A DNA stretch of 46,023 nt from Oligoflexales bacterium (lineage in GTDB: Bacteria; Bdellovibrionota_B; Oligoflexia; Oligoflexales; Bog-1112): NCBI GenBank assembly GCA_045105515.1, contig JBGCDR010000029.1:1-46023 (forward strand), written 5' to 3'. Positions 1 to 46,023 of this stretch are shown in pieces (positions within the stretch are counted from its first letter, which is position 1; the number at the start of each line of letters is the position of its first letter). A program made the translations under genes and the position numbers. Under the pieces are notes generated by a model. The model did no database searches, was not told the origin of the DNA, and saw only the letters and a list, made by a program, of their open reading frames with translations.

Positions 1-4
1 AGAT

Positions 5-56
5 CGGCATTGTGTTGGCGGTAAATATAGACACCGACACCGCCGTGATTTTTTTT
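5..56 (+). terminator. Probable intrinsic terminator of an upstream gene outside the window
   Basis: Imperfect GC-rich stem (CGGC..GTGTTGG / CCGACAC..GCCG) followed by a long T run. Confidence 0.45.
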
Positions 57-116
57 ACATAATTAAAATCATCGGAAACTCTGTCATAAATCAATTTTAG
101 AGGATCTTTCTACAGA

Positions 117-656
117 TTAGGTCCTAGATGCCAGTATATCAGTATATGGATTCTTCCCGACACAGATATCAGCACAATCTGCTTCTTCGCTGCGATCAGG
201 ATTCGAGTATTCACAAGTAACCATGCATGGATCACCTGTTTTAATGTTTTTTCTTTCAAACCATAAGCCAGTTTCATCATCAGTTGGGCAACTAAAGCAA
301 TTAGCACCAGAAACTTCTTCATAGGTGCAAGTGTAAGTGTTGACTGCATCAGAATCAGTACAGCTTTTTAGTTCAGTTCCAGTAGGTATAGCATTTGTAC
401 AAAAGTCATCACAAACCACTGCTGTTGCACCACCAGTTGTCCCACATTTTGATTTTTTTAGGTGCCTTAGCTTTGGTTTTGCTGAAGCATCGTTTGTTCC
501 ACGCACTGCTTCAATTAAAGGACTATTAGAAATAAGAGCAAGTGAAATGCCTGCTATTCGCACAAATTGTGTGGATGCTGATACTGCAAAGCTTGTAGCT
601 GATAATCCCATTAATCCTGAAGCAATCAAGGGTAAAAACATAGAACGAATTTTCAT
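117..656 (-). CDS. Secreted cysteine-rich hypothetical protein
   Basis: 179 aa ORF, N-terminal signal-peptide-like segment ending ...ATSFA, AAGGA SD upstream, 11 Cys in the C-terminal ~110 aa. Confidence 0.75.
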   Translation of the reverse strand: MKIRSMFLPLIASGLMGLSATSFAVSASTQFVRIAGISLALISNSPLIEAVRGTNDASAKPKLRHLKKSKCGTTGGATAVVCDDFCTNAIPTGTELKSCTDSDAVNTYTCTYEEVSGANCFSCPTDDETGLWFERKNIKTGDPCMVTCEYSNPDRSEEADCADICVGKNPYTDILASRT

Positions 657-1305
657 AGTATTTTCCTTTATTTCAATAAATAAGGTAAAAACAGCTTCAA
701 AATCCTAACTACCTGCAATTCTCATTTGATGCAAAGGTTTATTTATGGTCCCTAAAATATTTATGCAATATTAGAAATCCCTATCAAGTCCAATTTAGCT
801 AACACCATATATTAATATAATTCAATGATAATAAGTGTTTAAGAAGAGTACAACTTGATGTTAAAGCCCATTAAAATATATAATATTGAGGCTAGGTGAT
901 AAAAAAGTAGACTAGTTTTTTACTTGTAAATAAAGAGATTGGGGTTTTTGTGTCCCAAAAAATCGTATCAGCTTTTCTTGTTTTGAAGCTCAAGAATGAA
1001 GCTTAAGAAAACGAATAAGATATTAAATTTAGTACAACAAAAAATTGTGTGTTAGACGTTCTGATAATAGTTAAGAGCTTGAAGTGGTATCCAATTATCT
1101 AAAACCTGATATTATTATGTGTCGTCAATTTATATGGCAATTTGCTATATTTATAAACTTGATCTGTTCATAAATCGGCATTTTTAAAATGAAATACTAA
1201 AATACTCTGATGTATCCTTCGAAACTGGACATGACCAATATTCGAGACCTTTAAATTTAGGATTTTAACTCCAAAGAGCTAGAGTTTACGTTATTACTAT
1301 ATTAT

Positions 1306-1338
1306 TTTTTGGCGACGATCTCCTTTCGTCCCCAAAAA
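1306..1338. terminator. Orphan bidirectional terminator-like hairpin
   Basis: TTTTTGGCGACGA-N7-TCGTCCCCAAAAA, one mismatch. Confidence 0.35.
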
Positions 1339-1568
1339 CCATAGTAGACTTCATTCACTTTTGTTTCAGCCATTGGCATAATGTACTGATCAAGAAGAAT
1401 CAAAACTTTAATTCAAGAAATTTGCTATCTCATCTTAGGCATTTCGAAGACAGTTCATTTTTTGTTGATATTTGGTGTTTGAGCTTACCTTATTGAGCGA
1501 AAAATAGTGTACACAACTGCAGAAAATACATACAAACTGCTGTCGTAATCGTTAATGTACACCTTAAT

Positions 1569-2765
1569 ATGGTTGGCATAGAGAATATGTTGCATTTAGG
1601 ACAGAGTTTAGATGATGGGGTCGGCTTGGCTCCTATGGAGGGGGTTAGTGACTTTCCCATGAGATTGTGGATGAGTGTAACATCTCAGCCGCTCTTTCAA
1701 GTGACCCCATTTCTTAGAGTGACTCATACCTACCCCAAGCATCTCCCAATTAATTGGGCCCCTGAAATTTTTATGGATGGATTGAGTGATTGCTTGTCCT
1801 ATTCCCTGGTACCTCAGTTGATGTGTCCCCAGCCAGAACCTTTTGTTGAGGTAGCAAGAAAGATTCTACAGCATTCTCCGTTTGTCGAACTAAATTGTGG
1901 GTGTCCTGCTCCGATGGTTGTTGGCAAAGGTGCAGGGAGTGGTTTGTTGAGAGAGCCTGCAGAATTTCATAAGTTTATTAAATATTGTTCCAACGAATTG
2001 GGGAAAGGAAAATTAGCAATAAAAATTCGTACTGGTTTTGAGTCCAGCGCTCGATATACAGAACTTATTGATGGCCTGAGAGGGCTTTCGCTTAAACGAC
2101 TAACCATTCATGGGAGGACTCGTGCGCAGAAGTATCAGGGATATGCGGATTGGGAGCAGATTTTATTAGCAGCCATGGAGCTGAATTACCCCGTTCATGG
2201 ATCAGGAGATATTGTTGACGACTCCTGTTTGAGGAAGAAATTGGGCAAACAGCATCCAATTAAAGGTGCCATTGTTGGCAGAGGGGCATTGCGCAACCCA
2301 TGGATATTTAAAGAATTACGTACGTCGGCAAGAACCCAAATTGAGGGAAAGACATTGCTTACTGCAATTGAAAGTTATGCCTTGATCTTGGAAGTGTTTT
2401 CTTCAAAACCTGAATCTTTGTATAGTATCTGTTTGGATGGGACATTTAAACAATGTATAGATAATGATTATGAAGCTTGGAAAAATCTTAGTAGTAAATT
2501 GAAAGCGGTTCTTCCAAGTTCACAGGAGCCGATGATTTCTAAAAAGAGCCTTGGTAAGGTTAAGATGCTATGGAATTATCTTAGAAGTTCTTTGCCACCT
2601 TCCTTGTTTAATCCTAAATTGTTGCGTTGTTCAAAGTTCGAGGAATTCTTAGGTGCTATCAGTGAGCAGCTTTCGGCTGCCACCCAAGAAAGACGATTCC
2701 TCGAGCTCAAATGGCAAAAAGAATATGATTGGATTTATGCAGGTGAAAAAAAGCCAGTTATTTAG
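1569..2765 (+). CDS. tRNA-dihydrouridine synthase family protein (true start may be 1587)
   Basis: LAPMEG, ELNCGCP, GAGSGLL, KIRTG, TIHGRT, GRGALRNPWIF motifs. Confidence 0.93.
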   Translation: MVGIENMLHLGQSLDDGVGLAPMEGVSDFPMRLWMSVTSQPLFQVTPFLRVTHTYPKHLPINWAPEIFMDGLSDCLSYSLVPQLMCPQPEPFVEVARKILQHSPFVELNCGCPAPMVVGKGAGSGLLREPAEFHKFIKYCSNELGKGKLAIKIRTGFESSARYTELIDGLRGLSLKRLTIHGRTRAQKYQGYADWEQILLAAMELNYPVHGSGDIVDDSCLRKKLGKQHPIKGAIVGRGALRNPWIFKELRTSARTQIEGKTLLTAIESYALILEVFSSKPESLYSICLDGTFKQCIDNDYEAWKNLSSKLKAVLPSSQEPMISKKSLGKVKMLWNYLRSSLPPSLFNPKLLRCSKFEEFLGAISEQLSAATQERRFLELKWQKEYDWIYAGEKKPVI

Positions 2766-3123
2766 CTTATAAGGGATTTTCATTTGTAAATCTGACCCCA
2801 CCTTATTCACTGACTGTAATGGAGGGCACCCCCTCACAAAGTGCCTGGAATTTCTCAATTTTTTCCGGGATGGCTCAGATATATGGATAAAGCTCAGTAT
2901 GTAAATACGAGAGATTTGGGACATGTCCTTTCTATTTCTTGAGAGTTGGTCACGAAATCATATTGACCTTTAATTTCGGAACTAGGTTGGTAACAAATAA
3001 TTATATTTAATAATTTTTTACATATTTAATTTTTACAATAAAAAAAATTGTAAAGTTATAAAAAAGCACTCCGAAAACCACAAGGAGGTCAAGTATTATA
3101 ATGTAAAATAGGGATGGTACGCT

Positions 3124-4773
3124 TTGATAATCCCATTAGGCTTAGGGCAAAAACTGAAAAGAATTCCAGCCCTAACAACTATAATTGTAATTGTGACTTG
3201 TTTCTTTTTTTATACTCAACAACAGAGTAATTATACGATTTTTACCTTAGCTAAACTGAGAAAAAAATATAACTTAAAGCGAAATGGTGTAGTGCTATTT
3301 CAAAATTATTGTATAAAACGTACCTCTCAAAAAAGCTTGTGTAAAAAGTACTCGAACCTAGTAGCTGACAAATACCTTGAATTACCAAGGAATTTTAACG
3401 AAAAAAAAAGCAAATCCTTAAAAAAGTTCAAAAAAGATTATCATTCCAGGGAAAAAAAACGAAAAAGGCTTACTAAGGAGCTGCTAAAGGCTCGTAAGGG
3501 GCAGAAGCGTTACGAAGTCTTAGGAGCTGTCAATGATTTTTTACGTTATCGTTTTAAACCAAAGAAAAAATTTGCTCGAATCAAGGGGTATAAATCTTAT
3601 CATAAGTCGTTAGCAAGGTTTTATCGCGATATAAAACTAATGCATCGGACCCAGAATTCGCTTTCAAAGCTGAATTTTAGAGGAATACCAGTAGTCATGG
3701 CACAGTTAACTCATGGGGATATTATTCATCTATTTTCTAATATGTTTTTGTTTGTGGTTTTGGGAGTTTTTTTAGAGCAGAGAATTTCTTTTATTTCTTA
3801 TCTGTTAATTTACCTATTAGGAGGAAGCTTTGCGGTAGCTGCTCATACTGTTTTAAGCAGCGATCCAACGATCCCACTGGTGGGTGCTTCAGGTAATGTA
3901 AGTGCCGTTCTAGGTGCTTTTTGGATATTATTTTATAATTTCTCAATGCGATTATATATTCCTTTTTTGACTGGTAATGAAAAGATTTTCTTGCCGGTTA
4001 AGCTAACGGTTCCTTTTTTGTTCTTGATGGGTGATGTAGTTGGGTATTTAGCGAGTAAAAATCTACTGTCAGACGCTGGACGAGTTGGCCATATGGCACA
4101 CCTCTCGGGATTTTTTATGGGAGCTTCTATTGCAGTTGCGATTAGGGCTCTGTTTAAACTTCCGTGGCCTTTTGTTGCTCCGATTGAAGTAAAAGAACTG
4201 CAAGTATTAGAACAGGTTTCTAATCTAGATGAAAAACTCGTCAAGTCAAACAAGATGATTGAAACTAATAGAGACAATATTTTGGTGATGGCAAGTACAA
4301 TTGGAAGTATTTGTACTTCTATTTATGATTATGAAAGTAAGAGAAAGATCCTTGCAAACCCCATGTATAGAAATTTCATTGAACATGGGCTCAAGGTGAT
4401 CTGTACTCTTGGGATCAGGTTTGGGAAAGAAAGAATGGTTTGCCACTTTCTTGACAGCATTCCTATCCAGGTACCATTGAGTATCAATCTTACTGACTTG
4501 GGTCAGGATAACGTACTCTATTTAGCTGATTGTGCCTTGTTTTTTGGATATGCAAGTTTGAGTTTACGTCTTTATGAGGTATATTTGTATCGTTATCAGG
4601 ATGCAAAACAAGCACCTTTAGTTGTAATGTCTGTACGCTCCCTACTTAGTATGCTTCCCAAAAATCAGGAATGGAAAGAAGTAACCACAGCCCTAAAATC
4701 GTATTCAACAACCATTGAGTTCATTAGGGAATTAGATGGATTTTTAGGTTTGAATACACTGGAAACAGCCTGA
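3124..4773 (+). CDS. Rhomboid-family intramembrane serine protease with a large basic insertion and C-terminal helical extension
   Basis: HGDIIHLFSNM, LVGASG (catalytic Ser), GHMAHLSG (catalytic His), multiple TM segments; TTG start. Confidence 0.9.
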   Translation: MIIPLGLGQKLKRIPALTTIIVIVTCFFFYTQQQSNYTIFTLAKLRKKYNLKRNGVVLFQNYCIKRTSQKSLCKKYSNLVADKYLELPRNFNEKKSKSLKKFKKDYHSREKKRKRLTKELLKARKGQKRYEVLGAVNDFLRYRFKPKKKFARIKGYKSYHKSLARFYRDIKLMHRTQNSLSKLNFRGIPVVMAQLTHGDIIHLFSNMFLFVVLGVFLEQRISFISYLLIYLLGGSFAVAAHTVLSSDPTIPLVGASGNVSAVLGAFWILFYNFSMRLYIPFLTGNEKIFLPVKLTVPFLFLMGDVVGYLASKNLLSDAGRVGHMAHLSGFFMGASIAVAIRALFKLPWPFVAPIEVKELQVLEQVSNLDEKLVKSNKMIETNRDNILVMASTIGSICTSIYDYESKRKILANPMYRNFIEHGLKVICTLGIRFGKERMVCHFLDSIPIQVPLSINLTDLGQDNVLYLADCALFFGYASLSLRLYEVYLYRYQDAKQAPLVVMSVRSLLSMLPKNQEWKEVTTALKSYSTTIEFIRELDGFLGLNTLETA

Positions 4774-4789
4774 TGGAAGAAAAGAATTA

Positions 4790-5344
4790 ATGAAATATCT
4801 AAAACGGTTCAGGCCGGTAAAAAGCCGAAAACCTATAAGGGGTGTAAAGCTCTTTCATGATATTGAGATTGACTACAGGTTATATCATCCAGCTAGCCCC
4901 CGATCCCGTGTCCTAGCATTTGTAATTGATTTTACTTTTCAGGTTTCCCTTGTAAGATTGTTTCAAGCAATTTTTTCTGCCTATGTTCAACAAAAAATAG
5001 CATGGGCTATTCACAATCCGCAGCTTTTTGCTGATATATGCGCGTTTGCCGCAATAGTTGCTTACACTTTTTACCCGCTCTATTCCTCTGGGCAAACTCT
5101 TGGAAAAAAGGCTTTGGGAATCAGGGTAGTCAGAAGCAACTACCGAGGGGATTTGAGTATTCTGTCGATTTTTTTACGAGAGCTCGTAGGCAAGCCCATT
5201 GCCTTAGTATCTCTTTTTCTTGGATTTTTTATGATCCTGCTAAATTCTGAGCATCGGGGTTTTCATGATTATCTTAGTTCTTCTCGGGTAATCTCTTACC
5301 GGCTTCCAAGACGGCTTAGCAAAAGATCTGGGATCAAGGTTTGA
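4790..5344 (+). CDS. RDD family membrane protein
   Basis: RVLAFVID, GQTLGKKALGIRVV, RGFHD motifs. Confidence 0.9.
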   Translation: MKYLKRFRPVKSRKPIRGVKLFHDIEIDYRLYHPASPRSRVLAFVIDFTFQVSLVRLFQAIFSAYVQQKIAWAIHNPQLFADICAFAAIVAYTFYPLYSSGQTLGKKALGIRVVRSNYRGDLSILSIFLRELVGKPIALVSLFLGFFMILLNSEHRGFHDYLSSSRVISYRLPRRLSKRSGIKV

Positions 5345-5367
5345 AATTATTTCAAGAGTTTTTGGCT

Positions 5368-5396
5368 TTGACTTCTCTTCTGAAATCCTGTAGCTT
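5368..5396 (+). promoter_or_regulatory. Putative sigma70 promoter for the 5470 gene
   Basis: TTGACT-N17-TAGCTT. Confidence 0.5.
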
Positions 5397-5469
5397 GCTG
5401 TGGTCAATGACTACAAGGCATTATCGTTTTCCTTGATCTGCTTTTTTTAAAGAAATTAAGAGGTTATAA

Positions 5470-6435
5470 ATGAAAAAGGGTATCATATTAGGAGTTGTAA
5501 TAGCGACCGTTGCAGCTTTTTTTGTCTTTAGAAATAAGCCAGAGAATGAAGAGAAGGCTCCCCAGGCTGAAAATCTAGATGATAAAGCACAAGAATATAA
5601 TGTGGTTAGTCAGGCTAAATGGGATGAGAGTAAGCCAAGGCAAAATGGTTTGGAAGCAAACTCTAAGAATACGAAAACAAACTCAAAGTTGGACGATCGT
5701 TCTCTAAGTCCTGTCGATAAGGCGATGGCAAAGTTTGTTGATTCTTCAGGCCTGGAGAAAAAGCTGTTGAGCATGAACTCAATGTTGGAGCAGCAGATTG
5801 AAATGCTAATGTCTGATCAGACAATGAGTGACGAAGAACGAGCAAGCTTTCTTAAGGCATTTAAGGCGAATTTTGATGGAAAGAGATTGCTTGAAGAGTA
5901 TACAAATAGTATGAAGTTGAAGTATTCTGAAAAGGAATTAAAGGAGTTAGCTGAAATTTACGAAGATCCGAGTGTACAAAGGTTTAATCAGCTCAATAAC
6001 GATATGGTGGATCCAGCAAACATGCAGGACTATCAGCAAGAATTCGTCGAATATATGAAAAATCTCGATCAGAACCCAGATAACTCTGAGCGTACGAAGC
6101 TCTTTCAAGATCTTGATAAAGCCATGAACACTTCCGGTCAAGCAGTTAAGCTGACTATGGAACTTTTCAACATGTACGCTGAAAAGGATGGTGAAGCAGC
6201 ATTGAGTCCTGAGGAAGCAGGTGGTTTTCAAGCTGCTATTGCAGATCAAGTGCAAAAGGGATTGATGTTTACCTTGAGAGATTCGTCTGATGGCGAGGTT
6301 AAGGACCTTGGTGACAAGCTTAATAATCCCATGGTACGTAACTCCAATGATGTTCTGGTTGACACATTTACTGGGCCTTTAAAGAAAGTTATGTCAGCAC
6401 TTGAGAATAATAATAAACCCGAGCCTCAGTCTTAA
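5470..6435 (+). CDS. Membrane-anchored helical hypothetical protein (DUF2059-like)
   Basis: N-terminal TM anchor, acidic helical body, 'YSEKELKELAEIYEDP' resembles the DUF2059 motif; strong SD AAGAGG. Confidence 0.6.
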   Translation: MKKGIILGVVIATVAAFFVFRNKPENEEKAPQAENLDDKAQEYNVVSQAKWDESKPRQNGLEANSKNTKTNSKLDDRSLSPVDKAMAKFVDSSGLEKKLLSMNSMLEQQIEMLMSDQTMSDEERASFLKAFKANFDGKRLLEEYTNSMKLKYSEKELKELAEIYEDPSVQRFNQLNNDMVDPANMQDYQQEFVEYMKNLDQNPDNSERTKLFQDLDKAMNTSGQAVKLTMELFNMYAEKDGEAALSPEEAGGFQAAIADQVQKGLMFTLRDSSDGEVKDLGDKLNNPMVRNSNDVLVDTFTGPLKKVMSALENNNKPEPQS

Positions 6436-6523
6436 TATGAGTAGATTGTGTCTTATTAACCCTCTTTCCCTCTTCACTTGAAAGGATAGTGGGTTTTCTT
6501 TTGTGTACCTTTAAGGATTTATC

Positions 6524-7696
6524 ATGAATCGATTTCTGGCCACCTGCCCCGAAGAGACAAAGAATGTGCTGATTGAGGAGCTTGAGTCTTTCGGAGCATG
6601 TGAGGTTTCCCCAGGTTATAAGCTGGTGAGTTTTAAAGCTGACACCGAGCTATACTATAAACTTCACTTGAACTTAGCAACTGCTAGCAATCTCTATACT
6701 GTACTTAGAGAATGTTCTGCAAAAAATCCAAAAATGCTCTACTCGCAAGCAAGAAGAGTAAAGTGGTCGCAAGTTTTCACATTAAATAAGAGCTTTAAAG
6801 TTGATGGTATTGCTGGGGACCGTGGTCAAGATGCTATGAGTTCCAATGAAATCAGTAAACAATTGCGAGCAGCCATAGAGAATCATTTTTATGAGGTGGA
6901 GGGGAAAAAGCCAAAAGTTTGCCTCAAGGAACCTCAAGTCTTAATTACATGCATGGTTTACCGAGGCAAAGCTACTATATGTGTAAACACCTCGGGAAAG
7001 GCATTACATAAGCGAGCTTACCGAATAGGAGGGCATCCAGCCCCATTAAAGGAAACGATGGCGGCAAGCTTGCTAAAAATTGCTGACTTCAAAGGGCAAA
7101 CCACTTTTCTAGATCCTATGTGCGGTAGTGGTACCATTGCGATTGAAGCAGCTTTCTTGGCATTAAATAAAGCTTGTAATATCCATCGGAAAAAAGGGCA
7201 ATTTGGCTTAGAGCACTTAAAAAGTTTTGATCGGGTATTATGGAGATCGGTGCAAGAAAAACTTAGAGAGGGGAAGAAAGCAGCTGTCGATAACAAGATC
7301 TATGCGTGTGATTTAAACCCAAACTTTGTTTCTGCTGCAAAAGAGAATGCTTTAAGAGCTCGGGTGGAAAAGTTTATAGACTTCCAAGAAAAATCATTCT
7401 TTGATTTGAATAAGCCTGAAGAGTCTGGAGTATTAATCGCGAATCTACCCTATGGCGAACGCTTAGATGCGGGGGATGATTCCATGGAAAGCTTTTATCG
7501 AAAAATAGGTGATCATCTCAAGAAGAACTTTTCTTCTTGGCAGGCTTATCTTTTTGTTAATCAAGAATCCCCCTGGAAGCATATGGGTCTAAAACCGAGC
7601 CGAAAAATTCCTTTGTTAAATGGAAGCATAAAAACAAAATTATTGGTCTATGACCTTTACAGTGGCTCCAAGAAAGCAAAGCATAAAGGAGTTTAA
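6524..7696 (+). CDS. THUMP-domain class I SAM-dependent RNA methyltransferase (RlmL/YpsC-like)
   Basis: SGKALHKRAYR, APLKETMAA, FLDPMCGSGTIAIEA, ANLPYGERL (NPPY variant). Confidence 0.92.
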   Translation: MNRFLATCPEETKNVLIEELESFGACEVSPGYKLVSFKADTELYYKLHLNLATASNLYTVLRECSAKNPKMLYSQARRVKWSQVFTLNKSFKVDGIAGDRGQDAMSSNEISKQLRAAIENHFYEVEGKKPKVCLKEPQVLITCMVYRGKATICVNTSGKALHKRAYRIGGHPAPLKETMAASLLKIADFKGQTTFLDPMCGSGTIAIEAAFLALNKACNIHRKKGQFGLEHLKSFDRVLWRSVQEKLREGKKAAVDNKIYACDLNPNFVSAAKENALRARVEKFIDFQEKSFFDLNKPEESGVLIANLPYGERLDAGDDSMESFYRKIGDHLKKNFSSWQAYLFVNQESPWKHMGLKPSRKIPLLNGSIKTKLLVYDLYSGSKKAKHKGV

Positions 7697-7698
7697 TT

Positions 7699-8151
7699 GT
7701 GCAGTACTGGCTTATGAAGTCTGAGCCTGAAGTTTTTAGCATAGATGATCTTTCTAAAGTATCTCGAGAGCCTTGGGATGGTGTGCGTAACTATCAGGCA
7801 AGGAATTTTATGAAATCCATGAACAAAGGTGATCTGGCTTTTTTTTACCACTCAAATTGTAAGCCTCCAGGGATAGCAGGAATCATGAGCATTGTTAAGA
7901 CAGCATACCCAGATCATACTGCATTGGACCCTAAGTCACCTTATTTTGATGAAAAAGCGAGTGAAGAGAACCCTCGCTGGTATATGGTTGATGTTAAGTT
8001 TAAAAAACGTTTTAAACAGTTGATTAGCCTCAATGATCTCAAAGAAGTAGATGCTCTTGCTGATTTGTCTCTTGTAAGGAAGGGTAACCGTCTTTCAATC
8101 ATGCCTGTAACAGAAGAACAGTGGAATTGTATTCTTGGTTTATCTTCTTAA
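7699..8151 (+). CDS. EVE domain-containing protein
   Basis: YWLMKSEP, WDGVRNYQARN, FFYHS, RLSIMPVT. Confidence 0.95.
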   Translation: MQYWLMKSEPEVFSIDDLSKVSREPWDGVRNYQARNFMKSMNKGDLAFFYHSNCKPPGIAGIMSIVKTAYPDHTALDPKSPYFDEKASEENPRWYMVDVKFKKRFKQLISLNDLKEVDALADLSLVRKGNRLSIMPVTEEQWNCILGLSS

Positions 8152-8322
8152 AGAAGAACCTTGGTTTTAAGCTTCACATAAGATTTTTCTAAGTTAATAG
8201 CTTGCCTTTCAGAGTCAAAGATAGTTGCAGCACTTTCCCTGCTGATATGTTAGTTTGATGCCTTATGGGGTTTCCCTTGCGATAGTGTGGGTCCATTTGC
8301 TTAAAGAAGACAAGGAATAAGA

Positions 8323-8862
8323 ATGTTAGAAAAGAATTATGCGAAAGAAGTCGAAGAAGCAACGAAAGATGTAGATTTTTCCAAAGAATCGTACCAGATT
8401 GAGTTGGAAACTAATAAAGGTAAGATCTTAATTGACCTCTATCCAGATATTGCCCCCAAGCACTGCAAAAATATGATTGGTTTAGCCAAAGTTGGTTTTT
8501 ACGACAATCTATTATTTCATCGTGTCATAGCAGGATTTGTGATTCAAGGTGGCTGTCCTCGTGGTACGGGCACCGGTGGACCTGGATATCAAGTTGATGC
8601 TGAATTTAATGAGCGTAAGCATGAACCAGGTGTGCTCTCAATGGCAAGAGCACAAGATCCCAACTCTGCTGGATCACAGTTTTTTCTTTGTTTAAATGAT
8701 GTGCCGCACCTTGATAATCAGTATACTGTATTTGGTAAAACGGCTGATCAAGAAAGTTTAGATGTGGTACTAGAGATTGGTAGAGCTGAGACCGGTGCCC
8801 AAGATAAACCTCGTGAAGAATTGCTTATTCAGAAAGCAAGTGTCGTTACTAAAGCTACCTAA
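8323..8862 (+). CDS. Cyclophilin-type peptidyl-prolyl cis-trans isomerase
   Basis: FHRVIAGFVIQGG, LSMARAQDPNSAGSQFF, HLDNQYTVFG. Confidence 0.95.
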   Translation: MLEKNYAKEVEEATKDVDFSKESYQIELETNKGKILIDLYPDIAPKHCKNMIGLAKVGFYDNLLFHRVIAGFVIQGGCPRGTGTGGPGYQVDAEFNERKHEPGVLSMARAQDPNSAGSQFFLCLNDVPHLDNQYTVFGKTADQESLDVVLEIGRAETGAQDKPREELLIQKASVVTKAT

Positions 8863-10294
8863 CTGTGGTAAGCGTTTCTTGCTTTAGTTGCGAAGAGACA
8901 ATAGCTTTGGCTGATTTTAATATTTCTTTTTTTATCTCTTTTTTTTGTTCATCCTTGTAGAGTGAGTTTACAATATAGCTTTTAGTTTTGAACGTATACA
9001 AATCAGCTAACCACATAGAAAATTTTCCACTAAGCAAACGTGACTCCAGCTCTAGGTATGTTTCAAAAAATCTTACTGGCCTTTTCTGAGCGTAGCTAGG
9101 TACCCAAATTTTACAAAACACTTCAGGATGTTTTTTGCTTAGGTAAACTGCTGCAAAGTACTCTCTCAAATATGCGCGATGTTCATCAAAATACCGTTCG
9201 ACGTCGTAGTCTGACCTTGCTTTACCCATGATTTCAAATAGTTCATTAGATTTCCTATCAAGTTCAAGAAATTTTACCAACTTCATGCTATGGCTTCTTC
9301 GTGTGACAGTTTCTTTAAGATTGTAAGGATTATCATTTTGCATTTTCGATAATTCCGCAAAAATTTGATCAAAACCAAGAATTTTGTTTGCCTTTAACTT
9401 AGGAAGTAGATTGTCAGTTTCGAGGCTACTTAAGTATTGTTTTTTTATTTGGTCTTCGAAATCATAAAGTTCTGCCTCAGCTTGGTCCCTTTGCATGTGG
9501 AAACTTTGCCATTTAGAAACGGATTGTGAAAATAGTTGATTTAATCTACGCAGTTTGAGGCTTTTGGCATGAGTCAGCTCGTGTATGATCTTCGGAACTA
9601 ATAATGGGGTTGCTTCTTCTGGATTGACACAGATGCGATGTCGCTTGTCCTGATAATCAGCTGTGGCTCCGAAAAATGATTTACTGCCAGCAGGTTGAAA
9701 GGAAACTTGTTCCAATATGTTTAATACTTGGCGAGATGAGGAATGTCCTGACAGTTGGCGTCTGATTTCGACCTTAAGGGGATTAATAAAGGTGTCAAAA
9801 TTTGAATCTTTGCCTTGAATGCACCTTTCGTTTCGCCCTATTGCTAAGCTCGAGCGGAGCTGAGGGCTATTGAATTTTAGCCATAGTTTAAAGAGGCTAT
9901 TTTTTTTCATCGAAGAAGATGAAGAGTATCCATGCAGCTCATTAAGATAATTGGCCAAAATTTCGCTTTTTTCCTGCAATCTAGGATCTTTTGCAGAAAG
10001 ACGTATAAATGCATCGATATGCTTTATCGTCTTAGCTTTTCGTTTAGGGAATTGCTGCTCTAATTCATTTCGGAGCCTTTTCAATTCAAGATTACGGTAA
10101 TCTTCCCCTAGTTGTCCGATTGAGAAGGTGTTTTGTTCTAAACATTGCTGGAAATTTGTGTCAGAATGAATGCGCTCGGCTTTGCCCAAGTTAGATAAAA
10201 TCAAAAATAAAGCTGCAATGTGGGTGTAAACCCTAATGCGTTTTAGTTGCATAGCCCCTGTTCCCAGAAAGTAAGTTTTTATGATTTCTATCAT
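8855..10294 (-). CDS. Secreted hypothetical protein with an HEXXH motif (possible zincin)
   Basis: Signal-like hydrophobic segment, IIHELTH, downstream DEHRAY; true start may be the second Met. Confidence 0.6.
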   Translation of the reverse strand: MIEIIKTYFLGTGAMQLKRIRVYTHIAALFLILSNLGKAERIHSDTNFQQCLEQNTFSIGQLGEDYRNLELKRLRNELEQQFPKRKAKTIKHIDAFIRLSAKDPRLQEKSEILANYLNELHGYSSSSSMKKNSLFKLWLKFNSPQLRSSLAIGRNERCIQGKDSNFDTFINPLKVEIRRQLSGHSSSRQVLNILEQVSFQPAGSKSFFGATADYQDKRHRICVNPEEATPLLVPKIIHELTHAKSLKLRRLNQLFSQSVSKWQSFHMQRDQAEAELYDFEDQIKKQYLSSLETDNLLPKLKANKILGFDQIFAELSKMQNDNPYNLKETVTRRSHSMKLVKFLELDRKSNELFEIMGKARSDYDVERYFDEHRAYLREYFAAVYLSKKHPEVFCKIWVPSYAQKRPVRFFETYLELESRLLSGKFSMWLADLYTFKTKSYIVNSLYKDEQKKEIKKEILKSAKAIVSSQLKQETLTTVR

Positions 10295-10362
10295 ATCATG
10301 TCCGAATTTTGACTTTATTTAGAAGCGAAAGGATGTATACAGAAAAAGAGTATATTAACTGC

Positions 10363-10390
10363 TTGAAATAATAGGTTTATGTATTATGAT
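10363..10390 (+). promoter_or_regulatory. Putative sigma70 promoter upstream of the fadE leader
   Basis: TTGAAA-N16-TATGAT. Confidence 0.4.
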
Positions 10391-10631
10391 TAGGAATCTA
10401 GTAAGCCCATCCCGAAAGAGAGTTGAACAAGGAAGGCAGATGGTAACGCCAGTTGCTTTAGTTTTTCTGCTGTCTCCAAAGCTCCTTGTTTTCAGAATCG
10501 TACGGATTGACTTGAATACTAGATGAAAAGAGACGAAACTTATTTTGAGCATATTCAAGGCACTACTTGAATAGATTGAGTATACAAAGCTCGTAACTGC
10601 CTTTTTTTGGCATCACTCAGGAGGTTTCTTC

Positions 10632-13124
10632 ATGAATGTACTGTATGGAATTTTCTCAAGTATTCCACTGTCAGTTGATTTGCTGGTAGTGGTAGCAGCA
10701 GCGGTAGGCTTAGGCTATTTTGGGCTGCCTCTTTATGCTTGGACTGTATCAACCTTTCTTTTGCTCTGGCTCTTAGGTGCCCCGAAAATCCTTGTTTTGC
10801 TGCTTACTGTGCCCATGGCAATATGTTGTGTACCTATTTTGCGAAAGCAAATCATCAGTGCAAATGTAATGAAGATTCTGAAGGCGCTTAAGATTCTGCC
10901 TAATATTTCTGAAACAGAAAGAATTGCCTTGGAAGCTGGACACACTTGGGCAGACGCAGAGCTTTTTTCTGGAAATCCAAATATTAACAAATTGATGCAT
11001 GAGCCATACAGTAAGCTCAGTGAAAAAGAGCAGAGTTTTGTTGATAAACAGTGCCACCAAGTTTGTAGGATGATGGATGATCAAAAAGCTTATGAAGATG
11101 GTGATTTACCCAGGGAAGTTTGGGATTATTTGCGTAAAGAGAAGTTCTTTGGCTTGGTCATTCCAGAAGAGTATGGTGGTTTAGGGTTTTCTGGTCTTGG
11201 TCATAGTGAAGTTGTTAGTATGCTTGGCACGCGTTCTATCCCGTTGGCTATTTCTGTTATGGTACCAAACTCTCTTGGGCCAGCTGAGCTTCTTGTGCAC
11301 TATGGGACCGACGAGCAGAAAAAGCACTACCTGCCGCGTCTAGCAAATGGTGAAGAAATACCTTGCTTTGGTTTGACAGAGCCAGAAGCTGGCTCTGACG
11401 CTGGTTCGATGACTTCCCAAGGTGTCGTTTTCAAAGATGAGAATGGCAAACTCATGGTGCGTTTAAATTGGAGGAAGCGGTACATCACCCTGGGAGCGGT
11501 CTCCACAGTTATTGGCTTAGCTGCCAAGCTATCCGATCCGGAAAATTTTCTCGGCAAGGGTGAGAACCTAGGAATTACATGCTTTTTGATTCCAAGCAAT
11601 GCAAAAGGTGTGGTTTTGGGTAAACGCCATGACCCACTTGGAGTTCCATTTTTTAACTCTCCAATTGAGGGCCGCGATGTAGTTATATCAGTTGATCAGA
11701 TTATTGGTGGGGATCAGGGAGCAGGACATGGCTGGAAAATGCTTATGGAGTGTTTAGCTTCTGGGCGCTCTATTTCTCTTCCTGGTCAGAGTACTGGTGG
11801 TGCAAAACGCACGACAAGGATTATTGGGGCTTACGCTCAAGTGCGCCAACAGTTCGGTTTGCCTATTTGTAAATTTGAAGGCATTGAAGAGGCCTTGGCT
11901 CATATTGGTGGGATGACTTACCTTCTTGAGGCTTGTCGTATTTATACTGTAGGTGCTGTTGATAAAGGCTTGAAGCCATCTGTGATTTCTGCAATCGCTA
12001 AGTATCAATCAACTGAGATTTCACGAAAGATCATTAATGATGCTATGGATGTGAGTGGTGGTTCTGGTATTTCACAAGGACCTCGCAACCTACTCGCCAA
12101 TAGCTATATAGCTGCTCCAATTGGGATTACAGTAGAAGGAGCTAATATCCTTACAAGAACCATGATTGTCTTTGGTCAAGGTGCTATACGATGTCATCCT
12201 TATGCTTATAAAGAAGTGGTCGCATTACAGAATGGTGATATAGCTGGCTTTGATAAGGCCTTTATGGGTCATGTGGGTCATGTGGTTAAAAATGGCTGCC
12301 GAGCATTGGTTCTTTCATTAACTCGTGGGCGTGCAGCTAAAGTTCCAAATGGGCCTATGGCGCATTATTATCGCAAGCTAACATGGGCTTCGGCGTCATT
12401 TGCTTTTTTTGCCGATGTCGCAATGGGTACTTTAGGCGGCTCCCTGAAGCTACGTGAAAAGATAACCGGTCGTTATGCGGATATACTATCTTGGATGTAT
12501 CTCATTACTGCGGTGCTCAGACGCTATGAAGCCGAAGGACGTCAAAAAGGGCATGAAGCTTTTGTTCATTATTCCGTTGACTATGGCTTTAAGCAGATTC
12601 AGGAAGCTTTTGATGGAATTTTCAATAACCTAGATGTTCCCGTTTTAGGTTGGGTATTAAAATATCCTGTTGCTTTTTGGTCGCGTATCAACTCTTTCGG
12701 AGATAAGCCTTCTGATGAAGTAGGATCTGCAATAGCTAAGGCAATTACTAACCCTGGGGAACTTAGGGATGCGATCACTGAGCGAGCAGTTTACATTCCT
12801 AAAGAGCCAGAAGATGCTCTAGGGCGCTTGGAACACGCTTTTGCTCTTGCTGTTGAGTCGCAGGGAATCTTTAAGAAGATTTCTAAAGCTACGAAGGAAG
12901 GGATTTTGCCGAAGGCCAAGCCTCATAAGTTGGTTGACGAAGCAAGAGAAAAGGGAGTGATAACTCGTGAAGAAGCAGAAATACTTCAGCTTGCTAAAGA
13001 TGCAAGCCAGGAGGCAATTGAAGTGGATTCATTTAAGCTCGAAGAATATAGAAAGGGAGTCACGAATTTGCAGACTGGTTTAGCAGGAGAAGACAAGGGC
13101 GAAGCACTCGCTTCTAATGCTTAG
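10632..13124 (+). CDS. fadE: Long-form acyl-CoA dehydrogenase FadE
   Basis: N-terminal TM, SETERIALEAG, VMVPNSLGPAELL, CFGLTEPEAGSDAG, ITVEGANILTR, C-terminal DUF1974-like region. Confidence 0.95.
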   Translation: MNVLYGIFSSIPLSVDLLVVVAAAVGLGYFGLPLYAWTVSTFLLLWLLGAPKILVLLLTVPMAICCVPILRKQIISANVMKILKALKILPNISETERIALEAGHTWADAELFSGNPNINKLMHEPYSKLSEKEQSFVDKQCHQVCRMMDDQKAYEDGDLPREVWDYLRKEKFFGLVIPEEYGGLGFSGLGHSEVVSMLGTRSIPLAISVMVPNSLGPAELLVHYGTDEQKKHYLPRLANGEEIPCFGLTEPEAGSDAGSMTSQGVVFKDENGKLMVRLNWRKRYITLGAVSTVIGLAAKLSDPENFLGKGENLGITCFLIPSNAKGVVLGKRHDPLGVPFFNSPIEGRDVVISVDQIIGGDQGAGHGWKMLMECLASGRSISLPGQSTGGAKRTTRIIGAYAQVRQQFGLPICKFEGIEEALAHIGGMTYLLEACRIYTVGAVDKGLKPSVISAIAKYQSTEISRKIINDAMDVSGGSGISQGPRNLLANSYIAAPIGITVEGANILTRTMIVFGQGAIRCHPYAYKEVVALQNGDIAGFDKAFMGHVGHVVKNGCRALVLSLTRGRAAKVPNGPMAHYYRKLTWASASFAFFADVAMGTLGGSLKLREKITGRYADILSWMYLITAVLRRYEAEGRQKGHEAFVHYSVDYGFKQIQEAFDGIFNNLDVPVLGWVLKYPVAFWSRINSFGDKPSDEVGSAIAKAITNPGELRDAITERAVYIPKEPEDALGRLEHAFALAVESQGIFKKISKATKEGILPKAKPHKLVDEAREKGVITREEAEILQLAKDASQEAIEVDSFKLEEYRKGVTNLQTGLAGEDKGEALASNA

Positions 13125-13144
13125 TAGGTCTTTATTTTTATAAA

Positions 13145-13174
13145 GGAGGGGCTTACCCTTGGGGGAGCTTCTCC
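13145..13174 (+). terminator. Stable hairpin downstream of fadE
   Basis: GGAGGGGCTT/GAGCTTCTCC stem with G-U pairs plus inner CCC/GGG; no U tail. Confidence 0.4.
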
Positions 13175-13406
13175 ATAACCACTCGAGATGGCAGGCATAC
13201 TCTTCTCTAGTGAAAAGAGCAAAGCTGTCCTTAACCGTGGGCCTGCGTTGATCGTGACCAAAATATTGGCCCTATATCCTAAAGACAATGAGCTATCTTT
13301 TTTATGCTTAGATCACTTCTAAACTTAGGAGATGACAAATGAGTCGAAGTTGTGGCAACAGTAAGGTGGTTGGTAAACGAAGAAATGTCAGGGAATAGGC
13401 ACTTCC

Positions 13407-13712
13407 ATGCGCAAGAATATTTTAAAACATAAAATAGCCAGTGCAGGGCAGAAGCAAATAGAAGCTAAGCAGATTGCGCATAGGCTCCAAGAGTTGCTTC
13501 CAAGCAGATTGGCTGACATCGCCAGGAATAGGCGTGGAAACTGTTCAGTCGCAAAATCGACACGGATTGCTTTACAAGATCCAGGTTATCTCGCTTATTT
13601 GGATGAGCTTGTAGAGGTTAAGATGCAAGCTTGCGAACATCGTATATTATGGGAAACCCGTTCCATGCTTTTAAAAGCATGGCAGAGCGTCGAGGCCTAC
13701 CACCGATCTTAG
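13407..13712 (+). CDS. Hypothetical protein (basic, helical)
   Basis: 101 aa ORF co-oriented between fadE and fadF; no recognised motif. Confidence 0.6.
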   Translation: MRKNILKHKIASAGQKQIEAKQIAHRLQELLPSRLADIARNRRGNCSVAKSTRIALQDPGYLAYLDELVEVKMQACEHRILWETRSMLLKAWQSVEAYHRS

Positions 13713-13762
13713 TCTGTATAAGTCGTGGCGGAGTCTTCAGTCATTAACGAAATGGAAGAATT

Positions 13763-15784
13763 ATGAGTTTATTAGTGAATGTTGTTTTTGTGGGAGTGAG
13801 CCTCGGAGTTTTTGCCTTCTTTTTCAGAAATATCATGAAGACTTGGCAGCGAATTACCACGGTGGGACAAGGGTTTGAGGAGGATCGTTCCAGTGAGTCT
13901 GTCCAACGGATGGTGAATATGTTGCGCGGAGGATTGATTCAATCGCGTATGTTTAAAGATCTCGTGCCGGGGATTATGCACTTTTTGATTTTTTGGGGTT
14001 TCGTAACAGTTTCTTTGGGAACTATAGAAACACTTCTATATGGTGCATTTAGGCCTTTTTCTATCCTGCATCTGCTAGGTGATGGCATTGTTTTCAAAGG
14101 TTTTTTGTTTAGCCAGGATCTTGGAAATACAGCTGTCCTGTTAGCTATTGGTTTTGCTCTTGCACGCAGAGCTTTTTTTCCTCCTGCTCGTCTAACAAGC
14201 CTAGGGAAAGAGTCTAAGAAAGATGCATATATTGTATTGTCGCTGATTTTTATGCTCGTATTTACTGCTCTTTGCACAATGGGAGCTAAGACTTTTGTTT
14301 CTAGTGGTGAGGGGCTTCCAGCATCAAGCTTGCCATTCTCTCGCTTTTTTGCTGGTTTATTGTTCAGTGGATTCTTGTCTGACGAGGGCTCTTGGTTCCT
14401 TGTTTCTGAAGGCTTCTGGTGGCTGCACGTTGCGGTCCTGTTTGGGTTTACAACATTTTTGCCCTTTTCGAAGCATCAGCATTTATTATGGGTATGGCCA
14501 AACATGTTCTTCAAAAGTCTAAAGGGTAGTGGTCGCTTGCGGCCAATGGAGTTTGATGAAGAGGCTGAGAGCTTTGGTGTTGGTAAGGTCGAAGAGTTTA
14601 GTTGGAAACAGCTACTTGATGGTATGACTTGTGTAGAGTGTGGTCGCTGCACCTCAGTTTGTCCTGCTTCAAACACTGAAAAACCGCTTGATCCTCGTTT
14701 GATGATTCATCACCTTAAAGATGCAATGCAGGATGCGGTGTTAAATCCTGAAGAAGATAAACGTAAAGCACTAATTGGCGATGTTGTATCTCGTGATGAG
14801 CTATGGGCGTGCACAACCTGCGGCGCTTGTATGGAAGCCTGCCCACTACATATTGAGCATATTCCAGCTATTGTCGACATGCGTCGCTATATGACTATGA
14901 CTGAGGGGGAGATGCCAGCGGAGCTTCAAGGTACTTTAGAAAATCTTGAAACAAACAACAACCCTTGGGGAATCAGTAATGATTCTCGTGCAGATTGGGC
15001 GAAGGGTTTAGGTGTCAGCACTATGTCCGAAAAGAGTGATGTAGAGTACCTCTTCTGGGTAGGTTGCGCAGGCTCCTTCGACGAGCGTTATAAAAAAGTG
15101 TCACGTTCCTTTGTCTCGATAATGCAAAAAGCTGGTGTAAGCTTTTCAATTTTAGGAAGTGAAGAGGTTTGCAACGGGGATACTGCGAGGCGTGCTGGTA
15201 ATGAGTACTTAGCTGACGCACAGATACGACAAAATTGTGAAACTTTTGAACGTTACAAAGTGAAGAAGGTGGTGACAGGATGCCCTCACTGTTTCAACAC
15301 TATTAAGAATGAATATCCGGACTTTGGCTACAAGACGGAGGTCATCCATCACAGTCAGTTGATCAATGATCTTATTGCAGAAGGCAAAATATCTCCTAAT
15401 AAAAACACTCAGGAAGTGGTCAAAACCACCTACCATGATTCGTGTTATTTAGGCCGTCATAATAAGATTTATGAGAGCCCTCGGGATACATTGAAGGCTG
15501 CTGGTCAAGGTAACTTGGTTGAGATGGAAAGGCAGCGTGAAAATGGATTTTGTTGTGGTGCTGGTGGAGCCCGTATGTGGATGGAAGAAACTATTGGGTC
15601 ACGTATTAATGTAAATCGAGCAAAAGAGGCTGTAGAGACCGGGGCAAAAGCGGTGGCGACGGCATGTCCTTTCTGTATGACTATGATGACTGATGGAATT
15701 ACAGCTTGTGGGAAAGAAAAAGAAGTGGAAGTTAAAGATATTGCAGAGGTAGTGGCTGCGAGTTTAGGTGAGGCCGGTAATTAG
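13763..15784 (+). CDS. fadF: Membrane-bound Fe-S oxidoreductase, heterodisulfide-reductase-related (FadF-like)
   Basis: N-terminal TM domain, [12 protein letters not shown] and [12 protein letters not shown] ferredoxin motifs, two CCG domains (GCAG..CPHC; HDSC..CCGAGG..ACPFC). Confidence 0.9.
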
Positions 15785-15802
15785 GATATTTTTGGCTTTT
15801 AG

Positions 15803-15959
15803 GAGGTTTCTCCATTCGTAAAACTCAGTCGAAATGACTGTGCTCGTAAAACTCAGCCGAAATGCCGATAATATATTAACAAGTCATCCCGACAGAGCAA
15901 AGCGATTGGAGGGATCTCTTATAGGGAATCTCCAATTGTAAAACTCACGCGAAATGAAG
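15803..15959. repeat. Cluster of REP-like palindromic elements (GTCAT...ATGAC type)
   Basis: Three direct copies of TYGTAAAACTCA..CGAAATG (15803-15838, 15843-15866, 15924-15959) and one inverted homologue GTCATCCCGACAGAGCAAAGCGATTGGAGGGATCTC (15883-15918) between convergent genes. Confidence 0.8.
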
Positions 15960-15977
15960 CTAAAACTAGGCTCTTTG

Positions 15978-16913
15978 TTATAATGAATTGAGCTTCACAA
16001 GAGTCTGCTTAAGATCTTCGGAATGAAAAATTTTTGTCCCCTTCGGGAGGCAGCGTCTTGCCAAGCCAAATAACACTTTGCCTGGTCCGGTCTCAACGAA
16101 AACCTGGGCGTCCTTATTGTGAGCACTTTCCATGGTTTTAGTCCAGAGTACTGGCTTATCAATCTGCGAGATCAATAGGTTTGCGTTGTAAGGATCTTCG
16201 ATCTTGCCCGTAAGGTTCGCAATGACTTGCCCTCGGCCTGCATGAAATAAAGTATTTTCCAACAGAGGGCTCATCTTTAAACGTGCGGGCTTCATCAAGC
16301 TCGAATGGAAGGGGGCGCTTACCGGTAATGGAATTGTTCGTATGCTGTCTTTGCTTAAGCTTTCGCAAACTTGTTCTACGGCAATCTTATCACCTGAAAT
16401 AATTTGCTGCGCAGGTGAGTTAAAGTTGACTACTTCAACCGTTTTGCCAAGCTTTTCACTTGTCACGGAGCATAATTTAATCAGCTCCTCTGGATTGAGT
16501 CCAATGACAGCTGCCATCGCACCCTTACCTTTGGGAACAGCTTCCTGCATAGCTTGCCCACGCTTATGTACCAACTGAACTGCCTTCGAAAAGTCGAGTT
16601 TGCCGCTGGCAACCAAAGCAGAGAATTCTCCGAGGCTATGACCAGCAAACAGCTTGGCATTTCCTGCAGCACACTCCTCCTTGATCACATTCCATATAGC
16701 AACACTGAGTGTAAGAATGCAAGGTTGTTGGTTTGCAGTGAGTTCAAGATCTTCTTTAGGGCCGTTTAGACATAGTTTGCGAATGGGATGACGAATAGCA
16801 TCTTCAGCTTCCTCAAAAACTAACTTAGTATTTGGGAAGTCAGCAAACAGTTTTGATCCCATGCCAACGCTTTGAGAACCTTGACCTGGAAACATCATCA
16901 AATATGATGCCAT
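15978..16913 (-). CDS. fabD: Malonyl-CoA:ACP transacylase
   Basis: FPGQGSQ, AGHSLGE, VSAPFHS, ETGPGKVL. Confidence 0.97.
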   Translation of the reverse strand: MASYLMMFPGQGSQSVGMGSKLFADFPNTKLVFEEAEDAIRHPIRKLCLNGPKEDLELTANQQPCILTLSVAIWNVIKEECAAGNAKLFAGHSLGEFSALVASGKLDFSKAVQLVHKRGQAMQEAVPKGKGAMAAVIGLNPEELIKLCSVTSEKLGKTVEVVNFNSPAQQIISGDKIAVEQVCESLSKDSIRTIPLPVSAPFHSSLMKPARLKMSPLLENTLFHAGRGQVIANLTGKIEDPYNANLLISQIDKPVLWTKTMESAHNKDAQVFVETGPGKVLFGLARRCLPKGTKIFHSEDLKQTLVKLNSL

Positions 16914-16919
16914 AATCGC

Positions 16920-17147
16920 CTAGGACTCAGCTTTGAAATCAGCGCCAGTTCCGTCCCAGCTACTATCAACGGTTTTTGGTTCCATAACTTGTTGTCCTGC
17001 ATAGTGTCCGCATGCATGACAAGCTACGTGAGGCCTCTTGACTTCCTGGCAATTTGGACAAGTAGAAAGTCCAGGAGCTTTTAGCGCATGATGCGAACGA
17101 CGCATATTTCTTTTTGAAGCAGATGTACGAAACTTAGGTACTGGCAT
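16920..17147 (-). CDS. rpmF: 50S ribosomal protein L32 (Zn-ribbon form)
   Basis: MPVPKFRTSASKRNMRRSH, CPNC..CHAC; AGGAG SD upstream of ATG at 17147. Confidence 0.96.
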   Translation of the reverse strand: MPVPKFRTSASKRNMRRSHHALKAPGLSTCPNCQEVKRPHVACHACGHYAGQQVMEPKTVDSSWDGTGADFKAES

Positions 17148-17210
17148 TTTATTAATTTCTCCTAACAACAGCCCACTTTGCAGGCGTATCTCGCCCGCAT
17201 AGGACCTAAC

Positions 17211-17239
17211 TTGATAACTTTTTGAGGCAATAGGGTCAA
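17211..17239 (-). promoter_or_regulatory. Putative sigma70 promoter of rpmF-fabD
   Basis: Minus strand TTGACC-N17-TATCAA. Confidence 0.45.
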
Positions 17240-17279
17240 TAAGAAAAGGGAGATTATGAGCTAGTTCGAAAGTAACAAA

Positions 17280-18476
17280 CTAGAATACTTGCGATAAATA
17301 TAGGCTTGCTCCCTGCTCCCGAACGGTCCCTTGTACATAGACTTGCGAACCTTTGCCTGTCAGCTCGCTAATATAGGCGTCTTTGAAAAAGATGACAAGC
17401 ATCTCTCTATTTGATTTGTCGCGCATTGCAATGCTGCATTTGATCCTACATTCATCTAGATCGCTCAGCTTGAAGCTGAGTGGGCCAACTGTAACAAGCT
17501 GGTTGTCATACTTCTTTAGCGCCGAAATTTCACGAACCAGTGAGTCTTCAGATACTCCCTTTGGCACACTACTACGAAATGGGTTGAGGCTAATGGATTG
17601 CTTTTGTCTACGTGGCTTAGAATTATTTGTATTCTTGCGTATATTGTGAGCGTCGAGGAGATTCACATCTTTCTTGTCTTCCTTTGTTTTTGGTTTTATC
17701 GCCCGTCGAGGTTTGAGTTCATGGTGCTCTACCGGGTCGCTACTTTGAAATTTGAAAAATTCTATATCACCTCGAATCATTAGGTATAATACGCCGCAGG
17801 CTACCAACAGTAAAAAACATAGTCCCAAGATAATGATTTGCTGTTGGTTTTGCCCGAAGCTCATACCAGAAGCATAAGCAGTAGATTGCTGAGGCATAGT
17901 TCTAGTTTTAGGGGATTTTTTACGCTTGTTCTTGTCCCCCTTGCTCTTTTTAGAAAGCTGTTTGTAGGTCTTTACAAACTTTGCAACCGATATTTCACCC
18001 TTAGCATTTGCCTTACCAACTCGGTATTGGTTGTTGATTTTTTTGCTTGTATATAAGTGGGTTATTTCCTGAGCAGAAAGCATGTTGCTTTTTCCATTTT
18101 TTTCATCAATTAAGAAAAACTTTTTAACTTTATTGCGTCTTTCCTTATTGTCCTTTGGGGTGAGGGCTTCAACACTAGGGTCAGCTAAACCTAAAAAGGA
18201 AGCGTCTTCAGCAAGTTCAGGTGGAGGAGCTTGAACGGCAACAACTTTGGTCACTTGGCCCGGAGCTTGGCGTGGTTCTGATTTCTCTGACACTTCATCA
18301 GCTGTGTCAAATATAGCATCGATTTCTATAAGCTCTTGTTTTTGCTGAGATCCTTCTTCGCTAACAGTGACAAAAGGATCTATCAGACCTTTGCGTAAGG
18401 CTTTTCTGATTTGGCCCGCATCCCAAGGACCTCTTAAGGTCCCATCATCATTGTGAATAAGCCACTTTCTTGCCAA
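17280..18476 (-). CDS. Bitopic membrane protein with N-terminal GYF_2-like domain(s) and a possible C-terminal OB-like fold
   Basis: W-x9-GPW..QIR..L..G.I pattern, a second degenerate copy, one TM helix, beta-rich C-terminus; TTG start with GGAG SD. Confidence 0.65.
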   Translation of the reverse strand: MARKWLIHNDDGTLRGPWDAGQIRKALRKGLIDPFVTVSEEGSQQKQELIEIDAIFDTADEVSEKSEPRQAPGQVTKVVAVQAPPPELAEDASFLGLADPSVEALTPKDNKERRNKVKKFFLIDEKNGKSNMLSAQEITHLYTSKKINNQYRVGKANAKGEISVAKFVKTYKQLSKKSKGDKNKRKKSPKTRTMPQQSTAYASGMSFGQNQQQIIILGLCFLLLVACGVLYLMIRGDIEFFKFQSSDPVEHHELKPRRAIKPKTKEDKKDVNLLDAHNIRKNTNNSKPRRQKQSISLNPFRSSVPKGVSEDSLVREISALKKYDNQLVTVGPLSFKLSDLDECRIKCSIAMRDKSNREMLVIFFKDAYISELTGKGSQVYVQGTVREQGASLYLSQVF

Positions 18477-18742
18477 ATCATACTCCAGCTAGTTAATGAG
18501 AGTGCAAGTCTGTACGATAGATCGGTAGAAAAGAGCGGAAAATTCACCGGCTTGAGACTTTCATGGGTAGGTTAAGTTGCTAATGATAAAAATGTATCAT
18601 AAAAACAAATGGTTAAAAATTGACCCGAATAAAAAAATGATGAGTAATCTTATTACACTTGCAATTTGGCATGCTTTCGGCTATTCGTATGCATTATTTT
18701 GTCCTTCCATCTTTAAGTGATGAGATTTAGAGAATAGTTCCC

Positions 18743-19267
18743 ATGCTGATTCGAGTTGAAGAGTTAAAAATAGGCAAACCTAAGATTATAGAAATATTAG
18801 GTAGTGAAGATTGGCTCAGCCTAATTTATGAGCAGTTTCGTTCCTCTTATGGTGAAAAATTATCTCCCCTTACTGGGAAGTTTTCGATCAAGCTTCTTGA
18901 TGCTTGTATCCAGGTGGAGGGTAGTTACCAATTTAGCCTTATCCTGAAATGTAGTAGATGTAGCACTTCTTTAGTATGGCCTATCCATGAGAGCCTCAAC
19001 TTGTTTTATTCTTTGCAAGCTGATGATCATTCATCCCGAGAGAGAGATCTTACTAGTAAAGACTTGGATGACTACTTCTTACTCGATAATCAAGTTGATC
19101 TTGAGTCTGTTGTCAATGAATCTGTGCAGCTTTCTTTCCCTCTTAAAGTGAAGTGTGATGAATGTAAAAGTATATGTGAAGATGATGTGGTTTATAGCAG
19201 TGATGAGGAAGGGCAGGAGTCATCCAGCCCCTTTGCTAAGCTACGGGAGTTGAAGCTTTCCGATTAA
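18743..19267 (+). CDS. yceD: YceD/DUF177 family protein
   Basis: CSRC, DLESVVNESVQLSFP, C..C, terminal SPFAKLRELKL. Confidence 0.85.
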   Translation: MLIRVEELKIGKPKIIEILGSEDWLSLIYEQFRSSYGEKLSPLTGKFSIKLLDACIQVEGSYQFSLILKCSRCSTSLVWPIHESLNLFYSLQADDHSSRERDLTSKDLDDYFLLDNQVDLESVVNESVQLSFPLKVKCDECKSICEDDVVYSSDEEGQESSSPFAKLRELKLSD

Positions 19268-19325
19268 TTCCATATAAGTAAGTTGGTTTTACTTCGAATG
19301 CAGTCATGCAGAGAAGTTATTTAAT

Positions 19326-19388
19326 ACACAGGCCCTTCGATGAAAAAAGGTGTGCTTGAGGGCACGGGTAAGGGTCGAGGAAATAACC
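19326..19388 (+). ncRNA. rpsB leader (t44-like cis-regulatory RNA)
   Basis: ACACA-GGCCCTT...GGTGTGC/GCAC...AAGGGTC-GAGG-AAATAACC directly upstream of rpsB, same layout as the t44/S2 leader. Confidence 0.7.
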
Positions 19389-19406
19389 TTTGAAAAGGAA
19401 GATATT

Positions 19407-20198
19407 ATGAGCGTTACAATTAACATGCGTGAATTACTGGAAGCTGGAGTTCATTATGGTCACCAGTGTCGTCGATGGAACCCAAAGATGCGTAAGTACA
19501 TTTTTGGAACAAGGAATGGTATTCATATCATCGACCTCCAGAAAACGGTTCGTTATTTCAAGAAAGCTTGCGAATTTATCGAAGATATAACGGCCAAAGG
19601 CGGTCATATTCTTTTTGTTGGAACTAAGAGGCAGGCTCGTGACATCGTTGCTGACGAAGCAAGACGCTGCGGCATGTACTTCATGAATCACCGGTGGCTT
19701 GGGGGCACTCTCACTAACTACCCAACAATCCGCCAGAGCATCCATCGTTTGAAAAGACTTGAAAAGATGTCTAATGATGGCACTTATGAAAAAATTACGA
19801 AAAAAGAAGCTCTGAACCTTGATCGGGCTAAGTTTAAGTTGGAAAGAAACCTTGGAGGTATTAAGGATATGCCTGGAACTCCAAGGGCAATTTTTATAGC
19901 AGATGCTCACAAAGAGCACATTGCGATAAAAGAAGCGCAGAAGCTTGGGATCCCAATCATTGCCATTACCGATACCAATGCTGATCCTGATGGAATTGAT
20001 TACGTCATTCCGGGCAATGACGATAGTTTGAAGTCTTTACAGCTTTTTGTCAAAACAGTAGCTGAAGCTGTCATTGCGGGCAAAAGCCGTCACCAAAGCG
20101 AAAAGCCAGAAGACGATAAGGCTCCAAGTAGTGCGAAAGAGGGAACTATCTTTGACAAAGAGGGTCACTCAATTAAAGTTATGAAAAAGAAAAGCTAA
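19407..20198 (+). CDS. rpsB: 30S ribosomal protein S2
   Basis: [40 protein letters not shown]; start reassigned to ATG 19407 after AAGGA. Confidence 0.98.
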
Positions 20199-20259
20199 TC
20201 GATATATATCGTATTTTGCGGGTAACATCATCTCGATCTTTAAAAAAGGAAAATGACTT

Positions 20260-21156
20260 ATGGCTATCACAGCCGCTCAGGTTAAAGAGTTACGCCAGTC
20301 AACAGGTGTTGGTATGATGGAATGCAAGAAAGCTCTTGTTGAGAATGATGGCGATATGGATAAAGCCATTCGTTGGTTACGTGAAAAAGGGATGGCAAGA
20401 GCAGCTAAAAAGGCTGGTAGAACAGCTGCAGAAGGTATGGTTGAATTTGCTGTTTCAGACTCTAAGAAAGAAGCAGCCATAGTTGAATTGAACTGCGAAA
20501 CTGATTTTGCAGGTAAAAACGAAGACTTTAGGGCTTTTGCGGTTGGCACAACTAAGATCGCTTTGGAACATAAGATTAATGATATTGACGTGTTAAAAGC
20601 AGTAGAATGGAATGGCTCTACTGTGGAGAAGCAGCTAAGTGAACTCATCGCTAAAGTTGGTGAGAACATGAGCTTACGTCGTGTTAGGTATGTATCTACG
20701 GAAGATGGAGTGATCTCTGCCTACAGTCATATGGGTGGAAAAATTGGTACGCTTGTAGTCTTAAGCGGCGATGCATCTGATAAGGCTGTTGAAGTGGGTA
20801 ATGATCTGGCTATGCATGTAGCTGCATCTGCTCCAAAGTACCTCAGTCGAGAGAGTGTTGCTAGTGACGAGTTAGATCAAGAGAAAGAAATTGCTCGCAA
20901 GCGTTTAAAAGAACAAGGCAAGCCAGATGATATCATTGAAAAAGCTCTTATGGGTCAGGTAAGCAAATTTTACGCAGATGTTTGCTTTGTTGATCAACCA
21001 TTTGTCAAAGAACCTAAGCTTAGCGTATCTAAGTACATTAAGCAGGCTGGTGTAAATGCAAGTGTATCATCTTTTGTGCGCTTCCAGTTGGGTGAGGGTA
21101 TAGAAGTCAAACAAGAGAATTTTGCCGAAGAAGTCGCAGCTCAGCTTAAGAAGTAA
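20260..21156 (+). CDS. tsf: Translation elongation factor Ts
   Basis: VKELRQSTGVGMMECKKAL, ELNCETDF, AMHVAA, FVRFQLGEGIE. Confidence 0.98.
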   Translation: MAITAAQVKELRQSTGVGMMECKKALVENDGDMDKAIRWLREKGMARAAKKAGRTAAEGMVEFAVSDSKKEAAIVELNCETDFAGKNEDFRAFAVGTTKIALEHKINDIDVLKAVEWNGSTVEKQLSELIAKVGENMSLRRVRYVSTEDGVISAYSHMGGKIGTLVVLSGDASDKAVEVGNDLAMHVAASAPKYLSRESVASDELDQEKEIARKRLKEQGKPDDIIEKALMGQVSKFYADVCFVDQPFVKEPKLSVSKYIKQAGVNASVSSFVRFQLGEGIEVKQENFAEEVAAQLKK

Positions 21157-21160
21157 GTAA

Positions 21161-21189
21161 AGGCCCCTGCTAAGCAGGGGTTTTTTTTT
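21161..21189 (+). terminator. Rho-independent terminator after tsf
   Basis: CCCCTGC-TAA-GCAGGGG followed by T9. Confidence 0.9.
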
Positions 21190-21215
21190 ATTTAGAGTGT
21201 ACTGTTTGAAACCCT

Positions 21216-21950
21216 GTGGAAAAAGGCTCGAAAGTGACTAAGAAGAAATACTCTCGCATTATGCTCAAGCTATCTGGTGAGATGCTCGGTGGGGAAGAAA
21301 AGGGTGGAATCAATACAAAAGCTATTGAACTGGTTGCTGGAGAAATAGCAACGCTCCATCATAAGAGCATTGAAGTTTCTGTGGTGATCGGTGGAGGAAA
21401 TATTTTTCGAGGCTCACAGGCAGCATCTTTCGGAATGGAAAGAGCTTCGGCAGACTATATGGGGATGTTGGCCACTTGTATCAATGGCCTTGCTCTCCAA
21501 GCAGTACTAGAAACTCAGCATCAAATTCATACCCGCGTTATGACAGCAATTCATATGCCAGAGCTTGCAGAGCCTTACATTCGACGCAAGGCTGTCAAAC
21601 ACCTTGGCTCTAAACGAGTTGTTATTTTTGCTGGTGGCACAGGGAATCCTCTGTTTACCACAGATACAGCAGCAAGTCTGCGGGCTCAAGAAGTAGGTGC
21701 AGAAATAATTTTGAAGGCAACCAAGGTGGATGGGATTTATGATAAAGACCCTCAGGTCTTCAAAGACGCAAAGCGTTATGGTGAGTTGTCCTATTTGGAT
21801 GTAATCTCAAGAAAACTTCAAGTGATGGATGCTACGGCAATAACTATGTGCATGGAAGCAAACCTTCCAATCATGGTTTTTAAGCTTGGTGAACCAGGAA
21901 GTGTTTCTGCAGCTTTAGATGATCCAACCTTAGGCACCATCGTAAGTTAA
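21216..21950 (+). CDS. pyrH: UMP kinase (start may be GTG 21234)
   Basis: LKLSGE, VIGGGNIFRG, ADYMGMLAT, FTTDTAA, KATKVDGIYDKDP. Confidence 0.97.
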   Translation: MEKGSKVTKKKYSRIMLKLSGEMLGGEEKGGINTKAIELVAGEIATLHHKSIEVSVVIGGGNIFRGSQAASFGMERASADYMGMLATCINGLALQAVLETQHQIHTRVMTAIHMPELAEPYIRRKAVKHLGSKRVVIFAGGTGNPLFTTDTAASLRAQEVGAEIILKATKVDGIYDKDPQVFKDAKRYGELSYLDVISRKLQVMDATAITMCMEANLPIMVFKLGEPGSVSAALDDPTLGTIVS

Positions 21951-22006
21951 TTGTTGGATCCTCCTTGGTCCGGCGCCGTTAATATTAATTTTCCCAGAGG
22001 TTATGG

Positions 22007-22561
22007 ATGGACGAATTTGTAAAAGATTGCCAAAAAGCAATGGATAAAAGACTGGATAGTCTTGACCGTGAGTTATCAAAAGTGAGAACTGGTAGAGCAT
22101 CGGTTAATCTTCTTGACGGAGTAAGAATTAACTATTACGGAAATCCAACTCCATTAAATCAAGTAGCCACCCTTTCGACTCCTGACGCCAGAACTATAGT
22201 TATTTCACCATTCGAGAAAAAGCTGATCAGTGATATTGAAAGAGCTATTCAGGTTGCTGACTTAGACATTCAGCCAGTAAATGATGGGAATGTTGTAAGG
22301 CTCGGAGTTCCTCCCCTCAATGAAGAAAGACGTAAGGAAATTGCCAAATCTATCAAAAAAATGGGTGAAGAAGCGAAAGTTGGCATACGTAAAGTGAGGC
22401 AAGATTTTAATTCTAAAATCAAAAAAGGTGAAAAAGCTAAAGAGATTGCCGAAGATGATAGCAAAAAGCTTCAAAAGGATATCCAATCGGAAACCGATGC
22501 CTTTATCAAAAAAATAGATGAGCGGATGACTAAGAAAGAGGAAGAAATATTGACTCTCTAG
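22007..22561 (+). CDS. frr: Ribosome recycling factor
   Basis: VRTGRAS, YYGNPTPLNQVA, PPLNEERRKE. Confidence 0.97.
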   Translation: MDEFVKDCQKAMDKRLDSLDRELSKVRTGRASVNLLDGVRINYYGNPTPLNQVATLSTPDARTIVISPFEKKLISDIERAIQVADLDIQPVNDGNVVRLGVPPLNEERRKEIAKSIKKMGEEAKVGIRKVRQDFNSKIKKGEKAKEIAEDDSKKLQKDIQSETDAFIKKIDERMTKKEEEILTL

Positions 22562-22570
22562 TATTGGTTA

Positions 22571-23737
22571 TTAAATTGCTATTTTTCTTTTCTTAATTCT
22601 TTCGACTAATGTAGTTCTGTTTAAACCAAGTAGTTTTGCTGCTTGGTTTTTATTATTTTTAGTTAGATTTAGTGCTTTAATGATGTAGCTATTTTCTAAT
22701 TCTTCAATATATTTGCTCAGGCAAAAGCTTTGATTTAGATTTAGCAAAGGAAGGCTTGGACTAGTCTCATTGTTTCCAATTACCTGCCTATTATAGTTTG
22801 AATCTATTGCCTCTTCAGTGGTTTCTACTTTTTGGGGCAATTCTTCTCTGACTACTTTTTCGTCTTGCGTCTTGAACTCTTTAGGCAGAGAGCTAATTCC
22901 TAGGCGACCTCCACCATTGATAATAATTAGACGCTCAACCAGGTTTTGAAGTTGTCGAATGTTTCCTGGCCAGTCGTATTGACAGAGGAGTTCTTTAGCT
23001 TCGTCATCGATCCACCCAGGTTCGCTGTGAGGGTGTAATCGATTGCTGTGTTCGACAAAATGATCCAGCAATACACTAATGTCCTGTCTTCGCTCTCTAA
23101 GAGGGGGAATGTTTAAAGGAAGGACATTAAGCCTGTAATACAAGTCTAAGCGGAAGTTTTGCTCTTTAACAGCCTTTTCTAAATTTATATTCGTAGCTGC
23201 AATGATTCTTATATCGGCACTTACCGATTCCCTTCCTCCAATAGGAGTAAAGGTTTTTTCCTGAAGAACCCTGAGTAGTTTGGCCTGAAGTCTTAGGGGC
23301 ATGTCACCAATTTCATCTAAGAATGCGGTTCCATTGTTTGCTGCAGCAAAATGACCGATTCTTTTCTTATCAGCTCCTGTAAACGCCCCTTTTTCATGAC
23401 CAAACAACTCCGCTTCCAGCAGGTTTTCTGGAATAGCGCTGCAGTTGATGGCCATAAAGCATTTATTGCTGCGAGGGGAAAGTCGATGGATTGCAGAAGC
23501 TATGAGCTCCTTTCCTGTGCCACTTTCGCCCAATATCAGTACTGAGCTATGTGACCGGGCTACTTTGTATACCGTACTCAATAGCTGTTCCATTACTTCA
23601 CTTTTGAAGATAATTTCAGGAAACAGCTCTTTGTGGTTTAAGGGGTTACCATGAATATTATCAAGGTTTCCCCACAGACCTTGGCGTTCCAGCCTACTAC
23701 GTTCTTTTGAATTTAAATCGAACTTTCTATGATCCAT
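22571..23737 (-). CDS. Sigma54-dependent AAA+ transcriptional activator (Fis-type HTH) without an N-terminal receiver
   Basis: GESGTGKE, ELFGHEKGAFTGA, FLDEIG, WPGNIRQL, AAKLLGLNRTTLVE. Confidence 0.93.
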   Translation of the reverse strand: MDHRKFDLNSKERSRLERQGLWGNLDNIHGNPLNHKELFPEIIFKSEVMEQLLSTVYKVARSHSSVLILGESGTGKELIASAIHRLSPRSNKCFMAINCSAIPENLLEAELFGHEKGAFTGADKKRIGHFAAANNGTAFLDEIGDMPLRLQAKLLRVLQEKTFTPIGGRESVSADIRIIAATNINLEKAVKEQNFRLDLYYRLNVLPLNIPPLRERRQDISVLLDHFVEHSNRLHPHSEPGWIDDEAKELLCQYDWPGNIRQLQNLVERLIIINGGGRLGISSLPKEFKTQDEKVVREELPQKVETTEEAIDSNYNRQVIGNNETSPSLPLLNLNQSFCLSKYIEELENSYIIKALNLTKNNKNQAAKLLGLNRTTLVERIKKRKIAI

Positions 23738-24042
23738 AGAATTCCAGTCACTCCAAAACTCTTATCCTATTGATCTTAATTTGCTAAATATGGAAAACTG
23801 ACAGTGCAGCGATAGTTTACCAAGAGTGAGGTCTCAAGCAATCTATTGTTGTAATTCTTTGGCTTTGAGGGCTTCTATAAATAATAATAGCGTAAAAAAA
23901 GCTTGAGGTGCAAACCCTTGCAAAATCTAAAATAATAATAAAATAAAGGTAGGAGTTGTTAACCCAAAATTATGATTTAGTTTTTTGCTTAATTGCATTA
24001 ATAAATCCTGAGAAAATGTAAATTAGGAAGGATTAGTAAGAA

Positions 24043-25149
24043 TTGAAAGTCGCAATAGTACATGATTGGCTTATAAGTTATCGAGGCGGGGAGAAGGTTT
24101 TAGAGGCTATTGCAAGTCTATTTCCTGAAGCACCTATTTATACTTTATTTTACGACCCAAGGCGGATGCCGAATTCGATTAATGAACGATGTATCAAATA
24201 TCCGAAATCTTTAAACATCTTGTCACCTATACGCAAGGCTTTGTTGCCGATATTGCCAGCCATGATAGAGTCTCTCAAACTTTGGGATTTTGACTTAATT
24301 ATTAGTACTTCTTCTTGTGTCGCTAAAGGGGTAATTCCAGGCCCTTATGCTAAGCATGTCTGCTACTTGCATTCGCCCATGAGGTATATCTGGGATCAGC
24401 AGGAGGAATACTTATCGCAATTTGAACAGGTACCAGGTATAAAATCCGTGGTACGTTTTGCCTCGGTTAAGCTGAGGTTATGGGATACCGTGAGTTCAAG
24501 CCGAGTTGATAAATTTTTGGTAAATTCCTCTTTCGTTGCAAATCGAGTAGGGCGCTACTACGGAAGACAAAGCAAGATTTTGCACCCGCCTATAAATATC
24601 GATTTTTTTCAAGCTTCTGATGATCAGGCTAAAGGAGGATATTTTCTCGCTGCAGGTGCCCTTGTCCACTATAAAAGGTTCGATCTAGCCATTCATGCAT
24701 GCGAACGCTTGGGAAAAAAGCTCGTTATTGCAGGTAAAGGGGAGATGGAAAAAAAATTACGAAGAATCGCTGGACGTTATACAAAGTTTGAAATTGCTCC
24801 CGACGACAATAAATGGAAAAAATTATTACAGCAAGCAGAAGGCTTGATTTTTCCTGGTGTTGAAGATTTTGGAATGATTGCCATCGAGGCTATGGCATGC
24901 GGCACGCCTGTGATAGCCTATGAAAATGGTGGGGCTTTAGACTTCATCAAACCAGGAATTACGGGAACTTTTTTTACTGAGCAAAGTGTTGAAGCTCTTA
25001 CGGGTGCTATCGAAAATTTTAAGGCTAGCGATTTTAACCAGGGTAAAATAGTAGAGTTTGCTGGAAGGTTCAACCAGGAGCGTTTTAAGCAAGATTTCTT
25101 CAAAGAAATTGAACATACTTTGAAAAGGGAAGTTGAGAAAATTGAGTAA
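24043..25149 (+). CDS. Glycosyltransferase family 4
   Basis: KVAIVHDWL..RGGE, YLHSPMRYIW, EDFGMIAIEAMACGTPVI. Confidence 0.93.
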   Translation: MKVAIVHDWLISYRGGEKVLEAIASLFPEAPIYTLFYDPRRMPNSINERCIKYPKSLNILSPIRKALLPILPAMIESLKLWDFDLIISTSSCVAKGVIPGPYAKHVCYLHSPMRYIWDQQEEYLSQFEQVPGIKSVVRFASVKLRLWDTVSSSRVDKFLVNSSFVANRVGRYYGRQSKILHPPINIDFFQASDDQAKGGYFLAAGALVHYKRFDLAIHACERLGKKLVIAGKGEMEKKLRRIAGRYTKFEIAPDDNKWKKLLQQAEGLIFPGVEDFGMIAIEAMACGTPVIAYENGGALDFIKPGITGTFFTEQSVEALTGAIENFKASDFNQGKIVEFAGRFNQERFKQDFFKEIEHTLKREVEKIE

Positions 25150-26560
25150 TAAGAATCAAAAAGTAATTGTTTTTTTGACGACCTTAATCGATCTGGTACT
25201 CGTATCGTTAGCGTGGATTGCCGCGTTTTATATTAGATTTTATAGTTTTGTACCGATATCTAAAGGTATTCCCAATTTTGGATTATATTTAAAACTTGTT
25301 CCATTTGTCGTAATCATTTGGTTTACAATGTTCACCGCATCAGGTCTCTATAAGAGGACCAGATTAAGGCGTAGTGCTATTATTGAAGGTGTCGATATTT
25401 TACAAAATTGTATTTTTGCGACATTGGCATTTATTGCTGTGACCTTTTTTTATCACGAATATAGATACTCAAGATTAACACTCGTCATATTTGCATTTTT
25501 TCATCCCTTGTTTTTGCTCGTGGGTAGAAGTTTTATAAGGAAAGGTCTTCGTTACTATAGGAAAAGATCTCCTAAACGTAAGGTCTTAGTTATCGGTAGT
25601 GGAGAGAATATCGAAAACGCTTGTTCAATCATTAAAGATAGTTACATAGAAGAGACAGCAATAACCGGGGCAATTATAGTTGGAGCAGATAGGCAGCAGA
25701 GCATAGCAAAAAAAATATGTAAAGATAAAAATATTCCAATATTTGAGTTTCCTGAGAAATGGACTTCTTTCTTTATTGAGTACCCTTGTGAATCTGTTGT
25801 CATCGCACTGCCTCACCAGTATCATGATTTTTTAGACAGTCACCTTGTTCAAATAGCTGAACAAGTTACTAATATTAAAATGTTACCAGACCTTAATCGT
25901 TTTACTAAGTTTGGGGCTGGTGTTGATATAGTGAAAAAGCATCCGGTGATCAGCATTCATGAAAGCCCTTTACAAGGTTTAGGCGTGATTGGTAAGAGGG
26001 TCGTCGACTTTTTTGGTGCGATCTTGTCCTTATTATTTTTTAGTCCTTTAATGTTTACAATAGCAGCAATTATAAAATTCTCTTCAAAAGGGCCCGTGTT
26101 TTTTAAGCAAGATAGAATGGGTCTGGATGGTCATGTTTTCTCCATCTTAAAATTTAGGTCTATGCCAATAAACGTTGAAAATAAAACAGGAGCGGTCTGG
26201 GCAAAAAATGGAGACGATAGGCCAACAATTTTTGGTTCATTCTTGCGCAAGACAAGTCTCGATGAGCTTCCCCAATTGCTTAATGTTCTTTCTGGAGATA
26301 TGTCCTTGGTTGGTCCACGACCTGAACGACCAGTTTTTGTCAATAAGTTTAGGCATGATGTTCCAGGATATATGCTTAGGCATAAAGTTAAAGCTGGTAT
26401 GACAGGATGGGCACAAGTTAATGGGTGGAGAGGGAATACAAGTATCGATAAGAGAATCGAATGTGATCTATATTATATCCAGAACTGGTCACTTTGGCTT
26501 GATATCAAGATTTTATTTCTGACCGTTCTAAGAGGCTTTATTCATCCTAATGCTTATTGA
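25133..26560 (+). CDS. wcaJ: Undecaprenyl-phosphate glucose phosphotransferase (WcaJ-like initiating transferase)
   Basis: N-terminal TMs, KFRSM, RKTSLDELPQLLNV, SLVGPRPE, GMTGWAQVNG, DLYYIQNWSLWLD. Confidence 0.92.
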   Translation: MRKLSNKNQKVIVFLTTLIDLVLVSLAWIAAFYIRFYSFVPISKGIPNFGLYLKLVPFVVIIWFTMFTASGLYKRTRLRRSAIIEGVDILQNCIFATLAFIAVTFFYHEYRYSRLTLVIFAFFHPLFLLVGRSFIRKGLRYYRKRSPKRKVLVIGSGENIENACSIIKDSYIEETAITGAIIVGADRQQSIAKKICKDKNIPIFEFPEKWTSFFIEYPCESVVIALPHQYHDFLDSHLVQIAEQVTNIKMLPDLNRFTKFGAGVDIVKKHPVISIHESPLQGLGVIGKRVVDFFGAILSLLFFSPLMFTIAAIIKFSSKGPVFFKQDRMGLDGHVFSILKFRSMPINVENKTGAVWAKNGDDRPTIFGSFLRKTSLDELPQLLNVLSGDMSLVGPRPERPVFVNKFRHDVPGYMLRHKVKAGMTGWAQVNGWRGNTSIDKRIECDLYYIQNWSLWLDIKILFLTVLRGFIHPNAY

Positions 26561-26976
26561 TCATCTTCACCGAGCCTCTGTGTTGAAATAGAAATGAATG
26601 AGATTCCTTTAGCTAGTAGAGTATGAATTCTTCCCTTTGAGTTTCATATTTTACCCTGCTGCAGAAATTTAATTTACAAAATATCGGTTTTTGAGTTTTA
26701 TCGCTCATAGGTATTTTTTTAGTTCTAACTTGAACCTAAGTTATTTCATCAAATTTAGTATTTTGTAATAAAGCTAAAAATTGTCCATTATTTTGGGTGA
26801 AAGAGCCGTCGGTAATTTTACCTACTTATTTATCTGCATTGTCTGATTTTTAGGTTTTTTTTAAGATATAAGTAAGACACTGTATAATTTCTATCAGTCA
26901 TCCAAAATAGAGTCTCTTTTCGAACAGGAAGTATTTTGGGTATTAACTTCACATTATTGGTTCTTGGGAGTGCTGT

Positions 26977-27693
26977 ATGACCATGGAAGGAGATCCCGAA
27001 TATATTATTGTATTGGATGATGACCCGATGATAGAAAAGATTATCGGAAGCGCAACTGGTAAGCCTACCCAAAATTTTGATTCGATTAAATCTCTTGAAT
27101 CTCAAGTTGATAGTCTAAATCCAATAGCATTATTTGTTGATGTACATTTAGGGTTAAAAGAAAGTGGCTTAGATATTCTTCCGAGCTTAAAGATTAAATG
27201 GCCTTTTGCACCTATCATTGTAATTACAAATGATAGGGATGAAAACGCTGTTGGAGATGCTTTAGCTGCAGGTGCTGATGATTTTATTTACAAGCCGATT
27301 AATGCTAAAGAACTCGTTGCTAGGCTTCAAGCTAGGCTGGGAGAACTTGCTAAAAGAGAAGCCCGCGAAGTAATTAAAATAGGTGATGTAACTGTTGATA
27401 CTGCTCATCGAGTCATTGCAAATTTGGATGGTCATCACCGGTATCTTTCTCCGACAGAGATGAATCTGCTAACATGTTTGCTTGATGCTCATGGTACTGT
27501 CGTGAGGCGGGATGCAATGAAACGCAAATGTTGGGGGCAAATTTATGTAAGCGATAACGCTTTAAATCGGAAGCTTCACGAAGTAAGACGAGCACTGAAA
27601 GAGATAAGTCAAATTGTGACAATTCGGACAATTTATGGAACAGGATTTGTGCTGGAAGTGAAAGAAAAAACAGCTGCAAAAAAGGGAGCTTAA
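26977..27693 (+). CDS. OmpR/PhoB-family response regulator
   Basis: Receiver (VLDDD, FVD, GADDFIYKP) plus winged-helix C-terminus (LSPTEMNLL, IRTIYGTGF). Confidence 0.9.
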   Translation: MTMEGDPEYIIVLDDDPMIEKIIGSATGKPTQNFDSIKSLESQVDSLNPIALFVDVHLGLKESGLDILPSLKIKWPFAPIIVITNDRDENAVGDALAAGADDFIYKPINAKELVARLQARLGELAKREAREVIKIGDVTVDTAHRVIANLDGHHRYLSPTEMNLLTCLLDAHGTVVRRDAMKRKCWGQIYVSDNALNRKLHEVRRALKEISQIVTIRTIYGTGFVLEVKEKTAAKKGA

Positions 27694-27724
27694 TTCCCAG
27701 CTTTGTGCAGCAGAGGAGATTCAA

Positions 27725-28111
27725 TTGACTGATGAATTAAAAATAATTGATGAAAGTCAATTAGAGGCACTGAGAGAGTTAAACGAACCAGGAGAAGATG
27801 ATATTGTCACTGAATTGATCGATATTTTTATTTCTCATAGTCCTCAAACCCTTGACTTGCTTAAAGAGAGTATTCTGAAGCAAGATCGTCAAAATATAAA
27901 CAAACTTGCGCATAAACTGAAGGGAAGCTGCTCGAATTTAGGGGCAGAATTAATGCGAAATCATTGTCAATTTCTAGAAGAAAATGCAGAAACTCTGGAT
28001 TGGGAAGAGGTCAATAATCGATCAGAGGAAATAGAAAAAGCTTACCATCAAGTCGTTGATATTTTGGAAAAAAAATGGCGTAAGCCTTGTGGTCTAGTCA
28101 AAGAAAATTAG
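27725..28111 (+). CDS. Stand-alone Hpt phosphotransfer protein
   Basis: LAHKLKGSCSNLGA motif; GAGGAG SD before TTG. Confidence 0.9.
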   Translation: MTDELKIIDESQLEALRELNEPGEDDIVTELIDIFISHSPQTLDLLKESILKQDRQNINKLAHKLKGSCSNLGAELMRNHCQFLEENAETLDWEEVNNRSEEIEKAYHQVVDILEKKWRKPCGLVKEN

Positions 28112-28116
28112 ACCTA

Positions 28117-29097
28117 TCAATTGATTGGCTTATATAAAGCCTCGTGCCCGGATACCAGCTCCGTTTCGTGAATTTGTTCATTCTGACTAGCAACTTTAGC
28201 TGCTTGTAGCCGCTCAAATTCTTCATCTGCCTCCTTGGGATAGTGTTTAACGTCACTGACCAGTCCGAAATACTCGAGGATGCATACAATGCTATAAGTT
28301 ATGTCTATTTCCCACCAGCGGTAGCGCGCTGGACAAACATTTGCAAAGCGATGATGATTATTATGCCAACCCTCACCCCAGGTTAAAATGGCAACCCACC
28401 AGGTATTAACGGCTAAATCGTTGCTGGCAAAGTTTCTGTAGCCCCATTTATGGGTGGCACTATTGACTAGCCAGGTTGTGTGGTAAACTGCGACAAGCCT
28501 AAGAAAAATACCCCATAAGACCCAAGATGCCCCCCCCGCAAATAAAAGAATAAAACCAAGAATTATCTGACAAAAAATCATCACATTGATGTGGGAAAGG
28601 AAGAGAAGCCAAGGGTTTGCTAGAATATCTTTCGTATTTTTTGCCATCTTTTCTTGGTTTCTATTAGCATCAAGTTGAAAAAGCCAACCCCAATGACTGT
28701 ACCAAAATCCTCTACGAGCATTATGAGGGTCGCGTGGTGTGTCAGAACCTTGGTGATGGAGACGGTGATGAGACACCCATTGCTGAACCGTACCTTGGAG
28801 CGCTAGGGTTCCCATCAAGGCTGTGAATCCTTCGACAAGAGGATGCGCTTTAAAGCTTCGATGCGACAAAAGGCGATGAAAGCAGAAAGTGATTCCAAGG
28901 CACCCAGTAGCAAAGTAGAGTCCAAGGAACCAAAAAAAACCACCCCAAGAAAAATTCCAAAAAGCGAACAAAGCAATTACGTGAATAGTAATCATCCAAA
29001 TAATGGTGAACCAGTCAGCTTCAGATTTTTCGATTCTTTGTTGATCTTGATTACTTTGATGCCTTTTTTGGTACATAGATATCATGTTGTTTTTCAT
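28117..29097 (-). CDS. Delta-9 acyl-lipid/acyl-CoA fatty acid desaturase
   Basis: His boxes HRLLSH, HHRLHH, WHNNHH; LVNSATH; TM segments. Confidence 0.95.
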   Translation of the reverse strand: MKNNMISMYQKRHQSNQDQQRIEKSEADWFTIIWMITIHVIALFAFWNFSWGGFFWFLGLYFATGCLGITFCFHRLLSHRSFKAHPLVEGFTALMGTLALQGTVQQWVSHHRLHHQGSDTPRDPHNARRGFWYSHWGWLFQLDANRNQEKMAKNTKDILANPWLLFLSHINVMIFCQIILGFILLFAGGASWVLWGIFLRLVAVYHTTWLVNSATHKWGYRNFASNDLAVNTWWVAILTWGEGWHNNHHRFANVCPARYRWWEIDITYSIVCILEYFGLVSDVKHYPKEADEEFERLQAAKVASQNEQIHETELVSGHEALYKPIN

Positions 29098-29187
29098 ATT
29101 TAATCCCTAAAATCTAGTATTACAGCTTTAGACTTTGCTGTAAGTTCTCCATTACCTACTATTCTTCGGATATTCCAGGGAATTGAA

Positions 29188-29227
29188 AGTCAAACTAATG
29201 TCAAAGATATGTAAAAGAAATGTCAAA
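29188..29227. promoter_or_regulatory. Four direct repeats at 11-bp period (OmpR/PhoB-type binding array)
   Basis: AGTCAAA 29188, TGTCAAA 29199, TGTAAAA 29210, TGTCAAA 29221. Confidence 0.65.
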
Positions 29228-29525
29228 ATGTTATTATTATTGCTAAAATCAAGTTCGGGATAAATTATATTAATATTCAGTCTCATTGTCATGTGAAAAT
29301 TTTGCAATTATATAACCTGATTGGAATGCAAGCATTCTAACTGATTTTACCCATGTTTTTTTATTTAAAGACTCCAAAATAGCATCTTTTTCTCGAATTT
29401 TATAAAAGTCATTACAAATGATTTTGCAATAGAATATGGTTATGTTAGCTTCCCTCTTGCTACTGGTAGTGAAATGCATGAACTACCTTGACGTTTTTTT
29501 TCCAATTATTACTACAAAATAAAGG

Positions 29526-31406
29526 ATGCTTTCCATGATGCGACTCTTTGCTGTTGCTTTTCTGATTAGTTGTTTTAGCTTAAATGCATTGGGAGGAAAA
29601 AGGCAAAATATAGATCCTGTGCAGGTTTATAAAGAATTTGATGAGCTGGTGAGTATGCAAGAGAATGCTGTCGAAACATATGCTAGCAAACCGATGTTTG
29701 GAAGGAAAGTTGATGGATCATATGAGTGGATGACTTATCAGAAATTCGGAGAATATGTTTCTGACTTTCGCAGTGGTCTTGCGGATTTAGGTTTATTACC
29801 AGGAGATAAGGTAGCTATCATCTCACGCAACAGCCCTGAGTGGGCTGTTTCATGTTATGGAACTCTTAGTCGAGGGGCTATATTTGTACCACTTTATCCC
29901 AATCAAGGAATAGAAGATTGGAAATATAAACTGACTGATTCTGATGCAAAGATCTTGATAGTTGAAAACGCAGAGATTTACGAAGAAGTAAAGAATTTTA
30001 CCGAAGAAATCGAAACTTTACAACATGTTATTTCTGTAGCGCCATTAGAATCAGATAATGCTTTGGGCTATATACAAGTTTTGGAAAAAGGCAAGGCTAA
30101 GCCAGTAGAGTCAATGAAACCAAGTAAAGATGATATCATGGGTTTTATTTACACATCAGGTACTACGGGTAATCCTAAAGCAGTTATGCTTAGCCATGAG
30201 AACCTATCGTTTCTGATCCGTAACCTGCCGCATTTGATTGATCTTTCAGGGCAGACATCGGCATCTTTTTTACCCTGGGCTCATATATTTGGGCAGCTAG
30301 CTGAGTTACATGTCCTTATGTACTTGGGTAATGCTACAGGTTTTGTAGAGGATCCAAAGACCACATTGAAAGACAATATGATGGAACTTAAACCTTCCGT
30401 TCTATTCGCAGTTCCAAAAATATTTGAAAAAATTTATAGCAATGTTCATGTTGAAGATCCGGACAGCAGCCTTGGAGGAGTTAAAGCATATGCTTATAAA
30501 AAGTGGATGAAAGTTAAACAAAACGAGAATAGCCGCCATGGTGCTCAGAAGAAATGGGACAAATTTTGGGCTAATATGTTTTTGAAAAAAGTAAAAGCAG
30601 CTTTTGGCGGTAAGCTTCAGTATGCAGTTAGTGGAGGAGCAAAATTAGATAAGACAGTTTCAATGTTTCTAGACCAACTGGAAATCACTGTTCTGGAAGG
30701 GTATGGCATGTCTGAAACTAGTGGCATCATATCCTTAAATCGTATGGAGACCTTTGAGCGCCGTCTAGGTTCGGTAGGAAAGCCTTTTCCTGGGGTCACA
30801 GTTAGAATTGATAATGATTGGGGATCTTCTAATAGCAAAGAAGGAGAAATCATTGTTTGTGGCCCAAATGTGATGAAGGGCTATTATAAGCAACCTGAAA
30901 AAACTGAAGAAACTCTGACAGAAGACGGTTGCCTGCGTACTGGTGATGTGGGCTACTTCGATGCGCAGGGGTTTTTGCATATAACTGGGCGTACCAAAGA
31001 GATTTATAAATTGAAGAATGGGGAGTATGTCGTTCCTGGTGTTTTCGAAAACAAAGTCAAGCTAAATACATACGTAAAAGATGCTTACCTTACAGGGCAA
31101 AATAAAGATTACAATGTTTTAATCATTGCGGCTGATATTCCCGAAATTAAAAATGCCATGAAACAGGTAAACTACCTTAGTGAACTTTCGAATGAGAAGT
31201 TTTTGGGCAATGAGGATGTTATTAATTTCATGAATGAAGTAATTAACGAAATTAAATCTGATATTGATAATATCTATAATCTTCCTAGGAAATTCAAGCT
31301 AGTTGAAGCAGATTGGGAGACTATGGGTTTACTCACTCCTACCTTAAAAGCTAAACGCGCATTATTAGAAAAGCATTATGAAAAAGAGATTGCGAATATG
31401 TATTAG
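29526..31406 (+). CDS. Long-chain fatty acid--CoA ligase (AMP-binding) with an N-terminal signal-like extension
   Basis: YTSGTTGNPK, SFLPWAH, EGYGMSET, GPNVMKGYY, RTGDVG, TPTLKAKR. Confidence 0.92.
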   Translation: MLSMMRLFAVAFLISCFSLNALGGKRQNIDPVQVYKEFDELVSMQENAVETYASKPMFGRKVDGSYEWMTYQKFGEYVSDFRSGLADLGLLPGDKVAIISRNSPEWAVSCYGTLSRGAIFVPLYPNQGIEDWKYKLTDSDAKILIVENAEIYEEVKNFTEEIETLQHVISVAPLESDNALGYIQVLEKGKAKPVESMKPSKDDIMGFIYTSGTTGNPKAVMLSHENLSFLIRNLPHLIDLSGQTSASFLPWAHIFGQLAELHVLMYLGNATGFVEDPKTTLKDNMMELKPSVLFAVPKIFEKIYSNVHVEDPDSSLGGVKAYAYKKWMKVKQNENSRHGAQKKWDKFWANMFLKKVKAAFGGKLQYAVSGGAKLDKTVSMFLDQLEITVLEGYGMSETSGIISLNRMETFERRLGSVGKPFPGVTVRIDNDWGSSNSKEGEIIVCGPNVMKGYYKQPEKTEETLTEDGCLRTGDVGYFDAQGFLHITGRTKEIYKLKNGEYVVPGVFENKVKLNTYVKDAYLTGQNKDYNVLIIAADIPEIKNAMKQVNYLSELSNEKFLGNEDVINFMNEVINEIKSDIDNIYNLPRKFKLVEADWETMGLLTPTLKAKRALLEKHYEKEIANMY

Positions 31407-31416
31407 CTACTTGCTT

Positions 31417-31452
31417 GGAGTGGTATTTTGAGAATCATTCTCATACCTCTCC
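31417..31452 (+). terminator. Hairpin after the acyl-CoA ligase containing a Fur-box-like core
   Basis: GGAGTGGTA...TACCTCTCC enclosing TGAGAAT-C-ATTCTCA. Confidence 0.5.
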
Positions 31453-31637
31453 TATTTCATTAGTTTTAATTTGAGGCTCTGGCGAAAAAAATAATCTTAC
31501 CCAAATTGCTAATTTTGCTCAAATAATAATATTTCATATAAAATCAAAGTTTTTAATACTTTACTAAGTGGAAGGTTTTGCCGATTACAGGCATGCGAGA
31601 GTCTTGTACTTTAACCCACTTTTTATGAAGCACTAGC

Positions 31638-32615
31638 ATGATGTTTAGGTTATCAATATTTACCCTGGTATTGTACGGCTGTGGCTTTGGTAATTTAGAT
31701 GCTGGACAACCCAAATCTAAAGAATTTACTGTTTCCTCTCAAGAAGAAAATTTAACACGATCCAAACAGTTAGACTCTACCGAAGTCGGTAATGGTAGGA
31801 CTGAGAGTATTTTATCTGAGGAACAATCAAGGTCAGATTTTGATAAGCTTTCAAGTAATAATCCTATTGAGTCCACAGAAATTGGTAATGGTAATAAACC
31901 CGATCTTGAAAACAGTGTTGATACTCCTGAAGAGGGATCTAATTCTGGGAAAGACTCAGCTATTGTGACTGCAGCTTTTCTTACTTCCTGTGTGTTGTCG
32001 AGTAGTAAAGTGGACTGTAATATTTCTCATGGAGAGAAATACGATTTCCAGAATTTGATAGTTTACGACCTTAATAAAAATAAAGTTCCTGCAGAAAGCG
32101 TGAATTATAACTTAGAAAATGATCAGTTGGAAATTTCGGTTGAAGGTGATTCTTTAATTGGCAGTCTAGAAGTAGAGCAAACTCCAGTGGACCTCTCGAT
32201 GAATGTAGCAGATCAAGGGATGAGAGATATTTTAATTGGTACTTATAACAGCCTGCTATGGGGTGATTTGGAAATTAGGTTTTCAGGTAATGGTGTTTTA
32301 ATAGTTTATATAATTGGGGAGAAAACCATTGGTTTTGCCCAAGGTAGCTTTAACGAAGACAATGGAATTGTCACAGGTAAGTGGTGCGAGCGGTCTGTCA
32401 AGAAAGATGGAAAAATAGATAACAAGAAACTCTCAGGATCTGGACAGCTTGAATTCCATTTCGAGTACGGAGAGAACCAGCAGGTGCAAGCCGAAGGTCA
32501 GTGGAATTCTGGTGAAGGTACTAATTGGCATAATGACTGGAATTTAAACAAGATCGGTGATCGTAGCAACTATGAAGAATACTTCGATCAGTTTGCAGAA
32601 TATAGTTGTGATTAA
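31638..32615 (+). CDS. Hypothetical lipoprotein
   Basis: Lipobox-like LYGC, low-complexity linker with a repeated STE(V/I)GNG, beta-rich Trp/Gly C-terminal domain. Confidence 0.75.
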   Translation: MMFRLSIFTLVLYGCGFGNLDAGQPKSKEFTVSSQEENLTRSKQLDSTEVGNGRTESILSEEQSRSDFDKLSSNNPIESTEIGNGNKPDLENSVDTPEEGSNSGKDSAIVTAAFLTSCVLSSSKVDCNISHGEKYDFQNLIVYDLNKNKVPAESVNYNLENDQLEISVEGDSLIGSLEVEQTPVDLSMNVADQGMRDILIGTYNSLLWGDLEIRFSGNGVLIVYIIGEKTIGFAQGSFNEDNGIVTGKWCERSVKKDGKIDNKKLSGSGQLEFHFEYGENQQVQAEGQWNSGEGTNWHNDWNLNKIGDRSNYEEYFDQFAEYSCD

Positions 32616-32634
32616 TCCTTAATATCTATAACAA

Positions 32635-32667
32635 AATCAGAACTGCTTTTGTTAAGCTGTTCTGATT
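32635..32667. terminator. Bidirectional terminator between convergent genes
   Basis: AATCAGAAC.GCTT / AAGC.GTTCTGATT stem flanked by A and T runs. Confidence 0.7.
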
Positions 32668-33037
32668 ATTTTTTTTCCCAAATCGGGGTTGCTTTTTGTA
32701 AAACTCTTAATTCGGTGGGTGTGTATTTTGGGTGATTGTCATTTTTGTCAAACATTACTAGACTTGCTTTTCCTTGTTGATATATCGTGATTTTTTTAAA
32801 GTAACCTGAGCAAAATAAGCTTGAGATAATACTACGAATATGATCGTCTGAAGTGTCAAAAGCACAAGCTATTGTCCGAATGCTTGTTTCAATATATGAG
32901 AATTTATCTAGTTCATGTAGAATACTAATTGCAATAGCATCTAGGTTTCCTTGCTTCTTTATTCCATTGCTTCTCGACCATATAACAATAGGAACATGGC
33001 TTGCCATTTGTTCTATTAAGTGTTGATCAGGTGACAT
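32666..33037 (-). CDS. Hypothetical protein, possibly winged-helix
   Basis: 123 aa ORF; 'TSIRTIACAFDTSDDHIRSIISSLFCSGYF' resembles a wHTH recognition region. Confidence 0.55.
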   Translation of the reverse strand: MSPDQHLIEQMASHVPIVIWSRSNGIKKQGNLDAIAISILHELDKFSYIETSIRTIACAFDTSDDHIRSIISSLFCSGYFKKITIYQQGKASLVMFDKNDNHPKYTPTELRVLQKATPIWEKK

Positions 33038-33182
33038 TATTATTCATCTCAGTTGATCCCCCCTAATGATATAAGCGGAATACTCAACTCAGATGTTGAA
33101 TGATCTTGAATTGTATGATGATATTCGGGGCTTTCCTCCTTTGCTTCCTCGTTTGCTAAAGAATACAGAGGACTAAGTTATA

Positions 33183-35780
33183 TTAGTGGCCAGAGGAACA
33201 ATGTAATTCTACTGAGGCATTATTAGCTGCATCTCTGATTTCACTAGCATATACCCGATCTGAAAGATCTCTCTCTTTGAAAGATAATAGATATGGGCAG
33301 ACCGAGTTTATCGATTTGCTCTGACCTCCCAGCAGCTTCATCGAATAGATCATCTCGTAGTCGTATCTGCAGGTTTCGGCGCGGTCGATTAGATACTTTG
33401 ATAGATTTTCATCTTGGTACCTTGCTGTCTTTAAGTTTGCAATAATGCGTTTAAACCAGTGATAGGAACATGATTTAATCATTTGTTGGATAAAGTCTTT
33501 TGATACTATGCTGGGATTTTTTGTCAAAACGTCTATAAGATGTGCTCGATCTTTGGTAACCAATTTTGATTCCTGCAAACGTTGTACAGCAAACTCTTGG
33601 GCTATTTTTAGATTAGCATGTGTTAATTTATCTAGGATCGCTTCTCGTTCGCTTGTATAAGGTGTTTCCATAAACTCTTTTTGCCAACTTAAGATTTGTT
33701 TGCTGGAAGCCGGAATTTGCCCATGCTTTACAAGCCAAACTTTGCCATGGGCAATGGCTCGTCTTACACTAAGATCTAGTTCTGCAGGAGAAAGCTGTTC
33801 TAAGTGAGTTATGATTTTTTCAATTATCGAATAGGATTCTTTAAACTGGCTTAAGAGAGCTAGGCTTTCAGCTTTTATGTAAGGGGAGGTCTCAGCTAGA
33901 ATAATCTCCTGGTAAACTTTAAACTGTTTTTTGGATGGTTTCTCCTTGAATAATCGCTTTAGTGCCATCATACGGCTGTATGCAGAGGGAGCACTCTTAA
34001 AGACTTCAAGCCAATTAGAATGCAATTGGGCTAATTGGCCATCAAATTGGATTTCAGCAGGAACAATTAACTCTGGGTCTAGGTTGTAAGCAACAGGTTC
34101 AAAATCTAAACTGAGTTCAAATCTTTGTTTGGCATCATAAATGTCAACTGTATAAACTGACCTTTGACCATCTACACCAAAAACTTCTATGTCTAGTGGG
34201 AAAGAAAAGACATTCCATTTATTTTTTAATCTTGTCGCTTGAATCTGCTCGATATTTCCTACTAGAGAATTATCTTCAAATTCTATCTTAGCTGAAATAA
34301 TGGGATGACCTTTTGAGCGAACCCATTGATCAAAGAATATTTGCCAGGAACGATTGCTTGCTTGCTCCAAAGCTGCTTGCAAATGGCTATTACTTACATT
34401 TCCTCCACCTTTGTTTTCTAAATAGATTTTAAGTGCCTTAGAGAACAATTCTGTCTTATGATTTTTAGCCATAGGTAATCGATTTGTTATGCTTCTCATC
34501 AGATGGATAACCAGTGCACCCTTTTCATATGAATGGGAATCAAATATATTTTCCATTCGATTATTTGGACTCGATAGTGCTCTTGCATATCTTTTAGCCT
34601 CTGAGAAATATCCCTCCCGCCACCATAAGTGATAGTCCATTGCATTTGAGGTCTTTTCTGTCTTTGAAAAATATACAAATGGTAGATAGCTGGCAAATCC
34701 TTCATTGAGCCACATCTCTTTCCAAGATTCACATGTGACCCAGTCTCCAAACCACTGGTGCGCGAGTTCGTGGGCTACAACTCCTTCACCTGAAAGATCT
34801 CCTCTGATACGCCAGCCTCCCATAGTTGTGGCAGATTGATGTTCCATGGAACTTGACCATGCTTGAGCTACTGACTGGCTATAGCTGGCAAAAGGGTAGC
34901 TGACTCCTGTGAATTCTCCTATTACTTTCATCATTTGTTTAGTATTGCTCACAGCTTTTAAAGCAGAGCGAGCTAAGGCTGGAGGGGCCCATAGTTTCAG
35001 GGGTTTCTTGTGAAAAGTACCTAAATCAAAAACTGTGAAATCTCCCACCGCTAAGCTAACGAGATAAGGAGCTATAGGGAAATCCATGCGATAGTGGAAA
35101 TTACTTGTAACTCCTAGTTGCTTGTTTCCAAGCAAAATACCATTACTTAGAGCTTTGTAAGAGGCAGGGGTACTGATTTTAACATCAAGAATTGCTTTAG
35201 CGTTAGGTCTGTCAATACAGGGAAACCAATGTTGGCTTCCCTCAGGTTGGGTGAAAGTATAAGATGAGATCGAGCGGTTTGGACTGCTTGCATCAGGAGC
35301 TGTCAAAAAATAATGTTGGCTCTTCTGGGCTCGGTAATTAATTGACACTGTTCTATGGATTTTTTCTGGATTGTTCGGGTTTAAGTGAATTCGCAGGATA
35401 CTACCATCGTAGTCGAAGCTTAGGTAGTCCCCTTGTTGATTGATAACTGAATTAATTTGCATATTTTTGGCATCAAAAGAGACTAAAGGTTTAAACGGAT
35501 CTTTGAGCCTAAAGGCAATCTTGCTAACTCCTTCAATTAAACCGGAAACTGGATCTGCAGATATATCAAGAAAATAAGCTTCTGGGATAGCATTGATAGG
35601 TCTATTTCGTGGGTGGAGGTTTTTACTGTCAGACCTTAAATTTATAGATGCAAATGTGTGGATTGGGTGCTCATGATTAGGGTTACGTAGGGAACTAAAA
35701 TCTAAGGGAGTAGCGATGCCGTTTAAGGAAAACGTAAATTGCGTGACTACAATAAAGGTGACAACTAATAAATTCTGCAC
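33183..35780 (-). CDS. Secreted M1 family aminopeptidase with helical (HEAT-like) C-terminus
   Basis: SSMEH (GAMEN variant), VVAHELAHQWFG, WLNEGFA, YEKGA; signal peptide; AGGAG SD before GTG. Confidence 0.93.
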   Translation of the reverse strand: MQNLLVVTFIVVTQFTFSLNGIATPLDFSSLRNPNHEHPIHTFASINLRSDSKNLHPRNRPINAIPEAYFLDISADPVSGLIEGVSKIAFRLKDPFKPLVSFDAKNMQINSVINQQGDYLSFDYDGSILRIHLNPNNPEKIHRTVSINYRAQKSQHYFLTAPDASSPNRSISSYTFTQPEGSQHWFPCIDRPNAKAILDVKISTPASYKALSNGILLGNKQLGVTSNFHYRMDFPIAPYLVSLAVGDFTVFDLGTFHKKPLKLWAPPALARSALKAVSNTKQMMKVIGEFTGVSYPFASYSQSVAQAWSSSMEHQSATTMGGWRIRGDLSGEGVVAHELAHQWFGDWVTCESWKEMWLNEGFASYLPFVYFSKTEKTSNAMDYHLWWREGYFSEAKRYARALSSPNNRMENIFDSHSYEKGALVIHLMRSITNRLPMAKNHKTELFSKALKIYLENKGGGNVSNSHLQAALEQASNRSWQIFFDQWVRSKGHPIISAKIEFEDNSLVGNIEQIQATRLKNKWNVFSFPLDIEVFGVDGQRSVYTVDIYDAKQRFELSLDFEPVAYNLDPELIVPAEIQFDGQLAQLHSNWLEVFKSAPSAYSRMMALKRLFKEKPSKKQFKVYQEIILAETSPYIKAESLALLSQFKESYSIIEKIITHLEQLSPAELDLSVRRAIAHGKVWLVKHGQIPASSKQILSWQKEFMETPYTSEREAILDKLTHANLKIAQEFAVQRLQESKLVTKDRAHLIDVLTKNPSIVSKDFIQQMIKSCSYHWFKRIIANLKTARYQDENLSKYLIDRAETCRYDYEMIYSMKLLGGQSKSINSVCPYLLSFKERDLSDRVYASEIRDAANNASVELHCSSGH

Positions 35781-36074
35781 TAATTACTCCTAAGGGCCGG
35801 TTCTTGATAGAAATATACGGCTGAAATAATTTATGAAAATACGGTTTTTTCTTTTTTTATCTCAAAATTGCTTATTGATGCAAGATTAAGTTTCAGCTTT
35901 CTAACTTTTTAGGCCAAATAATCCTTAGGATGAAAAAAATGCTTAGCATTAAGAGTGGTTAATTTTAAAAGTTTCATATTTAGATTTTTGCTATCGATAA
36001 ATCCCTAACGAGTAGCAAATGCGATAATTTTTGCTCATTCCACTGACTCTGGCAGGAATCGGTAAGGGTATTCA

Positions 36075-37247
36075 ATGAATGACGCTTTAATTGATAGGTT
36101 TTCAATTTACATTGATCGGCTTTTTAATCGATTCTACTGGCTCTTTTTTGGAGTTATAGGAGCAATTATATTTGGAGGCAATAAGCATTTGCATGGCACT
36201 GAGAGTAAAACTACTAAGCGACTAATTGAAGATGCTGAACTAATCGAAAGACAGTTTGAAAACTTAGTACAGAGTCGTAGTAAGATCTCAGAACAATATA
36301 ATTTACTGAAAAAAGGTCTCAATCAAAAAGTTATCGCTTTAAAAAAAGTTAAAGAATCATTGAATTCAAGAGAAGAAAAATATCGACGAGCCGAAATAGG
36401 GACTAAAGAACTTTCAGGGCGGATTAAAAAATTAGAATTAATCACATTTTCTCACACCGTCTTAGTTTTATCTCTCGAACAGTTGCTTGCACGGCACCAA
36501 GGTAGTCTTAAGAAACTTGAAGTTCAATTGCCACAAACAAAATCTGCGTTTGGAAAAATAGCTGTAGAGCAAAGTGATTATGCTAAGGAGCTAAGAAATT
36601 GGGTTGCTGCTTCAGCATTGCTAGATAAAGATATAGACCAAAAAATCAAAAAATTAAAAGCACTTGCAAAATCTATGTATGAAAAACAAGAATTACCTAA
36701 AAAAATTACTCCAATGAGTATTCTCTATGAAATAAAAACATCAGAGGTAGAATTGCTTGAGACAGATCTTATTTATGCGATGGAGAAGATTTCACAGCTG
36801 ATATATTTTACAGATGTAAGTTACAAGGAAATTTCAATTTTGCAGCAAAATCTTTCATACGGAAATAAAAAATATGAAGAATTAAACAAAGAGATCAATA
36901 CTCTCGATGAGCAATTATTCAAAGTAAGGAAGTCGAAGATAGATTTAGCCAACAAATTAGCGATGCTCAAGGGAAAACTACATGCGACTCAGGAACAGAA
37001 AGCTTACCATCAGCAGGGTACTGCTTATCTGGAAAAACAGTTAAATATGAAAACGCAGGAAATAGCTAGCTTAGCAGTGAATTTTAGTCTTGTTGACAGT
37101 CAGCAAAATTTGCTAGAAGAAAAAATTAAGACATTAAAAATAAAGATTGAATCTAGCTCAAGCATTGCTGACATAGTTATTAGCATTGTTGCTAAGGTTG
37201 AAAGGGAAATGATAAAAAAGCTGCCATACAGGAATAACTTACTTTAA
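36075..37247 (+). CDS. Membrane-anchored long coiled-coil protein
   Basis: Single N-terminal hydrophobic helix followed by ~340 aa of heptad-rich L/K/E/Q sequence. Confidence 0.7.
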   Translation: MNDALIDRFSIYIDRLFNRFYWLFFGVIGAIIFGGNKHLHGTESKTTKRLIEDAELIERQFENLVQSRSKISEQYNLLKKGLNQKVIALKKVKESLNSREEKYRRAEIGTKELSGRIKKLELITFSHTVLVLSLEQLLARHQGSLKKLEVQLPQTKSAFGKIAVEQSDYAKELRNWVAASALLDKDIDQKIKKLKALAKSMYEKQELPKKITPMSILYEIKTSEVELLETDLIYAMEKISQLIYFTDVSYKEISILQQNLSYGNKKYEELNKEINTLDEQLFKVRKSKIDLANKLAMLKGKLHATQEQKAYHQQGTAYLEKQLNMKTQEIASLAVNFSLVDSQQNLLEEKIKTLKIKIESSSSIADIVISIVAKVEREMIKKLPYRNNLL

Positions 37248-37352
37248 TTAGAAATGTTTTAGATTTGTTAGATTAATAGTTAGTGAGTAAATTTTTTTGA
37301 TTTGACAAAGAGCTTAGAAATATAAACTAAGTTTTTTAGGGGCAGATGATTT

Positions 37353-37820
37353 ATGGCAATCCCAGATGAATTGAAAGGTTGTCCTCTTTTCTACGAAATG
37401 TATGAAAAGGAGATTGAAAAAATTGTCAAGCGTGGGGCCGTGGCAACCTATCAAGTTGGTGAATCGGTAGTTCGTGATGGAGATGAAGGAGATGAAATCT
37501 TTGTTGTCCTTGAAGGGAGGCTTGTTGTCCAGAAGAAAACAGCTGCAGGTATTATAGCCATTGCACCTTTGGTTAAAGGGGATGTTTTTGGAGAGTTAGT
37601 ATTACTAGATGAAAAAATAAGATCTGCAGATATTATCAGCGAAGATATTTCCCACATTTTACAATTATCCTACCATCAAATCTTTCATCTTTATGAGAAA
37701 GAGCCAAGAATTTTTGGTGTTCTGCTACTTAACGTTTCCCGGCTGCTAGCTAAAAGATTAAGGGCAACCAACAAAATTATCGTCGATTTGCGAAAAGAAA
37801 AAACTGATAATTCGAAATAG
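37353..37820 (+). CDS. Stand-alone cyclic nucleotide-binding domain protein
   Basis: VRDGDEGDEIFVVLEG, GDVFGELVLL..RSADI; no C-terminal HTH. Confidence 0.9.
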   Translation: MAIPDELKGCPLFYEMYEKEIEKIVKRGAVATYQVGESVVRDGDEGDEIFVVLEGRLVVQKKTAAGIIAIAPLVKGDVFGELVLLDEKIRSADIISEDISHILQLSYHQIFHLYEKEPRIFGVLLLNVSRLLAKRLRATNKIIVDLRKEKTDNSK

Positions 37821-38185
37821 TAAACTTTTAAAGATGCCAGTCGAATTCAATGGTCAATAAAACCGAATTGTATTATTACTAAAATATTACCTCTAAATAG
37901 TGCCATCCACTAGTTTTACAATTTTAATTTTTTTCGACGTTGATAAGGTTTAATTATAACTTCTTTTAGGAATGATTTCATGATAAATAACATATTGATA
38001 TAGTTAACTAAAATAGGTCTTTTTAAGATCTCTGATTATTGTCATTTTATTACCTTGCTTTGTAACAATGTAGTTCTTCTCCATTAGGATTTTTTGAATT
38101 GCAATAAATTAATTGCTTCTTATACTATCCGATCGGTCCTTGAATTTTATTTTACAAAAAGAATGTTGTCGTTTGGATTGGAAGA

Positions 38186-38725
38186 TTGGAAATGGAAATT
38201 GATAGAATATTAAAAAAGATATCTAGATACCTTCTTGAATATCGGCGAAAAAATGAAATCACTCAATATGAAATGGCAAATGTGATAGGACTTTCAATCT
38301 CACGGTACTCAGAAATTGAAAGAAATATGGGCCATGCAGGCTTGGCACTTAAAACGCTGCTTATAATTGCTGAACTAGAACATAATTCAATTTCGGAGTT
38401 TTTTCAAACTCTAGAAAACGAAAAGCCAAGCAGTAAGCTGAAGATCAATGAAGACCCTCTTGTAAAACACTTTGATGAACTTAATAAACCGATCAAGATG
38501 GCTTTTTTGAAACGGGTTCGTAAAAATAATCCTAGGCACAGAACCATCCCAAATAAATTGAAGTGGTCTATAGATCTTATGAATTTGATGTTGGATGGGA
38601 AGCCTGAACAATTGGAAGAAATGGAACTCATGATCCTCAATTACTACATCAACCAAATAAGTAAAAATGCAGATAATAAAAAAGCTGTGAAAGGTCGAGT
38701 TAGTAAACTGATCAAAAATATGTAG
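38186..38725 (+). CDS. XRE-family helix-turn-helix transcriptional regulator
   Basis: LLEYRRKNEITQYEMANVIGLSISRYSEIER; start may be ATG 38192. Confidence 0.8.
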   Translation: MEMEIDRILKKISRYLLEYRRKNEITQYEMANVIGLSISRYSEIERNMGHAGLALKTLLIIAELEHNSISEFFQTLENEKPSSKLKINEDPLVKHFDELNKPIKMAFLKRVRKNNPRHRTIPNKLKWSIDLMNLMLDGKPEQLEEMELMILNYYINQISKNADNKKAVKGRVSKLIKNM

Positions 38726-38750
38726 AAGAGTTAATTTTACTTTAAAAAAC

Positions 38751-38778
38751 TAATCCCACATCTTGGGATGTGGGATTA
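38751..38778. repeat. Perfect 12-bp inverted repeat (terminator or operator)
   Basis: TAATCCCACATC-TTGG-GATGTGGGATTA. Confidence 0.8.
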
Positions 38779-39102
38779 CTTAAGGAGGGGTACTATGAAT
38801 ACATAAGTATTTGCAAACTCAGGGCCAACTTTAAATGTTGAGATATATTAATAATATTAAATGGATAGATGGTCCTTGAGCTTGAATTAGCTTTTTCTGG
38901 CATTTACAGTTGTAAATTATTTGTGCACATGCATGTACGACTCCTTCCGGGAGCTAGAGCTTGATGACCATGAAGGATATATTTTGCCAAGGCAAGCGAC
39001 ACTCTAATTTAACAGGAAAATTTGCTCAAATTAATCAAATCAGTTAATCTTCAAGAAACTACTTTATGCAAGCAATGTTCAATACTCCGTGAGGATCAGG
39101 AA

Positions 39103-39477
39103 ATGAAGCTTAATTCAAATTTGGTTAATGATATAAAAAAGCGAGCACAAGAGTTGGTTCCATACACCAATATTGAAAAGACAAAGAAAGACCTTGAGAA
39201 GATCCTAAAAGCGCGTTACCAAAAATTCGAGCCAAGTTTAGTCAGTATGTATAAGGGTTTTAGGAAAAATGCAGAACGGTATGGGGTTCCTATGAATACG
39301 CTGGAAGCCAAAATACATGATTCTTATGAATTGACTGTTTATCGCCTAGAAAAGGTTGGTAAATTGATTCCTTTTTTAGAGAAAAACCAAAAGTCTCAGC
39401 ATAAGTCAAGTAAGCCTACCGCAAAAAAGAAAGCACGGGCCAAAAGCCAGTCAAAAGCCGCTGCAAGCAAGGCTTAA
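39103..39477 (+). CDS. Small basic hypothetical protein with a K/A/S-rich tail
   Basis: ATG 39103 after GAGG/AGGA; amphipathic helices, tail KPTAKKKARAKSQSKAAASKA. Confidence 0.65.
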   Translation: MKLNSNLVNDIKKRAQELVPYTNIEKTKKDLEKILKARYQKFEPSLVSMYKGFRKNAERYGVPMNTLEAKIHDSYELTVYRLEKVGKLIPFLEKNQKSQHKSSKPTAKKKARAKSQSKAAASKA

Positions 39478-39499
39478 TCTATAGCTAATGCTTGGGTGC

Positions 39500-40795
39500 C
39501 TATTCATCTGGCTCCTTCAGGTTTTTTCCCTGGTAAATCTGTCTTGGGCGTCCAATTTTCATATTCGGGTCTTCGAGTAATTCTTTCCATTGAGCTAGCC
39601 ATCCAGGTAGTCTACCTAGAGCAAACATAGCAGTAAACATTTGACTAGGAATATTGAGTGCTTTGTAAATTATTCCCGAGTAGAAATCTACGTTAGGATA
39701 AAGCTTACGATCTACAAAATAAGGGTCACTTAAAGCTTCTTTTTCGAGCCCTTTTGCCAAATCTAGCAGAGGATCTGAAATGCCGAGCTGGTCTAAAACA
39801 TTGTCGCATGCCTTTTTAATGATCTGGGCCCGGGGGTCAAAATTCTTGTAAACTCGGTGTCCAAATCCCATGAGTCTAAAGGGATCATTCTTGTCTTTGG
39901 CTTTTTCAACAAACTTCTTGTAACCACCCCCGTCACTGTGCATTTTTTCGAGCATTTCAATCACTGCCTGATTAGCTCCCCCATGAAGTGGGCCCCATAG
40001 TCCATTAATTCCGGATGCAATAGCAGCATAGGGATTTGCTTTTGAAGATCCAACAAGGCGGACGGATGAAGTTGAACAATTTTGCTCATGATCTGCATGG
40101 AGGATTAATAGGGTATTTAGCGCATCTTTGACCACAGGATTTAATTGCTCATATGGGGTATCTCTAAACATCATATGGTAAAAGTCTTCAATATAATCTT
40201 TGTTTGAGTCAGATTCGACAAAATCGAGCTTGGCATCAATCCGGTAGCACATTGCAGTGATATTCTTAACTTGAGCTGTGATGTGATAGATAGCTTGCAT
40301 GCGGTCTTCTGAACTGAGATCCTGTTTTAAGAGCTCTGGCTTTTCAGCAGAAAGAGCTACTACCAGAGATGAAAGTACTCCCATGGGGTGGGTTTCAGAG
40401 GGTAATGCTTTTCCAATATTTTTTGTGGACTCGCTAGTTTTGTGGTTTTTTTTAAGTCCAGTGAGGAATGCATTTACTTGATCTTGATTAGGCTTTTCCC
40501 CATGAAGTAGTAGGTAGGAAACTTCTATAAAGCTAGCTTTTTCTGCCAACTCTTCAATAGGATAACCCCTGTATCTTAGAATCCCTTTTTCACCATCAAG
40601 GTATGTGATCTTTGATTGGCAAGACGCAGTATTGACGAAACCAGGATCAACACAGATATATCCTGTACTTGAACGAAGCTTGCTGATGTCGAGCCCTTTT
40701 TCTCCTTCGCTGCCTTCTATGATAGGTAATTCTATTTGATGTCCTTCGATGTCTAAAATACCATTCATGCTTGTTTGTAGCTTTCTGATTCCCAT
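39500..40795 (-). CDS. gltA: Citrate synthase (type II)
   Basis: DPGFVNTASC, LRYRGYPIE, LHADHEQNCST, GPLHGGAN, GFGHRVY, YPNVDFYSG. Confidence 0.98.
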   Translation of the reverse strand: MGIRKLQTSMNGILDIEGHQIELPIIEGSEGEKGLDISKLRSSTGYICVDPGFVNTASCQSKITYLDGEKGILRYRGYPIEELAEKASFIEVSYLLLHGEKPNQDQVNAFLTGLKKNHKTSESTKNIGKALPSETHPMGVLSSLVVALSAEKPELLKQDLSSEDRMQAIYHITAQVKNITAMCYRIDAKLDFVESDSNKDYIEDFYHMMFRDTPYEQLNPVVKDALNTLLILHADHEQNCSTSSVRLVGSSKANPYAAIASGINGLWGPLHGGANQAVIEMLEKMHSDGGGYKKFVEKAKDKNDPFRLMGFGHRVYKNFDPRAQIIKKACDNVLDQLGISDPLLDLAKGLEKEALSDPYFVDRKLYPNVDFYSGIIYKALNIPSQMFTAMFALGRLPGWLAQWKELLEDPNMKIGRPRQIYQGKNLKEPDE

Positions 40796-41172
40796 ACCTC
40801 CTCCTAAACCTCAGGTTACTTTGACTAACGGAATCGCCCTTTATTCTGCCAAGACATCCTTCGGCCAACTCTAGCCTTTTTTTAATGGGGGAAATTACCA
40901 GTATACTAGCTTTGTTATTAAAGACTTATAAACAGTCTAGATATATGACTTAAAAGCTCCTAATTTAGTTCTTTTTGGGTTTGAAGGGTCCTGAAATTAG
41001 ACCCCTAGATCAAATTTCTAATAGGCTGAAAACTATCAATTTTTATCTTTTCTTAGACCTTCTCTTAAGTGAGGAGCGAGAAATGCCGATAAGTGCCGCA
41101 AGGATTAACAGATAGTTTACGAATCCGCATCTAAATAGCATTGAACATTTTGATAAGCAAATAGGTATTATC

Positions 41173-42528
41173 GTGAGTGTACATAGAAGATTTTTGTTAT
41201 TAATAATCAGTATATGGATGTTTGGAGCATGCTCCCCCACAAATAGTCGTGACGCTTCATCGGCAAAGCAAGGAGGAGCTGACGAACCCATAGGGCTTGG
41301 TAGCGATTCCGGTTCTACGCAAGAGCAACCAGAAATAGATCAAAGGTTTGTTCCTTTAGAAAAAGTAAGCAGTTTTGATTTGGATGATCAAAAATTTAGT
41401 GTGGTTGCACTAGCTATCGGTAGTAAAACTTTTATGAATTCAGAATCTTCAGTTGTAATTTATAAGCTCCCAAGAGACGCTGATTATGTGGAAATCCTTA
41501 GATGTAAACACGATACAATTTTGAGCGGCGGGGTTAATCCAATCAGTTTGGTTGAATTAGAGATATCTGGCTTGAGTGATTCTGAAAAAGCTCAGGCTTA
41601 CCGGCAAAATAACTATTTTAGAGTAGCTGAAGATAGTAAAGGTTGTGAGTTAGTTACAGATGGACACTTGGGAGAGAACTTTATTGATAGTTTTAGTCCT
41701 TCTGGTGCTTTTCGTTACCTTGTGCGTTCATGTGTAGCTCCGGGCCGATTGATAGATAAGGAAAGACTTACCTCACGCAATTGTTCTCTACGTGTGGCAA
41801 TTTCGAGCGAAGTCAACTATACCAACGCTCGTAAGGCTAAAGAGCAGCAAGCTTTAAAACTAACATCAGTTTATGCAGCAAGAATAGATGCGACTACCAC
41901 GGCAATGCGTGCTATTGCGGAGGATGGTAACGAAGCTCTTGAAGAATGTATGGAGCGCAACCGCCAAAGAATTATAGACAAAACTATCCGTGACGCTTGG
42001 ATTACCATGGCATCAGCTGTAGTTGAGGTAGGAATTGAGCTAGTTACGATTAGCCCAGGACCTAGCGCCGGTGGTAAAACTAGCAAGCTTCAGTACTATA
42101 CGGCCGGAAGAAGAAGTGGAGATGCAGGTCAGCTTAGCTTTTCAAGAAACCTAGATCGCTTGCAGCTTTTAGGAGCTACCCAGGGCTACCTCCTGTCAGA
42201 TACTTTTATTAAGCTTTTTGGTAGTTCTCATGATATGGAAAGGTCTTGTGCCCGACATGACCGCTTGATAAACGATTACTTTATTCTTGAAAATTCACTC
42301 ATAGATTACGCCTTTCAGTTCCACCATTATATGGAAGTTGCGCGCTTGGCACAGATAAGCCAACTGGTAGTAGACGGAGTCGAAGTACGGGTACCTTCCG
42401 TAGAGGACTATCGCAACTATGAAGAGGAGGAACTTCCACCTCCTCCTGAGAGCATTGATGATGAAGAATTAGAGAGCAATGATGACGAAGAGAATGAAGA
42501 AGATACCACAGGCTCAGAAGATGCTTAA
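41173..42528 (+). CDS. Hypothetical lipoprotein A (paralogue of the next gene)
   Basis: Lipobox-like FGAC, six further Cys shared with the next gene, acidic C-terminal tail. Confidence 0.8.
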   Translation: MSVHRRFLLLIISIWMFGACSPTNSRDASSAKQGGADEPIGLGSDSGSTQEQPEIDQRFVPLEKVSSFDLDDQKFSVVALAIGSKTFMNSESSVVIYKLPRDADYVEILRCKHDTILSGGVNPISLVELEISGLSDSEKAQAYRQNNYFRVAEDSKGCELVTDGHLGENFIDSFSPSGAFRYLVRSCVAPGRLIDKERLTSRNCSLRVAISSEVNYTNARKAKEQQALKLTSVYAARIDATTTAMRAIAEDGNEALEECMERNRQRIIDKTIRDAWITMASAVVEVGIELVTISPGPSAGGKTSKLQYYTAGRRSGDAGQLSFSRNLDRLQLLGATQGYLLSDTFIKLFGSSHDMERSCARHDRLINDYFILENSLIDYAFQFHHYMEVARLAQISQLVVDGVEVRVPSVEDYRNYEEEELPPPPESIDDEELESNDDEENEEDTTGSEDA

Positions 42529-42549
42529 GGCTCTGACAAAGGAAGTGCT

Positions 42550-43896
42550 ATGAATCACAAGTTTGCAATTATAGTGACTCATAAACCAAAGGTTTTTAGA
42601 GTACTTTTTATTTTAATATCTACGCTGATACTGAGTTGTAACCCTCAATCAAGTAGCAGTAATCAGCAGAGGGATGTGAGAAATACTACGGGGTTTGGGT
42701 CAGATTCTGATGAAAATACTGCAGCTACAGATGACAACGAAAACAGTGGTACTAGCTCTGCAGGTGGCACTAGAATTTATCTCTCTCCATTTGAGGCTAG
42801 GGTAGCAGTTGCGAAGGAGGTTACCTTAGGCGAATCATTTGTTGTTGAAGATTTTAAGGTACCACGTCTTAGATTTACTTATGACAAAGCAGATTTCGTC
42901 CAGGTTTTAAGGTGTGTAGCAAGCCGTAAGATGGAAACTCTCACAGGGGAAGACGTGCGTCATTTAGCTGGACGACCTGGTCAGCAATCAGCATTGCAGT
43001 GGGCTTGGACTACGGCAGTTGAAGATCGACGTAGATGTAAATTTGTGGGAGAAAAAATAGTTAGCCCTGATTTTGCAGATTTAGCTGCTCCGAAAGGCGA
43101 GTACTATTATGTGATTAACCCCTGCGTCTTGAGTGAAAATTCAGTCCTTAAAAAGGAAGCTTGTAGCTTTAATCTTGTACTTACTTATCCAGTTACTGTC
43201 ACTAATACCTTCAATGATGAGGTGAAGACGAAAAATTTTGAGCTTTCTAAAGCAGAAGGCTCACTAAATGCAAGGCTTGTAGCAGCACAACATTTGGCTA
43301 AGAAAATTGAGATTCATTTGACCGCTTGTGAAAATATGGTGGCAAAAGATAAAGCTCTTAATGACTTTAAGAAAGGCATAACTCAGCTCGGATTCATGGT
43401 TGTTGGCGCTGTGATTGGTGGTGCATTGCTGGGGCCTTTGAGTGGTCCAAATGGTGCGGTTATGCTGGGTCAGATGTTTGGAACCCTGGGAGCGAATTAT
43501 TTTTATACCAGCGTTTTAGGCTTACCTTCAGATGTTTTCAATGAATGCATCGATCCCACTGTGGTAGAAACTACCGAAGAGCAGCGAAAAGAAGCTGCTG
43601 AGATAGATAAACGGTTCAATCCCAACCCAGCGAAAACAGGCGAGGTTGCTCAGGCTAACGATCGGGGCCAAAGGGGCAAGTATGAAGAAGAGTACCAAGT
43701 GCAGGCACTTACGAAGCAGTTACGGGATATGCTTGCTGAAGATGGGCCCATAGCTAAAGACACTGCATGGGTGCAGGAGGTTCTAGACGATCTAAAGCTT
43801 CTCGATGTTCAGGTTATAAATTTAGATTACAAACAGGTTCAGGCTACAACAGGTATAGATATTAATGATATTTCTACTTATCCATCAGGGCCCTAG
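42550..43896 (+). CDS. Hypothetical lipoprotein B with a glycine-zipper hydrophobic hairpin
   Basis: Lipobox-like ILSC, GFMVVGAVIGGALLGPLSGPNGAVMLGQMFGTLG. Confidence 0.8.
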   Translation: MNHKFAIIVTHKPKVFRVLFILISTLILSCNPQSSSSNQQRDVRNTTGFGSDSDENTAATDDNENSGTSSAGGTRIYLSPFEARVAVAKEVTLGESFVVEDFKVPRLRFTYDKADFVQVLRCVASRKMETLTGEDVRHLAGRPGQQSALQWAWTTAVEDRRRCKFVGEKIVSPDFADLAAPKGEYYYVINPCVLSENSVLKKEACSFNLVLTYPVTVTNTFNDEVKTKNFELSKAEGSLNARLVAAQHLAKKIEIHLTACENMVAKDKALNDFKKGITQLGFMVVGAVIGGALLGPLSGPNGAVMLGQMFGTLGANYFYTSVLGLPSDVFNECIDPTVVETTEEQRKEAAEIDKRFNPNPAKTGEVAQANDRGQRGKYEEEYQVQALTKQLRDMLAEDGPIAKDTAWVQEVLDDLKLLDVQVINLDYKQVQATTGIDINDISTYPSGP

Positions 43897-44185
43897 GGTT
43901 AAAAATTTCCTGGCATTCTTCCATAATTCTCTCGTCATCAACTACTCTGCCTAATCCATAGGTTTCACAGCTTTCTAATATTTTATCAAACAAAACATCA
44001 CCTTTGTGCTCGTCTGCTACCAAACAAACTGCGATTATAGCAAGTTCACTCTGCTTGTGCTCAGGTTTTGCTAAGACTTTATAGCGACTTTGAAGCTTTA
44101 CACATAAGCTTGTAGCACCCCGGGTCCAGTCTTTAGCTGGGTAGCAATCCTCATCGAAAACAACCTTCATTGCAGCAATAAGCAT
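43874..44185 (-). CDS. Small protein, DUF503/YlxP-like
   Basis: ATG 44185 after GGAG SD; ~103 aa alpha/beta pattern 'SLCVKLQSRYKV..SELAIIAVCLV'. Confidence 0.55.
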   Translation of the reverse strand: MLIAAMKVVFDEDCYPAKDWTRGATSLCVKLQSRYKVLAKPEHKQSELAIIAVCLVADEHKGDVLFDKILESCETYGLGRVVDDERIMEECQEIFNPRALMDK

Positions 44186-44266
44186 AAGATCTCCACGTCG
44201 TTCTATAACTATTAAAATCAATATTACTATTGCGCGGTTTTTCTCAGGCACGAATTTGGGCGCGGA

Positions 44267-44884
44267 TTACTTCAAGCCTAAGAAATCTGCAGTCATATGA
44301 GGGGCTGAGTTGCTTTGCAGCACAACTATCTTCGCATATTGCTGCGTCTGCTGAATACTTTTATGACTGAGCATAGCTTGAATAACCGCCAAATCCTTTC
44401 CTACCATCAATGCGATAATCCTGGAGGTGTGTTGGGTAATTTGGCAACCCCTCCAAGGAAGGTCGAGAGCCTCAAATGCATTAATGAAATTCCTTCTAAC
44501 TGAGTCGCAATGTAGGATGTTATTAGTTATCGAGTTAAAAAAAACAGGCCATTTTCCTGAAATCAGTATTTTTAAATTTTTTTTAATTCCCCAACCAAAA
44601 TTGGCGGTAGATTTTTGGTCCTAATAGATTCCTCTGTTTTAACATTTTCTTGGAATGTAGCCTTTCTAGATTATGTATGCCAAGTTTACTGTCCTTATGA
44701 TTTGAACTAATGGTTTTTCGCAATCCAATTGAACAGCATCCCAACACAAGCCTACTGCTTCCCCTATCCGACATCCAGTTAAAATCATAAATATCGCCAT
44801 ACGATAATAGACTATGTCAGGCATGTTGGCTTTTAAATGTTCTAACCAAAGGCTAACATCTTTTGGATCAATATAATAGTTAGG
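44267..44884 (-). pseudogene. Degenerate tyrosine recombinase/integrase, C-terminal catalytic part
   Basis: Manual translation across frames: ILTGCRIGEAVGLCWDAVQL; KTEESIRTKNLP; WRGCQITQHT; IQAMLSHKSIQQTQQYAK. At least two frameshifts and one stop; cut by IS3 at 44885. Confidence 0.88.
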
Positions 44885-44914
44885 TGAACTGGCCCCATTT
44901 CTCCGGACACTCTT

Positions 44915-45808
44915 CTAAGCAGATTCTTCGAACCCCTCTGGGGACTTGTAACCAAGGGCAGAATGTAGCCTAATTCGATTATAGTAGACTTCTACATATT
45001 CAAATATAGCAGATCGTGCCTGCTCATGACTTTCAAATATTTTTCCTCTAATCAGTTCTCGTTTTAGAGTACTAAAAAGACTTTCCGCATGAGCATTGTC
45101 AAAACAGTGATCTTTTCCAGTCATACTTTGCTTGTATCCAAGCCGTTTAAGCCTTCGTCTAAGTTTCTTTGCTTTATACTGACCACCCTTATCGCTATGA
45201 AATAGAGTCACTTTTTTTGTTGTTCGTTGATTGTGTGCCATCTTAAATGCTTCCAATACAAGATCTACCTTCATATTTTCTTTGAGTGACCAGCCAACAA
45301 TCCTTCTAGAAAACAGATCCATAACCGTACAAAGATAGAGCCAGCCATACCTAGTTCGAATATAGGTGATATCTGAAACCCAGATGTCCTCAACGCCTTT
45401 ACAGGAAGCATCTTTTGTAAGATTCGGGCTATCTTCAAGTGATGGATTTGGTATCGTAGTCCTTTTAGTCGCCTTCGGTACATAGCCTGCAATATCTATT
45501 ATTTTCATTTGTCTCTCCACTCTATTAATTGAAGGCTGAATACCCAAATTCGCCTCTCTTAGTGCAGCCGTTAGGCGACGACGGCCATAGGTTTCGCGAG
45601 AAGCTTCAAATATTGGAAGCAGATGGTCTTTTATTGTTTCATTTTCTTTTTTTCTCTTGCCTATTTTGCCGTTGAGCCATTCATAATAGCCAGATCGGGA
45701 TACTTCCATCGCTCTACACAGTACTGACACTGGGTAAACGGCCCATTCAGCTTTTATGAACTCAAACCGTCTTACTTTTGGCTCGCGAAGAAGACAGCCG
45801 CCTTTTTT
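44915..45808 (-). CDS. IS3 transposase OrfB (DDE), reached by -1 frameshift
   Basis: WVSDITYI, DLFSRRIVGW, FHSDKGGQY, DNAHAESLF, YYNRIRLHSALGY; -1 frame open from AAAAAAG at 45808-45802. Confidence 0.93.
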   Translation of the reverse strand, partial: KKGGCLLREPKVRRFEFIKAEWAVYPVSVLCRAMEVSRSGYYEWLNGKIGKRKKENETIKDHLLPIFEASRETYGRRRLTAALREANLGIQPSINRVERQMKIIDIAGYVPKATKRTTIPNPSLEDSPNLTKDASCKGVEDIWVSDITYIRTRYGWLYLCTVMDLFSRRIVGWSLKENMKVDLVLEAFKMAHNQRTTKKVTLFHSDKGGQYKAKKLRRRLKRLGYKQSMTGKDHCFDNAHAESLFSTLKRELIRGKIFESHEQARSAIFEYVEVYYNRIRLHSALGYKSPEGFEESA

Positions 45809-46023
45809 AAGATTTCGTTCTCCTGTCGAAGCTGTTTGAGTTCATCCTTGAGTAGCTTGTTCTCTTGCAGGGCATCAAGCCGGTTATTAGCATCCTCAGT
45901 AGCTTTTTGTTGGCCTATTTTAGCTCTCCATCCCGAAAGCTGGTTAATAGGCACTCCAAGCTCATCAGCGACGTCTCCGAGACTCACACCATCTTGGTAT
46001 GACATTTCTACTGCTCTTTTTTT
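45772..46023 (-). CDS. IS3 transposase OrfA (5'-truncated by the window edge)
   Basis: HTH VADELGV...W and leucine zipper LKQLRQENEILKKAAVFFA; frame runs off the window. Confidence 0.9.
   Translation of the reverse strand, partial: KKRAVEMSYQDGVSLGDVADELGVPINQLSGWRAKIGQQKATEDANNRLDALQENKLLKDELKQLRQENEILKKAAVFFASQK

Follow-up and report, generated by a model that had tools for sequence, protein, structure and literature searches.

The adjacent genes A and B in the window (the whole stretch of DNA analysed, 46,023 nucleotides from an Oligoflexales bacterium) encode two related predicted lipoproteins. We tentatively favour the view, without regarding it as secure, that they are co-evolving subunits of a resident heteromeric envelope lipoprotein system of Oligoflexales-type Bdellovibrionota, which would also comprise a third paralogue, C, a lipoprotein, X, and sometimes a further lipoprotein, Y. 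The features of the two genes are as follows.

41173..42528, plus strand: gene A, A-type subunit, predicted lipoprotein of 451 aa (ORF with GTG start; profile scores; orthologues)
41173..41232, plus strand: putative signal peptide of A with lipobox FGAC, Cys20 (sequence; conserved Cys; requires the GTG start)
41233..41358, plus strand: low-complexity tether of A, residues 21-62 (pLDDT <50 at residues 19-59; weakly conserved columns)
41359..41823, plus strand: FN3-like beta-sandwich of A with helical insert, residues 63-217, containing the invariant C111, C158, C187, and C204 (AF2; FN3 matches)
41827..42357, plus strand: helical hairpin rod of A with helix 219-292, loop 293-322, and return helices 323-348 and 353-395 (AF2 secondary structure; antiparallel coiled-coil matches at residues 217-403)
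41947..42249, plus strand: clamp of A from the C259 codon to the C359 codon, around the hydrophobic/amphipathic tip 275-348 (Cys conservation; Kyte-Doolittle values; near-invariant E285/E289)
42358..42525, plus strand: C-terminal tail of A with a PPPP motif and an acidic run (sequence; pLDDT <50 at residues 410-451)
42529..42549, plus strand: spacer of 21 nt between the two ORFs
42550..43896, plus strand: gene B, B-type subunit, predicted lipoprotein of 448 aa (ORF; profile scores; orthologues)
42550..42639, plus strand: putative signal peptide of B with lipobox ILSC, Cys30 (sequence; conserved Cys)
42775..43206, plus strand: N-terminal domain of B, residues 76-219, homologous to the FN3-like domain of A and containing the invariant C122, C163, C192, and C205 (hhalign A versus B)
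43207..43374, plus strand: long helix of B toward the tip, residues 220-275, with the invariant clamp residue C260 (AF2)
43375..43524, plus strand: glycine-rich hydrophobic hairpin of B, residues 276-325, with the turn GPLSGPNG (Kyte-Doolittle values; uncharged run; conservation)
43546..43548, plus strand: second clamp residue of B, C333 (at least 90% of 63 sequences)
43576..43848, plus strand: C-terminal return helices of B, residues 343-433 (AF2 helices 343-352, 365-395, and 400-433)

Gene A scored 683 bits with the A-type profile and 31 bits with the B-type profile, gene B scored 747 bits with the B-type profile and 53 bits with the A-type profile, and their orthologues were 33-62% and 42-61% identical, respectively. 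The same sorting divided 162 retrieved proteins into 104 A-type and 58 B-type sequences with 0 ambiguous cases; all conservation counts refer to alignments of 98 A-type and 63 B-type sequences. A and B could also be aligned with each other, by BLASTP in the N-terminal half (53/234 identical residues, 50.4 bits, E 5e-11) and by hhalign with deep alignments over 193 columns (probability 99.9, E 7e-32). A preliminary description of this DNA had reported two co-oriented ORFs, 21 nt apart and with lipobox-like signals, which resembled each other by eye in a list of motifs and shared six Cys beyond the lipobox. All of this was confirmed, including the six Cys: in addition to the four invariant ones of each N-terminal domain, C359 of A and C260 of B are invariant, and C259 of A, like C333 of B, is retained in at least 90% of the sequences. 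By these alignments, A and B are true paralogues.

Both proteins combine a signal with a Cys-containing lipobox, as is characteristic of bacterial lipoproteins. Substrates of signal peptidase II follow the lipobox pattern rule; FGAC and ILSC are preceded by basic and hydrophobic stretches, and the residue before the Cys is mostly G, A, or S across the members. The lipobox Cys is present in 93/98 A-type and 58/63 B-type sequences. As read from the sequence, A starts with MSVHRRFLLLIISIWMFGAC in the signal region, and the signal of B ends with ...LFILISTLILSC. The gene callers behind the protein databases start A at Met16, giving a protein of 436 aa in which the signal is lost; the GTG start is preferable because orthologues retain the hydrophobic stretch ahead of the Cys. 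We predict that A and B are acylated lipoproteins. As the lipobox Cys occurs together with six conserved Cys, they are most likely exported proteins of an oxidising compartment.

At E<=1, Pfam contained no family for A and only DUF6468 (E 0.14) and Transgly_assoc (E 0.73) for B. Searches of NCBIfam and PADLOC with A, B, X, and C gave nothing relevant, PDB sequence profiles yielded just a signal-peptide match and coiled-coil noise for the A-type and B-type proteins, and the ESM Atlas contained no usable feature match for B and X, with structural TM values of at most 0.29. The literature search found nothing on the A/B family. On the basis of these comparisons, A and B belong to no named family, in agreement with the preliminary description.

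The fold of the N-terminal region of A is nevertheless recognizable in the AF2 model, in which the FN3-like block has a pLDDT of 67-91, mostly 74-90. Foldseek matched this domain best to the FN3 domains of IGF1R/insulin receptor (E 6.4e-4), and VIA-align superimposed residues ~66-217 on FN3 domains of titin, IL-10R1, and fibronectin (Z 8.7-9.1, rmsd 2.0-2.6 Å, 88-94 residues). FN3 proteins were also among the matches of A in a viral structure library, the first at rank 5 (E 1.3e-3), and Pfam fn3 matched neither A nor B at E<=1. The FN3-like domain that had been proposed from the sequence pattern is thus borne out for A, which has the seven-strand beta-sandwich of FN3; for B it follows by homology only, because the AF2 model of B, made from 8 sequences, is poor in this region (pLDDT 50.5 overall, unusable outside the helices). 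After the sandwich, the A model continues as a helical hairpin of ~110 Å. In B, AF2 places a helix at residues 220-294 (pLDDT 72-83 across residues 221-260), and the return helices reach a pLDDT of 74-83 across residues 381-410.

The last Cys pair encloses a hydrophobic segment that had been described as strong in B and as weaker and amphipathic in A, and the values agree with this: the Kyte-Doolittle maximum over 19 residues reaches 1.91 in B, against 1.63 in A (at residue 275), and the longest D/E/K/R-free run between the two Cys is 52 and 13 residues, respectively. The clamp Cys, the uncharged runs, and the A model together bear out long helices with a Cys-bracketed hydrophobic hairpin. Both clamp Cys are found in 95/98 A-type and 62/63 B-type sequences, and the B-type tip has a value of at least 1.2 in 61/62 cases and a median uncharged run of 39 residues. 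G276 of the B hairpin is present in at least 90% of the 63 B-type sequences, and the GPN turn is invariant among close orthologues. In A, E285 and E289 are near-invariant among close orthologues; with these conserved Glu residues and an uncharged run of 13 residues, the tip of the window's A need not cross a bilayer.

As unequal adjacent paralogues that have long helices, with the hydrophobic hairpin more pronounced in one partner, A and B could be read as a two-part, secreted alpha-pore-forming toxin of the ClyA/YaxAB/XaxAB class; a likeness to bipartite toxins of this sort had been drawn in the preliminary description. We consider the toxin reading very improbable. Pfam families of the ClyA/Hbl type had no match to A or B at E<=1, and none of these families matched any of 161 members (98 A-type, 63 B-type) at E<=0.01. 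A review describes ClyA-like toxins as sharing a five-helix bundle in which a head/foot element sits between helices 4 and 5 (PMC6162564). The A model instead consists of a beta-sandwich and three long helices (219-292, 323-348, 353-395), the B model being too poor to judge. The helical matches of A were generic (SMC coiled coil, Z 10.9; Snf7, Z 9.8; VIA-align bar for helical folds, Z about 13), and no ClyA-family chain was among the best 50 VIA-align matches listed, which by the rule of this tool does not exclude the fold. The adjacency of genes for two or three paralogous components, as in this toxin class, is indeed found, with C as the third; yet A and B both carry predicted lipid anchors, belong to a set of four to five lipoprotein genes, and are inherited vertically among housekeeping genes in a phylum of environmental bacteria.

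The pairing of A and B is consistent throughout. In 34 of the 35 fetched loci, a B-type gene comes immediately after an A-type gene, the remaining locus stopping at a contig end, so that homologues do occur as adjacent pairs, and 33 distinct A/B pairs were collected; in these 34 loci, the two genes overlap or are at most about 50 nt apart when longest-ORF starts are used. The A and B trees are congruent, with supported clades common to both, and the identity matrices correlate with r 0.83, a value matched by 0/2000 permutations, whereby trees and co-occurrence are drawn from related genomes and the samples are thus not independent. A natural A-B fusion of 772 aa is encoded in a Logan contig, with a partial copy in an NCBI Oligoflexales MAG. 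Longer fused forms of 826-2355 aa were not found, which is weak evidence. A complex prediction of A(62-400) and B(75-448) with deep alignments had a score of 0.00, which is no answer either way; the case for subunit contact is a genetic one. The obligate pairing, the tree congruence, and the natural fusion suggest a heteromer, as had been supposed.

The genome search gave 138 matches of the A/B family, which are spread over 74 places in 47/131 genomes; at 60 of these places, at least two co-oriented copies lie side by side. Three of the genomes that have the pair are assembled as a single contig each and probably represent isolates. The 131 genomes are the result at class level, and a phylum-level search gave the same 131. 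The family was found only in the window's phylum, in Oligoflexales-type Bdellovibrionota, with spread outside the phylum judged solely from the source names of a few clusters (Oligoflexales, Pseudobdellovibrionaceae, and loosely labelled MAGs). Presence follows the bacterial families, with 15/15 genomes in the window's own family f1, 2/2 in f2, 4/4 in f12, 2/2 in f13, and 2/2 in f17. As the genes furthermore lie beside citrate synthase and other housekeeping genes in the window and the synteny of the locus is retained in a congener, A and B are resident and vertically inherited, not mobile. The sequencing runs listed with the sequence comprise three DNA runs, which may be source samples, and no RNA run.

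A two-component system had been proposed, and while the pairing stands, two is not the full count, since C, X, and Y share the operon elsewhere. C is a third paralogue (A versus C: probability 98.4, E 8.8e-15) that lies in the A/B operon in several other genomes. X and Y, the latter present only sometimes, are Cys-rich lipoproteins unrelated to A, B, and C. X, Y, or C occurred in one operon with A and B in 16/35 fetched loci, and all 42 X-bearing genomes fall within the 47 with A and B; in the window's genome, X-C modules sit on other contigs than A and B. Among conserved neighbours other than lipoproteins, the fetched loci had only lineage-local synteny. Such neighbours include an NTT gene in 5 loci of f1, an OmpA-domain gene in 4 loci of family f19, and generic histidine kinases. 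Promoter and terminator scans gave site counts not above those of shuffled sequences.

For the favoured envelope system, we envisage the following arrangement. A, B, and C would each be exported via a lipoprotein signal. In each of them, a flexible tether would lead to an FN3-like head stapled by disulfides, and the head to a rod, a helical hairpin about 11 nm long, the distal end of which would form a hydrophobic, glycine-rich loop-hairpin with the conserved Cys pair clamping its base. The rods may pair side by side into the heteromer. The uncharged hairpin of B (40-52 residues) is probably a true membrane hairpin of the producer cell, most simply inserted in the inner membrane during Sec export, and the lipid anchor at the opposite end of the rod could lie in the same or in the other envelope membrane. 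With anchors at both rod ends, this would be a membrane-anchored, possibly periplasm-spanning scaffold and not a released toxin. Asp at position +2 is an inner-membrane retention signal in E. coli, and it is rare here (2/58 B-type, 5/93 A-type sequences). This rarity fits outer-membrane sorting; a hairpin in the inner membrane is harder to reconcile with it, unless the two membranes are bridged by the protein.

The lipid anchor and hydrophobic tip at opposite rod ends, as modelled, have a geometry apt for bridging two membranes, which would also suit a contact-dependent attack, adhesion, or fusion apparatus of surface lipoproteins, in which FN3 heads or X bind prey or host and the clamped tips enter the target membrane. 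Three paralogous hairpin subunits could make a bundle, A and B have diverged more quickly than the citrate synthase next to them (about 60% versus 79% identity to the same congener), and all 15 genomes of family f1 encode nucleotide transporters of a type characteristic of bacteria that depend on a host or prey. We nevertheless judge such an apparatus unlikely. The A/B genes have no associated signal or machinery for surface export, neither immunity-like nor secretion genes are conserved next to them, the B hairpin is hydrophobic enough to be trapped in the inner membrane of the producer while Sec exports the protein, and five families that lack the transporter have the A/B system as well. A link of the nucleotide transporter (PF03219) to the A/B system was rejected, as the transporter is almost confined to f1 (15/15 genomes, against 1/115 genomes of other families).

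SlyB and YfgH are small proteins in which the hairpin adjoins the lipid anchor. A and B could be outer-membrane glycine-zipper lipoproteins of this kind, with a hairpin that enters from the periplasm and rings that stabilise lipid/protein nanodomains under envelope stress, a reading that seems rather doubtful to us. The lipobox together with a glycine-rich, two-helix hydrophobic hairpin and the rarity of Asp at +2 would agree with it, as would the precedent for outer-membrane residence of such lipoproteins reported in a preprint (bioRxiv 10.64898/2025.12.22.696046). There are also weak compositional matches, C19orf12-like in 4/63 B-type sequences (best E 1.8e-4) and Gly-zipper_Omp PF13488 in 1/98 A-type sequences (E 0.0091), but the glycine-zipper Pfam families do not match the window's A or B at E<=1. 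Moreover, the hairpin of A and B is about 250 residues away from the lipid anchor via tether, FN3 domain, and 8-nm helix, it is Cys-bracketed and far more hydrophobic, and the proteins occur in obligate A/B/C/X sets.

A further possibility, which we regard as a long shot, is a trimer-of-hairpins rod of A, B, and C with the lipid in the cell's own outer membrane and disulfide-clamped tips that enter a second membrane like internal fusion loops. The B profile matched paramyxovirus F0 with E 0.019, in a coiled-coil/TM stretch and not significantly. Should the second membrane belong to prey or to a host, the bacterium, whose lineage imports host nucleotides, would possess a virus-like device for membrane fusion or entry. 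With the tips in the inner membrane of the producer, the rod would instead be a periplasm-spanning staple, which we count under the envelope system.

If the envelope system is real, roughly one in three species of a single phylum carries a conserved four- or five-lipoprotein set that no database names, with a core of three paralogous rods, each uniting lipid anchor, FN3-like head, and membrane hairpin with its Cys clamp. Rods of 11 nm anchored at both ends could fix the distance between membranes or reach into a foreign membrane. Either would be a new building principle for the Gram-negative envelope in Oligoflexia-type Bdellovibrionota, a group with an almost unknown cell biology, some members of which depend on a host or prey. 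A concrete subunit list is provided by the A-B pairing together with the natural fusion and the linkage to X and C, and the toxin label that the architecture invites is corrected.

Compared with known systems, A shares its fold at residues ~66-217 with the FN3 domains of titin, cytokine receptors, and phage tail fibres, but differs from them by a helical insertion of ~45 residues and by four invariant Cys that are atypical of FN3. A and B resemble YaxAB/XaxAB and AhlABC/Nhe/Hbl in being adjacent paralogues that differ in hydrophobicity, in their long helices, and in the hydrophobic hairpin at one end of an elongated molecule, and A, B, and C would correspond in number to the three paralogues of the tripartite toxins (PMC5935710, PMC6602965, PMC6162564). 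Unlike the ClyA family, A as modelled combines its FN3-like head with a helical hairpin in place of a five-helix bundle, and A and B have no sequence similarity to that family, carry lipoprotein signals, six conserved Cys, and a disulfide-type clamp, are accompanied by the lipoproteins X and Y, and are vertically inherited among housekeeping neighbours. SlyB and YfgH, according to the preprint cited above, likewise unite a lipobox and a glycine-rich two-helix membrane hairpin in one polypeptide and are predicted to oligomerise (bioRxiv 10.64898/2025.12.22.696046), whereas in A and B the anchor and the hairpin are separated by tether, FN3-like domain, and long rod, and the sets in which they occur would be obligately heteromeric. 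The Cys-bracketed hydrophobic loop at the tip of a helical hairpin is, by analogy, reminiscent of the internal fusion loops of class I viral fusion proteins, and three hairpin subunits could yield a six-helix bundle as in these proteins; in contrast to them, A, B, and C are bacterial lipoproteins and match them neither in sequence nor in fold.

Genes A and B, which encode two paralogous lipoproteins, lie 21 nt apart:
41173-42528, forward strand, gene A, ORF of 451 aa with a GTG start
42550-43896, forward strand, gene B, ORF of 448 aa, co-oriented with A

The A protein starts with MSVHRRFLLLIISIWMFGAC, and the C-terminal end of the B signal reads LFILISTLILSC. In the protein-database version, A has 436 aa from Met16, by which the signal would be lost. 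As a hydrophobic stretch N-terminal to the lipobox cysteine is kept in A orthologues and an AGG is found seven bases 5' of the GTG, we took the GTG as the start of A. Aspartate at position +2 of the lipobox cysteine is rare in both subfamilies (2/58 B-type and 5/93 A-type).

The paralogy of A and B, proposed in the preliminary description from motifs aligned by eye, was confirmed by BLASTP (E 5e-11, 23% identity, 234 columns), which recovered the same motifs, and profile-profile comparison of deep alignments (98 A-type, 63 B-type) gave a probability of 99.9 and an E-value of 7e-32. That description had recognised no named family, and indeed neither protein had a meaningful match in Pfam, NCBIfam or PADLOC or among solved-structure sequences. 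In a 90%-clustered protein collection, B had 7 relatives and A had 10, and the few named ones are 'hypothetical proteins' from Oligoflexales or loosely labelled MAGs. The A+B family profile matched 314 cluster representatives among 1.84 billion at E<=0.001 (285 at <=1e-10); beyond the 131 phylum genomes, evidence of its spread comes solely from metagenomic proteins without a name. Splitting 162 proteins by profile score yielded 104 A-type, 58 B-type, and no ambiguous members at a 15-bit margin. No paper found mentions the accessions of named members, and none of the papers listed for Oligoflexia lipoproteins or for Bdellovibrionota coiled-coil/FN3 lipoproteins dealt with the family. It is unnamed and has an architecture without a described counterpart.

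A and B form an obligate pair. Among 131 species genomes, in which the class of the window makes up the whole phylum in this collection, 47 had A/B matches (32/83 among genomes with a completeness of 90% or more). The 138 matches fell at 74 places, of which 56 are doublets, 4 are triplets, and 14 are singles. Three triplets were split hits of one pair, one single became a pair after locus retrieval, and some of the remaining singles lie near a contig end (contig coordinates from 142 to 801). The fourth triplet is an A-B-B array on contig C179 of genome G018, a tandem duplication of the B gene seen in this one genome. The expectation that homologues occur as adjacent pairs held in 34 of the 35 fetched loci with an A-type gene, where a B-type gene directly follows the A-type gene, overlapping it or at most about 50 nt away; one MAG is included twice, leaving 33 distinct pairs, and the sole unpaired locus stops at a contig end. 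All well-supported clades are common to the A tree and the B tree, and both contain two old pair lineages, 'a' and 'b', within the family of the window. The pair of the window falls in lineage 'a', and its genome carries a second pair, of lineage 'b':
contig C40 (locus L006 8491-11172), reverse strand, divergent second A-B pair with proteins of 506 and 383 aa

The A-type protein on C40 has a true glycine-rich hairpin interrupted by a long charged insertion. The pairwise identity matrices of A and B correlate with r 0.83, a value reached in 0/2000 permutations; since agreement is what one would expect of linked genes from related genomes, this shows a lack of partner swapping rather than contact. 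A natural A-B fusion of 772 aa in one frame, from a Logan contig, matched the A profile at residues 58-273 and the B profile at 407-663, and a 523-aa partial of it is present in an NCBI Oligoflexales MAG.

The pair belongs with two further lipoproteins, the third paralogue C and the protein X. In other families of the phylum, additional co-oriented lipoproteins without Pfam match precede A-B. C shares the A/B layout (lipobox, ADYVE..C motif, ACV.P.R, two more cysteines, then long helices with one cysteine near each end), and its homology to A was established by hhalign (probability 98.4, E 8.8e-15). X, a single gene or split into X1 and X2, starts with a coiled coil, followed by cysteine-containing beta-rich domains and a D-C terminus. 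A further lipoprotein, Y, was found in 4 loci, and the gene orders include X1-X2-C-A-B, C-X1-X2-A-B, C-X-A-B, X-Y-C-A-B, and X-A-B. The X profile matched 42/131 genomes, every one within the 47 A/B genomes; the five without X match are G038, with a weak A/B hit (E 4.5e-4), and the four of family f12; in the two f12 loci fetched, the gene that takes the place of X has diverged too far for the profile to match. A-B pairs and X-C modules are each present twice in the genome of the window, with X and C unlinked from A-B:
contig C145 (locus L021), 1984-3639 and 3655-4851, X-C module
contig C177 (locus L022), 5892-6791, 6806-7741, and 7723-9036, X1-X2-C module
contigs C220 and C40:33989-35455, two extra X genes, the latter some 11 kb away from the second A-B pair

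A and B are inherited vertically amid housekeeping genes. Their neighbours are ordinary chromosomal genes, with a divergent citrate synthase gene upstream of A and, more distantly, genes for ribosomal protein S2, EF-Ts, a UMP kinase-type kinase, ribosome recycling factor, and acyl-CoA dehydrogenase. Other features nearby are:
38186-38725, forward strand, XRE-type HTH protein upstream of citrate synthase
39022-39477, forward strand, small lysine-rich protein upstream of citrate synthase, kept in the congener MAG used for synteny (L005 386-760)
43874-44251, reverse strand, small ORF of 125 aa overlapping the B 3' end by 23 nt
44915-46023, reverse strand, IS3-family transposase (rve core and HTH_Tnp_1 ORF), 1 kb downstream of B and at the end of the contig

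The transposase probably accounts for the assembly break. The 125-aa ORF has no Pfam match and shows 59% identity to its equivalent in the congener (L005 5112-5447). Five ORFs of 320-480 aa (5470-6435, 8855-10294, 17280-18476, 31638-32615, and 36075-37247) also lack a Pfam match at E<=1e-5, and promoter- or terminator-like sites were no more frequent than in shuffled sequence. Where the window has citrate synthase, five genomes of its family f1 have an ATP/ADP-translocase (TLC) gene as divergent neighbour of A (G005:C477, G006:C43, G007:C2, G008:C6, and G016:C64); TLC matches occur in 15/15 genomes of this family, and the genome of the window has six such matches. In four loci of family f19 (L010, L020, L038, L040), a small gene with a peptidoglycan-binding OmpA domain lies on the opposite strand just downstream of B, which may be mere local synteny.

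The AlphaFold2 model of A, built from 11 sequences with a mean pLDDT of 66.6, comprises the following parts:
residues 19-59, disordered tether
residues ~63-217, beta domain with helical insert, blocks mostly at pLDDT 74-90
residues 219-292, long helix of 74 residues, about 110 Å
residues 293-322, low-confidence loop
residues 323-348 and 353-395, return helices

The FN3-like domain suspected from sequence was recovered in this model, with IGF1R/insulin-receptor FN3 as best Foldseek match (E 6.4e-4); among viral-library hits, FN3 proteins first appeared at rank 5 (E 1.3e-3). VIA-align superimposed 88-94 residues of the beta domain on titin, IL-10R1, IL-22BP, and fibronectin (Z 8.7-9.1, rmsd 2.0-2.6 Å). 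The helical part matched generic antiparallel hairpins only (SMC coiled coil, Z 10.9; Snf7, 9.8; colicin Ia, Z 10.0 with rmsd 9.9), all below the threshold of about 13 that the tool sets for helices. The B model is poor (pLDDT 50.5) but contains two helices joined by a turn (220-294 and 300-322), plus three more helices at the C-terminus.

Both proteins are exported, cysteine-rich, predicted lipid-anchored rods with a tip of membrane-grade hydrophobicity. C111, C158, C187, C204, and C359 are invariant in A-type proteins, with C259 at >=90%, as are C122, C163, C192, C205, and C260 in B-type proteins, with C333 at >=90%. The last pair, the clamp cysteines, flanks the distal rod end and is complete in 62/63 B-type (spacing 58-82 residues) and 95/98 A-type proteins (60-232 residues). 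Between them, a 19-residue KD window reached >=1.2 in 61/62 B-type and 80/95 A-type proteins and >=1.6 in 33/62 and 39/95, respectively. The longest D/E/K/R-free run has a median of 39 in B-type proteins (at least 20 residues in 59/62; 52 in B of the window) and of 20 in A-type proteins (13 in A of the window). The hairpin turn G-P-N of B is conserved in close orthologues, and E285 and E289 are near-invariant inside the hydrophobic segment of A. Rods with such a tip could act as a surface contact or fusion device, which we regard as unlikely, or as an outer-membrane stabiliser resembling SlyB/YfgH, which appears somewhat less likely still.

We tentatively favour a resident envelope scaffold, possibly periplasm-spanning, on the basis of the anatomy, pairing, and vertical inheritance together with the putative heteromer, hairpin insertion, and anchor reach. 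In such a scaffold, the A, B, and C rods would bundle into a heteromer, and during Sec export the uncharged 52-residue hairpin of B may serve as a stop-transfer/re-insertion pair, which would leave both flanks, and with them both clamp cysteines, in the periplasm. The lipid anchor would sit at the end opposite the tip, and an 11-nm rod plus head and 40-residue tether would allow it to reach the other membrane.

The bipartite alpha-pore-forming toxin of the preliminary description fared worse. A secreted ClyA-class toxin is highly improbable. A five-helix bundle defines the ClyA-like class (PMC6162564), and no such bundle is seen in the A model. As there is no sign yet of a new mechanism, we do not rate the family as categorically new; its nearest known kinds are membrane-hairpin lipoproteins and multi-paralogue rod assemblies.
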